A DNA stretch of 64,000 bases from positions 4,017 to 68,016 of the forward strand of contig JBBSVV010000003.1 in NCBI GenBank assembly GCA_038046625.1. Direction: 5' to 3'. Source of the stretch: an archaeon. GTDB lineage: Archaea; Iainarchaeota; Iainarchaeia; Iainarchaeales; Iainarchaeaceae. Under the pieces are notes generated by a model. That model worked only from the letters and a program-made list of their open reading frames with translations. It searched no databases and had not been told where the DNA came from. The translations under genes were made by a program, and so were the position numbers. Positions 1 to 64,000 of this stretch are shown piece by piece. How positions within the stretch are numbered: the first letter of the stretch is position 1; each line of letters begins with the position of its first letter.

Positions 1-95
1 GCCGGGGCTCTCGAACCTTTGGTTGAAATCAGCCCGCCTCTTGAAATTTGCGGGGGATGCAACCGCGAATGGTTATTCTGCGAACCAAGCAGAAT

Positions 96-167
96 GCAGC
101 TGCCGGGATTCGAACCCGGGCCAACAGCTTGGAAGGCTGTGATGCAAAACCGCTACACTACAGCTGC
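96..167 (-). tRNA. tRNA-Gly (anticodon TCC), 72 nt, no encoded CCA
   Basis: Reverse complement reads GCAGCTG-TAGTGTAGCGGTTTTGCATCA-CAGCC-TTCCAAG-CTGTT-...GGGTTCGAATCCCGG-CAGCTGC. It has a 7-bp acceptor stem, a GGTTCGAATCC T-arm and TCC in the anticodon loop. Confidence 0.8.
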
Positions 168-1049
168 TTTAAGGAAATCAGCATGGGTCGGAACTATTCC
201 CGTTTCCTTAAAAATCCTGTATTTTATTGAATGCTTAATATTGCTGGGTTTAATTAGTTTAAAAAAAGTATCCACGTGAGCCTGATCGTAGATATAAACG
301 CTTTTTCCGGATAAGCTTGCCTTAAATCCCAGTGAAACCAATGCGCACTTTACCTCATAGAGGAAATTTGGCGAACAGCTGATAAATTCGACTACCGCAC
401 TATTTTTTCTTCTTCTATGAAAACTTCCGTCAGTGTCGAATAAGCCCCTCAAATATGCTGCAAGAAGATTTCTGTCGTTGAGGATTTTCCTTTGGATAAA
501 CATCCTGTTTTTTCTGTTTCCTTTCGGAAACCCAAACTCTTCAGAAAGATATGAAACAAGCCGCTTTGAATAAACCTGGCAGCGTATTGCCCCGTTTTTA
601 ACGATAAAAGTCGGCTCCAGTCCGAATAGTTTTTCAAACTTTTTTCCAATGCTGTTTTTCACATACGCATTATCTACAATTGCTCCGCATGTAATTGATA
701 CCCTGTAATTTTTTTCGTAAATATTTCCGTCGCCTGACATGGCGCCAAGGAATTCCGCAAGCTCTTTGCCTAGTTTCGGTTTTCGGATTTCTTTTTCCCC
801 AAACTGGTCAAGTTCTATTAATTGCAATTTTTCAATTTCTTTTAAATCGAATCCTGTTTCTTTGCAGAGTGTTTTCAAATTGCTTAAAGATATCCTGCAA
901 TTTTCTTTTAAGTAGTGGAAAATCATTCTTTTTGTAACGCCGATTATATCTGCAATTTTTTGCCAGCCAAGCCCGGAGTGCTCTTTTATCTTTCTGAGAA
1001 CTGCCGCCTGATGCCAAAGGCCAGTCTGCACAAATAGTTCTTTTGCCAT
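153..1049 (-). CDS. Free-standing LAGLIDADG-type homing endonuclease-like protein with an N-terminal HTH; its 3' end overlaps the 5' end of tRNA-Gly
   Basis: Two LAGLIDADG-like motifs (LAEFLGAMSGDGNI and LAAYLRGLFDTDGSF) plus an N-terminal HTH-like segment (GWQKIADIIGVTKRMIFHYL). The last ~15 nt overlap the tRNA at 96-167. Confidence 0.6.
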   Translation of the reverse strand: MAKELFVQTGLWHQAAVLRKIKEHSGLGWQKIADIIGVTKRMIFHYLKENCRISLSNLKTLCKETGFDLKEIEKLQLIELDQFGEKEIRKPKLGKELAEFLGAMSGDGNIYEKNYRVSITCGAIVDNAYVKNSIGKKFEKLFGLEPTFIVKNGAIRCQVYSKRLVSYLSEEFGFPKGNRKNRMFIQRKILNDRNLLAAYLRGLFDTDGSFHRRRKNSAVVEFISCSPNFLYEVKCALVSLGFKASLSGKSVYIYDQAHVDTFFKLIKPSNIKHSIKYRIFKETGIVPTHADFLKAAVV

Positions 1050-1146
1050 TAAAATTTTGCGATTTTTGAATTTTTAAAGCATTCGGGGCCTTAGTGCCGG
1101 TGCCAAACAGTTATCGATTAAAACGAACACCATACTTTATTTATTC

Positions 1147-1797
1147 ATGGGGAAAGGCATGTTCGTTGTTTTTGACGGCGTTGACGGCGCGGGAAAGGGA
1201 ACCGCAGTGAAAGGCGCTAAGAAGTTCCTTCTCTCTAAGGGGATTCCTGAATCTTGGATCGTCCATACTGCGGAGCCCACGAACGGATTTTACGGGAAAA
1301 AGGTTCGCGAGTTGCTTGTTTCTTCCCCGAAGCCTGAATTGAATGCGAAGCAGTTCCTGGATTTGTACGTTGCGGACAGGAAGGAGCATCTTGAAAAAAT
1401 TATTGAGCCGGCTTTGCGTGAGGGAAAAATCGTTTTGTGCGACCGCTTCAAGCACAGCACTTTCGTTTACCAGCATTTGCAGGGGATTCCGCTTGAAAAA
1501 ATCCGCGAACTGCATGAGGGAATGGCCACTCCTGATCTGGTTTTCATTCTGGACCTTCCGGTTGAGGTTGCGATGAAGAGGATACTGCGCAGAAAAAAGC
1601 TGGACACTTTCGAGCGGGCTGCTTTCATGGAAAAAGTGCGTGCAGGCTTCCTCAAGATGAAAGAAATTTTTCCGCGTGAGGACATAGTGTTCATTGACGC
1701 GTCGAAAAGCATTGGTGAAGTGAGGGCAAAAATAGGTTCGGTTCTTTGGAATAAAGTCAGGGAAAATGCGACCACCGGGAATCGAACCCGGCCCTGA
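1147..1797 (+). CDS. tmk: Thymidylate kinase (dTMP kinase)
   Basis: P-loop FVVFDGVDGAGKGT, DRF motif (LCDRFKHS), size ~216 aa. The ORF's 3' end runs into the minus-strand tRNA-Gly(GCC). Confidence 0.8.
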   Translation: MGKGMFVVFDGVDGAGKGTAVKGAKKFLLSKGIPESWIVHTAEPTNGFYGKKVRELLVSSPKPELNAKQFLDLYVADRKEHLEKIIEPALREGKIVLCDRFKHSTFVYQHLQGIPLEKIRELHEGMATPDLVFILDLPVEVAMKRILRRKKLDTFERAAFMEKVRAGFLKMKEIFPREDIVFIDASKSIGEVRAKIGSVLWNKVRENATTGNRTRP

Positions 1798-1837
1798 GCC
1801 TTGGCAAGGCCCAATCATACCAATAGACTATGGTCGC
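1767..1837 (-). tRNA. tRNA-Gly (anticodon GCC)
   Basis: Reverse complement reads GCGACCA-TA-GTCTATTGGTATGAT-TGGGCC-TTGCCAA-GGCTC-AGG-GCCGGGTTCGATTCCCGGT-GGTCGC-A. Canonical T-arm, GCC in the anticodon loop. Confidence 0.8.
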
Positions 1838-1842
1838 ACAAC

Positions 1843-1873
1843 CTTTTTTCTTTTCCCGGAGAAAAGAAAAAAG
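1843..1873. promoter_or_regulatory. Perfect palindrome CTTTTTTCTTTTC-ccgga-GAAAAGAAAAAAG immediately 5' of tRNA-Gly(GCC); candidate bidirectional promoter/oligo-T terminator element
   Basis: 12-13 bp inverted repeat seen directly. The same motif recurs at 3729, 3851, 3961, 22996 and 32538. Confidence 0.5.
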
Positions 1874-1961
1874 CTTGGCCAAAAAAGAAAAGCCATTCTT
1901 TGCCAAAAGAAAAGAACCCTAAGCCTAACAGATTTTTCCGTGGCGAAATCTTTTAAATTGC

Positions 1962-3683
1962 TCATTTCAACTGGCTAAGTATAACTGCTATTAAAGCCCC
2001 AAAAACCAGTATTCCAAGGCCTAAAACCCCTAGCAGGATATTTTGGCCGGTGAAAAGCTCCTGGATTTGCCCCTGCAAAGCCGGCTGTTGCGATTCGGGC
2101 TGCACCTCTTTTGCCTCGAGGGGCTGTTCCTGCACGGGCTTTTCCGGCACGATTATTTCGAATTCCCTTTCGACGCCGGCATTCACATTTACAGTCACTT
2201 TTCCGGGCTGAATGTTCTCTATTTTTTGCGTGAAGAGCTTTTGTGCTGATGCCTCAATGTTCACATTGCTCTTTGTTTCCTTTCCCAAGTAAATTACAGT
2301 TATTGTGGCTTCCCCTTCTGCATTGCCGTTGTTTTTAAGCAGAACCCTGAGTTCCAAATTGCTTCCATCAATGAACGGGCTCACGTCCTTGACGCTTATG
2401 TCGGCCGCTTTCTGTTCCGCGCCTTTCTTCTTCACGAGCTTTATTGTGCCGCTCATGTTTCCGTCCGGAAGAAGCAGGTACATTCCGTATGTGTAGTAGC
2501 CGTTCTTTGCCTCCTTGTCAGGCGCCTTCACTTTCCACGAAACCTCCTTTGTTTCCCGTGCTTTGAGGAAAATTATTTTGTTTTTTTGGTCCGCGCGGAA
2601 ATCCTCGTGCAGCGCAAGCTCCACCGGAAGTATCGCGTCCTCTCCCGAAACATTGGTTAATTGTGCCTTGATTTCAAAGCTTTCAAGCGGTTCAACTTCG
2701 GAGGGCTTTTCGAGCTTCGCGTCAAGCAGGCGCGTGAAGAACTCAACCGAATTTATTTTTATTTTCGGCTCCCCGAGCTGTGTCTGCACCTGAATCGCTT
2801 TCGCGCTTTTCGTGCTCAGGATTAAGTCCGCGGCTTTGTTCGCGTCGATTGTTTTTGCTATGGTGAAGTGCGCCGCGTCAAGGTATCCGGCCTCGCCATA
2901 AGTGCTGTCAACCCCTATCCAGCCGGTTCCCGGCAAATACGCCTCGAGCCAGCCATGAAGCCCAAAGCGCGTGCCGTCAAAGCTTATCCCCTTCACGTAT
3001 CTTGCGGGAATTCCTTTTGCGCGCAAAAATGCGGCGGTAAGGTTCGCGAACTCATCGCAGACGCCCGCGCGCGAATTGTATGTTTGTTTCGCGCTGTATG
3101 TGGCGCTGTAGTAGTTCTCGAAATCGTACGCAATGTTCTGGTTCACCCACTCGGTTATTCCGCGTATGGTTTCTATTTCAGAGTCGCTCGTGAATTCGAG
3201 CCGCGCCTTGCTCATTATTTCAGGGTCGCTTGATTCAATGTAATCGCTCGGCTTCTTATACTCCGGGAATTCCTTTATCGGGTTGGTTAGGTTGTAGTCT
3301 TCCCCAAGGCCGATTGCAGCGCTCCTCCTGACCCGCGCCTCCCTAATGATTTTGAATTGAGGTGCTTCCGCATACTCATGCAAATCATTTATTTTGTACA
3401 CCGCGTACTGCACCCCGTTTTTTTCTCCCCGTATCGGGAGAATTTTGTTCCCGCCTATTTCCATGTGCTCGTTCAGTTCAAGGAGCTCCTGGCCCTGTTC
3501 CTGCTGCATTGTGATGAACATTATTTCCATTTCGTCGCCTCTCGTTATTGTTCCGGAAAACGAGCCAGTTGCCTCTGAGGTTATGGTTACGTCCATGCTT
3601 TTCACGGTCGAGGGCCTGAATTCCTGCGCCGAAGCTGTTGAAAGCGCAAGAATAAACAGCAGCGCAAAAGCAATTTTTTTCAT
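1962..3683 (-). CDS. Secreted, C-terminally membrane-anchored transglutaminase-like cysteine protease domain protein
   Basis: N-terminal signal peptide (MKKIAFALLFILALSTASA) and C-terminal TM helix. Transglutaminase-like Cys/His/Asp core (GVCDEFANLTAAFLRAKGIP ... HGWLEAY ... GVDSTYG). Confidence 0.55.
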   Translation of the reverse strand: MKKIAFALLFILALSTASAQEFRPSTVKSMDVTITSEATGSFSGTITRGDEMEIMFITMQQEQGQELLELNEHMEIGGNKILPIRGEKNGVQYAVYKINDLHEYAEAPQFKIIREARVRRSAAIGLGEDYNLTNPIKEFPEYKKPSDYIESSDPEIMSKARLEFTSDSEIETIRGITEWVNQNIAYDFENYYSATYSAKQTYNSRAGVCDEFANLTAAFLRAKGIPARYVKGISFDGTRFGLHGWLEAYLPGTGWIGVDSTYGEAGYLDAAHFTIAKTIDANKAADLILSTKSAKAIQVQTQLGEPKIKINSVEFFTRLLDAKLEKPSEVEPLESFEIKAQLTNVSGEDAILPVELALHEDFRADQKNKIIFLKARETKEVSWKVKAPDKEAKNGYYTYGMYLLLPDGNMSGTIKLVKKKGAEQKAADISVKDVSPFIDGSNLELRVLLKNNGNAEGEATITVIYLGKETKSNVNIEASAQKLFTQKIENIQPGKVTVNVNAGVEREFEIIVPEKPVQEQPLEAKEVQPESQQPALQGQIQELFTGQNILLGVLGLGILVFGALIAVILSQLK

Positions 3684-3728
3684 GCACAGAAATAGTGTTT
3701 CTTTATTTTAATTGCTTGTGCTGCAGCC

Positions 3729-3759
3729 TTTTTTTTCTCTTTGGAAGAGAAAAGAAAAC
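3729..3759. promoter_or_regulatory. TTTTTTTTCTCTT-tggaa-GAGAAAAGAAAA palindrome (family member)
   Basis: Inverted repeat seen directly, between the transglutaminase-like gene and tRNA-Val. Confidence 0.4.
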
Positions 3760-3850
3760 TTTGGCGAAAGAAAAGAGAAACCGGTTTTGACACTTTTCTT
3801 TGGTACAGCTTTTCAATGGCCTTTTCCTGCACTTTTCTTTTTAGCACGGA

Positions 3851-3880
3851 TTTTTCTTTTCGTGCAACGAAAAGAAAAAA
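3851..3880. promoter_or_regulatory. TTTTTCTTTTCG-tgcaa-CGAAAAGAAAAAA palindrome abutting the 3' end of tRNA-Val
   Basis: Perfect 12-bp inverted repeat 4 nt from the tRNA 3' end. Confidence 0.5.
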
Positions 3881-3883
3881 GTG

Positions 3884-3956
3884 TGGGCCCGGCAGGAATC
3901 GAACCTGCGATTTCTTCGATGTAAACGAAGCGTCCTAACCGCTAGACCACGAGCCC
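3884..3956 (-). tRNA. tRNA-Val (anticodon TAC)
   Basis: Reverse complement reads GGGCTCG-TG-GTCTAGCGGTTAGGAC-GCTTCG-TTTACAT-CGAAG-AAATC-GCAGGTTCGATTCCTGC-CGGGCCC-A. Confidence 0.8.
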
Positions 3957-3960
3957 AACC

Positions 3961-3988
3961 TTTTTTCTTTTCTTGCGAAAAGAAAAAA
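3961..3988. promoter_or_regulatory. TTTTTTCTTTTC-ttgc-GAAAAGAAAAAA palindrome immediately 5' of tRNA-Val
   Basis: Perfect 12-bp inverted repeat with a 4-nt spacer, 5 nt from the tRNA 5' end. Confidence 0.5.
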
Positions 3989-4105
3989 CGTTGACGAAAA
4001 AAGAAAAGGCAAGTCCTGTTGCTGGAACAGCGTAGAATGAAGTGCCCTGATAGGGTTAAAAAAGTTGGCTAAAAAGGGAAAAAAGGCTTCTGAAGCAGAA
4101 GCCGT

Positions 4106-4396
4106 TTACTTTGTTTCTATTATTATTCCGCCGACCATTCCCGCGAATACATTGTACAGGAATGCGCTTAGTGCGCCGCCTATGAATCCTAATACTCCGT
4201 AAATTATCGGAAGTATTATTATTGACAGTACTCCGCCAAAGAGGCCTCCCGTAATTCCTGCCCCGTTTCCGCCTGCTATTGCCCCGAGCACAAGCGATAA
4301 TACCGTTAAGAGTGCCCCGAATATCAGGCCGATTACTGCGTATGTCACTCCCATGATTTTTGCCATGGACATGACGCCTATTTTCCTGATTTCCAA
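4106..4396 (-). CDS. Small glycine-rich integral membrane protein (hypothetical)
   Basis: 96-aa ORF, almost entirely hydrophobic and Gly-rich with 2-3 predicted TM helices. Coding status rests on ORF length only. Confidence 0.35.
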   Translation of the reverse strand: MEIRKIGVMSMAKIMGVTYAVIGLIFGALLTVLSLVLGAIAGGNGAGITGGLFGGVLSIIILPIIYGVLGFIGGALSAFLYNVFAGMVGGIIIETK

Positions 4397-4493
4397 AAGA
4401 AATCACCTCGCACACACATTGCGTTGCTCCGTATAAATTACTTTCATTTTTTGGCGCTTTACGGAAGCCTTATATATGATTTAATTGTATTAA

Positions 4494-4946
4494 TTGTTGA
4501 TTTCCATGCGCAAAATAATGTATTTCAGGGTTGCTGGGCGCGACGTGCACCTGCCAAAGCTCATAGGCGCATTCATTCTTTTTGCTTCATTGCTCATGTT
4601 TGTGCAGTCTTCCGCGCAAATGTTTGATTCCTGGGACAACCTCAAGCATTATGATTCATGCATACTGAAAATCAATTCGAACGCTTCGCTTGATGGCCAG
4701 CGCGCCGAATTCAATTCGTGCTCCGACACGCTTTACAGGGCAACCGGCATTGTTGTGCGTGAGGATGTGCCAAAGCTTACTGCGCGCCAGTTCTGGAGCG
4801 GCTTATTGGGTTCCATAGCTAGCCTCTTGTTCTGGCTTGCGATACTGTTTGTGGGCTACGTGCTTTACAGGAGCGGCGACCTCGTCATTCCGATTGAGGA
4901 AAGAATAGTCACCGAACCTGAGCACCAAAGAAAAAGAAGGAAATAA
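4494..4946 (+). CDS. Hypothetical membrane/secreted protein
   Basis: 150-aa ORF with an N-terminal hydrophobic segment and a second TM near the C-terminus. No recognisable domain. Confidence 0.4.
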   Translation: MLISMRKIMYFRVAGRDVHLPKLIGAFILFASLLMFVQSSAQMFDSWDNLKHYDSCILKINSNASLDGQRAEFNSCSDTLYRATGIVVREDVPKLTARQFWSGLLGSIASLLFWLAILFVGYVLYRSGDLVIPIEERIVTEPEHQRKRRK

Positions 4947-4952
4947 GGACAG

Positions 4953-6329
4953 TTACAATGTAACTGCCTTGACTTTTCCGTTTTCCTCTATTTTTCCCTT
5001 TCTTACTCCTACAACGTATTTTGCGCCGGCTTTTTCGGCCGCGTCGAAGAGCCTCTTGGTTATTACTCCGTCAAAGATTATTGAGTGGGCGTTCTTTATT
5101 TTCGCCATTTCCTCGACAAGGTTTTTTACCTCGACTTCCTTGACTTGTTTGTTCTTGTCGTCGAGAATTCTTGCCTTCATTGTTCCCTTGAGCTCGTCAA
5201 GTATGGGCCTGTAAACCGACTCTTCGTTCTGTGAGAGCGCTGGCCTTGCGGGGAATTCCTGTATAGGTTCCCTGGGCGCAATTGTTTCGCGCGGCACGAA
5301 TTCCCTTCTTTCGCGCCTGTCAGGCCTCATGCCGTTGTCGCGGTTGCCCCACCTGCTTGTTGGCCGTGGGTCCCTGTCTCCGTGATCGCGCATCCCTCCC
5401 CCGAAGCTTCTTTGGCCGAAGCTTCTTTCCCTGAAGCCGCGTTCGCGGAACGGCCTTTCCTGGAATGTCCTTTCGCGGAATTCCCCTCCTCCGGGAAATT
5501 TCCTTTCCGAGAGCTCTTCCTCCGCGGGAACCCTTTTTTTGAGGCTCTGGAGAATTTCTTTTCTCGTGAGTTCCTCGACTTCTTTTCCATCGGGCGCTTT
5601 TGCAATGTATGCTATGCGCGCGAGCTGTGCGAGTTTCCTCGCGTTCAGGATCCCTCCTCGGTCGCCGTCAACGAATGCGGTTATGCTTTTCTTTTTTCCG
5701 AGTTCGCTTATTGTGCTTGAGATGTTGGAGCCGTTCATTCCTATTACGTTCTTTATCTGGTTCCTCAGCATGTTCAAAACATCTGCGCGGCCTTCAACAA
5801 CAATTATTTCTTCGCTTATTTCTATGTCGGGGCCCGCGGGCAGTTTGTCCGGGCCGTACTCGGTTATTTCGGCTGCGCGGACGTTTTCGCGTATCTCGTC
5901 CCTCAGGGTTTGTGTTTCGGGGCTTGATTTGTCCATCATTTTTTTGAGCAGTTCTTTTGCGCGGTCCTTTATTTCCTGCCTTTTCGAGGTTCTCGTATCA
6001 TCAATGTCATCTATCTCGAACTTTGCCTGGCAGGGCCCAACCTTGTCCACGCTTTCAATGCTTGCCGCGAGCAGGCTCGTTTCCGCCATGTCCATTGAGC
6101 TCGGCACCAAAACCTCGCCCTTTGTTCTTCCCATTGCGGTTGTGTGGTTTATTTCTATGCGCCCGATTTTTCCGTTCTTCTGGAGCTCCTTCAAATCCAT
6201 TTCGTCTCCCAAGAGGCCTTCGCTTTGCCCGAAAATCGCGCCAATAATATCCGGCTTGTCAACTATGCCGTCTATTTCGAATTTCATTTTTATCATGTAT
6301 TTGACCGTGTTTATGTAGGTCTTCGCCAT
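4953..6329 (-). CDS. dnaG: Archaeal DnaG-like primase (Toprim domain) with an Arg/Glu/Phe-rich repeat insertion near the C-terminus
   Basis: N-terminus MAKTYINTVKYMIKMKFEIDGIVDKPDIIGAIFGQSEGLLG matches the archaeal DnaG N-terminal signature. Toprim block EIIVVEGRADVLNML...ITAFVDGDRGG. The ORF track begins 57 codons further upstream (6500); the start was chosen at MAKTYIN. Confidence 0.75.
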   Translation of the reverse strand: MAKTYINTVKYMIKMKFEIDGIVDKPDIIGAIFGQSEGLLGDEMDLKELQKNGKIGRIEINHTTAMGRTKGEVLVPSSMDMAETSLLAASIESVDKVGPCQAKFEIDDIDDTRTSKRQEIKDRAKELLKKMMDKSSPETQTLRDEIRENVRAAEITEYGPDKLPAGPDIEISEEIIVVEGRADVLNMLRNQIKNVIGMNGSNISSTISELGKKKSITAFVDGDRGGILNARKLAQLARIAYIAKAPDGKEVEELTRKEILQSLKKRVPAEEELSERKFPGGGEFRERTFQERPFRERGFRERSFGQRSFGGGMRDHGDRDPRPTSRWGNRDNGMRPDRRERREFVPRETIAPREPIQEFPARPALSQNEESVYRPILDELKGTMKARILDDKNKQVKEVEVKNLVEEMAKIKNAHSIIFDGVITKRLFDAAEKAGAKYVVGVRKGKIEENGKVKAVTL

Positions 6330-6378
6330 TTTCCAATCAACTCCTTTTCCATGGCTATTTTGTTTTTTTTCGCGAGAA

Positions 6379-6693
6379 TTAGTTTTTCGGAAGCTTTTCT
6401 CTTTTGAGGAACTTGAGAACAAGGTTTTTTTCCGCTCCTTTGAGGAGCAGTTTTTTCCTTCGGCTTTTTTCGCCGCTTTTAATTTCAACTCCGCATCCAA
6501 GCCTTTTTTTGAGCTCTTTCACGAGCCCTTTGTTGGCTTGGCCTTTGAGTGCCTTTTCCTTAACCTTGATTCTCAATGCGTTCGTCCAGGGGTTAAAGCC
6601 CAGAATTGCGAACTGTTTTGAATTCGGAATCACTTCCAATTCAATTTCAACATCATTGTTTTCTGCAACTGATTTAAGGTTCGTCAAAACCAA
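6379..6693 (-). CDS. Small basic protein, possible DUF167/YggU-like
   Basis: 104 aa, K-rich, weak resemblance to the UPF0235 family. Low specificity. Confidence 0.35.
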   Translation of the reverse strand: MVLTNLKSVAENNDVEIELEVIPNSKQFAILGFNPWTNALRIKVKEKALKGQANKGLVKELKKRLGCGVEIKSGEKSRRKKLLLKGAEKNLVLKFLKREKLPKN

Positions 6694-6871
6694 TTAAACC
6701 TCAAATTCCCCAAAAGGACTCGGGCTTCCAAAGCCGCCAATCCTCATAGCAAAACAATAAACTATATACATAAAGCTCGGTTATGGGTATATTAATGTTA
6801 GGGTTCCGTTTGCCCCTTGGTGCTTTGGCACGGATTATATATTCCTCCCAGCCCCTTTTTATTGTACACAC

Positions 6872-7276
6872 ATGGCTCACTACAACAAGGGCGCTTCGGC
6901 GGAGCGCGAGCTCATAAAGCTTCTCTGGAATCTTGGTTTCGTGGCTGCGCGGGTCGCGGGTTCCGGAAAGAACGCCTTGCCCATGCCTGATTTAATCGCC
7001 TTGGGGAAAGGAAAGAGCTTCATTTTTGAGTGCAAGGCATGGCGCGGGAACTATTTGAACATTTCCGCGGAGCAGATGGCCGAGCTCCAAAAATGGGGCG
7101 AGGTTTCCGGTGCACAGGCTTTCATCGGCTGGAAGTACCCGAACAAGGGCTGGTTTTTCGTGAAGCCGGAGCACTTCAGGAAGAGCAAGCATTACAACAT
7201 TTCGATTGCGACAACAATGAAGGTCGGCATTCCATTGGAAGTTGTTGTGGGCGAGCAGCGGCAATTAAAGGTTTAA
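6872..7276 (+). CDS. hjc: Holliday junction resolvase Hjc
   Basis: 134 aa. GASAERELIKLLWNLGFVAARVAGSG...PDLIAL...FIFECKA matches the Hjc catalytic E/D/E-x-K arrangement and size. Confidence 0.75.
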   Translation: MAHYNKGASAERELIKLLWNLGFVAARVAGSGKNALPMPDLIALGKGKSFIFECKAWRGNYLNISAEQMAELQKWGEVSGAQAFIGWKYPNKGWFFVKPEHFRKSKHYNISIATTMKVGIPLEVVVGEQRQLKV

Positions 7277-7446
7277 AAAGCCGTCATTGCTTATTTCTTT
7301 TATGATTGAGCTTGCCCTGGTTTTGCAGGAGCTTGAGAAGCTTTATGCGAAGGAGAAGAGCCTGCGCAAAAAGAATTTCCTTGAAAGCGCGATAACGAAC
7401 ATTAAGGAGTATGAGAAACTTCTCTGATTTTTAGGAATTTCCGCGC

Positions 7447-8100
7447 TTAAATCACGGTTGCCACGAACAACATCGTCACTGAAATCAGCCCCATGATGAC
7501 CATGAGTATGAGGTTGTCTATTGTGAGTGCCTTGTCGAAGTTCTGGTAAAAGAAGTATAGTACTCCCAGGCCGAACACCAGTCCAAGTATCCACATTGCG
7601 TTGCTGATGAGCCCGTTTCTTCCGCCGACTCCTTTCATGTGTGCCTCGTCCATGTCCACCTGCACCTGCCTTACTGCCTCGCCGAGCTCGTTCAGTTTCA
7701 CCTTCACCCGTTCGTTGAGGTCATTCACTTTCGCTATGTTGTCGCCGATTTGTTCCTGAAAGGTTTTGCTTTGCCCCGTAATGTCCCGCTCGTATTGCTT
7801 CAAATCGCTTATCACTGCCTTTGTGAGTTCTGTTCTGGATTCATGTGCGCTTGTTACGGCTTCCTCCTCAATGAATTTTTTGAGCGTGGGTTTTTGCGTT
7901 TCCAATTCGGCCTGCACGATTTTTTTTATTTCGCCGCGCAGCAATGCAAAAGTGTCCGCCTGTCCGAGAAGCAAAAGCCTTTTTGCCTTGTCCTGTGAAA
8001 CCCCGAGGTCTTTCAGGGTTTGCACTATTTTTTCTTCGCTTTCGCCTTCGCGAACCATTTTCTCTATTATCTCTATTATGCTTGTGTCCGTTTTCGCCAT
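7447..8100 (-). CDS. Coiled-coil protein with a C-terminal membrane anchor (hypothetical)
   Basis: Start chosen at MAKTDTSII. Long charged heptad-like region, then two TM helices at the C-terminus. Confidence 0.45.
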   Translation of the reverse strand: MAKTDTSIIEIIEKMVREGESEEKIVQTLKDLGVSQDKAKRLLLLGQADTFALLRGEIKKIVQAELETQKPTLKKFIEEEAVTSAHESRTELTKAVISDLKQYERDITGQSKTFQEQIGDNIAKVNDLNERVKVKLNELGEAVRQVQVDMDEAHMKGVGGRNGLISNAMWILGLVFGLGVLYFFYQNFDKALTIDNLILMVIMGLISVTMLFVATVI

Positions 8101-8191
8101 TTTTACTGCACCTCGCCGTTTTCGACCGGCGGTACCGATTGCCCCGCCTTCGGCGGGACTTGGCTCGCTTTGCTCGCAATATAGTTGCTCA

Positions 8192-8890
8192 TCATTGCAC
8201 CGTAACCGTTTGCTGGAACTGGTCCACATTATTTTCCGTGTTTAGGTTAAAATAGATTGTGGTGCCGCCTTTTTGTATCGGTATGAGCGAGTAGTCTATC
8301 TGCTTGCATTCAACAGCCTTGAGCGTTATCGTGTCTGTTTTGTTCGGCTCGGAAAAGAATCCTTTTTCGTGGTTTTCCGCTATTTTCACCTGCTTTTCCG
8401 TTGCGGTGTTGTTGCATGCTTCCACGCTGAACGCAAAGCTCTTGCCGAAGAGTATGTCGCTTGGAAAGCTCATTGTCAGGGTTATTTCCTGCTTTGCCCT
8501 TAGTACAACGAGCTTTTCGATTGTCGAGTGGAAAGGGCTCTGCACAATTATTGTTGCCTGGTTCGCGCTTATAGAGCCGGTGTAAATGCGTTGCTCCTCG
8601 TTGGGCGCAAGTGAAGCAAACATGTTCAGGTCTTTCGGTTCGCCTTCTTCCTCGCGGTATTTCACGGTTACGTTGTTGATTTGCCTGTCGGTGGTGTTTT
8701 TCAGGTAAATTTCCTTTTGGCCGTTTTCCTCGTTGAATTTTTCCTCGATTGCGAGGCCAGTGTTGAACAAAAAAAGGTATATGAGCATTATTCCGAATAA
8801 TGCGTAAACCGCCAGGAAGAAGAATTTCGCTTTTTTCGCTTTTTCCGGCATCATTGTTTTGCATCCCTCATTTTTGCGTTTCCGTTCCAT
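8192..8890 (-). CDS. N-terminally membrane-anchored extracellular protein (hypothetical)
   Basis: Hydrophobic segment FFFLAVYALFGIMLIYLFLF followed by a T/N/Q-rich domain. Start uncertain (possibly MMPEKAKK). Confidence 0.45.
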   Translation of the reverse strand: MERKRKNEGCKTMMPEKAKKAKFFFLAVYALFGIMLIYLFLFNTGLAIEEKFNEENGQKEIYLKNTTDRQINNVTVKYREEEGEPKDLNMFASLAPNEEQRIYTGSISANQATIIVQSPFHSTIEKLVVLRAKQEITLTMSFPSDILFGKSFAFSVEACNNTATEKQVKIAENHEKGFFSEPNKTDTITLKAVECKQIDYSLIPIQKGGTTIYFNLNTENNVDQFQQTVTVQ

Positions 8891-8909
8891 AACTTGTTTT
8901 TTGTTTATT

Positions 8910-9662
8910 TTAAGTGTTTTGTTTTCTTCTCAAGATTCCGCGCTGGAAATCCGTTATGAGTATCATTGCTGCCGCGTTCGTGTCGGGTGCGCCGTGCTTG
9001 CGGAGCTTTTTGCGTGCGAACGCGATTTTTTCGAGCAGCTCTTCCCCGTCTTTTGCGGTTACCCCGTAGGTGTCGAGTATTTCCTCTTTTTTTGTTTCAA
9101 GCAGCACATCCGCGACATCTATGCCTGTTTCCTCGAGGTTCTTGAGCTGCTGCGCGTTTTTTGCGCAGAGCAGCGCAATGAGCGTTTCATCGTGCTCGTT
9201 GAACGGTATTACTCCCGGAGAGTCAATGAGCATTGTTTGTTTGTTGATTCTCACAAATTGTACGCCTCTTGTGAATCCGGCTGTGGGCGAGGTTCTCGCG
9301 CTTTTCCTTCCTGAGAGTGCGTTGATGATGCTGCTTTTTCCCGTGTTGGGATAACCAACTACGGCTATCTTGGTTTCGCCGGAACCGCTGAGTTTTCCAA
9401 GGGCTTCCTTGAGCCTCATTATGCCTTTCCTGTTTTTTGCGGAAACAAAAATGCTTCCCGGGAGCATGCTTTTTTCCTTTTTCATTGTGTTCAGGCTTGT
9501 GAGATCAGATTTGTTTATTACGCGGAGCAGCTTTTTTCCCTTTTCTTCAACGAGCCTTTCAAGGTGGATGTTGATGCTTTTCTGGGGGAAGCGCGCATCC
9601 AGGACCTCAATTATAATGTCCGCTTCCTTGACAAGATTTTTCACGATTTCAGAGTAGTTCAT
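8910..9662 (-). CDS. Circularly permuted ribosome-biogenesis GTPase (YlqF/RbgA/Nog2-like)
   Basis: G4 (NKSDL) precedes G1 (GYPNTGKSS), with DARFP upstream. This is the cpGTPase order. Start chosen at MNYSEIVKNL. Confidence 0.7.
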   Translation of the reverse strand: MNYSEIVKNLVKEADIIIEVLDARFPQKSINIHLERLVEEKGKKLLRVINKSDLTSLNTMKKEKSMLPGSIFVSAKNRKGIMRLKEALGKLSGSGETKIAVVGYPNTGKSSIINALSGRKSARTSPTAGFTRGVQFVRINKQTMLIDSPGVIPFNEHDETLIALLCAKNAQQLKNLEETGIDVADVLLETKKEEILDTYGVTAKDGEELLEKIAFARKKLRKHGAPDTNAAAMILITDFQRGILRRKQNT

Positions 9663-9744
9663 CCGCAGGTCACTACAACAAGAAATTTTGTCCGGTACTG
9701 GGCAAGGTCGAATGCATTGTGCTCGCTCCGCCCGCATTTTGAGT

Positions 9745-9975
9745 TCATTTAATTGCCCCCTTGATTATGTGTGCCGCGGCATTGAATAAGTATATGCCGC
9801 CGAGGATTATTATTGCGAACACAGCAACCACGCCTATTGGGTTTGCTTCGGAAAACAACCCGTTTTTGAGGAATGAGTTCTGCATCACGCCGTACAGCGC
9901 GAGGAGAATCATGCTTCCGAGAAGTGCGAGCAGCGCTATTGAAACCAAACTTATCTTTTTTGCCTGTTCAAGCAT
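9745..9975 (-). CDS. Small two-TM membrane protein (hypothetical)
   Basis: 76-aa hydrophobic ORF. Confidence 0.3.
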   Translation of the reverse strand: MLEQAKKISLVSIALLALLGSMILLALYGVMQNSFLKNGLFSEANPIGVVAVFAIIILGGIYLFNAAAHIIKGAIK

Positions 9976-9980
9976 GTTCT

Positions 9981-10331
9981 CTAAAGCAATTTCAGGTCTT
10001 TCGTGAATTTATTGATTTCTGCTTCGGGAACAGGCCCTATTGCTATCGCGGTCGGCTCGCCAGCCTCGATTTGTGTCCTTCCAGCGTCCTTAATCAGTGC
10101 CGTGGGGAAGAGCTTTTTGAGTTTCTCGAACATTTCCAATAATTCCTTTTTGGAGTTGACTTTGAGCACAATTTTTGCCTGCCCGCTTTCCTTCCATTCC
10201 TCGACCCACTTTGGTTTTTCGCGCATGGTTTTTTCGTATGCCCCGAGCGAAGCATGTGAGCTCTGTGCGGCAATCTTCCCTGCGGACATGTTCAGGTCCT
10301 TTCGCACGATTATTACCTGCTTATAGTCCAT
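9981..10331 (-). CDS. pth2: Peptidyl-tRNA hydrolase, archaeal PTH2 type
   Basis: MDYKQVIIVRKDLNMSAGKIAAQSSHA... is the PTH2 family N-terminal signature; 116 aa. Confidence 0.8.
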   Translation of the reverse strand: MDYKQVIIVRKDLNMSAGKIAAQSSHASLGAYEKTMREKPKWVEEWKESGQAKIVLKVNSKKELLEMFEKLKKLFPTALIKDAGRTQIEAGEPTAIAIGPVPEAEINKFTKDLKLL

Positions 10332-10409
10332 TCAGAATTCAACGCAAACAAAGAATATATACGTTAGCGTTGAAGGTATTGGAAAATAGGGTTGTGCTAG
10401 TTTTTTTGC

Positions 10410-10766
10410 CTATTGTGCAGAAATTATTTGGTTTATTGTGGTTATGAGTGATTCTAGTTTTGCTTTTTTTATTTTGCCTATTTTCTTTACGACAAGGGTC
10501 TTTTCTATTTTCAGGATGTTTTCGGCTTTTATGCAGCATTTGGAGTATAACTTCCCTTCTTCCAAGTCGGCGTTTAAAAGGCTTAGCGTATATTTTCCCC
10601 TGGAAATGTTTGATGTGATGCCTGCAACAAGGATGTCCTCTGAATGCCCGTTAAAATCCTCGTTGCTTATAACCGTGACCGGCCTCACCTTGTTTCCGGA
10701 CTGGTTCGAGAACGGAAACGGCACAAGCAGTAAGTCCCTCTGCATTATCAAAGGTACCGGCTCCAT
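10410..10766 (-). CDS. MazF/PemK-family toxin (type II TA endoribonuclease)
   Basis: QRDLLLVPFPFS...RPVTVISNEDF...ILVAGITS matches the PemK/MazF fold signature. Overlaps the upstream RHH gene by a few codons. Confidence 0.65.
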   Translation of the reverse strand: MEPVPLIMQRDLLLVPFPFSNQSGNKVRPVTVISNEDFNGHSEDILVAGITSNISRGKYTLSLLNADLEEGKLYSKCCIKAENILKIEKTLVVKKIGKIKKAKLESLITTINQIISAQ

Positions 10767-10975
10767 TCTTTATTGTCCTTTTTGTTATTCCAGATTTTTT
10801 CCATGGATTTCTCCGCCATTACCATCCATCCGATTTTTTCCATGCGGTTTCTCTCGAGCTTCTCCATTATCAGGTTCCTGATGAATTCTGACTTGGACAG
10901 GTAATTCTTTTTTTTGATGAAATCCTCGAGTTCTGAGGCTTCATCTTCATGAAGTTTCACAGTTATAGTTTTCAT
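10748..10975 (-). CDS. Ribbon-helix-helix (CopG-like) antitoxin partner of the MazF-like toxin
   Basis: MKTITVKLHEDEASELEDFIKKKNYLSKSEFIRNLI is a typical RHH beta-strand plus two helices. Directly upstream of and overlapping the toxin gene. Confidence 0.6.
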   Translation of the reverse strand: MKTITVKLHEDEASELEDFIKKKNYLSKSEFIRNLIMEKLERNRMEKIGWMVMAEKSMEKIWNNKKDNKEWSRYL

Positions 10976-11149
10976 AGTAATCTTTGGGGATTACTTATTT
11001 AAATAGCTTTCTAAACTCTATTGCTGGTGCGGCGCGATTTTTCCCTTGCCCATTCCGAGGTCGGTGCGCACAATGATTACTTGCTTGTAGTCCATGCAAA
11101 AGAATTGCCTGAATGTGAATTTAAGGTTTTGCAGAGCGTAAGCTTCGGA

Positions 11150-11860
11150 TTATTCCAGTTTCCAGTAAATCCTTCTGTTCTCCGCGCCTTTGTTCTTGAA
11201 TCCCGTGATTTTGAGTTTCCCGATTTCTTTTGTGTTGTGCACGTGCGTTCCGCCGTCCGCCTGCACGTCAAGAGTTCCTATTGAAACTATTCTCAGGGTT
11301 GGAATGTTTTTCGGCAGAACGTCCTTGAGCCTGAATAATTCAGGGCGCTGCAGCGCCTTTTCGCGTTCCTCATACGCAAGGGTAATTTCAAGGCTTTTCT
11401 GTATCGCTTCATTCGCTTTGTGCTCGAACGTTTTCAATAATTCGCGGTCGAATTCAGGCACGTTGAAATCCATTCTTGATTCTTCTTCGCCGAGCTGGTT
11501 TCCCGTGATGAGTGCGCCGATTTCCCTGTTGATTACAGCCGCCAAAATGTGCGCGGAAGTGTGCATGCGCATGTACCTATATCTTTTCTCCCAATCAAGG
11601 ATGCATTTCACTTTGTCGCCTTCTTTCAATCCGTGCTCCGAAACCTCATGGGAAATTTCTTCGGGGAACTGCTTCGCAAAAACCATTTCGTATTCCTTTG
11701 CGTTGCTGAAGGTTATTTTTCCGGTATCCGAGGGCTGTCCCCCGCCCTGCGGATAGAAAATTGTTTTGTCTAGAACAACGAATTTTCCGTCGGTTACTTT
11801 GAGCACGGTTGCATCGCATTCTTTCGAGTAGGAATCGTCGAGGTAAATTTTTTGCGTCAT
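11150..11860 (-). CDS. alaX: AlaX-type trans-editing protein (alanyl-tRNA synthetase editing-domain homolog)
   Basis: HTSAHIL and GGTHV zinc-binding motifs of the Ala/Thr-tRNA synthetase second additional domain; ~236 aa. Confidence 0.7.
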   Translation of the reverse strand: MTQKIYLDDSYSKECDATVLKVTDGKFVVLDKTIFYPQGGGQPSDTGKITFSNAKEYEMVFAKQFPEEISHEVSEHGLKEGDKVKCILDWEKRYRYMRMHTSAHILAAVINREIGALITGNQLGEEESRMDFNVPEFDRELLKTFEHKANEAIQKSLEITLAYEEREKALQRPELFRLKDVLPKNIPTLRIVSIGTLDVQADGGTHVHNTKEIGKLKITGFKNKGAENRRIYWKLE

Positions 11861-12303
11861 TTTTTTCTCCTGCGTGTTATTAGTTTAGGTGCTGGCGGTG
11901 TGGGCCCAGGCTTTGTTGGAGGCTTTGGGATTTCCTTTTTCAAATGATTTGTTGTTCTGAGGTACATTTGCCTGAGTGCGGGATTATATCCCCATTTGTT
12001 GATTATTAGCAAAAACTTGTTTGCTATTAGTGGTTTGAGAACTTCCCGGGTTTGGTGAGTCAAGTGCCCGTTTTCATGCAATTCCATGATTTTGCCCAGG
12101 TAGGCAAATTCGAGGCTTCGTTCCTGGCGTTCGCGGTCTGCTTCTTCTGATTCTTTGATTTTGTCGCGGAGTTCAGAGTATTTGCCGATAAGTCCCGTGA
12201 AATTCGGCACCATGCCATAATCTGTGCCATTGACTATTTGTGGTTTAACTACAGGCGTTCTTCTAAGCTCCCTGATTTTCCTGAGGAACTCTGCCCTGTC
12301 CAT
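11857..12303 (-). CDS. Hypothetical protein with a Pro/Lys-rich tail
   Basis: 148-aa ORF; no recognisable domain. Confidence 0.35.
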   Translation of the reverse strand: MDRAEFLRKIRELRRTPVVKPQIVNGTDYGMVPNFTGLIGKYSELRDKIKESEEADRERQERSLEFAYLGKIMELHENGHLTHQTREVLKPLIANKFLLIINKWGYNPALRQMYLRTTNHLKKEIPKPPTKPGPTPPAPKLITRRRKK

Positions 12304-12345
12304 AAGAATCAGTCGTGGCGGAAAATCAGTTTAAATGAAATGCCT

Positions 12346-12765
12346 TCACTCTTCGCTTCCGTTTGTTTGTATTTCTATTTCCCGGGCTTCCTCTTTTGCT
12401 TCGCGGGGCTCCGGCGCGGCTATCCCTTTATAGGTGATTATTTTGGTTACTCCCCTTTCACCCCAGAGGTAGGCTATGCTTTGCTCTTCGCCCCTGGAAA
12501 GGGACAGTGTTTTTCCTTTTGCCTGGTCGTTCCCCTCTTTAAGTGTGAATAGCCTGCTGTACTCGAGCTTTGCGTTGTCCCCGGCAATGCTCAGGACCTT
12601 GAAAACGTGCTCGTGGTTCCCGTTTCCCATTACCTGGTCGAATTCCTCTTCGTTGTCCGCGGTGTAGGAAATTGTCTCTATTTTCTTTTTGAACGGGGGC
12701 CGCCAGTCCGATTCAATGGTTTTTACCTGAAAAACAGCTTTCATGCTATTTACTAAGTTCTTCAT
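12346..12765 (-). CDS. Hypothetical protein
   Basis: Start placed at MKNLVNSMKAV. The longer ORF-track version (to 12876) reads through repeat element A and is probably not coding there. Confidence 0.4.
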   Translation of the reverse strand: MKNLVNSMKAVFQVKTIESDWRPPFKKKIETISYTADNEEEFDQVMGNGNHEHVFKVLSIAGDNAKLEYSRLFTLKEGNDQAKGKTLSLSRGEEQSIAYLWGERGVTKIITYKGIAAPEPREAKEEAREIEIQTNGSEE

Positions 12766-12801
12766 CGTATAAAAAACTTTTGCTGTTTTCGCACCGGCAC
12801 G

Positions 12802-12853
12802 CCGGAAACCGCCGGCGGTACGGTGTACTATCTTCGCCTTTGGGCTCGATAGT
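12802..12853 (+). repeat. Structured repeat element, copy A: CCGGAAACCGCCGGCGG module + ACTATCTTCGC-N-GGGCTCGATAGT core
   Basis: Near-identical modules at 19705-19752 and 43774-43825. The core also occurs at 46761-46788, 34380-34392 and 60523-60552. Flanked by direct repeats GCACCGGCA (12791-12799 and 12863-12871). A TATAAAAAA-like box lies ~25 nt upstream (12770-12781). Confidence 0.7.
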
Positions 12854-12917
12854 CCATGCTCCGCACCGGCAACCACCCCCTATATGGTTTTAAAAGCCTC
12901 GAAGATTTGCTTCTTTT

Positions 12918-14009
12918 ATGGGCATAACTTCCGTGATTGACGGCGCGGTTCAGGCAATCCATGATACTGAGAAGCGCAAGGCCCTTGTTTCTGAAAAGCT
13001 CCTGCCCCTCAAAAAAGATTCGGTTTCTTTCGAGTCGCATGAAATACCAGAGAAGCGCCTCTCGTTTCCCGTTTCCAGGTGGGTTCCGAATGGTTTGGTC
13101 GGGGGCGTTGACTCTGGCTTTGTTGCGAAGAGGCTTGCTTCGGTTGACCTGGTTTTGATCCGCGCAATGGGCGTGGTTTTCAGTTACGAGAACGGAATTG
13201 TGAAAAAAACCGATTATTTTCCAGGTTATTTCAGGTTTCCAGAGCCTCACTTGAGCAATAATGCTTTGGAGGAGGATGAGGCCGAACAGTCAAAGTCACT
13301 GATGCGGCTTTATGAGGAAGTGAATGCCACAAAAACAATTATCAAGGAGCACAAGCCGAAGTACTGCTTCATCGACGGCTCGATTGTGCCGCAGTACCAG
13401 GACAAGCCGCGCAAGGAATCAAAGTTAACAAAAAATTATGTTGACATAATCAAGGAGTTCGAGTCACTGTATGGGCTCGCGGAGGAAAATAACTGCACTT
13501 TGATTGCGACCGTCGAGGATTCGCGTGGCTCGAGGTTTCGCGGAATTATCCAGGATGTTGTTCTCGCGAAAGAGCCTCTTGTTGAAAAGCGCCAATTGGA
13601 CGGATTGTTTGATTCCTCTTTGCTGGATTATTTTTTGTCAGTCGGCGAACGCACTTGTGCTTTCACTTACACGCAGAACATAAAGCAGCATCCCGTGCTT
13701 CACGATTTTTCCGAGTCCTGGAGCCACAGGATTTATTGCCTTTACATCAAGCCCACCCCGTTCGACAAGCCTTTGCGCGTTGAATTCATTTCGAAGGGCG
13801 ATTTGAAGAAGGAGGCCGATGAGGTTGCTTCGGTTGCGTTTGCCCTGAGTTCTTTGCATCGCGAGTATGCGTATCCTTCTGTCCTGATTGAGGCGGACTT
13901 CCACGCGAAACTGAAGCAGGATGAGATTGAGATTGTTTACAACAAGATAATGGACAAGCTCGGTGCTTCCGTGAAATTGAAGATGAGGCGCGACAACAGG
14001 CCGTTCTGA
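12918..14009 (+). CDS. nurA: NurA 5'-3' nuclease
   Basis: GGVDSG and CFIDGSIV (NurA-domain D-G-S active-site motif), ~363 aa, located in a herA/rad50 neighbourhood. Confidence 0.7.
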   Translation: MGITSVIDGAVQAIHDTEKRKALVSEKLLPLKKDSVSFESHEIPEKRLSFPVSRWVPNGLVGGVDSGFVAKRLASVDLVLIRAMGVVFSYENGIVKKTDYFPGYFRFPEPHLSNNALEEDEAEQSKSLMRLYEEVNATKTIIKEHKPKYCFIDGSIVPQYQDKPRKESKLTKNYVDIIKEFESLYGLAEENNCTLIATVEDSRGSRFRGIIQDVVLAKEPLVEKRQLDGLFDSSLLDYFLSVGERTCAFTYTQNIKQHPVLHDFSESWSHRIYCLYIKPTPFDKPLRVEFISKGDLKKEADEVASVAFALSSLHREYAYPSVLIEADFHAKLKQDEIEIVYNKIMDKLGASVKLKMRRDNRPF

Positions 14010-14057
14010 GGTAAGAAATATATAGTAAAAAGTAAGAAATGTGTATGGTGATGTAAG

Positions 14058-14312
14058 ATGGCAAAGACAGTGCTTTCATCGAAGGGGCAGCTTATTCTTC
14101 CTGCGGAATTCAGGGAAAGACGCAAAGTGCTGCCTGGAACTGAGTTTTCGGTTCAGGAACTGCCGGGCGGCGGGTACATGTTTATTCCCATTCCAAAGGA
14201 CCCTATAAAGGCCCTCAGGGGAATTGCAAAACACTTGGATATTTCTTCAAGCGATATAAAAAAGATGAGGCGGGAAGATGATAGGCGAAGAGAGAAAAAG
14301 CTTGGTTTTTGA
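14058..14312 (+). CDS. vapB: AbrB/SpoVT-family antitoxin (VapB-like)
   Basis: MAKTVLSSKGQLILPAEFRERRKVLPGTEF is a swapped-hairpin AbrB/MazE-type motif. Overlaps the downstream PIN gene. Confidence 0.65.
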   Translation: MAKTVLSSKGQLILPAEFRERRKVLPGTEFSVQELPGGGYMFIPIPKDPIKALRGIAKHLDISSSDIKKMRREDDRRREKKLGF

Positions 14313-14676
14313 CACATCGGCCATGATAAAGTATGCCAAGGATGAAGAGGGTAGCGCCAAGGTAGGCGAGTTATTCAAAAAGCATGAGTGCATTGCCAGT
14401 TCCATAAGCGCGTTTGAGATAGTCCATAAGATGGGGAGGGAAGACATAAGGGCTGCACTCTTATCAATCGCCTTTTTCGAGGAATTCTTCATTTTCATCT
14501 CTCCTGATTATGGGTTGGCAAAGAGGGCGGCTATTCTAAAATTGAAATATCCTCAGGCAAACCTTTCAATGGCGGACGCGATAATAATTCAAACCGCAGC
14601 AGAAAGAAATGCCCGCATTGTCACGTGCGACAAAGAATGGAGAGTTGTAAAAGAGGCAGAAATAGAAATAATCTGA
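14278..14676 (+). CDS. vapC: PIN-domain toxin VapC
   Basis: LVFDTSAMI (first Asp), ADAIIIQTA and TCD acidic residues in PIN order; 132 aa. Confidence 0.7.
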   Translation: MIGEERKSLVFDTSAMIKYAKDEEGSAKVGELFKKHECIASSISAFEIVHKMGREDIRAALLSIAFFEEFFIFISPDYGLAKRAAILKLKYPQANLSMADAIIIQTAAERNARIVTCDKEWRVVKEAEIEII

Positions 14677-14699
14677 CTTGGTTTTTTTGGTGTGTTGAA

Positions 14700-14813
14700 A
14701 TGATTTGCCCGAAGTGCGGTTCAAGCGAGATGGAGAAGATGCTCACAAAGGGAATCCAGTTCCGCTGCAGGGTCTGCGGTTACAGGGGCCCGATGAGTGG
14801 TGATTTTTCGTGA
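14700..14813 (+). CDS. Small zinc-ribbon protein
   Basis: MICPKCGS...CRVCGY gives two CxxC pairs. Start placed at the internal Met of ORF 14625-14813. Confidence 0.3.
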   Translation: MICPKCGSSEMEKMLTKGIQFRCRVCGYRGPMSGDFS

Positions 14814-15004
14814 AGCGGGATTCAAAGAAGATTGTGAAGTTCTGTTCCCGCTGCGGCTCAACGGATTTGAAGCCGCTTTATTTCATGGAAGCAATCGACA
14901 ATAGAATGCAGTGCATGGGCTGCAATGTGATTGAATTCCCTGTTGAGGGCACTGAAAAGTTTCGGAAAGAATTTTTGGAGGGAAGTAAAAATGCCGGCAA
15001 ATAA
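14810..15004 (+). CDS. Small zinc-ribbon protein
   Basis: CSRCGS...CMGCN CxxC pairs; 64 aa. Confidence 0.3.
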   Translation: MKRDSKKIVKFCSRCGSTDLKPLYFMEAIDNRMQCMGCNVIEFPVEGTEKFRKEFLEGSKNAGK

Positions 15005-18000
15005 CGAGGAAATCGGCACGGTAATAAGCAGCATGGATGGCCCTTCGCCGAGCGCATTGGATGTTGTTATTTATTCCGGAAAATTGCACCGCGGCCAGTT
15101 CGTTGAATTGGATTACAGTGAAGGAACCCTGGTTGCGCTTGTAACCGATGTAGTGAAAACAAACAGGTATTTTGAGCGCGTTGAATCCGTGAAGGAGTTC
15201 GAGCGTTCCGGCACGAAATTGTTCGAGCAGTTTCCTACTGCGGAGTGGGAATACCTTGTTGCAAAAACAAGGCCGCTTGGAGTTTATGATAAGGGCTTGA
15301 TTAAGCGCTCGACTTTTCCGCCTTCACCGGGCACAAAGGTTCGGGTTGCGGAGAAGGAAACGCTTGAAAAGTTTTTGGGCCTTGACCTTGAAAAGGGTTT
15401 GATGCTTGGGGAAATCGAGCACCACGGGGTTTTTGTGAAATTAAATCTCTCCCGCCTTTTCCAGAAGCATCTTGCGATTCTCGCAATGAGCGGCGCCGGG
15501 AAAAGCTATTTGGTTTCTGTTTTGCTCGAGGAATTGTTGGAGAGGAAGAAGGAGGATGGGCGCCTCGCTGTGATTGTGATGGACGCGCACGGCGAATACC
15601 GTTCTTTTGCCGAGCCTGTTCCCGACAAGAAGCACAGCGATTTTTCCTCAAAATCCAGGTTTGTGCGCGCCTCGGAAATCCAGATTGGTGTCCCAAAGCT
15701 TTCAATCGGTTTGCTTGCCGCGCTGATTCCTGGCCTTTCGGCGCCGCAGAAGCGTGACCTCGCAAGGGTTATTGAAAGATTGCGCAAGGAAATGAAAGAT
15801 GGCCTCGGGCCCTTTGACTTCAATGCGGTAAAGGCGGAGATTATGAAGGATTCTGAAATGAAGGAAGTAACAAAGATGTCTCTAATTGGGTGGATAATGT
15901 CCCTCGAGCAGCTTCACTTGTTTGGCAAGACTGATGCGCCCGGAATCAGCGATTTGGTGAAGCCGGGGCAGCTTACAATAATTGATTTGAGCGACGTGAT
16001 TGACCTTAAGAAGAAGCAGATTATTGTCGCGTATTATGCGCGCAAACTTTTTGATGAGAGGCGCGCAAAGCGTGTTCCTCCTTTCAGTATTGTTGTCGAG
16101 GAAGCGCATCAGTTCGCACCAGAAAGGGTTTCAAAAGAAGGTTCCATCAGCAAGCACGTGATTGAAACCATTGCCAGAGAAGGAAGGAAGTTCGGTGCGA
16201 GCATCTGTCTGATTTCGCAGAGGCCGGTTAACCTTTCAACTACGGCTTTGAGCCAGTGTGTTTCACCAGAAACTCAAGTGATTCTTTCAGACGGGCAGGA
16301 GTGTGCCATATCAGATTTCGAAAATAATTATTCCAAGACAAAATTAACAAGCTGCGATATTGAGAAAGGCAAATTGGAAGGGGCATATATTTCGCATTAT
16401 CAAAAAAATAATCCAAAGCAACAGGGGAAAAAATGCTTTGAAATAACTACTGTCGCAGGAAGACAATTAAAATGTACAGGCGACCACCCAATTTGGACAA
16501 AGGGAAAAGGATGGGTTAATGCGGCGGATTTAACTTTCAGCGATAAGGTGGCTATATTGCCGACAATTAAATCATATCCAGGGACTCCTGTTCTTGAAAT
16601 ATCTTCTGACTGCCTATCAGGTCTACTGCCTTCAACAATTAACAAGCAAAGATTGTTTGAAGAATTACAAGAAAAAGGTTTAATAGATAAAGAAATAGAA
16701 CCTCAAAAGATATTGGCTTTGGCGAGGCTCATCGGCCATATTTTTGGCGACGGTTCCCTGCATCCGCCTTACAAAAACAAACAGGGGCAGCATTCGCTGC
16801 GAATTACATTTTCAGGTTCGGAAGAAGATTTGCAGGAAATAAAAAACGATTTGGCATTTCTAGGCTTTAAGTCTGATCAAAAAATAAGCAGGCAAGTCAA
16901 AACTTCATATTCAAACTTTGTAAATTTTGGAAAAAGAAAAATTCACGGAACCTCAATATGTTTCAAAACTGGCATTGTAGGGCTTTGGGCTATTTTAAGA
17001 TTTTTGGGAGCTCCATTAGGGGATAAATCAAACACTAAAGTTTGTATGCCTAAGTGGATTTTAGATTCTCATATTTCCGTCAAAAGGGAATTCCTCTCAT
17101 CTTTGTGCGGAAGCGAATGTTCTGCGATAAGGTGGGACGGAAAATATCCTGATAGGCCTATTCTCCCATTTTCCAAGGTTGAATCGTTAAGCGGGAGCGG
17201 GCATTTGTATGCAAATAGTCTTATTTCTATGTTTCAAGATTTTGGAGTCAAGTCAAACTTATATGTAAGAGATTATGTGTGGAGAAAAGATGGCGCAAAA
17301 AGTCTGCAATTTATTATTTCGATAAATAGGTCGCGAAATAATTTGATTAATTTCTTGTCAAATGTTAACTATCGTTATGCTGTTAAAAAAAGAAGTGCGG
17401 GTTTGCATGTCTTAGAATATTTAAAATGGCTCAACATAAAACTTAATCAGAAAACAGGGCTGTTCAGCGAAGTAAATAAATCTGTCGGCGAAGTTGGTTC
17501 CAAGCAAACTTCATTGATTTATAAAATGCATAAGAAAGTTGTTGAAAACTGGGCAAGTATGGGTGTTGAAAAGTTACGACTCGCCCCGGCAGATAAAATA
17601 CCCGCTTATTCGTATTGGATAAAAGAAAAAACAGAGTCTCTTTCGGCTGGTTTAATTTGGGACGATGTAGAATATATTGAGCCCATTGTGCTTTCTGACG
17701 TAAGAGATATAACTGTTCCAAATCATCATTGTTTTTTTGCTAACGGATTTTTGACCCATAACTGCAACACCCACATTATTCTCCGTGTTACTAATCCTTA
17801 TGATTTGGACCACATCAAGCAGACCAGCGAGGGCATTGACCAAAGGACTGTTGACATGATTACTTCTCTCAGAACAGGCGAAGCCATAATTGTGGGCGAA
17901 GCCGTGAATTATCCCGTGTTTTTCAAGGTGCGCAAAAAAACCGTGCAGGATTCGCGGCACGAAAAGTCCCTCGAGGCTTCCGCTCTGGAGTTTGAGGAGA

Positions 18001-18041
18001 ACCGCGAGGAAAGGACAAAAGAACTTGATGATTTGCTGTGA
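14991..18041 (+). CDS. herA: HerA helicase (FtsK-HerA ATPase) interrupted by a 502-aa LAGLIDADG intein (nt 16257-17762)
   Basis: Walker A (AILAMSGAGKSYLV) and Walker B (IVVEEAHQFAP). The intein starts at Cys (SQ|CVSPETQVILSDG) and ends ...FLTHN|CNTHII, with LAGLIDADG blocks LIGHIFGDGSL / LSSLCGSECS. Start chosen at MPANNEEIG. Confidence 0.8.
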   Translation: MPANNEEIGTVISSMDGPSPSALDVVIYSGKLHRGQFVELDYSEGTLVALVTDVVKTNRYFERVESVKEFERSGTKLFEQFPTAEWEYLVAKTRPLGVYDKGLIKRSTFPPSPGTKVRVAEKETLEKFLGLDLEKGLMLGEIEHHGVFVKLNLSRLFQKHLAILAMSGAGKSYLVSVLLEELLERKKEDGRLAVIVMDAHGEYRSFAEPVPDKKHSDFSSKSRFVRASEIQIGVPKLSIGLLAALIPGLSAPQKRDLARVIERLRKEMKDGLGPFDFNAVKAEIMKDSEMKEVTKMSLIGWIMSLEQLHLFGKTDAPGISDLVKPGQLTIIDLSDVIDLKKKQIIVAYYARKLFDERRAKRVPPFSIVVEEAHQFAPERVSKEGSISKHVIETIAREGRKFGASICLISQRPVNLSTTALSQCVSPETQVILSDGQECAISDFENNYSKTKLTSCDIEKGKLEGAYISHYQKNNPKQQGKKCFEITTVAGRQLKCTGDHPIWTKGKGWVNAADLTFSDKVAILPTIKSYPGTPVLEISSDCLSGLLPSTINKQRLFEELQEKGLIDKEIEPQKILALARLIGHIFGDGSLHPPYKNKQGQHSLRITFSGSEEDLQEIKNDLAFLGFKSDQKISRQVKTSYSNFVNFGKRKIHGTSICFKTGIVGLWAILRFLGAPLGDKSNTKVCMPKWILDSHISVKREFLSSLCGSECSAIRWDGKYPDRPILPFSKVESLSGSGHLYANSLISMFQDFGVKSNLYVRDYVWRKDGAKSLQFIISINRSRNNLINFLSNVNYRYAVKKRSAGLHVLEYLKWLNIKLNQKTGLFSEVNKSVGEVGSKQTSLIYKMHKKVVENWASMGVEKLRLAPADKIPAYSYWIKEKTESLSAGLIWDDVEYIEPIVLSDVRDITVPNHHCFFANGFLTHNCNTHIILRVTNPYDLDHIKQTSEGIDQRTVDMITSLRTGEAIIVGEAVNYPVFFKVRKKTVQDSRHEKSLEASALEFEENREERTKELDDLL

Positions 18042-18191
18042 TCATCGTTCTGAAGTTTTCTGCCCGGACTTTTTTGCTGCATAAAATTTATTCATGAATT
18101 GAGTTTGTGTGCAACCTGTTGTCCTTCAGCTCCGCACCGGCAATGTGCCCCCCTTCAAAATCGCTTTTAAAGCCGGAATCCAAACTCCTGT

Positions 18192-19691
18192 ATGCTCCCA
18201 ATTGGAAAGACTTTCCTGTCCCGCATCACTTACCTTTCGGAAAAGAGGCAGGTTGTTGCGGAGTTCTCGAATTCCTCGGAAAAAATTTCCAAGCGTTACT
18301 CTTTCTTTCCCCGTATGCATTTCCCGATGGAGGGGATTTCACAGGGTTCGCTGAAGGAGGTTTTGTCGCTTTATGATTCCAGGCGCTTCAAGGTTGATTT
18401 TGAGGAAAACCGTGCCGTGATTTTTGCCGCCACGTTTTCCGACCTGAAAAAAATAAATAATTTGCTTTCGGATTCCCTGGGCTTTTCCTCGAACCTCATT
18501 GAGCCTGAGAGGCAGTTTCTCATTGACAGGGGCTGGAGCTACTTTGATTCTTTCACTTTTTCTGCGGATGAGCCGCAGAGGGTTTCATCGCTTGATTTTC
18601 CTGATGTGGCGCTCGGCTTTCTCTCCGATTCCCTGCCCATGACGATGCGTGACCTCATTTCATCCAACAGGCAGCTGGCCAGGGAAATCGCGGGCCGCGT
18701 TTCCATGTCGAGGGTACTGCGTATCCCCCTATTGTCTTCGGAAATGCACAGGGCCGCTCCGGAGGTTTTTCTGGAGAATGTTTTTTTCGCTTCAAAAATG
18801 CCTGTCCCCATTTCTCCGGAAAAAAAGCAAAGCATTCCGTTGAGGGTTCCGCATAAGACGGAAATAGATTTTTCCGCGGTTACGCCGCTGCTCTTGTGCA
18901 GGCCGTTCTCGAATGCAGGCCCGGAGACAGTGAACTGTGCCTGCTGCAGGCCGGCTTCGCTGAATGATTTCAATGTCCTTGCGGATACAATTGTGAAGGC
19001 GCGTTTTTTGCGCGAGGGCGCGTATTTCAATTCCGCGTCTTCTTTTTGGGCGGAGCAGTTCCACGTTTCAGGCCGGGACAAGGATGCCAGGTCAAGGAGG
19101 CGCGCCGAGTATAATTACCAGTTTTTTCCCGTGGGGCCTTTTTCGCGGAATGAAACGGCGGAAATTCTTTTGGCGGATGCCGTTGAGCTGCAGGGGCAGG
19201 GCATTGCCGAAATTCTCGGCGTAACGGGGTGGAGCTGGTTTTGTTCACAGAAGGAAAGCGCATTTTCAAGGGAAACGAATGCCCTGCGCGAAACCATTTC
19301 TTCCCTTGAATCTTCCCTGGATAAGGAGCATACTTCCGTTGTTGCATCAAATGGCCTGTTTTTTTCGCAGGCGCTCGAGGCGCGGCTGGATTATTTTTAT
19401 AGGAAGATTTTCCTCGAAACCGCTTCCTCGATTTTGTGTTCGGTTTCCGGCGTGCTTTCCGACAGGTCTTCGGGCTTTTTCTCCCCAAAAATAGCTGTTC
19501 TGCTGGAAGTTGCTTCTTTCCGCATCCTCAAAGGTTTTGAGGAAATATGCTCCTCGAACGGCATTGCAAGGGTTTCCACGGGACCTTCAAAAGCCTTTGT
19601 GGACTCTTCCTCGGTTACGCGCATTTTGAAGGATTTTTCCGAGGCATACAAGTTGAATAGGCCGTTTGTAAGGCTCAAAACCCGTTTTTAA
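18192..19691 (+). CDS. Hypothetical Ser/Phe-rich 499-aa protein sitting between herA and rad50
   Basis: Long uninterrupted ORF with no strong competitor. No Mre11 phosphoesterase motifs and no other recognisable domain. Confidence 0.45.
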   Translation: MLPIGKTFLSRITYLSEKRQVVAEFSNSSEKISKRYSFFPRMHFPMEGISQGSLKEVLSLYDSRRFKVDFEENRAVIFAATFSDLKKINNLLSDSLGFSSNLIEPERQFLIDRGWSYFDSFTFSADEPQRVSSLDFPDVALGFLSDSLPMTMRDLISSNRQLAREIAGRVSMSRVLRIPLLSSEMHRAAPEVFLENVFFASKMPVPISPEKKQSIPLRVPHKTEIDFSAVTPLLLCRPFSNAGPETVNCACCRPASLNDFNVLADTIVKARFLREGAYFNSASSFWAEQFHVSGRDKDARSRRRAEYNYQFFPVGPFSRNETAEILLADAVELQGQGIAEILGVTGWSWFCSQKESAFSRETNALRETISSLESSLDKEHTSVVASNGLFFSQALEARLDYFYRKIFLETASSILCSVSGVLSDRSSGFFSPKIAVLLEVASFRILKGFEEICSSNGIARVSTGPSKAFVDSSSVTRILKDFSEAYKLNRPFVRLKTRF

Positions 19692-19704
19692 CAACCCTTT
19701 CGCG

Positions 19705-19752
19705 CCGGAAACCGCCGGCGGTAGGGCGACTATCTTCGCTTTGCTCGATAGT
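19705..19752 (+). repeat. Structured repeat element, copy B
   Basis: CCGGAAACCGCCGGCGGTAGGGCGACTATCTTCGCTTTGCTCGATAGT, just upstream of rpoK. A TTTTTAACAA TATA-like stretch lies ~25 nt upstream. Confidence 0.7.
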
Positions 19753-19827
19753 AAGGTATTACGCTCGGAACTACCTTTTTTAATTCTTTGCGTAGGAGTA
19801 TTGGTAGATTAATAACTCGTTTTTTGA

Positions 19828-20043
19828 GTGTTTTTGATGGCTAAATTAACCCGTTTTGAAGTGACGCGCCTGATTAGTGCGAGGGCTTTGCAGCTTTCCT
19901 TGGGGGCGCCGGCACTCTCTAAATCAGAAAAAGAAGGGACCCCGATTGATATGGCGCGCGATGAGTTCGCGAAGAAGGTAATTCCTCTCGCGGTTTTGAG
20001 GGAGTTTCCCGACGGGCACGTTGAAAGGGTTGAGGTGAACTGA
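19828..20043 (+). CDS. rpoK: DNA-directed RNA polymerase subunit K (Rpb6/omega homolog)
   Basis: LTRFEVTRLISARALQLSLGAP matches the RpoK/Rpb6 core; ~70 aa. Confidence 0.75.
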   Translation: MFLMAKLTRFEVTRLISARALQLSLGAPALSKSEKEGTPIDMARDEFAKKVIPLAVLREFPDGHVERVEVN

Positions 20044-20238
20044 ATGGGCAAGGCCGTTCCGAAGAACATCAAGAGCAAGGCCAACACCTTGATGAGCACT
20101 TACCCTGACAAGGTTTCAAAGGATTTTGAGGCCAACAAGGTTTTCATTGATTCTTTCAAGATGCCTTTGAGCAAGGAGGAGCGCAATTTGGTTGCGGGCT
20201 TCATTGCGAGGACGAAAGCCAAGGCGTCAAGCGCCTGA
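20044..20238 (+). CDS. rps17e: 30S ribosomal protein S17e
   Basis: MGKAVPKNIKSKANTLMSTYPDKVSKDFEANK...ERNLVAGFIAR aligns to the S17e pattern (MG.VR...KR.A...YY..LT.DF..NK...RN.IAGY). Confidence 0.65.
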   Translation: MGKAVPKNIKSKANTLMSTYPDKVSKDFEANKVFIDSFKMPLSKEERNLVAGFIARTKAKASSA

Positions 20239-22272
20239 GATTTTTGTTGTCCCGTCATTTTCTTTTTCCCTTTCAAGCACGTAAAGCTTTCCTGATGCCG
20301 CATTCTCCATTTCCTTGTCATGCGTGATAATGAATATCTGCTCAATGAGTTCGGGCAGATGGTTGCGCATCATTTCGCTTAACTCGTGCACGGCATTCGA
20401 ATCCAAATTATGAGTGGGCTCATCCAGCATTATCCATCCAAGGTTCTGCGTGAGGACCAGAGAAACCGCTATCCGGATTGTTATGGCCGCGGCAGTCCTT
20501 TCACCTCCGGAAAGTATTCCCTCGACGCGTATCCACTCGCCGTTCCTTTGCCTCGCCATTATTTCGTAGCTGCCTTCATCCACAATTATTTTTGCGCTTG
20601 TTAAGTCCTTGTAAGGATAAACTTTTTCCCAGATTTCGTCCATTGCGTCGTTTATCGTTTCTATCATTGCGTTCCTCAGTTCGGCCTGTGTCGCTTTTAG
20701 CGCCTGCGTGAAGAGCGCGAGTTTTTCAACCGCGGTTTCGTTTGCCTTTATTGTTTTTTCGAGTTCTTTTGCCTGTTCAATGCCGCGCTTCATCATTTCC
20801 GCATTGTCGCGCATCTGCTTCAGAAGTTCTGAAGCAGCGCTTATTTCCGAGCTTGCTTTTGCCTTTTTTTCCCTGAGCAAAGCCATTTCTTCCCTTTGCC
20901 TGGCCATTTCCTTTTCGTCAAACCCTGTTTTGCGGATCATTTCCAGTGTTTGTTTGAGTTCCTTTTCGAGCGCGCTTTTCTGCTTTTCCTTTGCCTCCGC
21001 CTCTTTCGCGGCCTCGAAGATTTTTTTTGTTTCCTCGAGCTCCTGCTCGGTTTTCTTTTTGGCTTTTTTGTGCGCGTCTTTTTCCTTTTCGCGTTCCTCG
21101 AGCTCCTTTTCGTTCCTTTCGGTCTCTTCCTGAATTTCCCTTATTTTTGCGGTTATTTCGCGCTTTTGCCCCTCTAGCTCCTTTTCCAGCTTTTTCTTGT
21201 CATGCTCTTCCAGCGGCCTTTTGCACACGGGGCACTCGCTTCCCAGTTTTCCAGTTTCCTTTGCTGCCCTTGCGTTGGATTCGAGCAGGTTTTTTTGGAC
21301 CGCGAGCCTCTGCCTTGCCTTGGAAATTTTTTCCATTGTTTCTTTCGCGTTTTTTTCCGCCTTCAGGATTTTTTCCTCAATTTCCGAGTTTTCCTTCTGC
21401 TTTTCGCGCAACTCCTTCTCGGTTGCCTTTTTTTCCCCGATTTGTTTTCCAATCCTTTGGATGTCCTCTTTCAGTGCTTCCGTTCTGGATTTCGTTTTTA
21501 TTTCGAGTTCTTTAAGGAGGCGGTGTTCTCTTTCCTTTTTTTCCTGCTCCCCGAATTTTTCATCCTTTTGCTTCAGCTGCTTTTCGGTTTCCCCGAGCGC
21601 AACTTTTTTTTCCATGGCTTCTTTTTCCTTTTCCCGGATTTTTGTCTCGCGTTCCGCGAGCTCCTTTTCCGTGTCGCGCTTTTTGTGTTCCATGAGGAGG
21701 CTTTTCCTGTCTTCCGCCATTTTTTTTATCCGGTTTGCCAAAGTAACCGCGTTGGTGCGAACTTTTTCATAGCGGTCCAGGCCGAGCAGTTCATCGAATT
21801 TTTCCTTTCTTTGCGCGGGGCTCAGCTTCAGGAAGAAGTCTATTTGGTTTTGTTCGGAGTATATTGCGCGGCTGAACAAATCGTAGTTCACTTCGAGTAT
21901 TTCCTCTATTTTTTTGGTCACTTCGCTTGTTTTTGGCCCGGCAATTGTTTTGCCGTTTTCCTTTAGGCTTGCCTCGTTGATGCCGTTCCTTTTCAGCGTC
22001 CTTTCCACAAAGTATTCTTTTTTGTTGTAGTCGAACTCCATTTTCACTACGCTTTTTTCCGCCCTGAACGGCTTTGCCATTATTGTTTCGTCGAGGCTGA
22101 CCTTGCGCGCGTTAAGGCTCGGGAAGGTGCCGTAAAGTGCGAAGCATATGGCGTCTGTTACCGAGCTTTTTCCCGCGCCCATTTTTCCCACTATGACGTT
22201 CGTTCCCTTCACGAATTCCAAGTGGTTTTGGTGGTGGGTTTTCCAGTTCTCGAGGTAAATGCTTTTTATCAT
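20227..22272 (-). CDS. rad50: Rad50 ATPase (short, 681 aa) with a CxxC zinc hook
   Basis: N-terminal Walker A GKMGAGKSS. Zinc hook ECPVCKRPL in the middle of the K/E-rich coiled coil. C-terminal signature LSGGERTAAAI plus Walker B/D-loop MLDEPTHNLD. Confidence 0.8.
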   Translation of the reverse strand: MIKSIYLENWKTHHQNHLEFVKGTNVIVGKMGAGKSSVTDAICFALYGTFPSLNARKVSLDETIMAKPFRAEKSVVKMEFDYNKKEYFVERTLKRNGINEASLKENGKTIAGPKTSEVTKKIEEILEVNYDLFSRAIYSEQNQIDFFLKLSPAQRKEKFDELLGLDRYEKVRTNAVTLANRIKKMAEDRKSLLMEHKKRDTEKELAERETKIREKEKEAMEKKVALGETEKQLKQKDEKFGEQEKKEREHRLLKELEIKTKSRTEALKEDIQRIGKQIGEKKATEKELREKQKENSEIEEKILKAEKNAKETMEKISKARQRLAVQKNLLESNARAAKETGKLGSECPVCKRPLEEHDKKKLEKELEGQKREITAKIREIQEETERNEKELEEREKEKDAHKKAKKKTEQELEETKKIFEAAKEAEAKEKQKSALEKELKQTLEMIRKTGFDEKEMARQREEMALLREKKAKASSEISAASELLKQMRDNAEMMKRGIEQAKELEKTIKANETAVEKLALFTQALKATQAELRNAMIETINDAMDEIWEKVYPYKDLTSAKIIVDEGSYEIMARQRNGEWIRVEGILSGGERTAAAITIRIAVSLVLTQNLGWIMLDEPTHNLDSNAVHELSEMMRNHLPELIEQIFIITHDKEMENAASGKLYVLEREKENDGTTKISGA

Positions 22273-22368
22273 GCGAAAGAATTAGGTCTGGAAAAAGTTA
22301 AAATGGGAGTCTTGTGCCTTTTTGGGATTTATAGCAGGCCAATAAAATATTTTGGCGATATTTTTGGT

Positions 22369-22428
22369 CTGCTATCTAGCACCTGGCAGAGCAAAGCTCT
22401 GCCGGGCCTCGTACCCTACGGGTAGAAG
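22369..22428 (-). repeat. Structured repeat element, copy G (hairpin-module variant)
   Basis: The reverse complement aligns to 34270-34345. GTACCCGTAGGGTAC hairpin is shared. The second hairpin GGCAGAGC-tttg-CTCTGCC covaries with CGCAGAATC-ttct-GATTCTGC(A). Confidence 0.6.
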
Positions 22429-22471
22429 GAACCACATTAAAATGCCGAAAACTTTCGTGGTTTGCTATAAA

Positions 22472-22735
22472 TCAGAGCAGCGTCATACCCTCTATTTCCG
22501 CGTCCTCTACTTCTTTTAGTTTTTTCACTTCTTCAAGAACGCGGTCAATTGCCTTCTCGTCTTTCGAGTTAACCAGTATGCCGGCTTTTATTACTTCGAC
22601 GCCGAAGCCTATTGGTTCGCGTTTCACGTCCTTTACTTCGCCGCTTTTTATGCCCTTTACTGCCTTTACCGTTGCGTCAAGTTTTTCCAGGTCTTTGGCG
22701 TTTATTTTGAGAATTAGAAGCGTTTTGTCCGGCAT
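22472..22735 (-). CDS. ef1b: Elongation factor 1-beta (aEF-1beta)
   Basis: 87 aa; ...REPIGFGVEVIKAGILV... matches the archaeal EF-1beta guanine-nucleotide exchange domain. Confidence 0.7.
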   Translation of the reverse strand: MPDKTLLILKINAKDLEKLDATVKAVKGIKSGEVKDVKREPIGFGVEVIKAGILVNSKDEKAIDRVLEEVKKLKEVEDAEIEGMTLL

Positions 22736-22762
22736 CTTATCACGGGCTCAAATTAGGGCTGC

Positions 22763-22918
22763 TTACGGGCCTTCGAATCCGCATTCTTTGCACTTGTATA
22801 CGAGGCTTCTTTTGCGCGCATCCAAGCTGCGGTCTATTTTTGTGCCGCATCCAGGGCACTTGAACTCAATGAAATCGTCCGTGAGAATTTTGTTGGTTGT
22901 AATGCATGTTTTTATCAT
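22763..22918 (-). CDS. Small zinc-ribbon protein (51 aa), in the position usual for the Zn-finger gene beside ef1b in archaea
   Basis: Hand-translated: MIKTCITTNKILTDDFIEFKCPGCGTKIDRSLDARKRSLVYKCKECGFEGP. CPGC...CKEC zinc ribbon. Below the ORF-track length cutoff. Confidence 0.45.
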   Translation of the reverse strand: MIKTCITTNKILTDDFIEFKCPGCGTKIDRSLDARKRSLVYKCKECGFEGP

Positions 22919-22995
22919 TGAAAAAACCTTATTTTTAGCGGCATTATTTGTCTAGTATTCTCTATTGAGTTACCTTTAAAAAGGTTGATTTCAGC

Positions 22996-23021
22996 CTTTT
23001 TCTTTCTTGCGAGAAAGAAAA
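22996..23021. promoter_or_regulatory. TTTTTCTTTCT-tgcg-AGAAAGAAAAA palindrome upstream of the tRNA-like 5' fragment
   Basis: Same inverted-repeat family as the motifs flanking the tRNAs. Confidence 0.45.
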
Positions 23022-23103
23022 ACGCTGGCGAAAAAGAAAGAGACGGGGCATATTTTTGGCCATAGAACCTTTAATTAAGTGTTTTTCACCCATTTTTTTG
23101 CAC

Positions 23104-23140
23104 GGGCCCGTAGCTCAGCCAGGATAGCGCCCACCTCCGC
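23104..23140 (+). pseudogene. tRNA 5'-half-like fragment (acceptor + D-arm + anticodon-stem 5' strand), related to the 5' half of tRNA-Arg at 24216
   Basis: GGGCCCGTAGCTCAGCCAGGATAGCGCCCACCTCCGC aligns with GGGCTCGTCGCTA...ACGGATAAGCACCCCGCCTTCG. No matching 3' half follows. Its 3' 10 nt (CCACCTCCGC) are complementary to 23274-23283 (GCGGAGGTGG). Confidence 0.45.
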
Positions 23141-23396
23141 AATCGAATTTTTTCCTAAGACTCGGATTTTCTCGGCTTAAACCTTTGCACACTTCAACCC
23201 CTGCTTTTGGTGCAAAGGGTTTAATGCCTCCAAAACCCGCAAGACGTCTTTCGGAAAAAATTTCATCATTTAGCGGAGGTGGTCAAATGGTCGAAATTCC
23301 GATTCCAAACAAAGAAGAAATAGATTTAGCAGTAGAGGCTGAAGAGTTGACGGACAGGGAACTGTGGATTCTTAGCAAGTTTGGAGGTGATTTTGA

Positions 23397-24236
23397 ATGA
23401 ATCTCGCATCGGCAATCAGCCCTCTAAAATTGTATAATAATGCTTCAGAAGTACCTGCCATTATGGGCTTTGATTTTTCGTCAGATTTGGCCGAGGTTTG
23501 CGGCATCCATGCGGGCGACGGATACCTTCGTAATGACGGAAAAAGAAGGGAGCTAGACATCAGCGGCGGCATTGATGAAAAGGAATATTATGATTCGCAT
23601 GTCGTGCCTCTTTTTGAACGAGTTTTTGGAATAAATATTACTCCAAAATTTTTTCCAAAACGTCATACTTACGGTTTTGTAATTCGCGACAGAAACATTG
23701 TTGAGTTTATGCACTCGCTTGGGTTTCCTTATGGGGCAAAAACTTTCACAGTTTCAGTTCCTGAATTTGTTTCCAATTCCAAAAATTTGGATATACTATA
23801 TAGTTTCATTAGGGGCGCTTTTGACACAGATGGTTGCCTAGCTTTTCAAAAGAAAGTGGGAAGCGGCTATAAAAGTGAAGTAAAGAGGAAGCACTCCTTT
23901 CCTGTAGTTCAGATAAGTATCTGCTCTAAACCATTTTGTGATGGGCTGTGTTCACTTTTCAGGAAAACCGGTTTTAACTGCAAAGTTGTCATGCAGAAAC
24001 CTACTTATGACTATCAACACGTGAAATATGCCTTGTATTTGAGGGGTTATTCTAATCTTAAAAGTTGGATGCGCAACATTGGGTTCAAAAATACTTCAAA
24101 ACTATCGCGCTATGAGGTTTGGGAGAAATTCGGTTTTTGTCCTACTAACATTTCTTTTGAGCAGAGAAAACAAATATTAAATAATGAACTTGACCCCAAT
24201 TCCTTCTATAAGCATGGGCTCGTCGCTAACGGATAA
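23397..24236 (+). CDS. Free-standing LAGLIDADG-type homing endonuclease-like protein; its 3' end overlaps the 5' end of tRNA-Arg
   Basis: Motifs LAEVCGIHAGDGYL and LYSFIRGAFDTDGCL. The stop codon (24234-24236) lies 20 nt inside the tRNA. Confidence 0.6.
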   Translation: MNLASAISPLKLYNNASEVPAIMGFDFSSDLAEVCGIHAGDGYLRNDGKRRELDISGGIDEKEYYDSHVVPLFERVFGINITPKFFPKRHTYGFVIRDRNIVEFMHSLGFPYGAKTFTVSVPEFVSNSKNLDILYSFIRGAFDTDGCLAFQKKVGSGYKSEVKRKHSFPVVQISICSKPFCDGLCSLFRKTGFNCKVVMQKPTYDYQHVKYALYLRGYSNLKSWMRNIGFKNTSKLSRYEVWEKFGFCPTNISFEQRKQILNNELDPNSFYKHGLVANG

Positions 24237-24286
24237 GCACCCCGCCTTCGAAGCGGGCGATGAGGGTTCGAATCCCTCCGAGCCCG
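24216..24286 (+). tRNA. tRNA-Arg (anticodon TCG)
   Basis: GGGCTCG-TC-GCTAACGGATAAGC-A-CCCGC-CTTCGAA-GCGGG-CGAT-GAGGGTTCGAATCCCTC-CGAGCCC-G. Perfect acceptor, anticodon and T stems. The D-arm is short (3 bp). Confidence 0.7.
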
Positions 24287-24461
24287 CTGCACTTTCACGC
24301 AGAATCCTTGATTCTGCTGAAACCTGCACTAAAAAGAAAGAGTGCCGGAAAAAGAAAAGACCCCTGTTTCTGGCTCGGCAAGCCGTGCTTGGCCGGTTTC
24401 AATGTGGCCAGGGCTCGCTTTCTTTTAGGCAAGGAATTAATACTCGCAAGTAGTTGTATTT

Positions 24462-24947
24462 TTGATGAAGCCAAAAATATTGCCGCGTGCAAGAAAGTTT
24501 TTGAAAAGGCATAAAGGGAAACTAATTATCCCAGTTGGCCTTGGTATTGCGGTTGCGTCCGCTTCTTTTGGCCCGAAGTTAATTGAGCGCGGTGCAGATT
24601 ACTTGAACGCGCGCAAGGCGGATGCGATGAGGCAACACAGGCTTGACCTTACCGTTGAGCGGGGGAGGTTTGTTAATGAATTTTTTTCAAAGACCGGCGC
24701 TGTTCCTGAATCGAGAGAAGATTGCAATGCCCTCTGGGCATATTATTACAATAAAAGCCCCGCCCTGAAAGGCCTTTGGGAGCCAATTCTCAAAAAAACA
24801 AGGGAGGAAAAGCTCCGTGACCGCGTTTTTGTGCAGGAGTTCGGGGATGCAGGCCTGGAGTTTGAATTGGCGGTTGTGAGGGAAGCGCAACCGGAATTTT
24901 TTAAAAAGGCGCTTGCTTTGGACAAAGGCGCAGCGAAAAAGAAATGA
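24462..24947 (+). CDS. Hypothetical protein with an N-terminal TM segment
   Basis: 161-aa ORF; no recognisable domain. Confidence 0.35.
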   Translation: MMKPKILPRARKFLKRHKGKLIIPVGLGIAVASASFGPKLIERGADYLNARKADAMRQHRLDLTVERGRFVNEFFSKTGAVPESREDCNALWAYYYNKSPALKGLWEPILKKTREEKLRDRVFVQEFGDAGLEFELAVVREAQPEFFKKALALDKGAAKKK

Positions 24948-25003
24948 ACAACCCAAAACAATCCACTGCCTTTAGGCGTGGGTAATTCACTTTTATTGCA
25001 TGT

Positions 25004-26392
25004 TCAGTAATCCAAAAATTCTTCTTTTCCTTTCAAGTACGCAGTAAGGAACTGCTGGAAACCCTTGTTCTTTTTGTAAAGCGCGGCGATTTCCTTTTCG
25101 CTCATTATTTTCGCGTTTTTTCCGAGTGCTTTTCCCATCGCTTCTTTCTCGGCCCCCCTGAGTTTTTTCAGGAGCTGCGAAAGGAATGCCTTGAGTTCCG
25201 TGTGTTTGCGCTGCACTTCGATTATCCAGCGCCCTTTCTCTATGCGCGGCCCCGCGAGCATTTGTTTGTGTGCGGAGAGGAACGCTTCGGAATTTTTTTC
25301 GTCGAACGCTTCAGGCCCGATTTTTACTTCTGCTTTCTGGAGCTCCGTTGATTCCACCTCGAATAGAATAACCATTTGCTTTTCCTTTTCCAGCCACTCG
25401 GAACTTCGCTTCACTTGGAACCCCCCGAGTTCGGAGAATGTCCTGATTTTGTGCGAGAATCTCCTCAATTGCCCCCACATGATGTCCTCAATAACCCCTT
25501 TCGGATAGGATAGCGAGATTGCAATTAGCTCGGTTTTTTTCAGGAATTGCTTTAGTTTTGCCTGGCTCCATGCAGAGTGTTTTTTCGGGAAGAAAAAATT
25601 GATTGAGGGCTTTTTCATGAATGCTCTTGATGCCGCTATGAAGCGTGCGTACTGGTTTAATGAAAGTGCCGCGGCAACATTCCTGTTCCTGTCCACTGGA
25701 TCAACCACTGTAAAATGCCAGCCGAATTTTTTTTGGGCATCCCCTTTCGCATAATAGTTTTCGATGTCAATTGCTTCGCCATTTTTCCAGTGCGCCGCCG
25801 CTTCAAGTGCTTTTGCGAATGACCCGTATTTCAGCACAAGCAGTTCAGCAACGTAACCCGGGAAGCTGTTCGAGCTCAAATCGGCTCCGTAGCACTTTAT
25901 TCCTTTCATGAATTGCTTCAGCAGGCGCGCCTCTCCTCTATGGCGCTCCTCCATTTTTTTTACCAGGTAATTGTTGTGCAATACGCTTCTGTCTACTGCG
26001 CTCTGCATCAGCGATGAATCGGCAATGTTGTATGATGGCACAATTTCCACCCTGAAGCCGTTTATTTCTCCGCGTATGTAGGGGTGTTCTGAATATGCCT
26101 TTTCCCACGTGTGCCCCCTGAAAACGGCTTTTCCTATGCGCAGGCCTTCTTCCTCGAATTCTTTGCGCGGAAGCTCTTTCGGGTAGAGGACAAATATGTC
26201 AAGGTCCCGGTCATTCCTCAAATGCGTATTGCGTGCAATGCTGCCGACAATTTCGACTTTTTCGTGGCTGCCCTTCATTGCCATTATTTGTGCCGCGATT
26301 TTTTGGGCCAGTTTTTTTTCTTTTGCCAGTTCCTGCTTTGCAGGGGTGATTTTTTTGAGGGTTTTGGCAAGAATCTGCTGCAACGGAATCAC
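25004..26392 (-). CDS. cca: CCA-adding tRNA nucleotidyltransferase, archaeal class I
   Basis: GSIARNTHLRNDRDLDIFV is the class I (archaeal) nucleotidyltransferase motif; ~460 aa. Confidence 0.75.
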   Translation of the reverse strand: MIPLQQILAKTLKKITPAKQELAKEKKLAQKIAAQIMAMKGSHEKVEIVGSIARNTHLRNDRDLDIFVLYPKELPRKEFEEEGLRIGKAVFRGHTWEKAYSEHPYIRGEINGFRVEIVPSYNIADSSLMQSAVDRSVLHNNYLVKKMEERHRGEARLLKQFMKGIKCYGADLSSNSFPGYVAELLVLKYGSFAKALEAAAHWKNGEAIDIENYYAKGDAQKKFGWHFTVVDPVDRNRNVAAALSLNQYARFIAASRAFMKKPSINFFFPKKHSAWSQAKLKQFLKKTELIAISLSYPKGVIEDIMWGQLRRFSHKIRTFSELGGFQVKRSSEWLEKEKQMVILFEVESTELQKAEVKIGPEAFDEKNSEAFLSAHKQMLAGPRIEKGRWIIEVQRKHTELKAFLSQLLKKLRGAEKEAMGKALGKNAKIMSEKEIAALYKKNKGFQQFLTAYLKGKEEFLDY

Positions 26393-26447
26393 CAGTTTTA
26401 TATACTAATAATTCTTACTATAAATACATTGTTTTTCTGGTGGTTGG

Positions 26448-28016
26448 TTGGCTTCCGAGTTCAAGGAGTTCAGGGGCCCAAAGATAGATTCCTATGGGGT
26501 TGTCGAGATTTATGAGGGCTTCCCGTTTTTCTATTATGACATAAAGGACCCGAGCCTGAATGAGGAGGAAAAAATCATCCGTGAATCCCTGGTGCATTTG
26601 ATTCTCGGCAACTGGAGTTTTGAGGAGGTCACTTCGCAGTTGGGAAAGCTTTTCAGCAAGCGTTTCGTGGACATGTTCAGGGAGAAGATTATCCAGCCGA
26701 TTACTTACAATGACGCGCTTGAAACACTTTTGCGGGAAACGGAATTCGAGGCAATGAAGCTGGCGATGATTGCGCTTTTCACAGAGTTTTTGCCGCCCGT
26801 GAAGAGCCATGCCGTCCTTGCGGAAACAATTTTGGGGGACGCGATTGGCTACGCCAAGCTCTCCCCATTGGTTCTTGATGATAACCTTGAGGAGATAATG
26901 GTCAACGGTTACGAGACCTACGTGTTTGTTTTCCATAAGCGTTATGGCGTGTGCAAAACAAGTGTCGAGTATAAGCACAAGAAGTCCCTCGATGCTTTGC
27001 TGCAGAAGATTGCGAAAACTGTCGGGAAAAAGTTCGATGCCGAGCATCCTTTGCTGGATGCGCGCCTGCCTGACGGAAACCGCGCTAATGCGACGTTCCC
27101 GTTTGTTACTCCGTTCGGGCCGTCACTTACAATACGAAAGTTTTCCGCCGTTCCTTTGAGCGTCATCGACCTTATTGCCAATAACACGATGTCGAGCGAG
27201 CTCGCGGCTTTTTTGTGGGTGATGGTTGAGGGCATGAACATCGAGCCGATGAACATGATTATTACCGGCGGCTCGGGCTCCGGAAAAACAACCACGCTTA
27301 ATGCCTTGTCCACTTTCATAAAGTTCCACGAGCGCGTGATTTCAATAGAGGATACTCTCGAGCTTCATCTTGGCAGCAGGCAGAACTGGGTGCAGATGGA
27401 GTCCCGCCCTAAAATGAAGGGCCAGGAAGGGGTTTCGATGGATGATTTGCTGAAAAATGCCATGCGGATGCGCCCCGACAGGCTAATTGTGGGTGAGGTG
27501 CGCGGCAAGGAAGCGGAAACAATGTTTGTTGCAATGGATACCGGGCACAAGGGTGCATTGGGTACGCTGCACAGCAATTCCGCAAAGGAAATGCTTTTGC
27601 GCCTCAAGGCGGACCCAATGGGGGTTCCCGAGTCATTGATTCCCCTGCTTGACCTGATTCTTGTGCAGTACAGGATTTATGTGAAGGGCAAGGGCGTTGA
27701 GAGGCGCATAATGCAGGTTACTGAAGTGAGTTCCATGGATAAGCAGGCTTTGCTGAGCAACATTTATGAGTGGGACAGGAAAACCGATTCAATCAAGCGC
27801 ACTAATGTTCCAATGCACCTGATTGAGGTGCTGGCTTCGAAAACCCTTTCAACCAAGAAGGAGGTTGAGCGTGAGATTCAAATCAGGAAAAACATCCTTG
27901 AGTGGATGCTTCGGAATAACATCCGCGCAAACCCCGAGGTCGAGGTAATAATACAGCGCTACTATTACGACCCCGAAACTTTGCTGGAGCAGGTTCTTTC
28001 GGACAAGGCAAAGTAG
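26448..28016 (+). CDS. Type II/IV secretion-family ATPase (FlaI/PilB/VirB11-like), intein-free paralog
   Basis: Walker A ITGGSGSGKTTTLNAL, Asp box, Walker B and His box (MDTGHKGALGTLHSNS). Confidence 0.8.
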   Translation: MASEFKEFRGPKIDSYGVVEIYEGFPFFYYDIKDPSLNEEEKIIRESLVHLILGNWSFEEVTSQLGKLFSKRFVDMFREKIIQPITYNDALETLLRETEFEAMKLAMIALFTEFLPPVKSHAVLAETILGDAIGYAKLSPLVLDDNLEEIMVNGYETYVFVFHKRYGVCKTSVEYKHKKSLDALLQKIAKTVGKKFDAEHPLLDARLPDGNRANATFPFVTPFGPSLTIRKFSAVPLSVIDLIANNTMSSELAAFLWVMVEGMNIEPMNMIITGGSGSGKTTTLNALSTFIKFHERVISIEDTLELHLGSRQNWVQMESRPKMKGQEGVSMDDLLKNAMRMRPDRLIVGEVRGKEAETMFVAMDTGHKGALGTLHSNSAKEMLLRLKADPMGVPESLIPLLDLILVQYRIYVKGKGVERRIMQVTEVSSMDKQALLSNIYEWDRKTDSIKRTNVPMHLIEVLASKTLSTKKEVEREIQIRKNILEWMLRNNIRANPEVEVIIQRYYYDPETLLEQVLSDKAK

Positions 28017-28504
28017 CGCGACCCATTTTGCGTGAGAACAGAGCGCATCAGGAAAACGGACTTCACTTCAAATTCCATTTCGGGGCTTTCTCCTGAAATG
28101 GCATCCATCGCTTCCAGGAATTCTTTTTGTCCCGCGCTTCTGTTCCTCGCGAGCGTAATGTGCGCCGCGAACCTGTCTGATTTTTCCTCCAGTGCGGCGC
28201 AGATTTTTTCTGCGAGCATTGATGCCTCTTCCCCGCCTTTGGAGAACCCGAGCCAGATAACCCTTTTCCCGAACGCGCCTGTTTTTCCCGTGCGCATCCC
28301 GAATGCATCGAACCTTATTGCGTCGAATTTTTTCCTTATGTGAGTTGCCTCTTCATCGCTTTTTTCGCCGAGGAAGAGCATGGTAACGTGCAGGTTTTCT
28401 TTTTTTGTTTTGGAGAATTTTTCCCCGGGGATTTTTTGCAGAATCCTTGCGCTTATTTCGCTTTTGATTTCTTCGGGAATTTGTATTGCCGCAAACAGCC
28501 TCAT
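27965..28504 (-). CDS. RNA 2',3'-cyclic phosphodiesterase / 2'-5' RNA ligase (LigT/ThpR, 2H family)
   Basis: Two H-x-T/S-x motifs (HVTMLF and HITLAR). Start chosen at MRLFAAIQ. Confidence 0.65.
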   Translation of the reverse strand: MRLFAAIQIPEEIKSEISARILQKIPGEKFSKTKKENLHVTMLFLGEKSDEEATHIRKKFDAIRFDAFGMRTGKTGAFGKRVIWLGFSKGGEEASMLAEKICAALEEKSDRFAAHITLARNRSAGQKEFLEAMDAISGESPEMEFEVKSVFLMRSVLTQNGSRYFALSERTCSSKVSGS

Positions 28505-28564
28505 TGCTTTTTCACCGACCCAATCCATGCTGGGATCTAAGACCGTAGTTTAAGCGCGGGTGAT

Positions 28565-29161
28565 TCATTTTAGTGTTTTCCTGAATTCATTTTCGAGTGC
28601 GCGGAGCCTCGCGTAATTTTTTTCGAGCAATGGATTCGCCTTTTCGAGCAGCTTTTCAATGAACACCTTTTCTGCCAGTTGTTTCCCGTTTTCCTTTATT
28701 GGCAGGGCCATTGTTTCGGTTCCCTGGAGCTCTATGAGGAACTTGTCCTTCTGTGCCACCATTATGCCGCCCCTTTTTACCCCTGCTTTTTTCATTGCCT
28801 CAAGGACTGAGTTTGCGCCGCGGATGCTTTTGCACCCGATGTGCAGTATGAATGGGTCGAGCTTTAGCCAGAGCACTCCGCCTTTGTTTTCCTCCACTCC
28901 TTCGATGAGTTCCTTTGCGCTTACTGTTCTGTGCCATTTCCTGTGGAACGCATTCTTGTTTTTTGCTTCCCCGTTTTTTTCGAGGAGTATTATGCGGCCG
29001 CTGCAGCAGCTTGATGTGTAGAACCCCGGTGTTTCCGCAACAAAGGAGCACAGGCCGATCATTTGTTCGTCCATTTTTCCCTGTTTCAGGGCGTTTCCGA
29101 AGGTTTTTCCGTGCCTCTCCTTTATCATCGCAAACCGCGTTTTTCGGCTTTTTTTCCGCAT
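28565..29161 (-). CDS. taw3: tRNA wybutosine-synthesis protein Taw3/TYW3-like
   Basis: FYTSSCCSGRI matches the TYW3 S-S-C-S-G-R-I signature; ~198 aa. Confidence 0.6.
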   Translation of the reverse strand: MRKKSRKTRFAMIKERHGKTFGNALKQGKMDEQMIGLCSFVAETPGFYTSSCCSGRIILLEKNGEAKNKNAFHRKWHRTVSAKELIEGVEENKGGVLWLKLDPFILHIGCKSIRGANSVLEAMKKAGVKRGGIMVAQKDKFLIELQGTETMALPIKENGKQLAEKVFIEKLLEKANPLLEKNYARLRALENEFRKTLK

Positions 29162-29235
29162 TTTGTGGCCCTATAGGGTTTTGTCCGACCAATCGTTTTT
29201 TTATTCTTCTGTTGCTCATTTTTTCAGGTATTCGA

Positions 29236-30042
29236 ATGAAGGGTGCGTTTGTTCTGGCTTTTGTTGTTTTTGCTTCAGCTTCGGCTTTTGCTTCCATTTC
29301 AATGGTTTATCCTTCCCCAACTTTGATTGAGGATGCCTCCGTTGTGCAGCTGGGTTCGGTTGAGCCGGGGCAGGTTTTCGAGGCCGTTTTTTCCGACAAC
29401 ACCGGTTTCCAGAATACGGAGTGGGATGCCCTTGTAGTTGACCCGCAAACCCTTTCTTTGGGATGGAAAGTTGATTCCATTGGCAAGACTGACACTTCGC
29501 TTGTTGTGCGGGTCAGGGTGCCGCTCAATGCGCAGAGCAATGTGTACAATCTCGGGCTCGATTTTTACAGTTCGCATGAGCCTGTGCTTCAGCAGTCATT
29601 CGTGATGAGGGTTGTTGTGAAGCAGCCGCTTATTTCAGCGGCTTTCTCCAAGAAATCGGTTGAAAGCATCATAGTAGTTGACTCGCCCGTTGTTTACGCT
29701 GTTTCGCTTTCCAATTCTTCTATTGCAAAGCAGGAAGTTGTTGTTTCCTCGAATTTGCCGCAGAACTGGTTTGCCACACAGAGAATTGTGCTTGAGCCGA
29801 ATTCCTCGAAGGACCTCGTGTTGGTTGTCACTCCAAAGGTTTACGGCCAGAGGACATTTTCCTTCAAGGCGGTTATTCCTGAAAAGAGCCTTGTTGTGAA
29901 GAGCTTCACTTCGGAGCTGAATGTTAAGCCCACTTTGAAGGGAAAATTTGGTTCCGCATTTTCAGGCTTCCCGTTCTTCAACTTTGCGCTGCTGCCTTTC
30001 CAATTGTTCGATTCTTTCCTTGCGTTCGCGATGCCGAACTAG
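29236..30042 (+). CDS. Secreted protein with a C-terminal hydrophobic anchor (hypothetical)
   Basis: Start moved to MKGAFVLAFVVFASASAFA (signal peptide) to remove the antisense overlap with taw3. Beta-rich S/V-rich body. Confidence 0.5.
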   Translation: MKGAFVLAFVVFASASAFASISMVYPSPTLIEDASVVQLGSVEPGQVFEAVFSDNTGFQNTEWDALVVDPQTLSLGWKVDSIGKTDTSLVVRVRVPLNAQSNVYNLGLDFYSSHEPVLQQSFVMRVVVKQPLISAAFSKKSVESIIVVDSPVVYAVSLSNSSIAKQEVVVSSNLPQNWFATQRIVLEPNSSKDLVLVVTPKVYGQRTFSFKAVIPEKSLVVKSFTSELNVKPTLKGKFGSAFSGFPFFNFALLPFQLFDSFLAFAMPN

Positions 30043-31751
30043 ATTTTTTTGGCCATGTAGCGGCCTTCCCTTGTGTATCCGAGTTTTTTTGAGTAGTATT
30101 CCCTCGCGCCCACGCCGCTGATTACCAGCATTTTTTTTGCGCCGAATTTTTCTGACGCGATTTTTTCCGCCTCTTCCACAAGCTTTTTTCCGAGGCCTGT
30201 GTGCTGCCCACTTTTTTCCGCGCTTTTTTCCCCGAGCGCGAGTGAATTGCCGAACACGTGCAGTTCCCGTATGCACGCGGTATTTGAATCGAATTCTTTC
30301 CTGAATGGCTCGAAAGGGTTCCTGAGGCGGCAGAACCCGAGCAGCAAATCGTTTTTTTCGTCCTCGAAGGAAATGAAAACTTCCGTGCCTTTGCTTGCTT
30401 CGTATTCCTTTGCGGCGAGCTTCGCTTCCCCTTCAATTTCCCTTCCTTTTACCGCGTTTATTCCGGCTTCCCGGGCGCGTATTTCCCTTGCGTTGATCCC
30501 TTTTTGCAGGATTTTTTTGTCCACTATCTGGCGCAGGTTATTTTTGTCAACTCCGGCCAGCGCGAGCTTTGTCGGTATGTCGCGCTGTATCCTGTGTATT
30601 CTCGCGTACTCGGGAACGTATCTTTCCGATTCCGCAATTATTTCCGCCGCCTCATCCGTATTCAGGGGCGTGAATTTCCCGTTTTTGTAGAGCTGTGCAA
30701 GTGCAGTTCCCGGCATCACCATGCACGGGTAAATTTTCAGGCCGTCGGGCCTGAAATCAGGGTTCTGGAAAAGCTCCCTGAACATTTCAATGTCCTTTTC
30801 CTTCGAGCTCTTGGGCTGTCCCGGCATGATGTGATAAGTGACCTTCAATCCCGAGTCCTTGAGGAGCCTCGTTGCCTCAATCGAGTCCTCAACCGTGTGC
30901 CCGCGGTTCGTGTACTGAAGCACTTCGTTGTAAATGCTCTGCACTCCCAATTCAACCCTTGTGGTGCCCAGTTCAAGCATTTGGTTTATGTGCATTTGTT
31001 TGCTCCAGTCAGGTTTTGTTTCAATGCACATGGCCACTATCCTGACCGCGGCATTTTCGTTCCGGATGTGTTCCCTCTCAATGTTTGCAGGTTTTTTCAT
31101 TGCGAGCATTTTTTCGCGCCGGGCTCCGGAAAATTTTTTGTGCGTTCCTTTTGAGAAGAATTCGTTGAATTTTTTTGCCGAGAATTTTCCCTGGAAAATG
31201 AAGAGTTCTGAGAAGTCGTTTGCGGCCTGGAACGCATTGGAAATGAATTCGTTTTGATATTCCTGCGGGAAGCTCGGGAAGGTTCCGCCCATGATTATGA
31301 GTTCGAGCTTTTGGGGATTGTGTGCGGTTGCGTAGTATTGCGAGAGCCTGTTAATTGTCTGGAGGTAAGCGTCGTAGGAATTGTTGACTGCCCTCATGGT
31401 TGCGGGCTCGTTTCCCGTGTATGATTGCGGCACCGAGCCGAAGAAACTATTCGGGCCGCCCGGGCAGTAAATGCACGTGCCGTGGGGGCAGCTTATTGGC
31501 TTGGTCATTATGGCTACCGGAGCCACACCTGAAAGTGTCCTTAGCGGCTTTATTGATAGCATTTCGCCGAGCTTTTGCGAGGGCTCTTCCGCGTACGCGA
31601 GTATGTCCGGGTTGGACAGTATTTTTTCCATGCCAAGCCTTTTCCCTTCCGCGAGCTTGAGCCTGTTGAGCTGCTCTTTTTTCGTTATTTTGCCGGACTC
31701 TATGGCGCTTATTATTTTTTCCGCAAATTCCTGCCTTTGCCCCGGAGCCAT
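30039..31751 (-). CDS. elp3: Elp3 (radical SAM + GNAT) tRNA uridine-34 modification enzyme
   Basis: Radical-SAM Cys cluster (CPHGTCIYCPGG), Elp3-typical length, C-terminal GNAT (KLGYTREGRYMAK). Confidence 0.8.
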   Translation of the reverse strand: MAPGQRQEFAEKIISAIESGKITKKEQLNRLKLAEGKRLGMEKILSNPDILAYAEEPSQKLGEMLSIKPLRTLSGVAPVAIMTKPISCPHGTCIYCPGGPNSFFGSVPQSYTGNEPATMRAVNNSYDAYLQTINRLSQYYATAHNPQKLELIIMGGTFPSFPQEYQNEFISNAFQAANDFSELFIFQGKFSAKKFNEFFSKGTHKKFSGARREKMLAMKKPANIEREHIRNENAAVRIVAMCIETKPDWSKQMHINQMLELGTTRVELGVQSIYNEVLQYTNRGHTVEDSIEATRLLKDSGLKVTYHIMPGQPKSSKEKDIEMFRELFQNPDFRPDGLKIYPCMVMPGTALAQLYKNGKFTPLNTDEAAEIIAESERYVPEYARIHRIQRDIPTKLALAGVDKNNLRQIVDKKILQKGINAREIRAREAGINAVKGREIEGEAKLAAKEYEASKGTEVFISFEDEKNDLLLGFCRLRNPFEPFRKEFDSNTACIRELHVFGNSLALGEKSAEKSGQHTGLGKKLVEEAEKIASEKFGAKKMLVISGVGAREYYSKKLGYTREGRYMAKKI

Positions 31752-31810
31752 ATCCAGAACCCTGCTGCGAAAGGGTTTTATTTCTGCACAGCCTCCTTTG
31801 TGCGGTTGCC

Positions 31811-32119
31811 ATGGATGAGTATGAGGAGTTTGTGCAGTTCCTTGAGAATAATCCGGCGTATTACAAAATAATAAATTCCGCGGTTTTCATGAGCCTCCTC
31901 ACCATACTGAATTCGGCGCCGCGTTCTTTTTCCGAGCTCCTGAGGAGCAACCAAAATATTGAGGAGGAGGATCTTGAGACGATGCTCGCGGTTCTCGAGG
32001 CCCTTGAAATGGTGAAGCAGGCCAAATCGGCCGAAAACAGGGTTTTTTATGCGACCGAAAAAACCAGGGGAATGCTCTCGAAATTCGAGAAGGTCAAGGG
32101 CCGGTTCAGGGTTGCCTAA
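31811..32119 (+). CDS. Hypothetical small protein, possibly a winged-helix regulator
   Basis: 102 aa; weak HTH-like middle segment. Confidence 0.3.
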   Translation: MDEYEEFVQFLENNPAYYKIINSAVFMSLLTILNSAPRSFSELLRSNQNIEEEDLETMLAVLEALEMVKQAKSAENRVFYATEKTRGMLSKFEKVKGRFRVA

Positions 32120-32183
32120 TTTCTTGGATTTTCTGCTTGTTTTATAAATATTATAAATATATTATATATTAAGGTTTTTTTTA

Positions 32184-32534
32184 ATGGGCAAAACGCTTTT
32201 GGCTGTTTTGGGCATCGGGAAGGGCACATGGGGGCATGTTGCCCGGCTTATTTCCGAGGAAAAGTTCGACAAGGTACTGCTTATTTCCAACGAGTGGGGC
32301 AAGGAAAACTTTAAGCCGTTGAAGGAGTGCGACTGGATAATGATTAACAACCGCGCGGGCTTCGAGGTAATAAAGGAAGAAATCAAATCCAAGTTGCCTG
32401 AAAAGGATGATTTGGTGCTCTCGCTGATAAGCGGCTCCGGAAGGGAGCACATGGCTGTCCTTGCTGCCATAAAGGACAAGAAGCTCGAATTCAGGATTGT
32501 TATCCTTACGGGCGAAGGAACCAAGTACTACTAA
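32184..32534 (+). CDS. Hypothetical Rossmann-like small protein
   Basis: MGKTLLAVLGIGKGTWGH... Gly-rich N-terminal loop; 116 aa. No confident family. Confidence 0.35.
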   Translation: MGKTLLAVLGIGKGTWGHVARLISEEKFDKVLLISNEWGKENFKPLKECDWIMINNRAGFEVIKEEIKSKLPEKDDLVLSLISGSGREHMAVLAAIKDKKLEFRIVILTGEGTKYY

Positions 32535-32537
32535 CAC

Positions 32538-32566
32538 CTTTTTCTTTTCGTTGACGCGAAAAGAAA
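32538..32566. promoter_or_regulatory. CTTTTTCTTTTCG-ttgacg-CGAAAAGAAA palindrome
   Basis: Same family as the tRNA-flanking palindromes. Followed by two short hairpins. Confidence 0.45.
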
Positions 32567-32628
32567 CCGGGCAGAACAAAAGTTCTGCACGGCCACGCAA
32601 AATCAAAAGATTTTGCATGGAAGCTGTA
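32567..32628 (+). ncRNA. Candidate small structured RNA: two adjacent AAAA-looped hairpins bracketed by tRNA-type palindromic flank motifs
   Basis: GCAGAAC-aaaa-GTTCTGC (32571-32588) and GCAAAATC-aaaa-GATTTTGC (32597-32616). A/T-rich GAAAAGAAA motifs on both sides (32557-32566 and 32630-32660). Confidence 0.3.
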
Positions 32629-32682
32629 CCAAAAAGAAAAGTGTAAGGCTGTGCCAAAAAGAAAGAGAACGGCTTTTGCTGT

Positions 32683-33096
32683 TTGGCAACAGTAACTATT
32701 TTTTATCTGTTCAGTTCCTTTAGTTTCATGGCGGATTTTTTTCTCCTGTTCTTCATTGCGGCATCACTGCTGCTTGCGGTGCTCGTGTTTTTTCTCATGA
32801 AAAGGCTCTCTTCCCTTGAGGGGGTGCTTTCAGAATTGAAGTTTTCAAAGTCCTCGCAGTCAGTGAAGTACGGCAAAATGACCGAACAGTTTGTTCCCTT
32901 TACAAAGGACTTTCCTTTCAATCCGGAAAATTTCCGTTTTCTCGGCAACCCGATTGACGGCATTGTTTTTGAGGAGAATAAAATAATTTTTGCGGAGTTC
33001 AAGGCCGGCTCCTCCCAGCTCTCTGAAAAGCAGAGGCGCGTGAAGGAACTCGTTGAAAAGAAGAAAGTAGAATGGTTCGAGCACCGCATCGAATAG
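32683..33096 (+). CDS. Membrane-anchored PD-(D/E)xK-like (Hjc/NucS-fold) nuclease-like protein
   Basis: N-terminal TM helix, then PIDGIVFEENKIIFAEFKAGSS (D...E-x-K arrangement). Confidence 0.4.
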   Translation: MATVTIFYLFSSFSFMADFFLLFFIAASLLLAVLVFFLMKRLSSLEGVLSELKFSKSSQSVKYGKMTEQFVPFTKDFPFNPENFRFLGNPIDGIVFEENKIIFAEFKAGSSQLSEKQRRVKELVEKKKVEWFEHRIE

Positions 33097-33101
33097 GCGG
33101 T

Positions 33102-34142
33102 TCACCACTTCATTTTGTATCTCAAAAGCGCCGCTATTCCGCCGATTCCAGCAATTTTTTTCCCCGCCTCGTTTTTTTCGTTCACGAAGTGTATTTTCCC
33201 GTTTAACCGTTCCACAAGTTCCAGAATTGTTTCCGTTTTTCCGCGGTTTGCGGTCATAAAGTTTTCCTCGACAATTATTTCCTGTATTGCTCCCGCTTCC
33301 GCGGCTTTCTTCACTTCCTCGGGGCCTATTGCCGCGGCGCCGTTTTTTCCGAGTTCTGAAAAAAGTTTTTCAACGACTATTTCCTCCTGCGCCGATTGGA
33401 AGTTCCGGACAAGCGCATCTATTTTGCCGCTTTTGATGAGCTCGTTGAGGCCGGTTATCCCCACAGAATTTGTTGATTCAAAGCTGGCCGGCAGTTTTAC
33501 TGATTTGTCCTTGAGGAATTTTTCAAAATTCTGCCTTTCAAATCCCGGGCCCGCAATTACCACTGCATTTGCGCCGAGTTCCGTGATTTTTTTGAGGAGT
33601 TCCTCAAAGTACGGTTTTCCTTTTTCGTTTTGCTGGAACCTCTTGCCTTCCTTGTTTGCGATGATCCTTGCCCTGGTTTCAAAGCCCGAATCCTTCAGGG
33701 AAGCCAGATCAGCGGCTTCGTCATCCATAACAACAATGAGAAGTTTTTTCCTTCCCGCGGTCTCTTTCGCTTTCTCGAGCCTTTCAATGTGGTAGTTCTT
33801 GATGCTTTTTTTCTTTATTTTGAGTGCGGTTCCGGGTTCTGCCTCAATTGTGTGGTGTGATTTCAGTTCCACGAGCTCTTCAGGCTTTGCCGAAACAACT
33901 ATGCCCTGTATCCTGAGCTGGTTCGAGGGTTCGTGGAACTCAGCTTTTTCAACTTCTAATTCCACAAACACTTTTTGCTTGAACGCCTTTTCCCCTTCAG
34001 TTTTCGGCTTGATTTTCCTTTCGGAGCTGCCGCTGACCAGGTCGCCCTTCTCTATGAGCCTCTCCAAATGCCAGAGGTCGTCAAAAGAGTCAGGCACGAC
34101 CTCGAAATAATTGTTTTTCCTGTCCACTTTTATTATTTTCAT
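33102..34142 (-). CDS. pelA: Pelota/Dom34 mRNA surveillance factor
   Basis: 346 aa; N-terminal Sm-like domain plus eRF1-like domains 2/3. MKIIKVDRKNNYFEVVPDSFDDLWHL is the typical Pelota start. Confidence 0.75.
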   Translation of the reverse strand: MKIIKVDRKNNYFEVVPDSFDDLWHLERLIEKGDLVSGSSERKIKPKTEGEKAFKQKVFVELEVEKAEFHEPSNQLRIQGIVVSAKPEELVELKSHHTIEAEPGTALKIKKKSIKNYHIERLEKAKETAGRKKLLIVVMDDEAADLASLKDSGFETRARIIANKEGKRFQQNEKGKPYFEELLKKITELGANAVVIAGPGFERQNFEKFLKDKSVKLPASFESTNSVGITGLNELIKSGKIDALVRNFQSAQEEIVVEKLFSELGKNGAAAIGPEEVKKAAEAGAIQEIIVEENFMTANRGKTETILELVERLNGKIHFVNEKNEAGKKIAGIGGIAALLRYKMKW

Positions 34143-34240
34143 ATTAACAGCAATTGCCTATAAAGTGTTAAAAACACTTGGAAATCACTTCATTACATGA
34201 CAAGAGTCGCTGTTCTCGAGAAGGACCGTTGCATCACAAC

Positions 34241-34402
34241 AGTTTCGTCTGTTGGGTGCGAGTACTATCTCCTTGTACCCGTAGGGTACGAGGCCTCGCA
34301 GAATCTTCTGATTCTGCAAGGTCGCTTGGGCTCGATAGTAAGTTTGGTTATGGGTGTGAGGCACGATACTTCGCAGTTGACCTGCTTTGCGTTTGGTGAT
34401 GT
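34241..34402 (+). repeat. Structured repeat element, copy E (long form), inserted just upstream of abce1 and preceded by a diverged duplicate of the first 44 nt of abce1
   Basis: Starts ACAACAGTTTCGTCTGTTGGGTGCGA. Contains GTACCCGTAGGGTAC, CGCAGAATCttctGATTCTGC and GGGCTCGATAGT. 34197-34240 repeats 34406-34449 with 5 synonymous differences. Confidence 0.7.
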
Positions 34403-34405
34403 GAA

Positions 34406-36184
34406 ATGACTCGAGTAGCTGTTCTGGAAAAGGACCGTTGCATCAATGGCACGGGCTGTGATTACATATGCGGCCACGTGTGTCCAGTGAACCGCGCGGG
34501 AAAGGACTGCATTGTTCTAGATGAGGTTACAAACAAGCCCGTCATCAGCGAGGAGTTATGCATCGGCTGCAACATATGCGTAATTAAATGCCCCGTGGAT
34601 TGCATTTACATCGAGAACCTTGTCCAGGAACTGAACGAGAATCCTGTGCATCGCTTCGGCGAGAACGCGTTCAGGTTCTACAGGCTCCCCACAATAAGGA
34701 ACGGAGAAGTAGTTGGGTTGATTGGCAGGAACGGAATAGGAAAAAGCACTATCCTGAAAATAATTTCTGGCCAGCTGGTTCCAAATTTGGGGGATTACAA
34801 TTCAAAAGGCTCTTACGATTCGGTGATAAATTTTTTCAAGGGGAAGGAATTGCAGCGGCTTTTTTCCTCGCTGAAAGACAAGCGGATAAAGGTTTCTTAC
34901 AAGCCGCAGAACATAACTGATTTGCCCAAGGCGGCGAAAGGCACTGTGCGCGAACTCCTGAAAAAAACCGATGAGCGCAAAAAACTTTCCGAGGTTTCGG
35001 AGTTGCTGGGCCTCGGAAAAATTTTGGACAGGGAACTCTCGCACTTGAGCGGAGGAGAATTGCAAAGGGTTGCGATTGCCGCGGCCTCATTGAAGGATGC
35101 TGATTTGTATGCTTTTGATGAGCCAACTTCTTATTTGGATGTGAGGGAGCGCCTCAATGCCTCCAAGGTTTTGCGCGGTCTTGCGGAATCCGGAAAGGCG
35201 GTTGTTTTGATTGAGCATGACCTCGCGGTTCTTGATTACTTGAGCGATTATGTGCACCTTCTTTACGGAAAAAAATCGGTTTACGGAATAGTTTCAAAGC
35301 CGAAGAGCGTTCGCAATGGCATTAACGAGTTTTTGGAGGGCTTTGTGAAGGATGAGAATGTTCGGTTCAGGAGCACAGAGCTGAAATTTGAGGTCAAGCC
35401 TTCCACGGATTTCAGGAAAAAGAAAGTTATTGCTAGCTACCCGGAACTCAAAAAGTCCTTCAAGGGATTTTCCCTCGAGGCTGAGGCGGGGGATTTGCGC
35501 GAGGCCGAGGTTCTGGGAATAATGGGCCCCAATGCAATAGGCAAAACGACTTTCGTGAAGATGCTTGCCTCCGTTGAGAAGCCAGATTCAGGGAAGATTG
35601 ATTTTTCCATGCATGTTTCCTACAAGCCACAGTACCTTGTGCCTGAAAAGGGCGTTACTGTTGGTGATTTTATTGATTCTCAGGACCTTGATCTCTCGGT
35701 TTTCAAGAATGAGGTTGACCGAAGGTTGGCAATTACAGAGCTGGAAAATCACTTGCTTGAGGAATTGAGTGGCGGCGAGCTCCAGAAGATTGCTGTCGGA
35801 GTGGCGCTTTCGCGCACGAATTGCGAGCTCGTTCTTTTGGATGAACCAACCGCTTTTGTTGATGTTGAAGATAGGCTGAACATGGCTGATGCAATCCGTT
35901 CCGTAACAGATGCGAAAAAGAAGATTTGCATGGTTGTTGACCACGACATTTTGTTCCAGGATTATGTTTCTGACAGGTTGATGGTTTTTTCTGGCGAGCC
36001 CTCCGTGAAGGGCTTTGCGGGCGCCGCAATGTCAATGCATGACGGGATGAATTCTTTCCTCAAATCGGTTGGAATTTCTTTCAGGCGCGACCCGGAAAGT
36101 GGAAGGCCGCGTGCAAACAAGTTGCATTCGCAGCTCGACCAGGCGCAGAAGAAGAAAGGTGAGTATTACTATCTCGTGGATTGA
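34406..36184 (+). CDS. abce1: ABCE1 / RNase L inhibitor (Fe-S cluster + twin ABC ATPase)
   Basis: N-terminal Cys-rich ferredoxin-like domain (CINGTGCDYICGHVCPV ... CIGCNICVIKCP). Two Walker A/B + LSGGE ABC cassettes. Confidence 0.85.
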   Translation: MTRVAVLEKDRCINGTGCDYICGHVCPVNRAGKDCIVLDEVTNKPVISEELCIGCNICVIKCPVDCIYIENLVQELNENPVHRFGENAFRFYRLPTIRNGEVVGLIGRNGIGKSTILKIISGQLVPNLGDYNSKGSYDSVINFFKGKELQRLFSSLKDKRIKVSYKPQNITDLPKAAKGTVRELLKKTDERKKLSEVSELLGLGKILDRELSHLSGGELQRVAIAAASLKDADLYAFDEPTSYLDVRERLNASKVLRGLAESGKAVVLIEHDLAVLDYLSDYVHLLYGKKSVYGIVSKPKSVRNGINEFLEGFVKDENVRFRSTELKFEVKPSTDFRKKKVIASYPELKKSFKGFSLEAEAGDLREAEVLGIMGPNAIGKTTFVKMLASVEKPDSGKIDFSMHVSYKPQYLVPEKGVTVGDFIDSQDLDLSVFKNEVDRRLAITELENHLLEELSGGELQKIAVGVALSRTNCELVLLDEPTAFVDVEDRLNMADAIRSVTDAKKKICMVVDHDILFQDYVSDRLMVFSGEPSVKGFAGAAMSMHDGMNSFLKSVGISFRRDPESGRPRANKLHSQLDQAQKKKGEYYYLVD

Positions 36185-36236
36185 ATTTTTTCTGTTTTGC
36201 TTCAGCATTTAAACCTTTCAATGGACAATCACTTTT

Positions 36237-37655
36237 ATGTGCTCAATTGCAGGAGTTTATTCTAGGAAGGGCAAAAGCGTTTCCAAAGAGGCTTTAACTC
36301 TTCTTTCGGCTTTGAGGCACCGGGGCCCGGAAGCCTTTGGCGTTGCTTCTTCCAAGGGGGCTTTTACCTCGAAAAATTTTTCTTCGCTCACAATTCCTGA
36401 AAGCCCCTTCATTCTTGGGCATTGCCTCCTTTCCACAACAGGCTATTTGGAGCAGCCCGTCACTGTGGGAAATGTTTCAGTTGCCCACAATGGTCAGGTT
36501 TACAATTACCGGGAATTGTTTCCTGAAAACAAATTTGCATCAGATGCGGAGGCTATCGCGCTTTTCCTGGTGAGGGCTCTTCGCAAAAAAAGCGTTTTGT
36601 TTGCGGTAAAGGAGTTCATGCGCAAAGCTATCGGCGAGTATGCCATTGCATTCCTTTACAGGGGAAAATTGTATGCGTTCCGCGATTTTATCGGGGTTAA
36701 GCCGCTCTGGTTTGGCTCGAATGAGTCCGTTCATGCTTTTGCTTCCGAGCCTTCCGCATTGATGAAGATTGACATCCAGTTTCCACAGCCTTTGCTTCCG
36801 GGTCATTTGCTTGTTGTTTCGCAGAAGGGCACAAGAACCTCGAAGGTTTTTGATTTGAGCGATTTCAGGAAAAGCGTGCCCCACAATTTTTCGCAGGAGC
36901 GCCTTGCTTCCGAATTTGACAGAACAATAAAGCTCCAGACTGCCGGAATAAGCAGGGCTGCTGTTCTGTTCAGCGGCGGCGTTGATTCTTCTCTCATTGC
37001 AAAGGCTGTTTCGAATGAACTCGAAAGAACCGAATTGTTTGTTGCTGGCACTCCTGAGAGCAATGATATTTCTTTTGCGGAGAGGGTTGCTCCAGAGCTC
37101 GGACTTCAGCTGCATAAAATTTACCTTGACGAGAAAAAAATCGAGTCGCTTGCTTTCCGCGCAATGAAAGCGCTTTCCTTTTTCGACGAGATGCAGCTTG
37201 GAATTGGTATTCCTGAGCTGGCTTGTTCAGAGGCCATAATGAAAAAGGGTTTTAAGGCCGTGTTTTCCGGGCAGGGCAGTGACGAGATTTTTGCGGGCTA
37301 CATGAATTATGCGCGTATCCTCGCCGAGAAGGATTTCAAAGCGGTTGATGATGAAATCTGGTTTTTGCTTTCCAGGATGTGGAGCAGGAATTTTTTCAGG
37401 GATGATGCCATGGTTTCCGCAAATTCGCTTGAATTGCGCGTTCCTTTCGTTTCAACTAATTTTTTGTGCGAGGCAATGGCTTTTCCCGCGAAGGAAAAAA
37501 TCTTGGCTCCTGATGATAAATTGAGGAAGCATCCTGTAAGGGCTTTGGCTGTGAAATATGGGCTGCCTGAATTCGTTACGCTGAGGCCGAAGAAGGCGAT
37601 GCAGTACGGTTCCGGCGTGCAAAAAATAGTTTCAAGGCTCTTCCAAAAAACTTAG
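36237..37655 (+). CDS. asnB: Asparagine synthetase (glutamine-hydrolysing), class II amidotransferase
   Basis: MCSIAG N-terminal nucleophile Cys. PP-loop AVLFSGGVDSS. Confidence 0.75.
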   Translation: MCSIAGVYSRKGKSVSKEALTLLSALRHRGPEAFGVASSKGAFTSKNFSSLTIPESPFILGHCLLSTTGYLEQPVTVGNVSVAHNGQVYNYRELFPENKFASDAEAIALFLVRALRKKSVLFAVKEFMRKAIGEYAIAFLYRGKLYAFRDFIGVKPLWFGSNESVHAFASEPSALMKIDIQFPQPLLPGHLLVVSQKGTRTSKVFDLSDFRKSVPHNFSQERLASEFDRTIKLQTAGISRAAVLFSGGVDSSLIAKAVSNELERTELFVAGTPESNDISFAERVAPELGLQLHKIYLDEKKIESLAFRAMKALSFFDEMQLGIGIPELACSEAIMKKGFKAVFSGQGSDEIFAGYMNYARILAEKDFKAVDDEIWFLLSRMWSRNFFRDDAMVSANSLELRVPFVSTNFLCEAMAFPAKEKILAPDDKLRKHPVRALAVKYGLPEFVTLRPKKAMQYGSGVQKIVSRLFQKT

Positions 37656-38167
37656 GTGCAGGAGTAGCTTGGCTGCTCCGTGCATCCGGAGATTCCGTCT
37701 CTTACGCTGCAACTCGGTGGAGAGCCTGAACTTAGTGCTTCCTTTTGGAAGCTGAACTGCCTTGTTTCCTTAACCATTACTCCGTTTATTCCTGTGGTGC
37801 ATTGGACATATCCTTGTGCGGTTAGTTGTCCCTGGTTAAAACTTGGGTTGCTTGTGTTTCCTGAGGCATCAACGAACGTGCAGCCCATATTTCCTGCAAT
37901 TGAATTGAAATATTCTTGCACCTTCGCTGTGCTGTTTGGGTTGCATGCTGGGTTCAGCACGTCATAATATCCGTCGCTTGTCGCCTTGTCAAGCAGCCTT
38001 ATCACGTTGTCCGTTTTTATCGCGTTTTCGCGCGCCGCCTGCATTGTGAGGAATGAATTTCCTGAGCTCTCGGATATTATGGCGTTGCTTAGCGCGAAAA
38101 TAACCAGTGCTATCGCTGCGGTAGCTATTATTGCGGTTGCTGTCCCCTTTACCCCAATTTTTCGCAT
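37652..38167 (-). CDS. Archaeal type IV pilin-like protein (class III signal peptide)
   Basis: Basic N-terminus, then a long hydrophobic helix (KGTATAIIATAAIALVIFAL). Cys-rich C-terminal domain. Confidence 0.5.
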   Translation of the reverse strand: MRKIGVKGTATAIIATAAIALVIFALSNAIISESSGNSFLTMQAARENAIKTDNVIRLLDKATSDGYYDVLNPACNPNSTAKVQEYFNSIAGNMGCTFVDASGNTSNPSFNQGQLTAQGYVQCTTGINGVMVKETRQFSFQKEALSSGSPPSCSVRDGISGCTEQPSYSCT

Positions 38168-38445
38168 TTCTTCACCCCGTCAGCCAGTGCCCCGTTGTTG
38201 CCGTATTTTTTTATTTCACTGCAGTTTGCCTTCAAGGCTTCCGGAGGCGTAGTGTCGGCACCTGTGTCATTCTGGTAGAACGCCACCAGTGCCTTGTCTG
38301 ATGCTTTCGTGTAAAGTATGGCCTGCTGCGTTCCTTCTTTTGAGCCCCCGAGGGACGTGAGTGTGATTGCGGAGAACAGCACTATCGTGATTGAGAGCGC
38401 GAGCGCCGCATCGGTGCTGAATATTATTCCCTTTTTCATTTCCAT
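38149..38445 (-). CDS. Pilin-like protein
   Basis: MEMKKGIIFSTDAALALSITIVLF class III signal peptide-like start. Confidence 0.45.
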   Translation of the reverse strand: MEMKKGIIFSTDAALALSITIVLFSAITLTSLGGSKEGTQQAILYTKASDKALVAFYQNDTGADTTPPEALKANCSEIKKYGNNGALADGVKKCEKLG

Positions 38446-38960
38446 ATTGCCACCTGTAAAACTTTTTTTGCTGGGCAGATTGCAGGGTTCCCGTTCACGC
38501 ATTTTTCGTATGTTGTTTTGTCTATTGTTCCGCCTGCGGGGCTGACGAAGTTCCTTTGAATGCTCGTGACATCCTGTTCCCCGGCTGCCTGGCTGCATTG
38601 CCCCATTTGCAGGCTGTTCGAGCCGTCCGGATCGGAAGACCTCACATTGCAGTTTATTCCTTCAGGAATCATCAGGTCTTGTTTTGTGGCGCCTTGAATG
38701 GCGGTGTTGGCATTTGAGCAGCCTTCAAGGCTGTAGCCTTGTGTTTCAAAACCTGTGGGTGTGCACGGCGAATTTTCAAGTGCCAGGTTGCTTGCCGTGA
38801 GTGCTATTGCGTTGAGTTCCGCCTGCACGGAATTTTCTTTTGCCTCGTTGCTTGAGTAATCATAGAAATTCAGGAGCATCCCCATTGCCAGCACTATCAG
38901 CGCCGCGGCTATAACAAAGTCAATGGAAAATATTTGCCCTTTTTCTTTTCCAGATTTCAT
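38436..38960 (-). CDS. Pilin-like protein
   Basis: MKSGKEKGQIFSIDFVIAAALIVLAM: KGQ-type cleavage motif plus hydrophobic helix. Confidence 0.5.
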   Translation of the reverse strand: MKSGKEKGQIFSIDFVIAAALIVLAMGMLLNFYDYSSNEAKENSVQAELNAIALTASNLALENSPCTPTGFETQGYSLEGCSNANTAIQGATKQDLMIPEGINCNVRSSDPDGSNSLQMGQCSQAAGEQDVTSIQRNFVSPAGGTIDKTTYEKCVNGNPAICPAKKVLQVAIWK

Positions 38961-39382
38961 GGCGTTATTACCTTTTGTATTGTCACTGTGCTGCCGCAAC
39001 TGAATGAAGCGGGCAGGTTCATTTCGTTTATTTGCATGTCACTGAGACCCAAACCGGAGTACATCTCCTGAATCGTGCTGCCGTCCGGCCGTACCGAGCT
39101 TGCAGTTATTGAAGTTTGTGTCACTGTTATGGTGCAGTTCTGCGGGTTCTTGTTTCCCGCGTTTTTGATTGTGGGCGAGGCGTAGGTTATTTCCTGTCCA
39201 AATGCTTTTGCCGCGCCGATTGTGGCGTATGCATCAATGAGTATTGCCTTGAGGCTGTTTCTTGTCGTTGCTTCGCCTGTTTTTTCCTGGAAACCGCCAG
39301 TAAACACAAGGAGGCCCGCAAAAAGCATGAGTATCGCAATGAACGCAAACATCAAATCCAGACTAACCTGCCCTTTCCGCAT
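38957..39382 (-). CDS. Pilin-like protein
   Basis: MRKGQVSLDLMFAFIAILMLFAGLLVF class III signal peptide. Confidence 0.5.
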   Translation of the reverse strand: MRKGQVSLDLMFAFIAILMLFAGLLVFTGGFQEKTGEATTRNSLKAILIDAYATIGAAKAFGQEITYASPTIKNAGNKNPQNCTITVTQTSITASSVRPDGSTIQEMYSGLGLSDMQINEMNLPASFSCGSTVTIQKVITP

Positions 39383-39420
39383 CCATTCATTAAGCATTTT
39401 ACATGTTATTAAAATTAGCG

Positions 39421-40935
39421 TTAAAATAACGGCTTGCCCGTCATTTCCCTGGGTTTTGCGATGCCCATTATTTTGAGTATTGTTGGCGCGACATCAATGA
39501 GCTGGCCTTTCCTGAGTTTGGCTTTTGAAAGGCTCTTCTCATTTGAAACAAGGATAAGCGGAACAGGGTTTGTAGTGTGGCTGGCTTTCGGCTTTCCGTC
39601 CGGGTATTTTGTTTCCTCCGCATTCCCGTGGTCCGATGTGATTATTAGCGTATAATTGTTTTTTTTCGCTGCCTTAGCAACCCTTCCGAGGCATTCATCC
39701 ACTTTTTCAACGGCCCTGACTATTGCCTTGTGGTTTGAGGAATGCCCGACCAAATCCGCATTGGCGAAATTTATTAGCATGAATCCGTATTTGTTTTTCG
39801 CGATTTGTTTCACCGCGTTCTGCGTGATTCCTTCGGCCGACATTTCTGGCGTCTTGTCGTACGAATCGACTTTTTCCGAAGGCACCATGATTCTGTCCTC
39901 GCCCTTGAATGGCTTTTCCACCTGTGAATTGAAGAAGTAAGTAACGTGCGGGTACTTGTCGGTTTCCGCTATGCGCAGCTGCTTCATGCCTTTTTTGGAA
40001 ATGTTTTCCCCGAGGTTGTTGCCCGGCACCACGTCACGGAACAGTATTGGGCAATCAACCTTCTTGTCGTATTTTGTCATTGTTGCCAAGAACGCTTTAG
40101 GCTGTTTTTTCCTTTTGAATCCCGAAAATTTTTTGAGGTGCAGTGCCCTCACTATCTGCCTCATCCTGTCGGTCCTGAAGTTGAAGTCAATGACAACATC
40201 GTTGTCCTCTATAAAGCATTTTTCGCCTATGCTCATTGCCGGCAGGTAATAATCGCTTCTCGCGCCCTTTGAGTAAGCATAATGTATCGCCTTTTGCGTT
40301 GTCGGGAAATTTTTTCCTTCTCCTTCCGTTATCAAATAATAGAATTTTTGCGTGCGGTTCCAGTTGTTGTCCCTGTCCATTGCGTAGAACCTTCCGCAGA
40401 TGCCCGCAACCCTTCCGCCGTATTTTTTGCACCACCCATTGATTTGTTCCGCGTATTTTTCCGCGGTTTTTATTCCCACGTCGCGGCCGTCTGCTACAAA
40501 ATGCAAAACCATTTTTCCGCCGAGTTTTTTGGAGTGCATGAATTCCATTATTGCCCTGAGGTGGTTCACGTGGCTGTGTATTCCGCCGTCGCTGCACAGG
40601 CCGATAAGGTGTATGTGTTTCGCTTTTTTTGCCTTTTCTGCGGCTTTTGCGAGCGTTTTGTTCCTGAAAAAGCTTTTGTCAGCTATGGAGTTGTTTATCC
40701 TGTCAAGCGGCTGCCGCACTATTCTTCCCGCGCCCATGTGGAGGTGCCCGACTTCGGAGTTTCCCTGGCTTCCTTTCGGCAGGCCGACGCATTCTCCGCT
40801 GGCACAGAGGCTTGTGTGCGGGCAGTTTTTCCACAACGAATCATAATTCGGTTTTTTTGCTTCGGCAATTGCGTTGTATTTTTTTTCCCTGCGCAGCCCG
40901 AAGCCATCAATCACAATCAGAATAAGTTTCTTCAT
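39421..40935 (-). CDS. gpmI: 2,3-bisphosphoglycerate-independent phosphoglycerate mutase (bacterial-type iPGM)
   Basis: ILIVIDGFG...SGECVGLPKGSQGNSEVGHLHMGAGRIV matches the iPGM N-terminal phosphatase-domain signature; 504 aa. Confidence 0.75.
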   Translation of the reverse strand: MKKLILIVIDGFGLRREKKYNAIAEAKKPNYDSLWKNCPHTSLCASGECVGLPKGSQGNSEVGHLHMGAGRIVRQPLDRINNSIADKSFFRNKTLAKAAEKAKKAKHIHLIGLCSDGGIHSHVNHLRAIMEFMHSKKLGGKMVLHFVADGRDVGIKTAEKYAEQINGWCKKYGGRVAGICGRFYAMDRDNNWNRTQKFYYLITEGEGKNFPTTQKAIHYAYSKGARSDYYLPAMSIGEKCFIEDNDVVIDFNFRTDRMRQIVRALHLKKFSGFKRKKQPKAFLATMTKYDKKVDCPILFRDVVPGNNLGENISKKGMKQLRIAETDKYPHVTYFFNSQVEKPFKGEDRIMVPSEKVDSYDKTPEMSAEGITQNAVKQIAKNKYGFMLINFANADLVGHSSNHKAIVRAVEKVDECLGRVAKAAKKNNYTLIITSDHGNAEETKYPDGKPKASHTTNPVPLILVSNEKSLSKAKLRKGQLIDVAPTILKIMGIAKPREMTGKPLF

Positions 40936-41294
40936 TCTATCACTTTGAGCCGGACTGTTTTTCCATTATTATCAAAAGCCCTGATTGTATTTAAATCGTA
41001 GGGATAGCTGATGATGATGTGCACTTTTCCGAACTTCCTGAACGACTCCAGGTCGGCTTCGGAAGGGTGGTTGTATATTGAGGGGTGCGAGTGCATTGTC
41101 CCTATTATTTCGCGGTCGAAAGGTATCAGGTCTGCGCTGTAGCTTGCAAATCCATCCCCGAAAATTGCGGGCACAACCACGAACTCCTCTATTGTGCCAC
41201 CTTTTTCCCCGAGCAGGCAGAAAAATTCATTAGGGTAAACATTTTTTGATGCCCGGAGAAGCGACTCTATAAGCCCTTTTTTGATTGAGCGCAT
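40932..41294 (-). CDS. JAMM/MPN+ metalloprotease domain protein
   Basis: E...HSHPSIYNHPSEAD matches the JAMM H-x-H-x(7)-S-x(2)-D motif; 120 aa. Confidence 0.6.
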   Translation of the reverse strand: MRSIKKGLIESLLRASKNVYPNEFFCLLGEKGGTIEEFVVVPAIFGDGFASYSADLIPFDREIIGTMHSHPSIYNHPSEADLESFRKFGKVHIIISYPYDLNTIRAFDNNGKTVRLKVIE

Positions 41295-41319
41295 CCATGA
41301 ATTGGTTGCTTCTTTGTCC

Positions 41320-42516
41320 TTAAAAACCGAACCCGCCGTAAATCAGGAGCGTCGGCACAATGAGGAAAGCCATGAAGTTGCTCCTCCTTATTCCCGCCTT
41401 TATTCCCGCGATTGCGATGCATGAGGCGCTCAGCATTGCGACAACACCCCATATTCCTGAAAACCAGAGTGAGAGCAGAAAAAGAAAAGCAAGTATTGCG
41501 GTGCTTGCTTTCGGGTAATTTATTTTCTGCACCGCGTCTATAGACACTTCCGAGATTTTTTGCGCGGCAATTGCCGCGATTCCGAGCGAGGCAACGGAGG
41601 CCGCAACAAGAACCAGGAACGTGTGCAAATCTGTATGCACTATCTGCTTCAGCGCAACCGCCATTCCTGTCCGCGTTTTTTCGATTGTGAAGAACGCCAC
41701 TATGCTAGCAATGAGGTTCCCCGTGTTCACGCCGCCTATTATTGTGAGGTATTCCCTTGAGCTTAATTTCCCCTTCAGTTTTTTTGCGATGAATGCCGCC
41801 TGGCTTGGGCCTATTGCAGGCACAAGTGAAACGAACGCAGAAATCAGTGCTCCGAGTGCCGCTGCGCCCGTTCTTGCCCGCGCCTTAAGTTTTTTCGCCT
41901 GTTCAGGAATGCCATTCTTGTGTGCCATGGCCTCGAGCAGTGAGGGCACTGCAAAGAATCCTGTTACGAGCGGGAGTATGGGGTTTTGCATTGCCGATGA
42001 AAGCACAACAATTCCCAGGATTCCGGAGAGGGCCATTGTTGCGATTGTTTCTTTCCTGTTTTTTTCGCTGAATATCATGCCGATTGCAACGAACAGTATT
42101 ATCGCGGGTATTGCGGTTGAAAAGTACTGCGAGTAATTTGTTATGAGCGAGTACATGAATGGCATGAGGATTATTACGAGCGTTCCGGTTGCGATGCCGC
42201 CGAATATTGTGTGGCCTATTGCTTCCATTGCCTTTCCCTTGAGGAGCATTTTGTGCCCCGGGAGTATTGATTCCGCCATGTCGCTTGATGGTGCGCCGAA
42301 GAGGATGCTTGGGATTGCGTCAAGGAATGAATGCGTTATCGCCATTGAAACAACGAATATTGCGAATCCTGTTGTGCGGTTTTCCGGAAACGAGAGTGCA
42401 ACGAGGGCTATTGTGTTTGCGTGTATGCCCGGCGCCAGCCCCGTGAATATCCCAGCAATTGTTCCGGCGAAAAGAAGGGCGAGTTCCTCAATCAATTTCC
42501 TCAACCCTTTTGACAA
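41320..42516 (-). CDS. Polytopic membrane permease (TctA/DUF112-like)
   Basis: ~10-12 predicted TM helices with Gly-rich helices. Family assignment is tentative. Confidence 0.4.
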   Translation of the reverse strand: MSKGLRKLIEELALLFAGTIAGIFTGLAPGIHANTIALVALSFPENRTTGFAIFVVSMAITHSFLDAIPSILFGAPSSDMAESILPGHKMLLKGKAMEAIGHTIFGGIATGTLVIILMPFMYSLITNYSQYFSTAIPAIILFVAIGMIFSEKNRKETIATMALSGILGIVVLSSAMQNPILPLVTGFFAVPSLLEAMAHKNGIPEQAKKLKARARTGAAALGALISAFVSLVPAIGPSQAAFIAKKLKGKLSSREYLTIIGGVNTGNLIASIVAFFTIEKTRTGMAVALKQIVHTDLHTFLVLVAASVASLGIAAIAAQKISEVSIDAVQKINYPKASTAILAFLFLLSLWFSGIWGVVAMLSASCIAIAGIKAGIRRSNFMAFLIVPTLLIYGGFGF

Positions 42517-42844
42517 TTATTTCAAGTTTCTCGTTGTACCTCGTTATTTGTCCCGTTGCCTTCACCGCGCTCCCGTTTTTGAGAATTGAGGCTTGCTCGA
42601 GAGTTGGAGAAAAATAGGCCGCGCTTATTATGCCGTTGTTTTCGAGATCGAAGAACGCGTTTCCCGAGCTGATTTTGAGGTTCGCAATGCTTCCTGACAA
42701 TGAAACTTTTTCGCCGATTGAGGATTCGTTTATTGCTGCTATTTCAACCTGCCTTTCCTCGGGCAGGAGCAGAATCAGTGCCGTGATGCCGATTATTGCG
42801 AGTATGTACGCGATTTTTTTGGTGTCCGCGAGGTCCAGGTGCAT
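42488..42844 (-). CDS. N-terminally anchored small extracellular protein (hypothetical)
   Basis: TM helix followed by a beta-rich ~80-aa domain. Confidence 0.35.
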   Translation of the reverse strand: MHLDLADTKKIAYILAIIGITALILLLPEERQVEIAAINESSIGEKVSLSGSIANLKISSGNAFFDLENNGIISAAYFSPTLEQASILKNGSAVKATGQITRYNEKLEIIVKRVEEID

Positions 42845-42890
42845 TATTTAAGGTAAAACAAAAAACAATAAAAATACGTCGATTGACGAA

Positions 42891-43223
42891 CTATGGGCAT
42901 TGGGTTCCATTTATAATTAGCTTCTGTATGTTATGCCCGATTTTCGTGGCGCAAATAGTATCCAGGTCGCTTCCGCTTGGATTTGGCTCTATTTTGAGCT
43001 GTATTTTTGTTCCCCCGTCTTCACTGTAATTCAGGTCTTTCACGTAGTATTTGCTGTCCATATCCCCTATTGCATGTATTAGGTCCTGCCTGTAATTCGC
43101 TACGCTGTTGACAGAGCCGCTGACGTCAAAATACTTGAAGACAACCAGCATGGAAATCGCTATCACGAGTGCCGCGATTATCGTTATTTCGATGCTTGCC
43201 TGCGCCCTCGAGTGCGGGTTCAT
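42891..43223 (-). CDS. Pilin-like protein
   Basis: Start at MNPHSRAQASIEITIIAALVIAISMLVV. Confidence 0.45.
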   Translation of the reverse strand: MNPHSRAQASIEITIIAALVIAISMLVVFKYFDVSGSVNSVANYRQDLIHAIGDMDSKYYVKDLNYSEDGGTKIQLKIEPNPSGSDLDTICATKIGHNIQKLIINGTQCP

Positions 43224-43224
43224 T

Positions 43225-43800
43225 TCACCCACTCTGGCCGAATGTGACTTTTGTTTCGGATCCGATTTTGTCCACTTTTGCAATGAATATGGCGCCCTGC
43301 ACTCCGGTGTTTACCTCACTCGGCGAGCATGAGAATGAGGCTCCTGCATCGAGCTCTTTCGTGCATTTTTTGTCTGCATCAGGATCCAAATCCAAGGCCA
43401 AGTCATCATCCGCATTGTTTTTGCATTCTTCGGGGACGCGGGCTGAAATCTGTTCAAGCCCCGCATCAAGCGGAACAACAAGGTATGAGAAACCTATCCC
43501 TGCAAAGTTCGTGGACGGTGGGGCCGCAGGAACGCAGTAAATTTTTGATTGCGGCGGAATAACAATTTCTATGGTCTGCCTTGTTCCGGCGCCGGATATT
43601 GAAACGTATTGTGCCGCGTTCACGAGCTTGTCGGCAGAGGCGCGGAGCTTCGCGAGGTTTGCGGTGTCGTTCATTGCATTGCTCGCAATGTCCGCGTTCG
43701 GCTGTATTATTGCGACTATGTAAAGCAGTGAAACCACGAGTATGAGCAGAAATTCTATGCTCGCCTGCCCCCGCCGGAAACCGCCGGCGGTATGGTGCCC
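43225..43800 (-). CDS. Pilin-like protein whose N-terminal signal peptide (RRGQASIEFLLILVV) is encoded by repeat element C; start codon unresolved
   Basis: Class III signal motif RRGQAS-IEFLLIL. No in-frame ATG within 50 codons upstream. The coding frame runs through the CCGCCGGCGG palindrome. Confidence 0.4.
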   Translation of the reverse strand, partial: GHHTAGGFRRGQASIEFLLILVVSLLYIVAIIQPNADIASNAMNDTANLAKLRASADKLVNAAQYVSISGAGTRQTIEIVIPPQSKIYCVPAAPPSTNFAGIGFSYLVVPLDAGLEQISARVPEECKNNADDDLALDLDPDADKKCTKELDAGASFSCSPSEVNTGVQGAIFIAKVDKIGSETKVTFGQSG

Positions 43801-43915
43801 TATCTTCGGTTTTGGCCTCGATAGGTCTTGCTTCGCAATTTTCCCGTTCAAAATATCAAGTTCCACAACAGTTTCGGCTGTTGGGTGCGATAGCCCATGC
43901 TGTCGCATGGACTTG
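43774..43915 (+). repeat. Structured repeat element, copy C (module 1 + hairpin module CAACAGTTTCGGCTGTTGGGTGCGATAGCCCATGC), with a diverged duplicate of the prepilin-peptidase gene 3' end
   Basis: CCGGAAACCGCCGGCGGTATGGTGCCCTATCTTCGGTTTTGGCCTCGATAGG, then a ~45-bp direct repeat (43827-43870 versus 43916-43960). Confidence 0.65.
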
Positions 43916-43940
43916 GCGTTGCTTCGCAACGCAGGCTTAT

Positions 43941-45065
43941 TCAAATAATCAAGTTCCATATCAAGTCTCCCGTAAACTGAAGCGCAATGTACGCAATGAG
44001 GATTGCGGGAACAAATGCCGCGGTTTTTCTCACGACCAGTTGCTTCGGCGCATTTCCCTGCAAAGCTTTTTTCCTGAGTTCTTTCGCCGCCTCTTCCGTA
44101 AGCCCTCCCGCCTCGCGCGGGCTCGAAAACACGTTCCCAGGGACTTTGTATGCCTTGAGGGCGTTTTCAATTTTATTATCCATTAACTGCTTAATAACAC
44201 TTTTTATGCTCGGCGCCTCGACAGGAATTATTTTCCCTCCTTTTTCCACAAGGTAATAATCCGGAATCATTCCTTCCGTGATTTTTGCGGTTTCAATTTT
44301 TTCCCTGAACGCAAATTCGCGGCTCTCTGCATAAAGTTTCCACAGGAAATAAACGCACACCAGCGGAACCGCTATCGCTATCGAGTTGAACAAAAGGTTT
44401 TGCGCCGAAACCAGCAGGCCGGCAACGGCTGAAATTATTATTGCCGCGTTCCTCGCCTTTTTTGGGATGAAAGCTGCGGCAACCATTATGGGGAGCACCC
44501 AGAACAATTCAATCCCGGATTTTGAAAGAATGGTTTCAACGCCAGCGGCAAAAATTCCGGCGCCGAGAATGCCAGTTGCTTTTGATGCTACGGCTTTCAT
44601 CGTCCTCGCGAAAACTTCTTTGTGCTTCAATGAGGCCGTAAGCGCCATCAGGATTCCGAGCGGCAGCATGGAAAATATTGATGCCACTATGAGCGTTACC
44701 GCAAAAATCGGCAGCGGGGTTGTTGAAAGCAATTGGCCTTGCAGCCCGAGCGCGTCCCTGAGGATTCCGTAATTTACGGGGTTGATTATTGCGAGCGCTG
44801 TAACAAGCTTGACATCGCCTCCCGCCCACGCGCCCATCCTGTAGAGCGCGTATGAAACCACAAAGGCAATTGTGGCAGCGGCGAATGCAAATAATATTGG
44901 TTCGATTGCCTGTGCATTCAGCGATTCAAAAATTTTTAGTATTATGCCGGTTCCGGCTATTGTGTAAGTGAGCCTGTTCGGAACAATCCGTTTCCTGAGG
45001 TCGGTATAGGTTGCAATGAGCAGTGTTATGAGTGTTAAAAAAAAGTATAGGGAGGAAAACACCAT
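43941..45065 (-). CDS. Prepilin/pre-archaellin peptidase (A24 family, PibD/FlaK-like) with a C-terminal extension
   Basis: Polytopic membrane protein. N-terminal DLRKRIVPN aspartyl-peptidase motif and a second Asp in ...AWAGGDVKL. Confidence 0.65.
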   Translation of the reverse strand: MVFSSLYFFLTLITLLIATYTDLRKRIVPNRLTYTIAGTGIILKIFESLNAQAIEPILFAFAAATIAFVVSYALYRMGAWAGGDVKLVTALAIINPVNYGILRDALGLQGQLLSTTPLPIFAVTLIVASIFSMLPLGILMALTASLKHKEVFARTMKAVASKATGILGAGIFAAGVETILSKSGIELFWVLPIMVAAAFIPKKARNAAIIISAVAGLLVSAQNLLFNSIAIAVPLVCVYFLWKLYAESREFAFREKIETAKITEGMIPDYYLVEKGGKIIPVEAPSIKSVIKQLMDNKIENALKAYKVPGNVFSSPREAGGLTEEAAKELRKKALQGNAPKQLVVRKTAAFVPAILIAYIALQFTGDLIWNLII

Positions 45066-45066
45066 A

Positions 45067-45237
45067 TCAGCTCATTAGAGTTGATACGGCCGAGTCCCTG
45101 TTTTCAAGCACTTGTGCCTGTGCCTTGTCCGCTATTTGGGAAATGTTGAAGGCGATGATTGTTACCGCAATGACCAGCATCACCGCAAAAAGGACGGTGA
45201 GCAGGTATTCGATTGAAACCTGCGCCTTCTCATCCAT
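45067..45237 (-). CDS. Small pilin (56 aa)
   Basis: Hand-translated MDEKAQVSIEYLLTVLFAVMLVIAVTIIAF... Class III signal peptide; below the ORF-track cutoff. Confidence 0.45.
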   Translation of the reverse strand: MDEKAQVSIEYLLTVLFAVMLVIAVTIIAFNISQIADKAQAQVLENRDSAVSTLMS

Positions 45238-45258
45238 CAAATCACATTTATTGTTGGG

Positions 45259-45552
45259 TTATGTTGCCGTTGCAGTGCAGCTCGGGTATGTTCCGCCGCA
45301 GTTGTATGGCCTGCCACCGTTTGCTCCTTGTATGGTGACTTGCCTTGCGCCTCCAGTACTTTTAGTGGCGCAAACCTGGCCCGAATCAATTGCTGTTGAT
45401 TGTGTACAAAGAGATGCTGCTGTCGTGTTGCCGGTTTGCCCTGTACCAGTATTAGTTATTCCCAGCAACAGTGTAATCACTATCACCGCCACGAGAACCG
45501 CGCCTCCAATCAGGAGCAGGTATTCCAGTGCACCTTGTCCTTTCTTTTCCAT
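45259..45552 (-). CDS. Pilin (class III signal peptide), Thr/Gly-rich
   Basis: MEKKGQGALEYLLLIGGAVLVAVIV. Confidence 0.55.
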   Translation of the reverse strand: MEKKGQGALEYLLLIGGAVLVAVIVITLLLGITNTGTGQTGNTTAASLCTQSTAIDSGQVCATKSTGGARQVTIQGANGGRPYNCGGTYPSCTATAT

Positions 45553-45591
45553 TGCTTTTCCCTCCCTTTTTTTAGTATCATAAGCTTTTTT

Positions 45592-45732
45592 TCAGCCGAT
45601 TTTATTGGCTTCGCCGCCAATGCTGCCGACCAGGCTTTTCAGGAAGAAGCCTATCGCGGCCGCAACCACGACCGCAGCCCCGAGAAGCAAAAGCACTTCT
45701 ATGGAACTTTGGGCTTTTTCTCCTTCAAGCAT
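45592..45732 (-). CDS. Small pilin (46 aa)
   Basis: Hand-translated MLEGEKAQSSIEVLLLLGAAVVVAAAIGFFLKSLVGSIGGEANKIG. Confidence 0.45.
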   Translation of the reverse strand: MLEGEKAQSSIEVLLLLGAAVVVAAAIGFFLKSLVGSIGGEANKIG

Positions 45733-46688
45733 TATCCGGCACCTCCAACCAACAGGCCTGAGAGTATCTCCGCAGCTATGTAGGCTGAATATGCGATAAA
45801 CAAGAGGATTGGGAAGTATATAATACTTTTCCCGGCCTTTCCGTCGCGCATGATGCTTATCATCACGCTTGTGATCGCCGTTTCAATGAAGATGTACGCT
45901 TCTATCGAGATGCTTATTATGCCGAGCGCCTTTATGGCTGAAGCCTGTTCCGCGGCCGAGGCCACTCCTGCTGACGCGGTGAGGAGTACGTGCGTTATTG
46001 TTGAGACAAATCCGAAAATCATGGGTGCGATTGCGCCTCCCGCTGCAAACATGAATATTACCTGCATTGCGGTTCTCGCCTTTCTGTCCTTGTTTATCCT
46101 GAATGCCTCGCGCACATCCTCCGAAATTTCTTCGAGCACTCCAGCAAGGCCCGCCCCTGCCCTCACAGAGTCGATTATTATCGTTATTGTCCTCTTCACG
46201 AGCCTCGAATCCACGTTTTCGGACAGTGTTTTGAGCGAGTTGTCGAAGTTTTCGCCTTCCTCGAGCTTCCTGAGCACTTCGTTCATTTCCTTTTTCAATG
46301 GCCCGTATTCTGATGTCGCGATTTCCCTCAATGCATACTCGTATGTTCCCCCTGCCTTTAGGGTGTCCGCCATCTGCCTCAATGCGTCGGGCAGCGCTTC
46401 CTCTATTTCCTCAATTCTTTTTACCGCCATCAGGTATGGGTAACCAATCATGAGGTCGATAACCACGACGAACGCGAGCACGCCGACCTGTATGTTCCTC
46501 GTTATTCCCGCCTGCCCCAAAAAGTACCAAGTGCTCAACCCGATAATTACGGAAGCGAGCACCGAGAGCATTATCCAGAGCACTGGGTCCACCCTGAATT
46601 CCGCGCTTCTCAGGTAGTCCGCATATTTCTGCACGAACTGGATTTTGTTTATCAGCGGTATCTTGCTTGCAAGCCTTAGGGCCATTTC
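45732..46688 (-). CDS. FlaJ/TadC/PilC-like polytopic membrane platform protein (T2SS F domain), copy 1
   Basis: Start at MALRLASK. Two repeats of the cytoplasmic-domain + 3-TM pattern. Confidence 0.6.
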   Translation of the reverse strand, partial: EMALRLASKIPLINKIQFVQKYADYLRSAEFRVDPVLWIMLSVLASVIIGLSTWYFLGQAGITRNIQVGVLAFVVVIDLMIGYPYLMAVKRIEEIEEALPDALRQMADTLKAGGTYEYALREIATSEYGPLKKEMNEVLRKLEEGENFDNSLKTLSENVDSRLVKRTITIIIDSVRAGAGLAGVLEEISEDVREAFRINKDRKARTAMQVIFMFAAGGAIAPMIFGFVSTITHVLLTASAGVASAAEQASAIKALGIISISIEAYIFIETAITSVMISIMRDGKAGKSIIYFPILLFIAYSAYIAAEILSGLLVGGAG

Positions 46689-46702
46689 ATCCCCTCCTCC
46701 CG

Positions 46703-46788
46703 CACAATAGTTTCGTCCGAGAATGCGCCTCGGAAGGGTGCCAAGATTGTTGGGTACGACTGCTATCTTCGCCGTGGGGCTCGATAGT
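46703..46788 (+). repeat. Structured repeat element, copy D, at the junction between the two tandem flaJ-like genes
   Basis: ...GGGTACGACTGCTATCTTCGCCGTGGGGCTCGATAGTAA. Flanked by imperfect direct repeats TTCATCCCCTCC (46687-46698) / TTCATCCCACC (46814-46824) that contain the stop/start junction GGGATGAAA. Confidence 0.6.
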
Positions 46789-46813
46789 AAAAACATTTGC
46801 GTGTGTCATTTTT

Positions 46814-47968
46814 TCATCCCACCTTCGGTTGGGTTATTTTTAAGTAGAACACGAGGAACCCAAGCACAAGCGGCATTGCAACCAAATAAATTGCCGCTAT
46901 TGCTATCGGGGACAATGCAACGCTTCCCACGGAAATCGGTGCATTGGTTATGGAGCCTATTATTCCGATGAAAACCGGCACCACTATTGCGGCGAAAATG
47001 TATATTACTCCGAAGAAGTTCATTTTTTCCGAGAACTCGCGGACCGCAATGCGCATGTCGAAGCTCACGTCCTCGGCAATTGTGTTCATTATGTCCGAGA
47101 GGTTTCCCCCGGTTTTCATTGCGCGTATTATGTGCAGGAGCGCGTTGCGCAGCGCCTTTGACTGTGTCCTTAAAGCGAAGTGCCTTAGCGCGTCTTTCGT
47201 GTCCGTTCCTTCCTCGACCTCGTTTATTGTGCGCGCGAATTCTTCGCTCAGCACGCCGTAATCTGAGGTCGCTATTGTCTGCAGTGTTTTGTAGAGGCCT
47301 ATTCCGGACTTTAATTCGGTCGCCATGTGCCTCAATGCGAAGGGCAGCTCCACGCTCATGGCGTCGCCCCTTCTTTGTGCGTTGCTTTTCGGTACGAGCA
47401 TCAGCGCTACAAGCGCGAACATTCCCACTGCGCCGGAAATGAGGATTGAGTAAAGCAGGTTCACCTTGTACACGAAGCTCAGTGCGGCAATGATTGCAAA
47501 TGAAAATATTCCCGCAAGCGTTGCGGCCGCAAGGGAAAGCGCGAGCCATTGCTGGAGCGAGTACTTCATGTTTGCGGAGTAAAGGTAATACCGCACATCA
47601 TTCGCGAGCGGCAATTTTTTTATGAGGCGTGAAACCGGGTCAAGCGGCAGCCTGAGCATCAGGTAAAGTTTTCCAAGGCTCTTTATCGCAGGGCTCTGGA
47701 ATTCCTGCAAATCTTCAACGGTCTGGACGTTTATTTTTGCCTGTTCGCCCTCGGCAATTATTCCCCTCAGCTCCCCAAGCTTTCCCCCGACTTCCTCGAA
47801 TTCAATGCCCTGTTCACGGTACTTTTTTTTCATGCGGTCGACTATTTTTTCTACCTTGTCCATGTCCACGGTTTCCTGCGCGTCCTTTCCCGCAGTCGTC
47901 TGCTTTTTTTCTTCCTTTTTTTCCTCGATTTTTTTTCTCAGGTCGCTCAAAGTGCTCATGGTGTTCAC
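46814..47968 (-). CDS. FlaJ/TadC/PilC-like membrane platform protein, copy 2
   Basis: Same architecture as 45732-46688; 384 aa. Confidence 0.6.
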   Translation of the reverse strand: MNTMSTLSDLRKKIEEKKEEKKQTTAGKDAQETVDMDKVEKIVDRMKKKYREQGIEFEEVGGKLGELRGIIAEGEQAKINVQTVEDLQEFQSPAIKSLGKLYLMLRLPLDPVSRLIKKLPLANDVRYYLYSANMKYSLQQWLALSLAAATLAGIFSFAIIAALSFVYKVNLLYSILISGAVGMFALVALMLVPKSNAQRRGDAMSVELPFALRHMATELKSGIGLYKTLQTIATSDYGVLSEEFARTINEVEEGTDTKDALRHFALRTQSKALRNALLHIIRAMKTGGNLSDIMNTIAEDVSFDMRIAVREFSEKMNFFGVIYIFAAIVVPVFIGIIGSITNAPISVGSVALSPIAIAAIYLVAMPLVLGFLVFYLKITQPKVG

Positions 47969-50900
47969 TTTTTTTTCATTGAGTACTGCTTTACCGCTTC
48001 GGAGATTTCTTTCATGCTTCTCCTGTTTTCCTTCACGAGCTTTTCGAGGTATGCCGCCCTGTCCTTGACCTCGTCATCAAAGTCCTTTTTGGACATTCCC
48101 GCGAGTTCCTGGAGTTTTTGGGCGTAATTTATCTGGGCTTTTGTCCTTTTTAGGGAGTCTGTTACCGGGTCGCGCAGGTATACGGCTTCGGTTTTCGGCT
48201 TGCCTTCAAGGGCGCCGGTCACTTGGGCAATTTCGGTTATTCTCCTTATTGTCCCCATTTTCCTGTCGTGCAGCCTGTGCTGTACAACTATTATGTCGAG
48301 CCCGGAAAGCATTACTTGCGGCACGTTCATCGGCGGGTTTGTCACCCTCACGATTGTTTCCTGTGCCGAGTTTGCGTGCACTGTTCCGAGTGAATTTCCC
48401 ACGATTATTCCCTGTGCCACGAAATTATGGGGGTTCCTGCCGGTTTGCCTTTCTTCGCTTACCGTCAGGTCATATACAAATCCGTTGTATGGGTATGAGT
48501 GTATGGCAATTACCTTATCCCAGAAAATGTCGGATTCCGCGAGCAGCTTAAGCTTTGAGGATTCAATTCCCGCAGATTCAAATGCCTTGGCGAGTGCCCC
48601 GACTGCACGCCTGCTCGGCGTCCTTTCCCTTCTTTTGTAAAAACTTATTGCTCCTTGTGTTAATCCTGCCATTCTCGCAATTTCAGAATTGCTGTACCCC
48701 TTTTCTTTTTTTGCCGTTTTGAGCAGTTTTATTATGGTGCCGTTGCATTCTATGGTGTCGGTATTCGTGTTGCTTTCTTTTCCCCTGCCGAGCAGTTCCT
48801 CTATTTTCCTTATTTTTTCGGGGAATTTTACCGGGTAGGTTTTGTAGAATTTTTCCACTTGGTCTATTCCATAAATATAGAGCCTGTACCATCTGCTGTT
48901 GTGTGCGCGTGACTCGTATTTTCTGGAGGTTATCCCTTCCGTCAATAATGCATAGCGGAAAAAATCTATGTAGTGCTCGTTTGCGCATGAAATGACGATT
49001 GCATTGTTGTTTGCATCAACATGCCCTTCTGCGTCAAAAAAGCCCGCGACAAACCCGCGCAGGGAGTTCGTGTAGTGTGAATTGGACATTTTTGCTTTCT
49101 GCCTGCTTCCCGCGGGGATGTCAAGCATTTCCATAATCTTTGCGGTTTTCTTGAACCCGCTTATGTGCGCTTCATAGCATTGCTTTTGCGGGCGCGGGTT
49201 CACTATTTTCACGTGTGTCCCATCGAGGTTTTCTTTCATGTAATTTATGAATTTCGGGATTATGGTTTCCTCTTCTGTGTAGAGGTTTATTGAGCCTTCA
49301 TTGCACAGGTATTGCTTGCCGTTTTTTTTCCTTTGCCTTTTGTAATAGGTTATGTTTCCGTCACCGTGCAGCAGGCCACTCCAGTATTCGCTCTCGGTTT
49401 CTTTTGCGTTTTCTTCCCTGAGCAGCTTTCTCGGGGTTGCAATGTTTTGCCCTTCCTTGAGAGTGTCCGCCCTTGCCTGTTGAATGTTGTCCGCAAGAGT
49501 ATAGAATGGGTGGTTTCCCGTGCAGGTTAGTTCGCTGCCGGAAGCAAGCTTTATGTGGTAAACGTTGCCTGTGAAAGGCCTGCGCCTTGCCTGCACGATT
49601 TTTTGCCTGTTCACTTTCCCTTTGCCGTCCACAGAGTTGATGTGCTCATCGCCCACAGTGCACACTTCCCACTCTCCTTCTTTCCGGCTGCCGTTTTTCT
49701 GCAGTTGCTCTTCCGTGAATTGGCCGATTTCGCGTATTCCCGAAGTCAGCGCTATTTTTGCTTCGCCCGTAAGGCAACCGTCATGCCCCGTGTTGAATGC
49801 CGTGAACAATGAGAACGCCTCATCATGCCTGATTTCGCCGACAATTATCCTGTCAGGGCGCATTCTCAGGGAATTTTTCGTGAGTATGTCAAGCGTTACC
49901 TCTCCGGTTCCTTCAAGCCCAGGCGGCCTTGCTTCCATCCTTATCCAGTGCTTCAAGGGAAGGTTCAGTTCGGCCGTGTCCTCAATGGAAATTATCCTTT
50001 CTGTTTCCGGTATGAATGTTGCGAGCACGTTCAGCGTTGTGGTTTTTCCGGAGCCGGTTCCGCCTGAAATCAGTATGTTTGCGGGTTTCGTGCCCAAGCC
50101 ATCGGTGCATGCCCACAGGAATGCGGCGGTTTCCGCTTCAATGGTTTTGTTTTTTATGAGGTCTATTATTGTGTAAGGGTCTTCGCGGAACTTTCTTATT
50201 GTCAATGTGGAGCCCTGCACCGAAGCGGGGGGAATTGTTGCGTTGACCCTGCTTCCATCAGGGAGTCTCGCATCAAGGAGCGGGCTGCTGATGTCCACCC
50301 TTCTTCCTATTTGCCTTGCAATCCTGTTCACGAGATCCTGTATTTCATTGTCGTTGTAGAACTCGATGTTCGTTATCATCATTCCGTATTTCCTGTGGAA
50401 AATGTAAACCGGCCTGTTCGGCGCGATGACCATTATTTCCTCGAGCTTGTCATCGTGAATCAGGTCGTCTATTATTCCGTACCCTATCATTTCCCGTATT
50501 ACCGTGTTCGCATAAAAATCAAACCGCGTTTTTGGTATGTTGAGTTCCGGGGAGTCGCGGAGAATCTCAAGCACTTTCTGGTAGTAAACGTTCTTTCTCT
50601 GCTCCGGGTCGCGGATCTTGTAAGGCGTAATGCTGATTACCCTTGTCGCGGCCTCCTTGATGGTGTTGATTATTGTTTTTTCCGCCCCCACAGGCCTTGG
50701 CACGGGTATCCAGTAGTAAAGCAGGGGCTGTCCCGGGAGCTCGTAAATTTTGGCGTTTCCATAGGAATCAATGAGCTTTTTTTCGGATGTTTCCAGTTCC
50801 CTTTCCGCGGTGGATTTTTGTTCCTCGGGAACGCTTTCCGGGTTTTGCGGCGCGTTGATATTTTCCTGTGGCGGGAGCGTGCTCTTTATTTCCGCTATTT

Positions 50901-51204
50901 TCTGCTTGGCCAGCATCACTTCTTTGGCGGCTTTCTTCTCTTCATCTTCCTTGTCCTCGCTTTGCGCCTTTTCAGGTTCTTCGCTGCGCATCTGCTCAAG
51001 TATAAGGTTTTTTTTGCCCGGCAATGGCTTCGGTTCCGTGTGCCATGGCTTTTTCCCCTGGGCTTGTTGAATCTGTGCGGGATTTTTTTTTGCGGGCTCG
51101 GGCTTCACGGCTTTTTTTTGCGCGGCGTCTTCCGGCTTTCCGGGTTGTTTTGCGTCTTTTTTTGCCTTTGCCTTTTCAAATAGCGCGTCGAGATAATCTG
51201 GCAT
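47965..51204 (-). CDS. FlaI/PilB/VirB11-like secretion ATPase with a K/E/P-rich N-terminal extension, interrupted by a 461-aa LAGLIDADG intein (nt 48394-49776)
   Basis: Walker A ISGGTGSGKTTTLNVL. The His box is split FNTGHDG|CLTGEAKIAL...GIIVGN|SLGTVHANS. Intein endonuclease blocks LLHGDGNI and FVAGFFDAEGHV. Confidence 0.8.
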   Translation of the reverse strand: MPDYLDALFEKAKAKKDAKQPGKPEDAAQKKAVKPEPAKKNPAQIQQAQGKKPWHTEPKPLPGKKNLILEQMRSEEPEKAQSEDKEDEEKKAAKEVMLAKQKIAEIKSTLPPQENINAPQNPESVPEEQKSTAERELETSEKKLIDSYGNAKIYELPGQPLLYYWIPVPRPVGAEKTIINTIKEAATRVISITPYKIRDPEQRKNVYYQKVLEILRDSPELNIPKTRFDFYANTVIREMIGYGIIDDLIHDDKLEEIMVIAPNRPVYIFHRKYGMMITNIEFYNDNEIQDLVNRIARQIGRRVDISSPLLDARLPDGSRVNATIPPASVQGSTLTIRKFREDPYTIIDLIKNKTIEAETAAFLWACTDGLGTKPANILISGGTGSGKTTTLNVLATFIPETERIISIEDTAELNLPLKHWIRMEARPPGLEGTGEVTLDILTKNSLRMRPDRIIVGEIRHDEAFSLFTAFNTGHDGCLTGEAKIALTSGIREIGQFTEEQLQKNGSRKEGEWEVCTVGDEHINSVDGKGKVNRQKIVQARRRPFTGNVYHIKLASGSELTCTGNHPFYTLADNIQQARADTLKEGQNIATPRKLLREENAKETESEYWSGLLHGDGNITYYKRQRKKNGKQYLCNEGSINLYTEEETIIPKFINYMKENLDGTHVKIVNPRPQKQCYEAHISGFKKTAKIMEMLDIPAGSRQKAKMSNSHYTNSLRGFVAGFFDAEGHVDANNNAIVISCANEHYIDFFRYALLTEGITSRKYESRAHNSRWYRLYIYGIDQVEKFYKTYPVKFPEKIRKIEELLGRGKESNTNTDTIECNGTIIKLLKTAKKEKGYSNSEIARMAGLTQGAISFYKRRERTPSRRAVGALAKAFESAGIESSKLKLLAESDIFWDKVIAIHSYPYNGFVYDLTVSEERQTGRNPHNFVAQGIIVGNSLGTVHANSAQETIVRVTNPPMNVPQVMLSGLDIIVVQHRLHDRKMGTIRRITEIAQVTGALEGKPKTEAVYLRDPVTDSLKRTKAQINYAQKLQELAGMSKKDFDDEVKDRAAYLEKLVKENRRSMKEISEAVKQYSMKKK

Positions 51205-51257
51205 TCGGAATCCTACTAAAGGACAGTTTTCTTTTATATAAATATTACTTTATCGGG

Positions 51258-53174
51258 TCATTTCCTTTGCGCGGTTTCCTGCATTACCCTTTCCGCGAAC
51301 TTCTTTAAGGGTATGCCGAACTCGACTTTGCCTGTTCTGTCCCTTACTGCCACGGTTTTGGCTGTTTCTTCCTTTTCGCCCATATTCACTATGTATGGCA
51401 CCTTCTGCATCTGCGCCTCGCGCACTTTGAATGAAACGGTTTCTCCGCGCGCATCCAGTTCGCTCCTGATGCCCTGCGCAACAAGCTCATTATGAACCTT
51501 TTCCGCGTAAGAATTGTACTTTTCGCTCACTGAAATGACTCTTGCCTGCACGGGCGCCAACCAAACAGGAAATGCGCCCGCGTAATGCTCTATCAATATT
51601 CCTATGAAGCGTTCCATTGAACCGAATATTGCGCGGTGAATCATTACTGGTTGCGCTTCCTTGTCCCTGCTGTCGATATACTTTATTCCGAATTTTTCCG
51701 GCATCTGGAAATCCAATTGAACGGTTCCGAGCTGCCAGCTTCTTCCGAGAGAATCCTTGATGTGGAAATCTATTTTCGGGCCGTAGAATGCGCCATCCCC
51801 CTCATTGAGTTTGAATTCTTTTCCGCTCGCCTTCAAGGCATTTTTGAGCGCGGCTTCCGCCTTGTCCCACGTTTCCTTTGCACCCATTGCCTTTTCAGGC
51901 ATCGTGCTCAGTTCAATGCGATACTCGAACCCAAATGTTTTGTAGTAATGTTCCGCCAGTTCAAGGGTGCCTTTCACTTCGCTTTCAATCTGTTCGGGCG
52001 TGCAGAAGATGTGCGCGTCGTCCTGCGTGAATTTTCTCACCCTGAAAAGCCCGTTCAGCACTCCTGATAATTCGTGCCTGTGCACCAAGCCGAATTCCGC
52101 CATCCTTATGGGCAAATCCCTGTATGAGTGCCTTGCGTTCGCGTAAATAAGGATGTGGCCGGGGCAGTTCATGGGCTTTACAGCATACTCTTCATCGTCT
52201 ATTTTGGTGAAGTACATGTTGTCCTTGTAGTGGTCCCAGTGCCCGCTCTTGAGCCAGAGCTCTTTTTTGAGTATTATCGGCGCAATCACTTCCTGATAGT
52301 TCCTTTTCTTCTGCTCCGTGCGCGCGAATTCCTGCAAGGTGTTCCACAATTGCGTTCCCTTTGCGTGGAAGAAAATCGTTCCCGGAGCCTCATCCTGCAT
52401 CGAGAACAGATCGAGCTCCTTGCCGAGCTTCAAATGGTTTCTTTTTTCCGCTTCTTCCTTCTGCTTCAGGTATTCCTGCAGCATTGATTCTTTTGGGAAC
52501 GCTATCCCGTAAATTCTTTGGAGCGATTCCCTTTTCGAGTCCCCGCGCCAGTATGAAGCCGAGGTTTTCAGCAATTTTACCGCCTTGATTTTTTCCGTGT
52601 TGGAAACATGGCCGCCTTTGCACAAATCATAGAATTTTTCCTGCCTGTAAATGCTGAGCTTTTTTCCCGCTTCCGCGAATTCTTCTATGAGTTCCTGCTT
52701 GAACTTGTTCTGCGCGAATTTTTCCAATGCTTTTTTCTTGTCCACTTCCTCGCGCTCGATTTTCCTTTTCTCGGAAATAATCTGCATCATTTTCTTCTCG
52801 ATTTTCGCAAGGTCTTCCGGAGTAAAATTTTTCTTCACGAAAAAATCGTAGTAGAATCCCTCTTCAATCGGCGGCCCTATTGTGGGCTTTGCATCCGGAA
52901 ATAATGAAGTAACCGCTTCCGCGAGAACATGCGAGGCGGTGTGCCACAGGCTTTTTTTGCCTTCAATGTCTTCCCAAGTTAGGATTGAGAATTTCCCGTT
53001 TTCTTTAATTGGCAAATCGAGTTCGATTATTTTTTCGCCGAGCTTTGCCGAGAGCGCTGCCTGTGCGAGCCTCGGGCCTATTTTTTCCGCGATTTTTTCC
53101 GCTGTGGTTCCGGCTGCAAATTTTTGCTTCGAGCCGTCCGGAAATTCGAGTGTAATTTCGGCCATTTCAACCAA
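51258..53174 (-). CDS. thrS: Threonyl-tRNA synthetase
   Basis: N-terminal TGS domain, class II motifs, anticodon-binding C-terminus; 638 aa. Confidence 0.8.
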   Translation of the reverse strand: MVEMAEITLEFPDGSKQKFAAGTTAEKIAEKIGPRLAQAALSAKLGEKIIELDLPIKENGKFSILTWEDIEGKKSLWHTASHVLAEAVTSLFPDAKPTIGPPIEEGFYYDFFVKKNFTPEDLAKIEKKMMQIISEKRKIEREEVDKKKALEKFAQNKFKQELIEEFAEAGKKLSIYRQEKFYDLCKGGHVSNTEKIKAVKLLKTSASYWRGDSKRESLQRIYGIAFPKESMLQEYLKQKEEAEKRNHLKLGKELDLFSMQDEAPGTIFFHAKGTQLWNTLQEFARTEQKKRNYQEVIAPIILKKELWLKSGHWDHYKDNMYFTKIDDEEYAVKPMNCPGHILIYANARHSYRDLPIRMAEFGLVHRHELSGVLNGLFRVRKFTQDDAHIFCTPEQIESEVKGTLELAEHYYKTFGFEYRIELSTMPEKAMGAKETWDKAEAALKNALKASGKEFKLNEGDGAFYGPKIDFHIKDSLGRSWQLGTVQLDFQMPEKFGIKYIDSRDKEAQPVMIHRAIFGSMERFIGILIEHYAGAFPVWLAPVQARVISVSEKYNSYAEKVHNELVAQGIRSELDARGETVSFKVREAQMQKVPYIVNMGEKEETAKTVAVRDRTGKVEFGIPLKKFAERVMQETAQRK

Positions 53175-53266
53175 ACTGATTTGTTGTGGGTAAAGAATAA
53201 GAAGGTTTTCTGCCGGAAAAACGGCGTTTTTTAAGTTATTTAAGACGTTTTGCGCTATTTTTCATT

Positions 53267-54526
53267 ATGAAAATCCAGATGGGTTCAGTGACTCCAAGCC
53301 CCGAGGTTTGCGTGCGCTGCAAGGGAAGGCTTTGGTGCGGGCCGAAATGCTTTATTTTGGAGAGATATGAAAAGAGGCAGTGGGCTGTTCATTCAGTTCA
53401 AAAGCGCGAGCTTCAGAGTGAATCTCCTCCCGGTGTTTTTGTGGGGTGGTATGGTTATCCCAAGATTACTTTGTCGCCGATGGCTCCTGCGCTTTCCCCT
53501 AAAGATTCTTGGATGACTGATGACACTGACAAATGGTTCGGGCTTTCAAGCGAAAAAATAATTGAGTTTAGGGAAAATTTGGTTCGCGGTTCAATGCCTG
53601 TTGAAGTGCATAAAGCAAGCGACCCTTCGTATCAAGTAAGCGAGATTCAGGAAACGCTTATGGCGAAGAAGTCTGTTGATATTGAAATGAAATTAAAATC
53701 AATTCCCACCGCGCGAGGCCTCTCGTTTTCCGATTTTCACGCTCCAATGGGGCCAAGTGCGGACCTTTCGGAATTCAGGATGACTGAGAACCCGAGCATT
53801 AATCCTAAAATAGATTACTTGGTGTCCGACACCGATGTGAAGGCGAAGGATGCAATGGTCGAGTTGTTTGACGCAGAAGTGGGCGTAAACCAGTTGCACA
53901 AAATCCTGAGTGCGGGGATGCTCGGAGTGAAGAAGAACAGGAAGTTTGTTCCGACGCGTTTCGCAATAACTGCAATCGATTCAAACTTATCTGAATATTT
54001 TATTGATGAAAAAATCAAATATTATCCGCATATTCAGGAATTCGAATTATATTCCTCTAATTATTTGGAAAACTATTTTTACATTTTGTTGGTTCCGAAA
54101 GAATGGAGTTACGAACTTATGGAGGTTTGGAAACCAGGTGCATCCTGGAATATTGAATCCAAAGAACCGACTTTTATGACTGATTACGAATTTTATGCTG
54201 GGAGAAAAGATTATGCTGAGAATACAGCCGGTGGTTACTACGCGGTCAGAATTGCTATTGCCGAGCAGTTGGAAAAAAGAAAGAAGCAAGCGACCGCATT
54301 AGTATTCAGAGAAATTGGTGATGCAGGGACGCCTGCGCTAGGCGTTTGGAAATGTCGTAATACAGTCAGAGCTGCCTTGGACAAGAAGCCGCTGACTTTT
54401 TCAACTGTCAATTTGGCCCTTGATTATATTGCCACAAAACTTACTGTTCCAATAAAATACTACAAAAAGAATAGTAAAATTCTGGATGTGCTTGCCCATC
54501 AAAGGACTTTGCTTGATTTTTCTTAA
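53267..54526 (+). CDS. NreA-like (COG1602) protein with an N-terminal Cys cluster; putative DNA-repair-associated
   Basis: CVRCKGRLWCGPKC N-terminal C-x2-C-x5-C-x3-C. ~420 aa. Assignment by size and pattern recall only. Confidence 0.35.
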   Translation: MKIQMGSVTPSPEVCVRCKGRLWCGPKCFILERYEKRQWAVHSVQKRELQSESPPGVFVGWYGYPKITLSPMAPALSPKDSWMTDDTDKWFGLSSEKIIEFRENLVRGSMPVEVHKASDPSYQVSEIQETLMAKKSVDIEMKLKSIPTARGLSFSDFHAPMGPSADLSEFRMTENPSINPKIDYLVSDTDVKAKDAMVELFDAEVGVNQLHKILSAGMLGVKKNRKFVPTRFAITAIDSNLSEYFIDEKIKYYPHIQEFELYSSNYLENYFYILLVPKEWSYELMEVWKPGASWNIESKEPTFMTDYEFYAGRKDYAENTAGGYYAVRIAIAEQLEKRKKQATALVFREIGDAGTPALGVWKCRNTVRAALDKKPLTFSTVNLALDYIATKLTVPIKYYKKNSKILDVLAHQRTLLDFS

Positions 54527-54579
54527 CTGTGAATTTTTCGGTCCGCAATCATTAAAAACTTCATAATAACTCTTACTTT

Positions 54580-55074
54580 ATGGCACTGCCACAAAAACCC
54601 AGAAAAGGATTTGGCGACCGCGGCCTCATTATCTCAGGCAAAAGGCGCAAGGAAATAATGGAGTTGCGAAAAGAGGCTTTTGTGGAAATGTATAACAAGC
54701 CTCCGGGCAGTGTCACAATCAGGCATTTAGGCAGGGAAGACATATTCATCGGAAGGACAAACTCCGGGACTGTTGTGCTTAATCATGGTCAAGTCGAAGA
54801 ATTCAAGGCGCATTTTGGCCAGCTCAAGAAGCGCCCAAGTCTGCCAGATAGGGTGAAAGCCAATGAAATAGCGCTCAAAGCCCCTATAGGAAAAATAATT
54901 TTTTTTAGCGGCGGGGTATTGGTCAGGGCCAAAAATGGCGGAGTATCCGCCTTCTCCGAAGCCCTTTCTAATGAATTGGCGCGGTTTATGGCTGCTTCAG
55001 GAGAGATAACGTTTTCGTATTCCGGCTGGGTGTTTGAAAAGCGTCTCGACGGAATTTACTTCCTGGAAGATTGA
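54580..55074 (+). CDS. Hypothetical protein (possible Brix/ribosome-biogenesis-like)
   Basis: 164 aa with a basic N-terminus. No confident motif. Confidence 0.3.
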   Translation: MALPQKPRKGFGDRGLIISGKRRKEIMELRKEAFVEMYNKPPGSVTIRHLGREDIFIGRTNSGTVVLNHGQVEEFKAHFGQLKKRPSLPDRVKANEIALKAPIGKIIFFSGGVLVRAKNGGVSAFSEALSNELARFMAASGEITFSYSGWVFEKRLDGIYFLED

Positions 55075-55090
55075 GTTCTTGATTCGTTCT

Positions 55091-56134
55091 TTACTTCTTG
55101 TATTTGGTGAACTGCGCGAGCAGCGCCTCAAGTTGCACGCGCTCGTTTGCGCCCTCGACCATTCTGAAGTTGTATTCTCCGATTGTGTCAATCAGCTCTA
55201 TTTTTGTTTTTCCGGGGACTTCCTTCTCGTCCATCGCAATCAGTTCGCGGTGCAGCTGTGTAATCACGTCCTCGCCGCTCATGCCGTATTCGTAAAGCAG
55301 TTTATCGAGCAATGCCCGCGCTTCGAGGAATTTTCCGCTCAAGGCAACTTTGATGAGTTCCTTGACTTCATCCGGCCTCGCTTTTGCGCTGACCTCGTAG
55401 ATTGTTTTGTCCGTGATTTTGTGGGCTGTTGTTGCCGAGGCCTGGAGCACGTTGATTGCTTTTCTCAAATCCCCTTGGCTCACGTAAATTATTGCCTCAA
55501 TCGCTTCATTGCTCAAATCTATTTTTTCGTTTTCGGCAACCCCTTTCACGCGCTCGCCGATGTCCTTTGAGGAGAGCTGGTTGAACCTGAAAATGACGCA
55601 CCTCGATTGTATCGGTTCAATGAGCTTGCTCGAAAAGTTGCAACTGAGTATGAACCTGCACGTGCGTGAGTACATTTCCATTGTCCTTCTCAGTGCTTGC
55701 TGTGCGTCAAAGGTTAGCGCGTCGCTTTCGTCCAGAAAGATTATTTTGAACCCGAAGTTGAATGCGAGTGTTCGCGCAAAGTTTTTGATGGTGTCCCTGA
55801 CCACGTCAATGCCCCTTTCATCGCTGGCGTTCAGTTCCAAAAAATTCTGGGAAAAATTTTCCTTGAAGAATTCCTTGGCCATGGAAACAGCCGCGGAGGT
55901 TTTGCCTACTCCCGCGGGTCCTGAAAACATGAGGTTCGGCATCGTGTTGTTCTGCACGTAGGTTTGCAGCCTTTGCGTGATGTTTTTCTGCCCCACCACC
56001 TCGCTCAGTTTTTTTGGCCTGTATTTTTCAATCCAGGGGAGCTCTATGCCTACGTCCATTATTGGATGTGAAATCATAATAGTTTTAAACCGATTCGCAC
56101 CCCTTTTAGTAGGTTTTTCATGGATTCGAAGCAC
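55091..56134 (-). CDS. rfcS: Replication factor C small subunit
   Basis: PWIEKYRP, Walker A GPAGVGKTS, DEAD-like LDESDAL, SRC motif (QSRCVIFRF). The true start is probably the internal M at ~56059. Confidence 0.85.
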   Translation of the reverse strand: MLRIHEKPTKRGANRFKTIMISHPIMDVGIELPWIEKYRPKKLSEVVGQKNITQRLQTYVQNNTMPNLMFSGPAGVGKTSAAVSMAKEFFKENFSQNFLELNASDERGIDVVRDTIKNFARTLAFNFGFKIIFLDESDALTFDAQQALRRTMEMYSRTCRFILSCNFSSKLIEPIQSRCVIFRFNQLSSKDIGERVKGVAENEKIDLSNEAIEAIIYVSQGDLRKAINVLQASATTAHKITDKTIYEVSAKARPDEVKELIKVALSGKFLEARALLDKLLYEYGMSGEDVITQLHRELIAMDEKEVPGKTKIELIDTIGEYNFRMVEGANERVQLEALLAQFTKYKK

Positions 56135-56641
56135 CTAAAGGTTTTGTTTGTTTTCGCGCTTGTGTATGCCGCGCTTTATGCGCTTGGAATGATAATCGGG
56201 CCCCTGCAGGACTGGAATTTTTCCCTTGATTTTTCGAGGCTTGATTACACGCTTTACTTCCTGCCGATTGCTGGGTTCTTTTTTGTGTATTTGCTGGTCC
56301 CATGGATGCGCGAGGAGCTCGGCTTTGGAAACACCTTCCTGTACATTTTTCCGGCGCTTTTAGCGGTCTTTTCCTACATTGCTTTTGTGGTTGCGGTTTA
56401 CTATTATTTCGGGAACCAGGCCTCGCTTTCCGGGGTCGACATTTCGGTTTTCCGCCTGGATTATTTTTCGCTTTTCCTCCAGTCCTCTTACATTTACTTT
56501 GTGCTTGCCGGAATAGGCGGCTGGGCCGCGCGCATGCTGATTGAGAATTTCGATGAAATGCCCAAGGAAAAAGGTTCGGGGAAAAAATCCCGCGGCGAAG
56601 GCGGGCACGAAATCAGCTCGAAACTTATTACAGGTGATTAA
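56120..56641 (+). CDS. Polytopic membrane protein (hypothetical)
   Basis: Four or more predicted TM helices; no recognisable domain. Confidence 0.4.
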   Translation: MDSKHLKVLFVFALVYAALYALGMIIGPLQDWNFSLDFSRLDYTLYFLPIAGFFFVYLLVPWMREELGFGNTFLYIFPALLAVFSYIAFVVAVYYYFGNQASLSGVDISVFRLDYFSLFLQSSYIYFVLAGIGGWAARMLIENFDEMPKEKGSGKKSRGEGGHEISSKLITGD

Positions 56642-56644
56642 CCC

Positions 56645-57934
56645 ATGAGAATTCACGTGGAGGGCTATGGCTGTTCCATGAATCTCGCGGAAACCGAGAT
56701 GATTCGCGGCCACGCGAAGGAAAACGGCGCCTCTATTGGCTCTGTTTCGGATTCTGATTTTCTTGTTGTGAACACTTGCGCTGTGAAGGAGCAGACCGAA
56801 TTCAAGATGTTGGGCAGGATACGCAAACTCAATCAGGCCGCGGAAAAAAATGGTTCGCAGCTCATTGTTTTCGGGTGCCTGCCGAAAGTCAGCCCGCATC
56901 TGATAGAGGGGATCTCGCCCAACATAATCCAAATGGGCCCGGACCTTGAAAAGCTTTCCCAGGTTCTCGGAATAAAGGAGGCGCCTTTCTCGCCTTCAAT
57001 CAATGCTTTGCGTGACAATCCTAACGTAACCATAATGCCGATAAACAGGGGCTGCACAAATTTCTGCACTTTCTGCGGCACCAAGTTCGCGAGGGGCAAC
57101 GTGAATAGCTTTCCCATTGAGCATTTGAAGCGGCGTTTTGTTTCTTCGCTTCCTGATTCAAGGGAATTCTGGCTCACGAGCCAGGACACGGGCGCCTATG
57201 GCCTTGACATTGGAACCTCGCTCCCTGAATTGCTGCGCGGGCTTCTCTTGGTTCAGGGCGAGTACAGGATAAGGATAGGGATGATGAATCCGCATCACCT
57301 GAGGCGCATTTATGATTCGCTTGTGCCGCTTTTTTCCGATGGCCGCGTTTACAGGTTCCTGCACGTTCCGTTGCAGGCGGGCTCCAACAGGATACTTGCC
57401 TTGATGCGGCGCGGCTACACTGTTGAACAGTACTATGAACTAATTGGGGATCTTCGCAGGGATGTTCCGGACATTACCATTGCTACGGATGTGATTGCGG
57501 GCTTTCCAACGGAAACGGAGGCGGAATTTTCTGAAACCCTGAAGGCAATAAAGGAAACCTCGCCGGATATCGTGAACATTTCCAGGTTCGGCGCGAGGCC
57601 CGGAACAATTGCTGCTTCGATGGATGGGCAGCTGCACGGCCGCATAAAGAAGGAGCGGAGCAGGAGGCTTGCCTCGCTGTGCAGGGCAATTTCTTTCAGG
57701 CAGAACGGGCGCATGCTCGGCAAAACTGAAAGGGTTTTTGTGAGCGAGGAAGGGGTAAAGGGCAGGTTTATGGGCAGGTCCTCAAACTACAAGCCCGTAA
57801 TCATAAGCGAGGATTTAAGGGGCAAATTTGCTGATGTGGAGATAACCTCGGTTTTTCCCACTTACCTCGAGGCGAAGGTAATTTCAGCCGAAAGGGAAAA
57901 GCCTGTTCTCAGGGGCTTGTTGGCTGCCAAATGA
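56645..57934 (+). CDS. Radical-SAM methylthiotransferase (MiaB/MtaB/CDKAL1-like)
   Basis: UPF0004 N-terminal Cys triad (GYGCSMN...NTCAV...GCLP). Radical-SAM CTNFCTFC. C-terminal TRAM-like domain. Confidence 0.75.
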   Translation: MRIHVEGYGCSMNLAETEMIRGHAKENGASIGSVSDSDFLVVNTCAVKEQTEFKMLGRIRKLNQAAEKNGSQLIVFGCLPKVSPHLIEGISPNIIQMGPDLEKLSQVLGIKEAPFSPSINALRDNPNVTIMPINRGCTNFCTFCGTKFARGNVNSFPIEHLKRRFVSSLPDSREFWLTSQDTGAYGLDIGTSLPELLRGLLLVQGEYRIRIGMMNPHHLRRIYDSLVPLFSDGRVYRFLHVPLQAGSNRILALMRRGYTVEQYYELIGDLRRDVPDITIATDVIAGFPTETEAEFSETLKAIKETSPDIVNISRFGARPGTIAASMDGQLHGRIKKERSRRLASLCRAISFRQNGRMLGKTERVFVSEEGVKGRFMGRSSNYKPVIISEDLRGKFADVEITSVFPTYLEAKVISAEREKPVLRGLLAAK

Positions 57935-58177
57935 GCAAATATGCTATAATTTTAGCCTTAAGGATTTATGAGGCATCAATGATGCCTCGGCAACCGCTCC
58001 TTCAACGAATTGAACAATGGGAGAAAAGGCCGCAAATATTCATTTGTTCAATTCGTTGCCGGCGAGCACCCTTCCAGAACGGAGTTCTGGGGGCCTCGCA
58101 AAGCAATTGCTTTGCAAGGTGGCCGGGGTGAATGTTTTTAATATCTTCCAAATACACGTATTTCAGGGTTTATTGGC

Positions 58178-58927
58178 ATGGATTTGCGCGGAGCATTGAA
58201 CAGGTATCTGAAGAATTTTTCCACTGCATTTTCTTTCGTTTTGCTTTTGGTGTTCGTTCTTCCATTCATTCTTGGCAAGGAGGGCGAGTTTCTTGCGAGT
58301 TCCTTTGTTTCCTCGGCAACCGTTTTCATTGACTATGGGTTCATCAACGAGCCGCTTCTTAACTCGGCCCTTCTTCTCGCGCTGGCGTTTGTTTTCCTTT
58401 TCTGCTACTCCGTGCTTGTCTGCCTAATGGTTCTTGCGGTGAGAGGCGATTTGAGCAACGTGAAGATGAATAATTACCTCGCGGAAAAAATCGGGAAGTT
58501 CGCTTTCAGGTACTTCAGGTTCCTCGCGCTCTTCACGATTATTGCGTCCATTGCGGGGGCAATTCTCATTGCTTACGGTCTGCCTATCTGGGTGCTGAAT
58601 TTGCTGCTGATGTTTTTGTCGGCTTCGTTCCTTTTCTTGCCCCAGACAATCGTGGTTGATGAGGAAAGCCTGGGCAGCTCCATTTTCAGGAACTGGGACT
58701 TCATTTCGAAGAACATGTTTTCTTTTGTGCAGGTCCTGGCCCTCGGAGTCGTGAGCCTGTTCCTGCTCCAGCTCATAGAATTTGCCCTTGATTACTTCTT
58801 TTTTGTCGGGAGCTTCGTTTCCCTGCTCATCGGGGTTGTTTTCCTCGTGCCTTTCATCGAGGTGGTGAAGACACAGATTTACATGCACCGGTTCGGCCTG
58901 ATCAAGAGCTATCATCCTTCAGGCTGA
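58178..58927 (+). CDS. Polytopic membrane protein (hypothetical)
   Basis: Six or more TM helices; no recognisable domain. Confidence 0.4.
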   Translation: MDLRGALNRYLKNFSTAFSFVLLLVFVLPFILGKEGEFLASSFVSSATVFIDYGFINEPLLNSALLLALAFVFLFCYSVLVCLMVLAVRGDLSNVKMNNYLAEKIGKFAFRYFRFLALFTIIASIAGAILIAYGLPIWVLNLLLMFLSASFLFLPQTIVVDEESLGSSIFRNWDFISKNMFSFVQVLALGVVSLFLLQLIEFALDYFFFVGSFVSLLIGVVFLVPFIEVVKTQIYMHRFGLIKSYHPSG

Positions 58928-60596
58928 GCTTTACGGCCGGGCAGTCGTTCAGCAATTCAAGCGCCTCCTTCATTGTTTCGGCCACGTAAACAAACCCGTA
59001 TTTTCTCTTTTGCCTTGTGCCCCTCATGCTGAACAGCATTTCCTGCACCAGTTTTCTGTCCTCGTGCAGGCCGAACCTGCGTTCGGCTTCAGGTTCCGGC
59101 ATTTCCATTGCGGCCAGGTTGTGCCTGTGAATCAGCGCAATTATGTCGTCCGCGAGCTTCGGCGCGTCCGCAACGCCCATTGTTTCGGCGCAGCGCTTTA
59201 TTCCGGCAAGGCTTACAGCGCCAAGGCTTTTCAGGAGCATCCATTCCTCGAAGTAAGGCCTTGCCTTCAGCCCCTCCTTTTTCTTTTCGCATAATCCTGA
59301 AATTTTTTCCGCAATAATCTCCAGCCTTTCAATGAAGCGCTCCTCGTTTCCTGATTCCAAAGCTATTTTTTCCAGGTTTATTGCGGTGAGCTGAAGTACG
59401 CCGTCCGCGTTCCCGGTCAATACTCCAAACTGGTACGCGGTGGTTTTTTCGCTTGAGTTGTTCAGCACCAGTGCGTTGTTGAGGCCGCTTTTTTCGAGCA
59501 GCTTGAGCTGGTACTTGGAGTCGATTGATACGCTAAGTTCGAACTCTTCCGGGTTCGAGGAAAGCAGCATTGCCGCAATGGCAGTCGCGTTCTCCTTTCT
59601 CTTTGAAAGGCCTTCCCATTCGTAGCCGCTGAAGAGCGCAAGTTCGGCGCAGCGCTTCCCCGTAATAGAGAATATTTTTTCTGTCTCCAAGATTTCTTCG
59701 CGGAGTTTCCTCGGGTTCACGGGCTTTTCCGGCGCGATGGAAAAATTGAATGCCTTCAGCGTAACCGGGTTCGTGCAGAACCTGTCGAGTTTTGCGGCCT
59801 CGACAGGCGTCGCATAAGTTTTTTCCCCTGCAAAGAATTTCGAGTGCGCAAAAGTTTTCGTGGAAAAATCTTCGGCACCGTAAATGTGTATCGTGCCGTT
59901 GAAATGCAGTTCCCTCGCGTCCTTTGTTATGGCTGAGAGCCAGTTGTACTCCCTGAGTATTTCCCTGTCCTCGAACAATCCTGCGTTCAGCCTCTTTTTC
60001 ACCTCGAATACCGGGAGGCCGAGGCGCACGTACTGGCCGTGTATCGGCTCGTGGCCGTATTCAAGCAGCTTCACGTTCACCATTTCGCGTATTATATGGG
60101 TGTTCAGATACCCTATTTTCAGGTCCTTTATCTTGTCCTCCACTTCGCTCCCGATTTTTTCTGCAACGTGCCTGCTGATGCCTGTTTCCTTGAGCAGCGA
60201 CTTGATTATGTTGCCGCGGTCGAAAGACTCGAGCTTTTCGCGTGAAGTGAATACCTTGAGTTCCTCGAATGAAATGAATGTTTTTGCCGCCTCGGGATTG
60301 AGCTTTTCGAGCGTTTCCGCGGCCTTTCTCCTGAGCTGCTTTTCCCCGCCTTCAAAAGATTCGAGCTCCTTGATTACCTTCACCACTTCCCACTTAGTGG
60401 CGCCGCTCTCCTGGCATTCGAACGCTATCCTCTGTATTACTTCGCTGATGGGTTTTTTCTCTTCCACAGATGCTTTTAGTTCAAAAAAGTTCTTTAAATT
60501 GCCGCATCCTCTTGTATTTTTTACTATCGAGCCCTCAAAAGGCGAAGATAGTTGCCCCAACGGGTCGGCAGCAAGAAATGTTGGGCGTATATTCAT
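58902..60596 (-). CDS. ATP-cone-containing, ribonucleotide-reductase-like protein (function uncertain); the annotated N-terminus runs into repeat element F
   Basis: ATP-cone-like segment (...HVAEKIGSEVEDKIKDLKIGYLNTHIIREMVNVKLLEYG). No clear glycyl-radical or CxxC tail was seen. Confidence 0.35.
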   Translation of the reverse strand: MNIRPTFLAADPLGQLSSPFEGSIVKNTRGCGNLKNFFELKASVEEKKPISEVIQRIAFECQESGATKWEVVKVIKELESFEGGEKQLRRKAAETLEKLNPEAAKTFISFEELKVFTSREKLESFDRGNIIKSLLKETGISRHVAEKIGSEVEDKIKDLKIGYLNTHIIREMVNVKLLEYGHEPIHGQYVRLGLPVFEVKKRLNAGLFEDREILREYNWLSAITKDARELHFNGTIHIYGAEDFSTKTFAHSKFFAGEKTYATPVEAAKLDRFCTNPVTLKAFNFSIAPEKPVNPRKLREEILETEKIFSITGKRCAELALFSGYEWEGLSKRKENATAIAAMLLSSNPEEFELSVSIDSKYQLKLLEKSGLNNALVLNNSSEKTTAYQFGVLTGNADGVLQLTAINLEKIALESGNEERFIERLEIIAEKISGLCEKKKEGLKARPYFEEWMLLKSLGAVSLAGIKRCAETMGVADAPKLADDIIALIHRHNLAAMEMPEPEAERRFGLHEDRKLVQEMLFSMRGTRQKRKYGFVYVAETMKEALELLNDCPAVKLSLKDDSS

Positions 60597-60646
60597 TTGT
60601 CGACCCGTTGTCCGCCGTGGGCCTGCGGCGCGAAACTGTTGTTCGG
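60523..60646 (-). repeat. Structured repeat element, copy F (minus-strand orientation)
   Basis: The reverse complement reads GAACAACAGTTTCGCGCCGCAGG...GGGGCAACTATCTTCGCCTTTTGAGGGCTCGATAGTAAAA. Confidence 0.6.
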
Positions 60647-60713
60647 AAACTTAACTTTTTAATGCCTTGGGTGTTTGAATAGTAAATAGGCTGTTTTTGC
60701 GGGGGTTTTATTC

Positions 60714-61187
60714 GTGGAGGTGCTTGACAAGATTGACCACAAGATTATCCAGTTGCTTCTCGAGGATGGGCGCGCGTCGTTCAGCACAATTGCAAAGGAC
60801 GTGAAGCTCACGGATGTCGCGATAAAGAAGCGTTTCGAGCGCCTCAAGAGGCGCGGCGTGATTACCGCGATTTCCGCGGATTTGAACCTCAGGGCCCTTG
60901 GCTATGAAAACCCGATTTTTGTCCAGATAAGGAGCGAGCTCTCGAAGAACAAGGATGTCGTGAAAAAGCTCAAAGAGCTGGATTACATACTCGAGCTGCA
61001 TCAGGTTCTCGGCGAATACAACCTTGTCGCGAAAATTGTTGTTCCCGACCTTGATTCCGCGGAAAAGTTTGTGGAGCGCCTCGGAACCATTGACGGCGTT
61101 CTCGACATCAAAACCCTTGTCGTGATTTCCGAAGTGAAAAAGTCAAAGTCGCTTCCTTCATTTTCATTCCAGAAGAAGCTCGCGTGA
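60714..61187 (+). CDS. Lrp/AsnC-family transcriptional regulator
   Basis: N-terminal HTH (KIIQLLLEDGRASFSTIAKDVKLTDVAIKKRFERL) plus a C-terminal RAM domain. Confidence 0.75.
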   Translation: MEVLDKIDHKIIQLLLEDGRASFSTIAKDVKLTDVAIKKRFERLKRRGVITAISADLNLRALGYENPIFVQIRSELSKNKDVVKKLKELDYILELHQVLGEYNLVAKIVVPDLDSAEKFVERLGTIDGVLDIKTLVVISEVKKSKSLPSFSFQKKLA

Positions 61188-61265
61188 GATTTTGAATTCA
61201 GTTTTTTTGTGGTTCTTTTAAAAATTTGTTGATGCCACAAATCTTCTTTATTTGGGTCGGGGTGA

Positions 61266-63356
61266 TTGGCTTTGCTGAAAATGATTATTGCGGAAAAGGC
61301 AATTGCCGGGCAGACAATTGCCTCGATTCTCGCGGGCAAAAGCGTTGCCGCCTCGAGCGTTGGCTCGGCGCAGGCATTCCGGTTCAAGGCAAACGGAAAT
61401 GACTGCATTGTTTTTCCCCTGCGCGGCCACATAAGCGATGTCGAGTTCCCAAAGAAGTACAGTTACTGGGTCGGCACGGATTTGAAGAAGCTGCTTCACG
61501 CCGAAATAGAGTACGCGGGAAAGGAAACCGCAATCATTGCCGGCCTGAAGGGCATTGCAAAGGAATGTGATGAGGTAATTATTGCGACCGATGCCGACCG
61601 CGAGGGCGAAAGCATAGGCGTCGAGGCCCTGAATTACCTGAAAGAGGCTAACCCCAAAATAAAATTCAAGCGCGCCTATTTCTCCGCAATCACAAAGAAG
61701 GACATTGACAAGGCATTTTCAAGCCTCTCTGAGGTTGACTATAATTTCGCTGATTCCGCGGACTCGCGGCGCGAAATAGATTTGATTTGGGGCGCCGTGC
61801 TCACGAGATTCATTTCCCTTGTTTCGGGGAAGCTTGGCAAGGATTATTTGAGTGTTGGCCGCGTCCAGACGCCCACGCTTGCAATCATAGTAAATAGGGA
61901 GAAGGAGCGCCTTGCATTCAAGGTGAAGCCGTACTGGGAGGTGCTCGCGCACTTCAAAAAGGATTCCATTGCCTTTGTTGCCGGGCACAAGAACGGGAAG
62001 TTCTGGGCAAAGGATGGGGCGGAAAAAATTGCGAAGCTCAAGGTCCGGTTCGGAATTGTAAAATCCATCAAGAGTTCCAGGCGCACTTTAAGCAGGCCCA
62101 CTCCTTTCAATACAACTGATTTTCTGAGGCAGGCGACCACACTCGGTTTTTCCGCGAGCCAGGCAATGGAGATTGCCGAAGGCCTGTACCAGCAGGGCTT
62201 CACTTCCTATCCGAGAACGGATAACACGGTTTATTCCGCAACCCTTGACTTAAAGGAAATTCTTTCGGAAATGGCGAAGGTTCCCGAATTTTCGAAGGAT
62301 GCAAACGCATTTCTCGCCAAGGGCGTGCTGAATCCTTCGCGCGGAAAAAAGGAAACCACGGACCACCCTCCGATACACCCGGTTACCGCGGCACCGAAAT
62401 CGAAGCTTAGCGAGAGGCAGTGGAAAATTTATGAATTGATTGTGAGGCGCTTCTTTGCAACTCTTAGTGAAGATGCGGTCACTGAAAACATGGCCGTTGA
62501 CATTGATGTTGAGAAAGAGCCGTTTGTTGCGCACGGCCAGAAGATTGTGAAAGCCGGCTGGAAGGACGTTTATCCGTACTCGGGCATTTCAGAAGTTTTT
62601 TTGCCTCCGCTTTCCGAGGGTGAAAAGGTCGGGCTTGAAAAGCTTGATTTGCTTTCAAAGGAAACCCAGCCGCCTTCACGCTACAGCGAATCAACACTCA
62701 TAAAGCTGATGGAGGACCTTGGCATTGGCACGAAGAGCACGAGGCACACGATAATACAGAAGCTCTTCGCGAGGCATTACATAATGGGGAGCAAGGCAAT
62801 TGAGCCGAACAAAATAGCGTTTGCGGTTGTGGATGCGCTTGAAAAGAACGAGGTGGCTGCGGTAAAGCCTGAGATGACCGCCGAACTGGAAAAGGAAATG
62901 GACCAGATTGCGGCGGGCAAGAAAACAAAGGCCGAGGTGGTAGAGGGATCGCGGGAACTTTTGGGAAAAATACTTGAAAGGATGCTTGAGAACAAGGATA
63001 AAATCGGTTCGCATTTGAGGGAAGCGTTGCGTGAGGACTCGATTGTCGGCAAGTGTGACAAATGCGGCGGCCAATTGAGGATGCTAATGAGCAGGAACAA
63101 GAAGCGCTTCCTCGGCTGCACTAATTATCCGAAGTGCACGAACACTTATCCGTTGCCGCAGAAGGGGAAAATTGTTCCCACAAGCAACTTGTGCGGGAAA
63201 TGCGGAACCCCGGTCATAAAGGTTTTTGGGCAAAGGTACCGGTTTGAAATGTGCGTGAACCCGAACTGTGAAACCAAGGCACAGTGGAAGGCGCAGAAGG
63301 AAAAGGCTGCGGCAGCAAAAGAAAATAAAATCGAGGGTGCGCAAACTGTTTCGTGA
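61266..63356 (+). CDS. topA: Type IA DNA topoisomerase (Topo I/III-like) with C-terminal zinc ribbons
   Basis: Toprim (IIATDADREGESIG), the Topo IA core and C-terminal C4 zinc ribbons (CDKCGG...CTNYPKC; CGKCGT...CVNPNC). Confidence 0.8.
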   Translation: MALLKMIIAEKAIAGQTIASILAGKSVAASSVGSAQAFRFKANGNDCIVFPLRGHISDVEFPKKYSYWVGTDLKKLLHAEIEYAGKETAIIAGLKGIAKECDEVIIATDADREGESIGVEALNYLKEANPKIKFKRAYFSAITKKDIDKAFSSLSEVDYNFADSADSRREIDLIWGAVLTRFISLVSGKLGKDYLSVGRVQTPTLAIIVNREKERLAFKVKPYWEVLAHFKKDSIAFVAGHKNGKFWAKDGAEKIAKLKVRFGIVKSIKSSRRTLSRPTPFNTTDFLRQATTLGFSASQAMEIAEGLYQQGFTSYPRTDNTVYSATLDLKEILSEMAKVPEFSKDANAFLAKGVLNPSRGKKETTDHPPIHPVTAAPKSKLSERQWKIYELIVRRFFATLSEDAVTENMAVDIDVEKEPFVAHGQKIVKAGWKDVYPYSGISEVFLPPLSEGEKVGLEKLDLLSKETQPPSRYSESTLIKLMEDLGIGTKSTRHTIIQKLFARHYIMGSKAIEPNKIAFAVVDALEKNEVAAVKPEMTAELEKEMDQIAAGKKTKAEVVEGSRELLGKILERMLENKDKIGSHLREALREDSIVGKCDKCGGQLRMLMSRNKKRFLGCTNYPKCTNTYPLPQKGKIVPTSNLCGKCGTPVIKVFGQRYRFEMCVNPNCETKAQWKAQKEKAAAAKENKIEGAQTVS

Positions 63357-63720
63357 ACAACCAAAAATAATCTGCTGCCTTCATGCGTGGGCAATTCACA
63401 TAAAAATTTTTATTGCAGCAAACCAATAAAGTAATTCGGCGGATTTTCAGCGTGTACCTTATTTCTGAAAAATCGGTTTCTGCAAAATCTTTTTTAGGAT
63501 TGGAGTTGGGAACGGGGTTCTTTTTTTCTTCAATTAGCTTGGTGAGCCTAACCCCGCTCCAAACTTGTTTGGTTGGATTCACTTTTTAGGATTGGATCCC
63601 CCCGGATTTTCTGTCCAAACTAATAAGGTGCCGTCCAGCTTTTTATAAATTCGTTGAATTTGGCTGTGAGTTTTGTATACTGATTATTAAATTGAATGTA
63701 CTTTTGGTATATTGTTGTTC

Positions 63721-64000
63721 ATGTCTTCTGTAATGCGCTTGGATGATGAAATCAGGCTCAAAATTCTCTCCGCCCTGCTCAAACAAAATTCGGTTTCCCC
63801 GAACATCAGGCAGCTGCAGCGCTACACGGGCTACCACAAGGCAACCATAAAGTCCTCGCTGGATTTCCTTTCGAAGGAGGGCTTGCTCATGGGCTTTGGG
63901 CCTAAATTTGATTTCCAGAAGTTCGGGTACAGGCTCGAGGTGCTGAGCTTTTTCCAGGCCGACCTCACTCAGAAGGGGCTTTTCGCAAAATTTTTGGCGG
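63721..64000 (+). CDS. Partial (3'-truncated by the window end) winged-helix transcriptional regulator-like protein
   Basis: Hand-translated MSSVMRLDDEIRLKILSALLKQNSVSPNIRQLQRYTGYHKATIKSSLDFLSKEGLL... An ArsR/TrmB-like HTH pattern. Open to the end of the window. Confidence 0.4.
   Translation, partial: MSSVMRLDDEIRLKILSALLKQNSVSPNIRQLQRYTGYHKATIKSSLDFLSKEGLLMGFGPKFDFQKFGYRLEVLSFFQADLTQKGLFAKFLA

Follow-up and report, generated by a model that had tools for sequence, protein, structure and literature searches.

MITEs and the Correia, BOX and REP-BIME elements are non-coding, multi-copy sequences of 60–170 nt that lie between genes or just inside gene ends. They are modular and strongly folded, occur as nested and tandem copies, and show presence/absence polymorphism. 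The element described here shares these properties, but it has one precise end, and its conserved part is a pseudoknot plus a hairpin and not a pair of transposase-binding ends. MITEs are recognised by terminal inverted repeats (TIRs) and a short duplication of fixed length, whereas the present element lacks TIRs and is flanked by long, variable duplications (10–49 nt).

SINEs, stringent-type LINE-SINE pairs and R2-type target-primed (TPRT) elements also combine variable target duplications with one precise end, marked by a stem-loop or pseudoknot that is conserved, and an opposite end that varies or is truncated. They further share microhomology (here in at least one copy), short non-autonomous copies and an association with tRNA genes. 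The variable-length duplication with one precise and one variable junction that marks SINEs and non-LTR elements was found here, but no A-rich or simple-repeat 3' tail and no RNA-type excess of G·U pairs was seen, and the element has no known reverse transcriptase partner. We know of no such retroposon in archaea or bacteria.

Target duplications of tens of nucleotides are also made by the IS1634/IS1549 and IS1202 groups and by casposons. These are kb-sized elements with DDE transposases or Cas1 and terminal inverted repeats; casposons prefer tRNA 3' ends, and their duplications are fixed at 14–15 bp. The present element, which is small and without TIRs, is set apart from them by these descriptions. 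Eukaryotic introners are likewise small non-autonomous insertions whose duplication helps them to persist as introns, and three copies of our element lie in tRNA introns. Introners, in contrast, have TIRs and fixed duplications and are removed by spliceosomal splicing rather than by the BHB/EndA route.

In Caldiarchaeum, tRNA genes are disrupted by mobile elements (Sugahara et al. 2012, PMC3293823), and tRNA intron 'transposition' in Thermoproteales has been reviewed (PMC4033280). As in our loci, the tRNA-gene insertions in these cases leave duplicated tRNA fragments and create introns, and related sequences occur in introns of different tRNAs. Those cases concern kb-sized elements that encode an integrase or recombinase, or introns defined solely by BHB similarity, whereas the present element has a structured head of about 65 nt that is common to introns, tRNA flanks and non-tRNA sites superphylum-wide. 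Neither report describes a structured ~65-nt module or such an insertion signature.

The window analysed here is a stretch of 64,000 nt of archaeal DNA. It contains genes for NurA, an intein-bearing HerA, Rad50, two FlaJ-like proteins, ABCE1, pelota and a topoisomerase, and over the comparable part it is 88–96% identical to Ca. Iainarchaeum andersonii. We conclude that the repeat copies in it probably belong to a family of non-autonomous mobile elements with a wide distribution in DPANN archaea. In its behaviour the element resembles a MITE or SINE-type parasite, and it fits best among the small non-autonomous mobile elements, as a kind whose insertion mechanism is possibly unprecedented. The origin of tRNA introns, split tRNAs and tRNA-fragment duplications in archaea is an old question, and a recognisable ~65-nt module has now been found in introns, flush at tRNA ends and at ordinary intergenic sites. 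With this module in all three settings, and with sites in relatives that are empty, the gain of introns by insertion can be tested directly.

Structure and covariation of the repeated motif

An original prediction, made from the window alone, had proposed a dispersed family of small structured elements with a repeated dif-like core. The repetition was borne out, with counts far above those in shuffled sequence. ACTATCTTCGC (at most one mismatch) occurs four times against 0.68 expected, and GGCTCGATAGT six times against 0.57 expected; none of 100 shuffles reached four or six, respectively. Five complete hairpins follow the pattern CTATC-TTC-G(C/G)(C/T)-loop-(G)GC-TC-GATAG.

The motif is the second hairpin (hp2) of a module of about 65 nt. 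hp2 comprises a CUAUC stem, a UUC·UC internal loop and a GC-rich stem, and its sequence, CUAUC-UUC-GS...SC-UC-GAUAG, is almost invariant, a near-invariance across phyla that is partly built in by the exact-match scan. In archaeal matches it always lies 3' of another hairpin, S1, which has 5–8 bp and sequences that are unrelated between copies. The linker pairs with the S1 loop in many copies, forming an H-type pseudoknot, and leads directly into hp2; examples of loop/linker pairings are ACACCU/AGGUG (L073), CACGC/GCGUG (L017), AGGUC/GACCU (L053) and ACCG/CGGU (copy A of the window). In the large form, two extra hairpins are placed at the UUC bulge of hp2, which gives a four-way junction. The upstream module CGCCGGAAACCGCCGGCGGTAnGG noted earlier is indeed common to copies A, B and C (repeat families D5 and D7); the 'perfect palindrome' CCGCCGGCGG in it is simply the 3' strand of S1 (CGCCGG/CCGGCG).

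A covariance-model search had been named beforehand as a check on the family. The model, built from 46 copies, gave 105 matches in 84 sources, so that the motif is not confined to the window and the proposed dispersed family is supported by matches in other genomes. S1 was 93.7% paired, and all six of its pairs covary, with four pair types each. In hp2, the three outer pairs covary, and the CUAUC/GAUAG stem has compensatory variants outside the selection made by the exact scan (UUAUC/GAUAA, CCAUC/GAUGG, UCAUC/GAUGA and CUGUC/GACA); the UUC/UC internal loop is essentially invariant. The covariation score was 0.417 versus 0.108 in shuffled alignments (0 of 500 as high), and pairing was 87.8% versus 24–40% in slid controls. 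At least four Watson-Crick pairs between loop and linker were present in 42% of copies versus 10% when loops and linkers were swapped (0 of 200 as high); the pseudoknot is statistically supported, although not universal.

The same data bear on the earlier reading of the motif as a recombinase site of two 11-bp arms and a 6-bp spacer. As in a dif-like site for XerA, the arms ACTATC/GATAGT on the outside form an inverted pair around a conserved, asymmetric inner sequence, but the asymmetric inner halves turned out to be a 3x2 internal loop and a short covarying stem. A dif site has a fixed central region of 6–8 bp, whereas the supposed spacer measures 3–10 nt (CTATC–GATAG distance 12–18 nt in the window) and about 50 nt more in large forms. 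Three of the stem variants above (UUAUC/GAUAA, CCAUC/GAUGG and UCAUC/GAUGA) keep the pairing of the arms and not their sequence, and the hairpin is merely part of a bigger fold made of S1, pseudoknot and hp2. Moreover, the copies are insertions flanked by target duplications, which neither dif nor attC recombination produces, and there are seven in 64 kb and many per genome versus one dif per replicon. A dif-like XerA site is extremely improbable on these grounds.

The helices show no excess of G·U pairs over A·C mismatches (30 versus 27), so that both strands, or the DNA itself, may be constrained; for the same reason the sequence does not reveal which strand matters, and it gives no support for a constraint on RNA alone. 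Attempts to choose the strand from folding energy were confounded by a GA mismatch bonus, and G·U counts gave no asymmetry. At single positions, the innermost hp2 pair was U·G in 7–8 cases and A·C in one, and in the second copy at L109 two G·U pairs occur on the CUAUCUUCG strand.

The helices consist almost entirely of Watson-Crick pairs, and G·T is about as infrequent in them as A·C, as is expected of DNA hairpins. Numerous intergenic copies of an imperfect palindrome that is conserved and whose internal loop is asymmetric would likewise suit a single-stranded DNA hairpin element (REP/BIME or IS200/IS605-PATE) or an attC-like site, recognised as a folded strand and moved by a tyrosine recombinase or a HUH transposase. 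DPANN archaea have been reported to contain integrons, and many S1 stems end in CAAC...GTTG, reminiscent of attC R''/R' cores, but CAAC/GTTG is found only at the base of some S1 stems. An attC site is a single long imperfect hairpin with R''/L''...L'/R' boxes (RYYYAAC/GTTRRRY) and extrahelical bases, and such sites form arrays, each behind a promoterless cassette, beside an IntI gene, whereas the element has two hairpins and a loop-linker pairing, hp2 lacks R boxes, and the copies are scattered, with no cassette arrays and no integrase in the scanned ORFs. No GTAG-type REP signature was present, no Y1/HUH or integrase gene was detected among 20 window ORFs scanned against Pfam, and the covarying loop-linker complementarity of about 40% of copies is foreign to such sites. 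These systems insert without duplication or at a short fixed target (a tetra- or pentanucleotide for IS200/IS605-PATE and REP-RAYT), whereas unrelated sequences of 10–49 nt are duplicated here. We consider mobilisation of this kind quite unlikely.

Further readings of the fold were rejected. A K-turn or L7Ae site would break five covarying Watson-Crick pairs, since the G·A register does so on either strand. A promoter (BRE-TATA) reading of S1 and linker is tempting in AT-rich genomes, but it fails in GC-rich copies and leaves the loop-linker covariation unexplained. Neither an ACA box nor C/D boxes were present for an H/ACA or C/D small RNA. The architecture of hairpin, loop pseudoknot and hairpin is pistol-like, but there is no P2 helix to enclose it and no Rfam signal for a self-cleaving ribozyme at E<=10. 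Rfam returned only the four tRNAs elsewhere in the window at the gathering threshold and, at E<=10, only chance matches of at most 15 bits on A, B and the large form. The statement that the element matches no known ncRNA family thus held, with no near-threshold score for pistol, HDV-like, twister, hammerhead, C/D, H/ACA, tRNA or other Rfam families.

Copies in the window

With the filters of the covariance model turned off, seven copies were found (A, B, C, D, E, C' and F), which agrees in number with the at least seven predicted, although the set partly differs. They are 3–15 kb apart, among housekeeping genes and on both strands, and include two subfamilies, a CGCCGG type (A, B and C) and a CAACAG type (C', D and F). 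The predicted cores of A to E were right within 1–3 nt. Two other proposed cores were not: 34380-34392 is merely a fragment within the tail of the real copy F (34237-34405), and 22369-22428 belongs to a related hairpin module without an hp2 core (22369..22430, minus strand) upstream of rad50. This module is an inverted copy of the first expansion hairpin of F (inverted repeat I3, 33 nt, 22398-22430 versus 34270-34302, 91% complementary).

Copy A is on the plus strand, with the inserted element at 12800..12861 (model match 12794-12858, 64.7 bits, E = 3.8e-14). It is flanked by an exact 10-nt direct repeat, CGCACCGGCA, at 12790..12799 and 12862..12871. In the fold, S1 (CGCCGG/AAACCG/CCGGCG) spans 12800-12817, its loop ACCG at 12808-12811 pairs with CGGU at 12821-12824, and hp2 (12825-12855, core CTATC..GATAG at 12828-12852) is followed by a tail at 12856-12861.

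Copy B (19697..19757, plus strand, 48.7 bits) lies between the gene for a 499-aa protein and rpoK, with S1 at 19703-19720 and the hp2 core at 19730-19751. Its pseudoknot is weakened (loop ACCG versus linker GGGC). The TATA box upstream of B, which had been taken as the element's own, is the rpoK promoter region, duplicated by the insertion.

Copy F (34237..34405, plus strand; match 34231-34344, 32.5 bits) is a large form. S1 at 34237-34254 and the linker at 34255-34264 precede the 5' side of hp2 (CTATCT, 34265-34270), and a two-hairpin expansion of 51 nt (34271-34321) splits hp2 between CTATCT and TCGC, so that its 3' side (TCGC..GATAG) follows at 34322-34338. In the tail at 34339-34405 there are pieces of another copy and a GGTGAT that resembles a Shine-Dalgarno sequence. 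A 40-nt duplication flanks the copy, with the first 13 codons of ABCE1 at 34197..34236 and the real ABCE1 start at 34406..34445. An ORF of 70 codons (34197-34409) runs from the duplicated start through the element to a stop in the ATGA on the true start, which GGTGAT precedes. All five differences between the two 40-nt copies are synonymous, which hints that both may be translated.

Copy C (43766..43837, plus strand; match 43766-43830, 63.5 bits) has S1 at 43772-43789, the hp2 core at 43800-43824 and a conserved tail, GUCUUGCUUCGCA, ending at 43837. It lies antisense between two minus-strand genes and is 85% identical to A over 66 nt (repeat family D7). Its inner stem carries a compensatory change from GCC/GGC to GGU/GCC, which speaks for a folded strand and against a protein site in duplex DNA. 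The neighbouring degenerate copy C' (43860..43916, plus strand, 19.8 bits, E = 0.005) has an intact CAACAG-type S1 and linker, and its hp2 is deleted. Copy D (46736..46793, plus strand, 34.3 bits, hp2 core 46763-46787) sits between the two flaJ-like genes, antisense to both; its S1 is half decayed, whereas the ortholog in Ca. I. andersonii (L060) has an intact one (CAACAG/CTGTTG). Copy E (60518..60577, minus strand, 29.8 bits, hp2 core 60524-60551) lies in the 5' region of the ATP-cone gene, has a decayed S1 and has an ortholog in L057.

A Pfam scan of 20 window ORFs revealed no mobilising enzyme, no Y1/HUH and no integrase, in line with what had been predicted; the mover therefore probably acts in trans.

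Insertion sites and target duplications

Empty sites were present in relatives. For copy A, L117 (NurA 71% identical) has a single CCGCACCGGCA and no element upstream of nurA, and L116 agrees. For copy B, only 63–80 nt and no element precede rpoK in L116 and L117. For copy F, the pelota-ABCE1 spacer is 7–58 nt in L123 and L124. In Ca. I. andersonii, the element is present at the site of A with a 50-nt expansion inside hp2 (large form), and a different two-hairpin expansion of 48 nt (fold z = -5.0) is found at the site of B, so that close relatives differ by the exact presence or absence of an expansion.

Exact flanking direct repeats at independent loci had lengths of 10, 13, 13, 14, 15, 16, 17, 19, 20, 27, 27, 28, 29, 46 and 49 nt. 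The 40-nt repeat of F, with five mismatches, gave a local alignment score of 55 against a shuffle maximum of 23, and B is flanked by a decayed repeat of about 20 nt that includes the rpoK TATA region; C, D and E have no detectable flanking repeats. The repeated target sequences are unrelated between loci, with no common target motif at the boundaries. Repeat length varies within one genome (A 10, B about 20, F 40 nt) and also within one subfamily. A duplication that always starts at a start codon or transcription start holds for F, L083 and L015, but not in general.

The two junctions differ. The upstream repeat mostly ends 0–2 nt before S1 (at most about 10 nt), whereas the downstream repeat begins 3–107 nt after hp2. 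At the far end the length varies, microhomology occurs in some cases, and the sequence is often pieced together from fragments of other copies; where the tail is long, it includes additional hairpins, such fragments or an S1-like module in inverted orientation (L038, L041). In copy A, the downstream repeat opens with CGCA, the four nucleotides with which the conserved tail ...GCUUCGCA ends in the sister copies C, L006, L067, L085 and L109, so that this junction shows microhomology. No terminal inverted repeats were found at the ends of the copies A, L083, L023 and L012, which are bounded by target duplications.

The element inserted at breaks staggered by 10–49 nt, by which the target was duplicated; its S1 end is precise and its other end variable, it has proliferated within genomes, and it is enriched at tRNA genes. 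To our knowledge, no described prokaryotic transposition mechanism combines long variable duplications with one precise structured end and no TIRs, and this signature, unlike any described, points to an enzyme in the reduced genomes of DPANN archaea. Because the junctions are asymmetric, the duplications differ in length and the far ends are truncated or composite, we favour target-primed, possibly retroposon-like, insertion over cut-and-paste. DDE cut-and-paste is less favoured because there are no inverted repeats and no fixed stagger, and single-stranded DNA systems of the HUH or attC type because these make no duplication. Neither a poly-A tail nor any other hallmark of retroposons was seen at the copies, and no link to a reverse transcriptase was apparent.

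In the mechanism that we propose, the head would be a cis-acting recognition module for an enzyme encoded elsewhere. Copying would begin at the structured terminus, primed by the target, and the template would be the complement of the CUAUCUUCG strand, on which S1 forms the 3' end. The survival of copies is then easy to understand. The long duplication regenerates a promoter (B), a start codon (F, L083 and L015) or a whole tRNA end, and the surviving copies would be those that sit where they are harmless, flush with tRNA ends or within tRNAs from which they would be spliced as BHB introns. A wider proposal, which we hold only tentatively and consider unlikely, is that this is the first target-primed non-autonomous element of Archaea, with a pseudoknot-hairpin terminus that is copied into staggered breaks. 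It would be a counterpart of introners, and its tRNA insertions would in general have given DPANN genomes their long BHB introns, their duplicated tRNA fragments and the structured flanks of their tRNAs.

As a separate counterpoint, no more than about 40% of copies show a pseudoknot, and that of B is broken.

Association with tRNA genes

Among the matches listed, some 20 of about 95 archaeal copies have their hp2 23–34 nt away from the boundary of a tRNA (ARAGORN, introns allowed), and roughly a quarter of copies abut a tRNA gene end. S1 itself lies 0–3 nt from the tRNA end in both orientations, either after the 3' end of a tRNA on the same strand (L022, L038, L065 and L090, among others) or at the 5' end of a tRNA on the opposite strand (L074, L077, L079, L082, L100, L020, L092, L041 and L109). 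The window contains an S1-linker variant (purine/pyrimidine, no hp2) flush with tRNA 5' ends, at 1839-1895 (tRNA-Gly) and 3957-4011 (tRNA-Val). Duplicated tRNA 3' parts flank several antisense copies (L034, L024, L089, L038 and L002), so that one intact tRNA is regenerated.

Three copies lie on the sense strand in tRNA introns at the canonical position, in tRNA-Gly-CCC (L093), tRNA-Arg-UCG (L114) and tRNA-Arg-CCU (L010). ARAGORN finds intact tRNAs after removal of these element-bearing introns of 81–115 nt, and the 4-bp central helix of the BHB was traced by hand in L114. Other introns of 70–190 nt in the same loci hold the same kind of module, a hairpin with a complementary linker. The window copies themselves lie outside RNA genes and so are not BHB introns. 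The position of the element beside and inside tRNA genes bears on the origin of archaeal tRNA introns.

Two related readings were rejected. The copies are not tRNAs or split or permuted tRNAs, as they allow no cloverleaf and give no signal with ARAGORN or Rfam, and neither hp2 nor its 50-nt expansion is a BHB intron, as the junctions form no bulge-helix-bulge in either register.

A rival reading is a functional small RNA, or a cis-acting module for tRNA processing or stability, whose fold would be transcribed with or beside tRNAs and other genes and bound by a conserved protein, with mobility as a secondary property. Sense-strand copies in tRNA introns and directly after tRNA 3' ends would fit such a function, and so would the near-invariance of hp2 with its internal loop across DPANN phyla and the tRNA-Gly with its flush element that is kept in the genomes L041 and L079. 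The U·G pairs at the innermost position of hp2 and the two G·U pairs on the CUAUCUUCG strand in the second copy at L109 point the same way, but there is no overall excess of G·U over A·C. Copy B is preceded by a box that resembles a promoter and followed by a run of T, but that box is the duplicated piece of the rpoK promoter. Orientation to the neighbouring genes and tRNAs is not fixed, with sense, antisense, convergent and head-to-head arrangements all present, C and D run antisense to their operons, A, B and F are absent at the same loci in close relatives, and many copies are decayed, truncated or nested. We regard as unlikely a primarily functional RNA or processing module that would help to form tRNA ends, to splice or circularise introns, to terminate transcription or to protect transcripts.

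The conserved flush placement in L041 and L079 could, as a point against mobility, reflect retained function and not the choice of target.

Distribution of the family

An exact-pattern scan of GTDB with one genome per species gave at least 114 loci. Among the matches listed, about 87 were archaeal, mostly from DPANN and Altiarchaeota MAGs, and the groups represented were Iainarchaeum/Diapherotrites and the Micr-, Alti-, Aenigmat-, Nano- and Undinarchaeota, often with several copies per genome; Ca. I. andersonii has copies at a minimum of 10 loci. Most of the 27 bacterial loci among the matches listed were without upstream features and look like chance background, the exceptions being L024 and L025. 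On viral contigs, only bare hp2-like hairpins without S1 were found. The element is thus a DPANN-wide family, larger than the original prediction supposed, and not a curiosity of the window, and it can serve as a DPANN-wide marker. The searchable literature, queried also with the literal sequence, contains no description of the element, and the family is apparently previously undescribed.

Tandem and partial copies were found at L002, L051 and L109 and in the window (C and C'), and many copies were decayed, truncated or nested within others. In annotation, the element accounts for spurious N-terminal extensions and upstream ORFs, and it also accounts for assembly gaps in such MAGs. L024, which is labelled Chloroflexi, carries a full element beside tRNA genes. 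The runs of N beside the copies at L002, L034 and L046 are 100-N scaffold gaps inside tandem copies and not masking.

Expanded and nested forms of the element

Orthologs of window copies A (upstream of nurA) and B (before rpoK) were found in the close relative Ca. Iainarchaeum andersonii (L115 130-245 and 5620-5750), and both carried a 48-50-nt, two-hairpin expansion precisely between CTATCT and TCGCC of hp2, the second hairpin of the element, without duplication. In window copies A and B, hp2 is the simple hairpin at both sites. The second hairpin of the expansion (CCUCG...CAAGG) covaried between the A-site and B-site expansions, which could have arisen by gene conversion between copies or from a further small element with the hp2 bulge as its target. 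At another Ca. I. andersonii locus (L081, element at 2925-2985), a hairpin of ~52 nt with the ends CAACGAATT...AATTCGTTG was nested immediately 3' of the 3' strand of S1, the first hairpin, here of the CAACAG type. Such CAAC...GTTG-ended hairpins may be a mobile unit in their own right. In some genomes, further conserved hairpins followed hp2 (L029 6225-6304, L092, L041 1839-1930 and L103). These include CGA-CUGA-GCGAAGC-GAUG-UCG, which resembles a C'/D'-type K-loop; in longer versions of the element it may act as an L7Ae site.

In a Saprospiraceae MAG (L025 3077-3268), three exact hp2 sequences occurred in both orientations within 200 nt, and every copy was bordered by TTTTACGGAATAAATTCCGTG hairpins. 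This array is a bacterial tandem repeat without relation to S1, and its hp2 sequences reflect either convergence or transfer.

Within tandem copies of the element, 100-N scaffold gaps were present (L002 3232-3331, L034 3540-3639 and L046 477-576). These repeats evidently disrupt short-read assembly of the MAGs concerned.

Reading frame through copy F

An ORF of 70 codons (34197-34409) opens with the duplicated copy of ABCE1 codons 1-13, crosses copy F at the 5' end of ABCE1 stop-free, and ends in an ATGA, preceded by GGTGAT, that overlaps the true ABCE1 start. All five differences between the two 40-nt copies of the ABCE1 start were synonymous, and the upstream copy, supposedly non-functional, acquired at least two of them.

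A second repeat family and a tRNA-like sequence

The window also holds a second repeat family with the pattern CAACC-TTTTTTCTTTTC...GAAAAGAAAAAA-CGTTGAC-GAAAAAAGAAAAGG (1839-1895 and 3957-4011; also 3730-3780, 22995-23045 and 24312-24362). Its architecture, a hairpin of pyrimidine and purine strands followed by another purine run, gives it triplex or alternative-pairing potential. In the window, copies directly abut tRNA-Gly and tRNA-Val at their 5' ends, and the family also occurs near tRNA-Arg; elsewhere the motif lay 5' of tRNAs (L034, L003 and L038) or immediately 5' of hp2 (L019 and L088). The family appears to be an AU-rich form of the S1-linker module that lacks hp2.

A sequence resembling a tRNA 5' half, GGGCCCGTAGCTCAGCCAGGATAGCGCC, lies at 23107-23140 (and 23346-23353); a TATA-like box precedes it by ~30 nt. 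In this region CCACCTCC is complementary to GGAGGTGG, ~200 nt further downstream. ARAGORN called no tRNA at 23107-23140, even when introns of up to 300 nt were permitted. The sequence may be a highly disrupted tRNA, or else a duplicated piece of a tRNA that an insertion left behind.

Inteins

Two proteins encoded in the window bear inteins: HerA (1036 aa; 14931-18041) and a FlaI/T2SSE-type ATPase (1079 aa; 47965-51204), the latter also with LAGLIDADG and HTH domains. HerA orthologs measured 514 aa in Ca. I. andersonii (L115) and 850 aa in another relative (L116) versus 1036 aa in the window, indicating that intein content varies among close relatives.

Follow-up and report, generated by a model that had tools for sequence, protein, structure and literature searches.

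Nested double-hairpin repeats with conserved structure and variable sequence in an Iainarchaeota genome

The window analyzed here, a 64-kb stretch of archaeal DNA, contains several types of small hairpin repeat. Their neighbors are housekeeping genes: among the 20 flanking genes scanned are NurA, HerA, Rad50, EF-1beta, Pelota and ABCE1, together with a prepilin peptidase, pilus genes, a MiaB-like enzyme and topoisomerase I. The ABCE1 gene (34406-36184) is identical to one on the MAG GCA_964365115.1, and its relatives are annotated as Diapherotrites/Iainarchaeum. No transposase, reverse transcriptase or integrase genes were seen in the 64-kb window, nor was a gene for the Y1 transposase RAYT.

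Two of the repeats, copies E and G, were described in a first-pass annotation of this DNA, and both sequences as quoted there are found in the window. Each is an M4-type double hairpin, composed of a hairpin A and a hairpin B (Table 1). Copy E reads CCTT GTACCC-GTA-GGGTAC GAGG + CCTC GCAGAATC-TTCT-GATTCTGC AAGG. Copy G, read on the minus strand from 22429 to 22382, is CCTT CTACCC-GTA-GGGTAC GAGG + CCCG GCAGAGC-TTT-GCTCTGC CAGG, followed by TGCTAGATAGCAGACC. A 20-mer common to both copies, TACCCGTAGGGTACGAGGCC, is found at exactly two places in the window and in none of 100 shuffles. The remainder of the interval originally assigned to copy G (22366-22381) belongs to the host hairpin repeat, as one of its arms, and the copy is inserted between GGTT and TGCTA of this arm. 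The first hairpin, said to be identical in E and G, differs by one base (GTACCC in E, CTACCC in G), and the outermost stem pair of G is broken. In the second hairpin, where both arms had been reported to change with pairing preserved, pairing is indeed kept, and E and G differ in the apical 2-3 pairs and in the loop, with one indel; the arms are not changed throughout, the basal GCAGA/TCTGC being common to both. A further hairpin reported at 32571-32588 was confirmed and forms one half of a tandem double hairpin.

Table 1. Coordinates of hairpin repeats and associated features in the window.
Feature	Position	Strand	Remarks
H1 (CGCCGGAAACCGCCGGCGGTA) + M2 composite	12800..12853	+	
H1 + M2 composite	19703..19752	+	downstream of gene 18192-19691
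H5-type host of copy G	22326..22473	.	two foldback units ATAGCARACC-N25-GGTYTGCTAT
Copy G, M4-type double hairpin	22382..22429	-	hairpin A 22407-22429, hairpin B 22382-22406
Solo hairpin GCAGAATC-CTT-GATTCTGC	24299..24317	+	12 nt past tRNA-Arg
Fourth double hairpin	32567..32620	-	contains the 32571-32588 hairpin; comes after T-rich/A-rich hairpin 32541-32566
Upstream copy of 40-nt direct repeat	34197..34236	+	first 13 ABCE1 codons, ancestral start position
H3 hairpin module before M2	34235..34261	+	CACAACAG-TTTCGT-CTGTTG-GGTGCGA
M2 host hairpin of copy E	34264..34339	+	ACTATCT^...TCGCTTGGGCTCGATAGT; copy E at CTATCT^TCG
Copy E, M4-type double hairpin	34271..34321	+	hairpin A 34271-34293, hairpin B 34294-34321
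Downstream copy of 40-nt direct repeat	34406..34445	+	functional ABCE1 start
H1-M2 + H3 composite	43772..43940	+	antisense reading: ~57 in-frame extra codons, leader peptide of pilin-like gene
H3 (+insert)-M2 composite	46703..46790	+	M2 46762-46788 empty in window
Third double hairpin	58070..58119	+	CCTT CCAGAAC-GGA-GTTCTGG GGG + CCTC GCAAAGC-AATT-GCTTTGC AAGG; inside loop of CCGGC/GCCGG hairpin
H3 (70-nt insert in loop) + M2 composite	60520..60643	-	upstream of ATP-cone gene

A structural scan of the window yielded 11 single units (both strands counted; 2.05 in shuffles) and four tandem double hairpins (0.0 in shuffles). Outside the window, double hairpins were found in Ca. Iainarchaeum andersonii (two copies; L005) and in the syntenic relative L071 (four or five). 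Ten double hairpins from these three Iainarchaeota genomes have the frame CCTT-(stem-loop)-GRGG followed by CCTY-(stem-loop)-MAGG in common, and their stems differ almost completely. Each half can be written as CC-n-x-(6-8 bp stem)-(3-4 nt loop)-(stem)-x'-n'-GG, in which the x.x' position is conserved and non-Watson-Crick; the two halves abut, giving a module of about 50 nt. Conservation is seen at the stem base (CCTY GCA...TGC RAGG); turnover is fast in the apical pairs and in the loop, with the apical positions always paired. The window and Ca. I. andersonii have the same hairpin A (TACCCGTAGGGTAC). The solo hairpin next to tRNA-Arg has the stem of hairpin B of copy E in a different frame. 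The T-rich/A-rich hairpins that neighbor some copies are a motif separate from the double hairpin.

Two sequences cannot carry a claim of significant covariation, as had been made from E and G. The covariation is, however, present across the ten double hairpins (10 copies from about 150 kb of the window, L005 and L071). These were aligned by hand according to their structure and N-padded, since the variable stems could not be aligned by MAFFT. In this alignment 92.9% of the paired cells are filled by pairs compared to 71.7% in shuffles, counts that are biased towards pairing because the alignment was fitted to the structure and several copies were found by the structural scan. Both sides have changed in 18 of the 24 pairs, and in none has only one side changed. 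The covariation score of 0.543 (0.174 for shuffled alignments) was reached by 0 of 500 shuffles, and the signal is lost when the partners are slid. At the fourth pair, hairpin A retains a U.G (8 U.G and 1 G.U in the nine copies scored), and hairpin B retains a mismatch (9 of 10 copies). A scan that used only the frame (central motif GRGGCCTY) found at least 8 pairs on both sides at 3 of 11 sites, compared to 0.2% of random positions. Since the frame alone still predicts double hairpins, the finding of a conserved structure with variable sequence holds. The pair counts and the frame-only scan thus support the compensatory change proposed in the first-pass annotation, and support a double hairpin of variable sequence that is under structural constraint.

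Complementary arms could also be palindromic by origin, if the stems were made by fold-back or template-switch DNA synthesis and pairing were a mutational by-product with no selection on structure. The nearly always perfect complementarity of the arms and the lack of pairs that vary on one side point in this direction, as does the occurrence of the GCAGAATC/GATTCTGC stem in different frames at 34298 and 24299. The same can be said of a strain comparison: the MAG contig L062 is 99.85% identical to the window, with four differences in 2664 nt, all of them within the 148-nt element that contains copy G. Three of the four (22385, 22403, 22404) cluster in the frame of hairpin B and change CCTG..CGGG to CCTT..GAGG; four other MAG segments are 100% identical to the window. 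Palindrome correction should, however, erase the non-Watson-Crick position 4 that is kept in nearly all copies, and the frame and tandem arrangement are conserved across species. We consider such a purely mutational origin of the stems improbable.

The double hairpin is always nested in, or adjoins, other hairpin repeats (M2, H5 and H1-like). In M2 it is located at CTATCT^TCG; this site is occupied by copy E in the window, by a different double hairpin in L071 (20794-20843) and also by a double hairpin in the strain represented by contig L006. In the H5 arm, both L005 copies lie between GGTT and TGCTA like copy G. The H5 host of copy G comprises 148 nt, is bounded by terminal inverted repeats of 15 nt (GATTTATAGCAGGCC / GGTTTGCTATAAATC) and adjoins the EF-1beta stop codon. 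Two loci of Ca. I. andersonii match it at 86% identity over 141 nt, and no further DNA similarity to the window was found around them. The other repeat modules are H1 (CGCCGGAAACCGCCGGCGGTA), M2 (ACTATC-TTCG..CTCGATAGT, outer pairs A-T, C-G, T-A or G.T) and H3 (CAACAG/CTGTTG, with the pairing-keeping variants CCACAG/CTGTGG in L070 and CAACCG/CGGTTG in L072). The H1, M2 and H3 stems are likewise kept through compensatory change.

Contig L006, from Hainich groundwater, is 99.2% identical to positions 45141-46768 of the window. Its M2 is filled (ACTATCT followed by CCTTGTACCCGTAGGGTACGAGGCCTCGCAGAATCT...), whereas the same M2 (46762-46788) is empty in the window; a scaffold gap of the MAG lies exactly at this site. 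A chimeric assembly as the source of the filled site is unlikely, because the two loci have only about 7 nt in common at the junction. At the orthologous site after gene 32184-32534, the window and L071 contain double hairpins with unrelated stems, and L070, L072 and L011 contain none. No strain polymorphism was observed at the 58070 and 12800 loci among the contigs retrieved. As judged from these alignments, the comparison of strains and related species shows mobile behavior. The concentration of all differences between the window and L062 in the G element marks this element as a hot spot, in keeping with mobility. The identical hairpin A and the same-site double hairpins in two species could, on the other hand, reflect purifying selection for a function.

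Such a function might be exerted by RNA, and the first-pass annotation had indeed read the covariation as a signature of selection on RNA rather than on DNA or protein binding. Covariation is no proof of RNA, because it is equally expected for a mobile DNA that needs a single-stranded hairpin, and also where quasi-palindromes undergo correction by template switching within a strand. The two strands are, moreover, hard to tell apart. The frame CCTT..GAGG/CCTC..AAGG is self-reverse-complementary, and six of the ten copies are two-fold pseudo-symmetric inverted dimers of one asymmetric unit, hairpin B being an inversion of the hairpin A unit. Either strand therefore carries one wobble hairpin and one mismatch hairpin. 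Folding energies are alike on both strands and neither is consistently better. The counts of G.U versus A.C are mixed: hairpin A favors the strand of the first-pass annotation and hairpin B the opposite one, where it has five G.U pairs that are A.C on the other strand. This preference for G.U on one strand in hairpin B is found in all four sequence types, and the own strand of the 46703 composite contains three G.T pairs. These one-strand wobble pairs show folding of a specific single strand; RNA would also explain them.

In more concrete terms, the double hairpin could be a cis-acting UTR structure (a protein site, or an exonuclease block that stabilizes the mRNA) or part of a small RNA. The strong covariation, the conserved frame and the conserved non-canonical position 4 would all be expected of such a molecule, and the same holds for the one-strand G.U pairs of hairpin B, the folding z-scores of -3.9 to -7.0 and the CUUG-type loops found in some copies. 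The position after gene 32184-32534 is occupied in both the window and L071 despite full turnover of the stems, and the E, 19703, 32567 and 60643 loci are probably inside transcribed regions. The location of other copies fits less well. Host composites of the H3/M2 type are oriented without bias with respect to neighboring genes (sense 5, antisense 4, ambiguous 2). One double hairpin in L071 (1638-1689) is perhaps outside any mRNA, since it lies between divergent genes and upstream of what by eye appears to be a TATA box. The module is missing from the orthologous site in three of five relatives and polymorphic between near-identical strains, and the two-fold symmetry gives no strand a consistent advantage. 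At the G locus no T-run terminator follows the hairpins; in 22000-23000 no G+C-rich stem with a T-run overlaps the G element, and an intrinsic-terminator reading was rejected. At the gathering score, Rfam 15 returned only four tRNAs in the window and nothing in L005 or L006, and at permissive thresholds the regions 22280-22500 and 34180-34420 produced nothing but chance matches to microRNA and Y-RNA models (E of at least 1). With strands that fold about alike, polymorphic insertion, unoriented hosts and no Rfam family, the preference for RNA over DNA could not be upheld. A functional RNA is a possible but rather unlikely explanation of the module. It overlaps with mobile DNA, as REP-like mobile DNA can gain RNA-level effects secondarily; an RNA-level role of this kind, secondary or alternative, would be possible for the double hairpin, at a similarly low probability.

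The host repeats of the H3/M2 type behave as insertions between direct target duplications of 24-57 nt. The duplication measures 40 nt in the window, 24 nt in L070, 25, 29 and 29 nt in L072, and 57 nt in L071. Microhomology of 1-5 nt to the element ends is found at the insertion junctions. A flanking-repeat test of all window copies was clearly significant only for E, and no target duplication was found for the double hairpin module proper (copies E, G and L006). The duplications are too long and too variable to fit a classical transposase.

In the window the 40-nt repeats flank a 169-nt H3-M2(+module) element at ABCE1. A 70-codon ORF opens at the upstream repeat, crosses the element and stops at a TGA (34407-34409) that overlaps the real ATG. 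Empty ABCE1 sites are present in the syntenic relatives L011 and L071, where the Pelota-ABCE1 spacer is just 52-58 nt long. Independent insertions into ABCE1 occurred after codon 8 in L070 (24 nt duplicated) and after codon 7 in L072 (29 nt). Of the two other L072 insertions, one is located in a promoter/TATA region (29 nt duplicated) and one at the 3' end of EF-1beta, where the 25-nt duplication ends just past the stop codon. The ABCE1 duplications begin at the start codon or a few nucleotides before it, and the mRNA looks leaderless or short-leadered. In all three lineages the upstream ORF is open through the element and its stop is at or beside the true ATG (ATGA, TGAgtgtATG, TGAATG). The two copies of the duplication differ at five positions, all synonymous, in the window and in L070. 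In the closest ABCE1 homolog (P0002), VLEKDRC and, in another frame, an H3-like stretch are encoded by an N-terminal extension. By this arrangement the duplication apparently restores the ABCE1 start codon, and an upstream ORF ending at the real ATG would allow termination-reinitiation. In the pilin-like gene, the composite at 43772-43940 contributes about 57 leader codons compared to 6-9 residues in the orthologs; the leader peptide is probably cleaved off.

By form, the closest analogs are double-hairpin elements (DHEs) from the mitochondria of Allomyces (Paquin et al. 2000, as described in PMC2800124) and other repetitive hairpin-forming elements of organelles. Hairpin-forming repeats, GC clusters among them, occur in fungal, sponge and algal organelle genomes (PMC2800124). 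Like the module, DHEs consist of two adjacent hairpins, are defined by structure more than by sequence and have no known enzyme. They insert into intergenic DNA, other repeats and occasionally coding regions, are optional between close relatives and show no flanking duplication of the element proper. The resemblance is one of form and does not imply descent: DHEs reside in organelle genomes of eukaryotes and not in an archaeal chromosome, and there is no sequence similarity. Unlike DHEs, the repeats described here have the frame CCTT..GRGG/CCTY..MAGG, a conserved non-canonical fourth pair and hosts with 24-57 nt duplications.

For DHEs and their kin both DNA-level and RNA-mediated mobility have been proposed, and an RNA intermediate was suggested for the Allomyces DHEs because flanking duplications are absent (PMC2800124). 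The archaeal module, too, might move via an RNA intermediate, either retro-inserted or intron-like, and the covariation would then reflect an RNA structure needed for mobility. This would agree with the lack of a target duplication of the double hairpin itself, with the variable length of the direct repeats that flank the hosts, as in target-primed insertion, and with duplications that start at or near the start codon of an apparently leaderless or short-leader ABCE1 mRNA or, at EF-1beta in L072, end just past the stop codon. The L072 duplication that spans a promoter/TATA region, however, should not be transcribed, and no reverse transcriptase is seen in the window. An archaeal bulge-helix-bulge intron was rejected by inspection, as no exon-exon helix is present beside the boundaries ACTATCT^CCTT...AAGG^TCGC or GGTT^CCTT...CAGG^TGCTA. 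Movement through RNA thus appears quite doubtful to us.

Several other groups of elements (REP/BIME/REPIN, MITEs, Rickettsia palindromic elements and IS200/IS605 derivatives) have single features in common with the module, and each fails at least one defining test. REP, BIME and REPIN sequences are bacterial repeats mobilized by RAYT, and REPs have secondary effects on mRNA; we know of no RAYT in archaea. They resemble the module in being imperfect palindromes of 20-40 nt, often in inverted pairs, at gene ends and in intergenic DNA, with compensatory stem evolution and arrays of alternating orientation; the H5 arrays of L005 are BIME-like. REPs are, however, sequence-conserved within a genome and carry a GTAG or CGTC tag. 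The module has variable stems that differ from copy to copy, its hairpin A 20-mer occurs twice in 64 kb, and in place of a tag it has the frames CCTT/GAGG and CCTY/MAGG, with GTAG confined to the loop and stem of hairpin A. REPIN units pair with each other, whereas the two units here do not.

MITEs (in bacteria the nested Correia, ERIC/IRU and RU; in archaea Sulfolobus SM and haloarchaeal elements) are likewise small, non-autonomous, intergenic, nestable and strain-polymorphic. Terminal inverted repeats of at least 10 nt, as expected of a MITE, are present in the host of copy G (15 nt) and absent from the double hairpin itself. They are defined by terminal inverted repeats that match a parent insertion sequence and by a fixed duplication of 2-10 nt. 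The double hairpin has neither, its ends pairing only as CCTT/AAGG, and the duplications of the H3/M2 composites are long and variable. Rickettsia palindromic elements are hairpin repeats in frame within protein-coding genes, comparable to the extended pilin-like leader and to the open frame through the element at ABCE1. They are 100-150 nt long, sequence-conserved and translated in mature proteins, whereas the insertions here are tolerated at gene ends. PATEs derived from IS200/IS605 have subterminal hairpins that are recognized as single-stranded DNA, and no target duplication; the one-strand wobble pairs would be compatible with such single-strand folding. Insertion of PATEs takes place 3' of a fixed tetra- or pentanucleotide, and their left-end and right-end hairpins are conserved within a family. 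The module differs in having only T^T-like junctions and variable stems, and no TnpA gene was found in the window.

A CRISPR array was dismissed, since neighboring H5 units run in alternating orientation and the 25-nt "spacers" between their arms are kept at different loci and in different species. A tRNA-like identity was dismissed as well, with ARAGORN returning only the four true tRNAs. In public collections the exact hairpin A 20-mer was found only in Ca. I. andersonii (two copies) and in one Hainich groundwater contig. Viral contigs scanned with five patterns gave only chance or unrelated matches.

An explanation has to account for the observed structure and its covariation, for sites that are filled in some genomes and empty in others, for nested insertion and for the long duplications. 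We lean, with some reserve, towards a family of nested, structure-defined, non-autonomous mobile DNA hairpin modules. We propose that the module lands in or beside other hairpin repeats without a target duplication of its own. Only copies able to fold when single-stranded would keep spreading or persisting, which would account for the conserved pairing. The single-stranded form would most simply be single-stranded DNA at replication forks. In addition, quasi-palindromes could be corrected by template switching inside the hairpin. The module, with no target duplication and terminal inverted repeats of at most 4 nt, matched no known DNA transposition chemistry, which speaks against mobile DNA, as do the absence of a transposase, reverse transcriptase or integrase gene from the 64 kb and the small sample of ten copies. 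The H3/M2 hosts may have inserted by replicative template switching between hairpin-prone repeats, or by another route without a classical transposase, because their duplications are long and variable and the microhomology at the junctions is short.

Small hairpin repeats such as REP, MITE and organellar elements are well studied in bacteria and organelles. In the papers searched we found no account of such repeats for DPANN archaea, including Diapherotrites/Iainarchaeota. The double hairpin belongs to a known kind of element, here in an archaeal phylum that has received little study, and the insertion signature of the family is unusual. Only tentatively would we go further and see in these Iainarchaeota (DPANN) repeats an undescribed class of mobile elements, structure-defined and sequence-hypervariable, which would spread without a classical transposase, makes 24-57 nt duplications and, in separate lineages, has repeatedly hit the first 7-13 codons of the essential ABCE1 gene, with apparent rescue by a duplicated start and possible reinitiation. 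The family is a clean case of structure that is kept while sequence turns over, with direct evidence of gain and loss at the strain level. The long, variable duplications with microhomology constitute an insertion signature unlike standard transposition. Its mechanism, if worked out, would bear on the build-up of selfish DNA in very small, streamlined archaeal genomes.

The elements are also of practical relevance, as they break assemblies and mislead gene callers. Contig ends fall exactly in these repeats, as does a scaffold gap. The false 70-residue ORF upstream of ABCE1 and the N-terminal extensions of ABCE1, T2SSF, pilin and ATP-cone proteins are examples of misled gene prediction.

The start of ABCE1 is present in two copies of 40 nt (34197–34445), which differ by five mismatches, all five of them synonymous, and which both encode the peptide MTRVAVLEKDRCI. 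From the upstream ATG, an open reading frame of 70 codons crosses the repeat element and terminates in an ATGA overlapping the real ABCE1 start. The ABCE1 start of the related contig L070, which has its own insertion, follows the same pattern, with a 24-nt duplication and five differences that are synonymous. In a second related contig, L072, a 44-nt element composed of the hairpin modules H3 and M2 (342–435) sits at the 3' end of EF-1beta. The duplication at this insertion comprises 25 nt and repeats the last seven codons together with the stop codon. The corresponding spacer after EF-1beta in the window contains an unrelated H5/double-hairpin element in place of H3-M2.

The leader of the pilin-like gene gains approximately 57 in-frame codons, which are the antisense reading of a repeat composite (43772–43940); leaders of orthologues are just 6–9 amino acids long. 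The gene also has a second ELD(Y/I)LN copy, at GTG 43866, which hints at a further target duplication that has diverged.

A comparison of the window with the MAG contig CAYIOV010000029 yielded only four differences in 2664 nt (22359, 22385, 22403 and 22404). All four fall within the G element, the H5-type repeat next to the EF-1beta stop codon that carries double-hairpin copy G. Three of them alter the base of the hairpin B stem, with pairing on the + strand preserved. The window element is 86% identical to array loci in Ca. Iainarchaeum andersonii (AQRS01000024); other DNA similarity to it was not found. The array (2500–2750 of that contig) consists of 20-nt palindromes, GGTYTGCTAT-C-TAGCARACC, in alternating orientation, separated by conserved linkers of 25–26 nt, and is in this respect similar to BIMEs. 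One of its units contains the double hairpin.

In a further set of hairpins, the 5' arm is rich in T and the 3' arm is rich in A (TTTTTCTTTTC...GAAAAGAAAAA). Because the T-run is met first on both strands, these hairpins look like bidirectional terminators, a function predicted from their sequence. A CCTGCACTAAAAAGAAAAG-like motif is often located 3' of them and is kept in L070 and L072. In the GCAGAAT(C)-based hairpins adjacent to tRNA genes, the stem is that of hairpin B in double-hairpin copy E, in an unlike frame. Intein-bearing genes are included in the table.

Hairpins and genes in the window
Feature	Position	Strand	Remarks
T-rich/A-rich hairpin	1843–1873		tRNA gene adjoining
T-rich/A-rich hairpin	3851–3879		tRNA gene adjoining
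T-rich/A-rich hairpin	3961–3988		tRNA gene adjoining
T-rich/A-rich hairpin	22997–23022
T-rich/A-rich hairpin	32541–32566		after protein-gene stop codon
GCAGAAT(C)-based hairpin	75–95		directly 3' of tRNA-Gly
GCAGAAT(C)-based hairpin	24299–24317		directly 3' of tRNA-Arg
Pilin-like gene	43225–43959	-	class III signal, ...RRGQASIEF
HerA (DUF87)	14931–18041	+	intein inside
T2SSE/pilus ATPase	47965–51204	-	intein with LAGLIDADG endonuclease and HTH domains

Hairpin repeats are break points in assembly. The MAG contains 100-N gaps at the M2 hairpin (window 46760–46772) and at a duplicated pilin-gene stretch (45455–45509), and several Logan contigs (among L002–L004 and L068) terminate within hairpin B of copy E or within the double hairpin at 58070. 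Annotation is affected as well. Longest-ORF readings push the N-termini of the T2SSF protein (45732–46796) and of the ATP-cone protein (58902–60596) into repeats, and the public MAG annotates the 70-residue ORF (34197–34409) as a gene. Both extensions and this ORF are probably annotation artefacts that arise from the stop-free hairpin repeats.

Follow-up and report, generated by a model that had tools for sequence, protein, structure and literature searches.

An orphan 5' piece of a second tRNA-Arg allele, most likely a scar, at the left end of a LAGLIDADG endonuclease cassette in an archaeal chromosome

Why should a piece of a tRNA gene lie upstream of an intact tRNA-Arg gene, with an endonuclease gene in between? 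The question is raised by a locus (hereafter W) within a window of 64,000 nt, the whole stretch of archaeal DNA analyzed here. The initial annotation of this locus had described a tRNA 5'-half-like sequence at 23104-23140, taken to be a partial copy of the neighboring tRNA-Arg, and had attributed it to a homing endonuclease, to an integrase or to a decayed intron. We compared W with related loci, which are given L-numbers below (L031, L212, etc.); the close relatives of W share its gene order and their EF-1beta is 75-85% identical. All features described are on the + strand.

The tRNA-like piece occupies 23104-23130. Beginning at 23104, GGGCCCGTAGCTCAGCCAGGATAGCGCC supplies an acceptor strand, T8 and a D-arm with one mismatch (T12/C23), i.e., tRNA positions 1 to about 24-27. 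Positions 23104-23127 agree with the first 24 nt of the L212 tRNA-Arg(TCG) at 23 of 24 positions, the remaining one being a mismatch, and the number of such matches expected by chance in the window, as estimated from shuffles, was 0.00. The acceptor strand and D-arm of the initial annotation are therefore real. The stump is not, however, a copy of the 5' half of its neighbor, since over 28 nt it matches W's own tRNA-Arg at 16 positions, compared to 24 in L212 and 22 in L031 and L216, whose alleles we term A-type. A comparison of the tRNA-Arg(TCG) locus among relatives, which had been proposed as a check, thus assigns the fragment to the tRNA-Arg type and finds the A-type allele intact in close relatives. 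The boundary between the stump and the sequence that follows can be placed no closer than 23127-23131.

That following sequence, judged by comparison of sequences, is the conserved leader RNA of a cassette and not tRNA debris. The leader (23131-23282) is rod-shaped, and its basal helix is formed by an anti-Shine-Dalgarno strand, CCACCTCCGC (23131-23140), and a perfect complement, GCGGAGGTGG (23273-23282), that contains the Shine-Dalgarno of a small ORF. This complementarity had been noticed previously and is confirmed, with its second strand at 23273-23282 rather than 23274-23283 and with 132 rather than 133 nt between the strands; the inner hairpin that had been proposed is also present (23179-23190 / 23210-23221). 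In W, the basal helix is an uninterrupted 10 bp, followed by an internal loop of 5 x 10 nt, and the invariant core of the leader reads TTCTCGGCTTAAACCTTT ... TTTAATGCCTCCAAAA. The region 23104-23300 folds into a long rod of -62.6 kcal/mol (z = -3.3 vs. shuffles). In an alignment of 32 distinct homologues, the 28 consensus pairs were paired in 94.9% of cases, as compared to 88.2% in shuffles (0/500) and 37-59% in slid controls, and double-change cells numbered 59 vs. 17.9 in shuffles (0/500). Compensatory changes among 32 distinct copies thus bear out the earlier suggestion that the hairpin is a structured RNA rather than debris. Between W and L031, identity in the leader is 48-57 of 60 per alignment row vs. 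34-50 of 60 in the coding flanks. Rfam covariance models run over 22500-25000 returned nothing credible for the leader at E <= 10.

The leader also determines where the tRNA sequence ends. A CCACCTCCGC-type strand opens the leader of L031, which has neither acceptor strand nor D-arm, and equivalent anti-Shine-Dalgarno strands open the other 30 aligned copies. Since the same strand begins the tRNA-less L031 leader, CCACCTCCGC is not assignable to the tRNA, and its earlier reading as an anticodon-stem strand does not stand. In other genomes, the helix comes without any tRNA part and always includes an ORF's Shine-Dalgarno; neither the L031 leader nor any of the other 30 aligned ones has the W stump, although L113 has a different one. 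The leader is common to operons coding different endonuclease-like proteins. Behind the L089 leader, the larger ORF is a weak LAGLIDADG candidate (hhalign E = 4.7e-4 at 32% probability), and that behind the L108 leader (Pfam E = 0.002) is below the cutoff. As a separate observation, the basal helix has the look of the anticodon stem of an A-type tRNA (CTCCG/CGGAG), and in the leaders of L006 and L158 the sequence GGTGGTTCGAATG is similar to a T-arm. A tRNA origin of the leader is an unproven idea, and the need for Shine-Dalgarno/anti-Shine-Dalgarno pairing accounts for most of the likeness.

Four nucleotides after the Shine-Dalgarno, a small ORF of 37 codons begins (23287-23400). Pfam produced no match to it; homologues of 37-50 aa (consensus ..P.P..EEI....A....L..RE.W.L..F.GD..) lie behind the leader in L031, L006, L013, L014, L017, L088, L089, L095, L112, L113, L126, L142, L156, and L157. 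Its TGA overlaps the ATG of the endonuclease gene (ATGA), an arrangement by which translation of the two appears to be coupled. The endonuclease gene (23397-24236; alternative start, 23463) is free-standing and encodes 279 aa. As had been annotated, it is a LAGLIDADG ORF that ends inside the tRNA: its reading frame reaches the tRNA before any stop codon, and the TAA that it uses (24234-24236) belongs to the tRNA D-loop at positions 19-21. Two motifs, ..LAEVCGIHAGDGYL.. and ..FIRGAFDTDGCL.., are present, and the catalytic residues D41 and D145 are invariant in an alignment of 26 homologues, most of which start near residue 23-30 of the W protein. An AlphaFold model (pLDDT 88.8, pTM 0.85; residues 1-20 disordered) has the duplicated alpha-beta-beta-alpha-beta-beta-alpha LAGLIDADG core, and the top Foldseek matches, 34 of them at E <= 1e-3, are all LAGLIDADG proteins, including I-Tsp061I, I-DmoI, PI-SceI, and the TliVMA intein endonuclease; the LAGLIDADG-derived regulator WhiA and the bI3 maturase are matched as well. 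The predicted structure therefore places the W protein in the LAGLIDADG endonuclease family. Pfam PF14528, carried by many homologues, scored 12.5 bits on the W protein vs. a cutoff of 22.5, and NCBIfam gave only weak partial matches to intein-containing proteins. A scan of viral contigs recovered no relative.

The gene runs into an intact, functional tRNA-Arg(TCG) gene (24216-24287; ARAGORN; Rfam, 52.7 bits) with a short D-loop, which we term B-type. A few positions set it apart from the tRNA-Arg of L084 and from those of L208 and L211, which have no working endonuclease. This linkage is general. Among 45 loci surveyed, all with an endonuclease >= 39% identical to that of W, the endonuclease gene is followed by a same-strand tRNA in 42; the tRNA starts -16 to +37 nt from the endonuclease stop in 34 loci and 66-178 nt downstream in 4, and in L024, L029, and L041 ARAGORN detected no tRNA, whereas nhmmer detected both halves. 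In L084, the endonuclease ORF reads through the tRNA. By ARAGORN, the linked tRNA is Arg(TCG) in 27 of 38 cases, and the other 11, all intron-containing, receive varying anticodon calls. Introns of 13-90 nt are present in roughly half of the tRNA-Arg genes linked to an endonuclease; intron-containing alleles include those of L007 and L219. The family is conserved over DPANN phyla at 40-72% identity, always in the same place, with members labeled as Iainarchaeum/Diapherotrites, Woesearchaeota, Pacearchaeota, Nanoarchaeota, Micrarchaeota, and Aenigmatarchaeota. Leader, small ORF and LAGLIDADG gene thus constitute one cassette on the 5' side of a tRNA gene.

The insertion point can be read from a clean case. 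L031 and the empty locus L213 have a promoter and a 34-nt spacer in common, after which comes the leader in L031 and the tRNA in L213, and the L031 tRNA is 100% identical to that of the endonuclease-free L216. The L031 cassette is therefore placed exactly at tRNA +1 and not inside the tRNA. An insertion into the 5' part of the tRNA gene had been suggested initially; of that suggestion, the endonuclease-associated history is the best reading and the position is not upheld. We also considered whether the 34 nt before the L031 leader might be a decayed stump, and rejected this because they are homologous to the native promoter-to-tRNA spacer of L213.

Upstream of the stump, a promoter block, P1 (ACCTTTAAAAAGGTTGATTT, 22972-22991), was found by alignment to be common to all relatives of this gene neighborhood, where it precedes either tRNA-Arg or the cassette. 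A repeat search identified a 16-bp hairpin, CAGCCTTTTTCTTTCT / AGAAAGAAAAACGCTG, followed by GCGAAAAAGAAAGAGACGGGG (22992-23048). The hairpin belongs to a block of ~115 nt that is absent from L031, and it resembles an element that normally comes after tRNA-Arg in relatives (just after the tRNA in L209 and L219). A direct repeat of P1 with 73% identity, P2 (23067-23099), carries a TATA-like CCTTTAATTAAG at about -36 to -25 from the stump, which by eye is the spacing of native tRNA-Arg promoters in L211 and L216; P2 is a putative promoter. Within the cassette, by-eye comparison of related loci revealed a conserved DNA motif, CGCATCGGCA .. CTCTAAAA .. TATAATAAT (23405-23441), in the poorly conserved N-terminal extension of the long ORF. 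Its equivalents, C(A/G)C(C/T)GG(C/A)A .. CTC..AAA .. TATA-like box, precede the endonuclease core ORF in most loci read by eye, inside the ORF in some and outside in others, and the motif probably serves as an internal promoter or operator, with which a short form of the endonuclease starting at ATG 23463 would be expressed. Close to the tRNA is another TATA-like sequence, ATATTAAATAAT (24174-24185; -42 to -31 from the tRNA), which lies within the conserved C-terminal coding region (..QILNNELDPN..). It is kept in W, L031, L084, and the remnant in L208, a locus that retains just this part of the gene, and it is a candidate promoter supplied to the tRNA by the cassette. A 12-nt repeat, AAAAAGAAAGAG (23031, 24331), was considered as a target-site duplication and discarded; it occurs a third time at 32656, where tandem intergenic units of a similar kind are found, and is therefore a general intergenic motif.

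Of the loci that share this gene order, W, L031, L084, and L219-L221 carry the cassette, and L209, L211, and L213 have an empty site. The endonuclease gene is absent from L209, L211, L212, L213, and L216, with L212 and L216 carrying other inserts at the same site, and L208 has a remnant corresponding to residues 230-274, the last 45 codons (78% identity, E = 7e-19). Intact, degraded and absent states are those expected of homing endonucleases, which usually pass through invasion, decay and loss. L211 and L212 show 100% identity over the 4489 nt leading to the promoter block, beyond which their sequences are unrelated. The tRNA alleles do not follow the host: the B type occurs in W and L084 (EF-1beta 66% identical) and the A type in L031 (EF-1beta 73%). 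Among endonuclease-free loci, the allele of L211 is B-type and those of L209, L212, and L216 are A-type. Pfam matched nothing in neighboring ORFs of W (161 aa), L031 (135 aa), L084 (217 aa), and L212 (183 aa).

Orphan tRNA pieces flank the cassette in at least five other, unrelated loci. L084 has 5' and 3' pieces whose acceptor strands pair; L019 has one 5' piece and two 3' pieces; in L016, a 12-nt 5' piece is joined to a cassette motif; in L033, a 5' piece leads into the endonuclease ATG; and in L113, a 5' piece stands ahead of the leader. Scanning each tRNA for similarity in its own flanks recovers L019 and L016 and misses W and L084, because the stumps of the latter two derive from another allele. 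No orphan pieces were seen in endonuclease-free loci, although this is a weak statistic since six distinct loci were examined.

We consider it reasonably probable that 23104 to about 23127 is the promoter-proximal stump of a second, A-type tRNA-Arg(UCG) allele, to which a mobile cassette is fused by its left end. Most likely, the stump is a scar that was left when the locus was invaded or its allele replaced. In the mechanism that we propose, the endonuclease would cut tRNA-Arg loci that lack the cassette, and repair would copy the cassette from a donor, often together with the linked tRNA allele. Where upstream homology is missing, the resected 5' remainder of the resident tRNA would be joined illegitimately to the incoming cassette, leaving a stump; transcription of the cassette is now probably driven by the tRNA promoter that formerly belonged to the stump. 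The leader may mask the ribosome-binding site and so keep translation of the small ORF and the endonuclease low, and the second promoter inside the cassette may yield a short form of the enzyme. Homing activity and the cleavage site are thus predicted properties of this endonuclease. Several observations go against this scheme. The cassette lies at tRNA +1, yet the stumps break at tRNA positions 12 to 32, and so the two kinds of positional evidence disagree on the location of the cut. A simple rule by which the enzyme cuts A and spares B fails, because L031 pairs an enzyme 72% identical to that of W with an A-type tRNA identical to an endonuclease-free allele. Finally, the duplicated promoter and relocated hairpin beside the W stump (22992-23103) are not accounted for, and other recombination acts at the same intergenic spot and could have made the stump. 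Of the origins initially suggested, insertion associated with a homing endonuclease is retained; since no integrase, att-type repeat, bulge-helix-bulge motif or 3' partner was found in the window, the integrase and decayed-intron variants are unsupported.

Such other recombination, if it alone made the stump, would reduce the endonuclease to a mere neighbor of a hot spot at which an IS200/605-type TnpB, tandem duplication and deletion, or an unseen integrase was at work. The gap between the Zn-ribbon and CCA-adding enzyme genes does hold a TnpB in L216-L218 and unrelated ORFs in L212 and L213, the promoter block and hairpin of W have been duplicated and displaced right by the stump, and the abrupt divergence of L211 and L212 at the promoter involves no endonuclease. 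We nevertheless find this account rather unlikely, given that the W region has neither transposase nor integrase nor an att-like direct repeat of tRNA sequence, that the stump is joined directly to the first base of the cassette leader, and that five other, unrelated loci have orphan pieces directly beside the cassette, with none found in endonuclease-free loci. An improbable alternative is that the endonuclease-like protein has been domesticated as a DNA-binding factor or maturase for the tRNA gene, with the stump as a tRNA-like 5' module of its mRNA that serves processing, stability or regulation. Conservation of the gene across DPANN phyla (40-72%) in a constant place, the fold matches to WhiA and bI3 maturase, and the correctly spaced promoter ahead of the stump would be in keeping with such a role, but the closest relatives lack the gene or keep it in degraded form, so that it is dispensable; neither catalytic aspartate varies, the D-stem of the stump is mismatched, and this stump is found neither in L031 nor in the other 30 aligned leaders (that of L113 differs).

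Split tRNA genes and tRNA genes rich in introns are a known feature of DPANN archaea, and a stump with its own promoter and a long helix after it is reminiscent of split halves and of long archaeal introns. The stump could accordingly be the 5' exon or half of a working interrupted tRNA, with either a giant endonuclease-holding intron or a Nanoarchaeum-type split; we consider this very improbable, and largely refuted within the window. Neither ARAGORN, including with introns allowed, nor Rfam over 22500-25000 detected a second complete tRNA near the stump, so that the intron-bearing second tRNA at 23104 that would have overturned the initial reading was not found. A search of the whole 64-kb window found no credible copy of the acceptor 3' strand that the stump would need (CGGGCCC) beside a T-arm, nor a split-tRNA 3' half with a leader pairing to the sequence that follows the stump. 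When read by hand, the base of the helix did not fit a bulge-helix-bulge (two 3-nt bulges, 4-bp helix), since what is present is a stem of 10 bp and an internal loop of 5 x 10 nt; the sequence after 23282 is the start of the small ORF, with no T-arm or acceptor strand; the helix occurs free of tRNA in other genomes, always with the Shine-Dalgarno of an ORF; and an intact tRNA-Arg(TCG) is already downstream. That the resemblance to tRNA is due to chance has a negligible probability. An nhmmer profile of Arg 5' halves gave E = 0.15 on the stump, and the Rfam tRNA model reported no match when the sequence was ended at 23131 to permit a truncated one (23060-23131), the piece being too short. Against this, the 23/24 match to the tRNA-Arg of a close relative, with 0.00 expected, and a promoter block at the correct distance argue strongly enough for us to regard chance as refuted.

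Homing endonucleases have been described in introns, in inteins and between the genes of phages. With the free-standing endonucleases of T-even phages (SegF, SegG, MobE, and SegB of the T4 tRNA cluster; "intronless homing"; see PMC2790892 and PMC13096335), W has in common an intergenic gene outside any intron or intein, adjacency to conserved genes (tRNA genes for SegB), presence/absence polymorphism, and linked flanking alleles that seem to be carried along. The enzyme of W is, in contrast, a LAGLIDADG protein and not GIY-YIG or HNH, its host replicon is an archaeal chromosome and not a phage, and its cassette, whose activity is predicted from sequence, ends exactly at tRNA +1 and brings a structured leader and a small ORF. 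The archaeal intron and intein LAGLIDADG enzymes have the same fold and two-motif single chain; the best structural matches of W are I-Tsp061I (target-normalized TM 0.79, rmsd 2.8) and TliVMA (E = 4.6e-11). Unlike in these systems, where splicing repairs the host gene, W's gene is in neither a bulge-helix-bulge intron nor an intein and leaves the host gene uninterrupted. The enzyme also has an additional helical segment at its C terminus (about residues 218-271), and the DNA that encodes this segment overlaps the presumed tRNA promoter.

Integrative elements likewise leave an orphan partial tRNA (att duplication) beside a mobile element and an intact tRNA, but the scars of integrases usually consist of a 3' part with exactly the sequence of the resident tRNA, whereas the W stump is a 5' part of a different allele, and neither integrase nor repeat was found in W. 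The split and intron-containing tRNAs of Nanoarchaeota and Thermoproteales resemble W, whose host is itself a DPANN archaeon, in having a 5' tRNA portion with its own promoter and then a long helix; W differs in having no partner half or bulge-helix-bulge and in having an intact gene of the same anticodon 1.1 kb away. In phage T4, the ribosome-binding site of I-TevI is sequestered in an RNA hairpin as a means of translational control. The first ORF of the W endonuclease operon similarly has its Shine-Dalgarno paired in a stable helix, and comparable regulation is predicted; in contrast to the I-TevI hairpin, the W leader is about 150 nt long, folds as a conserved rod whose internal loops are invariant, serves several endonuclease-like operons, and has no Rfam match. 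Full-text literature searching, with most subscription journals outside its coverage, yielded no account of such an arrangement.

As a scar, the stump is in itself unremarkable, and its value is that it marks the event. Of wider interest is an endonuclease family that sits in archaeal chromosomes directly 5' of tRNA genes, in an element that occupies the tRNA's promoter position and may supply a replacement promoter, accompanied by a new conserved structured RNA and a small protein. Relatives provide a natural series of empty, occupied and decayed sites, and since it includes two strains identical up to the insertion point, target and mechanism are directly testable. A more speculative possibility, which we put forward tentatively and consider rather unlikely, is that the cassette, together with the tRNA allele linked to it, works as a natural "cleave-and-replace" drive whose target is an essential tRNA gene present in a single copy. 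Resident tRNA-Arg genes would be broken by the endonuclease, and the element would survive by bringing or preserving an uncut tRNA copy and promoter; paralogous endonucleases would act likewise at tRNA-Leu, Met, Ala, Val, and Ser genes. Introns, sequence shifts and tRNA splitting in DPANN would then be adaptive because they destroy the target site. If so, the drive would give a concrete agent to the old idea that interrupted tRNA genes are a protection against mobile elements, and this endonuclease family may be a selective agent that acts on the sequence and architecture of tRNA genes in those lineages for which broken-up tRNA genes are best known.

A tRNA 5'-half-like sequence had been described at 23104 in the initial annotation and is indeed present there: GGGCCCGTAGCTCAGCCAGGATAGCGCC starts at this base with what reads as an acceptor strand of a tRNA, followed by T8 and a D-arm in which one pair is mismatched. 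ARAGORN, run with introns allowed, found no complete second tRNA at this position, and no acceptor strand complementary to this orphan piece (the stump), together with a T-arm, was found in all 64 kb. The sole complete tRNA nearby (ARAGORN, Rfam) is the intact tRNA-Arg(TCG) at 24216-24287, and the upstream 279-codon ORF (23397-24236) ends inside it as previously noticed, with its TAA at tRNA positions 19-21. The stump had been taken for a copy of the adjoining tRNA's own 5' half; however, it matches that gene at 16/28 nt versus 24/28 for the tRNA of L212 (L numbers denote homologous or neighboring-gene loci fetched for comparison), to which its first 24 nt are 23/24 identical (chance expectation, 0.00). 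Over the same 28 nt, it matches the tRNAs of L031 and L216 at 22 positions, that of L209 at 20, and the B-type alleles of L208 and L211 at 17. Since the match counts favor L212, L031, and L216 over the B-type alleles, the stump is part of an A-type tRNA-Arg(TCG) gene, with the intact downstream gene being B-type. It sits at a tRNA-like distance behind the second promoter-block copy and passes directly into a leader RNA, with a junction that can be placed no better than tRNA positions 24-27. The stump is an ordinary scar.

The promoter block beside the stump is doubled. Its two copies, 22972-23004 and 23067-23099 (P2), are 73% identical and enclose a 16-bp hairpin and GCGAAAAAGAAAGAGACGGGG. This hairpin element resembles sequence 3' of tRNA-Arg in L209 and L219. 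A block specific to this locus (22992-23103) consists of a hairpin like the usual tRNA-Arg 3' flank plus the duplicated promoter, and the doubled promoter and hairpin block of 22972-23103 is absent from L031. In addition, AAAAAGAAAGAG occurs three times in the window (23031, 24331, and 32656; 0.05 expected), and related units (CCAAAAAGAAA.G.G and GGAAAAAGAAAAG) are found repeatedly between genes, both in this genome and in relatives. Two of the AAAAAGAAAGAG copies happen to flank the block that runs from promoter P2 via the stump and cassette (leader RNA, small ORF, and endonuclease gene) to the tRNA. Five kb upstream, a DUF87 (HerA-like) ATPase gene (about 14991-18041; L001 1595-4645) has a precomputed intein-splicing domain hit and would be a second homing-type selfish element in the window.

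The leader RNA (23131-23282, ~150 nt) is a conserved rod whose internal loops (TTCTCGGCTTAAACC / TTTAATGCCTCCAAAA) are invariant and whose base is an anti-Shine-Dalgarno/Shine-Dalgarno (SD) helix. CCACCTCCGC (23131-23140) is perfectly complementary to GCGGAGGTGG, which lies at 23273-23282, one base further left than initially placed; the inner hairpin is present. The region 23104-23300 as a whole folds into a rod (z = -3.3 vs. shuffles), and the suggestion that the hairpin is a structured RNA rather than debris holds, the rod being kept in relatives and supported by covariation. A metagenome scan with the invariant core, plus the loci already fetched, gave 32 distinct leader copies (alignment A2: this locus, L031, L006, L008, L013, L014, L017, L021, and 24 metagenome loci). 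Across the 28 pairs of the consensus structure, 94.9% of cells were paired vs. 88.2% when shuffled, and 59 cells were changed on both sides vs. 17.9 in shuffles (0/500 reaching the observed value in either case), while sliding the partners by 1-3 columns left 37-59% paired. L031 carries the same rod, including CCACCTCCGC and GCGGAGGTGG, without an acceptor or D-arm ahead of it. Comparison with L031 also showed the leader to be the most conserved part of the locus (48, 57, and 49 identical per 60-nt row vs. 34-50 in the coding flanks). It has no match in Rfam and is a candidate for a new RNA family. In all copies, the 3' strand of the basal helix carries GGAGG a few bases ahead of the small-ORF start codon, an anatomy suggesting that the leader limits expression by sequestering the ribosome-binding site. 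The stretch between SD and start codon at the leader 3' end reads GG(C/T)GGTTCGAATG, T-arm-like, in L006 (2817-2827) and L158. Together with the CTCCG/CGGAG helix base in the window, this raised the idea that the leader descended from an intron-bearing tRNA, although the resemblance could equally be chance.

The small ORF (23287-23400) has 37 codons; its stop codon and the endonuclease start codon overlap in ATGA. Its homologs (37-50 aa; pattern P.P..EEI....A....L..RE.W.L..F.GD) always lie behind the leader and overlap the start of the next ORF; the small protein has no match in Pfam. In further genomes, this leader and small ORF stand in front of other, larger ORFs with LAGLIDADG-like motifs, an assignment that has weak statistical support. 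Leader and small ORF therefore look like a front end that endonuclease operons have in common. Two of the larger endonuclease-like ORFs end at a tRNA on the opposite strand, L108 8156-9361 at tRNA-Ile (c9282-9355) and L157 320-1378 at tRNA-Arg(CCT) (c1380-1470). A conserved DNA motif, C(A/G)C(C/T)GG(C/A)A .. CTC..AAA .. TATA-like box, was seen by eye, unscored, in most loci read, where it immediately precedes the endonuclease core ORF (23405-23441 in the window; e.g., L084 2948-2982 and L016 1991-2025). It keeps this position whether inside an ORF extension or outside one, and in the window it falls within the disordered N-terminal 22 residues of the endonuclease ORF. There it probably acts as an internal promoter or operator, from which a short form starting at 23463 would arise. 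The motif occurs in tandem repeats in some Woesearchaeota-labeled loci (L024 GGCACTAGGCACTGGACACTGGAC). It bears a loose resemblance to the tRNA-Arg D-loop (CCTGGATA) and might act as an autoregulatory operator.

The proposed LAGLIDADG identity of the 279-codon ORF failed by Pfam alone (12.5 bits vs. a cutoff of 22.5) but stood on motifs, homologs, and the predicted model. Among 363 homologs, an alignment of 26 showed two LAGLIDADG motifs, whose aspartates D41 and D145 do not vary. The structure model (pLDDT 88.8; residues 1-20 disordered) matches archaeal intron/intein LAGLIDADG endonucleases (I-Tsp061I, I-DmoI, PI-SceI, and the TliVMA intein). Relatives occurred in Iainarchaeum/Diapherotrites-, Woese-, Pace-, Nano-, Micr-, and Aenigmatarchaeota-labeled assemblies in a scan of one genome per species, and none in the viral contigs scanned. 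Among 45 loci with ≥39% protein identity to the endonuclease of the window, a same-strand tRNA lies right behind the ORF in 42, the others being L020 and L042 (contig ends) and L044. Relative to the stop codon, the tRNA start lies at -16 to +37 nt in 34 loci and 66-178 nt downstream in four; in three, two tRNA halves were found by nhmmer only, presumably through long introns, and in L084 the ORF reads through its tRNA. ARAGORN called Arg(TCG) in 27/38, and the other 11 all contain introns, with varying anticodon calls. In many homologs, the aligned C-terminus is the translated tRNA 5' end. More distant paralogs (29-37% identical) precede a tRNA-Leu gene in 14 loci and Met, Ala, Val, Ser, or Gly tRNAs in others, and a genome can hold several (JABHLH01 carries L026, L052, and L073). 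Paralogs among L050-L083 (e.g., L050, L051, L053, L057, L059, L065, L073, L077, and L082) lie directly ahead of a tRNA, and the tRNA-Leu anticodons are AAG, CAA, and TAA. In L219, the tRNA-Arg(TCG) behind the endonuclease (2251-2414) has a 90-nt intron holding a hairpin-plus-GGCTGGCGAAAAA element, with another copy just 3' of the same tRNA; possibly, a small mobile element serves as an intron here.

Closer relatives were located via the neighboring EF-1beta protein and their loci read. L031, the closest relative with the gene (protein 72% identical), has the same gene order (Rad50, EF-1beta, Zn-ribbon, cassette region, CCA-adding enzyme). The site is empty in L211 (EF-1beta 78% identical to the window's; B-type tRNA ~50 nt after the promoter) and L209 (79%; A-type). 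L213 (78%) lacks the endonuclease and has a third tRNA variant 34 nt after the promoter and a 105-aa ORF downstream. L212 (78%; A-type) holds an unrelated 183-aa ORF, and L216-L218 (75%; A-type) hold a TnpB gene. L208 (85%; B-type) retains only the last 45 endonuclease codons (78% identity, E = 7e-19), directly before the tRNA. The cassette is not essential, and its presence varies from relative to relative. TnpB (IS605 OrfB/Cas12f-like) occupies the Zn-ribbon/tRNA-Arg gap (L216 2426-3604, L217 247-1425, L218 157-1335), and therefore two unrelated kinds of mobile nuclease gene use this site. For 4489 nt, ending at the promoter CCTTTAAAAAGGTT, L211 and L212 show 100% identity, after which they are unrelated, marking a very recent replacement here. 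The two come from different samples and have the same EF-1beta protein; after CCTTTAAAAAGGTT, L211 continues directly with its B-type tRNA and L212 with the 183-aa ORF, then its A-type tRNA. Allele type is independent of host kinship, as the window shares the B-type with L084 (EF-1beta 66%) while L031 (73%) is A-type, and the L216 A-type tRNA is 100% identical to that behind the L031 endonuclease. Since the promoter and a 34-nt spacer are common to L031 and L213, which then diverge, at tRNA +1 in L213 and the leader's first base in L031, the cassette in this clean case sits exactly at the spacer/tRNA +1 junction and ends exactly at tRNA +1. This accounts for the absence of a separate stop codon in the ORF. 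It also suggests that conserved ATATTAAATAA in the last ORF codons (24174-24185) may be a replacement promoter for the tRNA, and the L208 remnant is precisely the gene part holding this candidate.

We searched for further scars with profiles of Arg tRNA halves and by testing each tRNA against its own flanks. In L084, a 5' piece of ~32 nt at the native promoter is joined to the CACCGG motif, and a 3' piece lies 11 nt past the intact tRNA; their acceptor strands pair, and the piece, which lacks an anticodon, resembles tRNA-Arg about as closely as it does the window's tRNA-Val. L019 has one 5' piece and two 3' pieces, the outer of which pairs with the 5' piece. In L016, 12 nt identical to the start of its own tRNA are fused to the motif; the L033 5' piece extends into the endonuclease ATG, L039 has a pseudo-tRNA between endonuclease gene and tRNA, and L113 has a 5' piece that lies ~25 nt ahead of a leader. 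Stumps break at tRNA positions 12-32 and 3' pieces start at ~39-49, with the cassette itself at +1. Orphan pieces were absent from endonuclease-free loci and from three further occupied loci. Their presence in six other occupied loci of ~50 examined vs. 0/6 distinct endonuclease-free loci is a suggestive but not strong indication that they go with the endonuclease.

In its behavior, the cassette most likely resembles a free-standing homing endonuclease gene, whose product would break tRNA-Arg loci lacking the cassette. Repair off an occupied donor would then copy the cassette, often together with the neighboring tRNA allele. Homology on both sides would give a clean +1 insertion, as in L031; where upstream homology is missing, the resected remainder of the resident tRNA would be joined illegitimately to incoming DNA, leaving a 5' and sometimes a 3' stump. 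In the window, transcription of the cassette would then rely on the old tRNA promoter, and the transcript would begin with the stump. Alternatively, recombination other than endonuclease action could have made the stump. This explanation keeps some weight since TnpB and the unrelated ORFs show that other recombination is clearly active at this spot, set against the association, noted above as suggestive, of orphan pieces with the endonuclease.

In its working, a homing cassette of this kind is closest to the intronless homing of T-even phages, whose free-standing endonucleases include SegB from the T4 tRNA cluster. However, unlike those, the system described here is chromosomal and archaeal, its enzyme is a LAGLIDADG protein whose nearest relatives are archaeal intron and intein enzymes, and its cassette is fixed at tRNA +1 and carries a conserved leader RNA and small ORF. 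Group I introns in tRNA genes of Patescibacteria are a different situation, and full-text searches of the accessible literature gave no description of the endonuclease-leader-tRNA arrangement. A further reading, which we consider rather unlikely, is that the endonuclease and its linked tRNA form a cleave-and-replace drive on essential tRNA genes. If it were true, such elements would favor intron-bearing and split tRNA genes in DPANN archaea.
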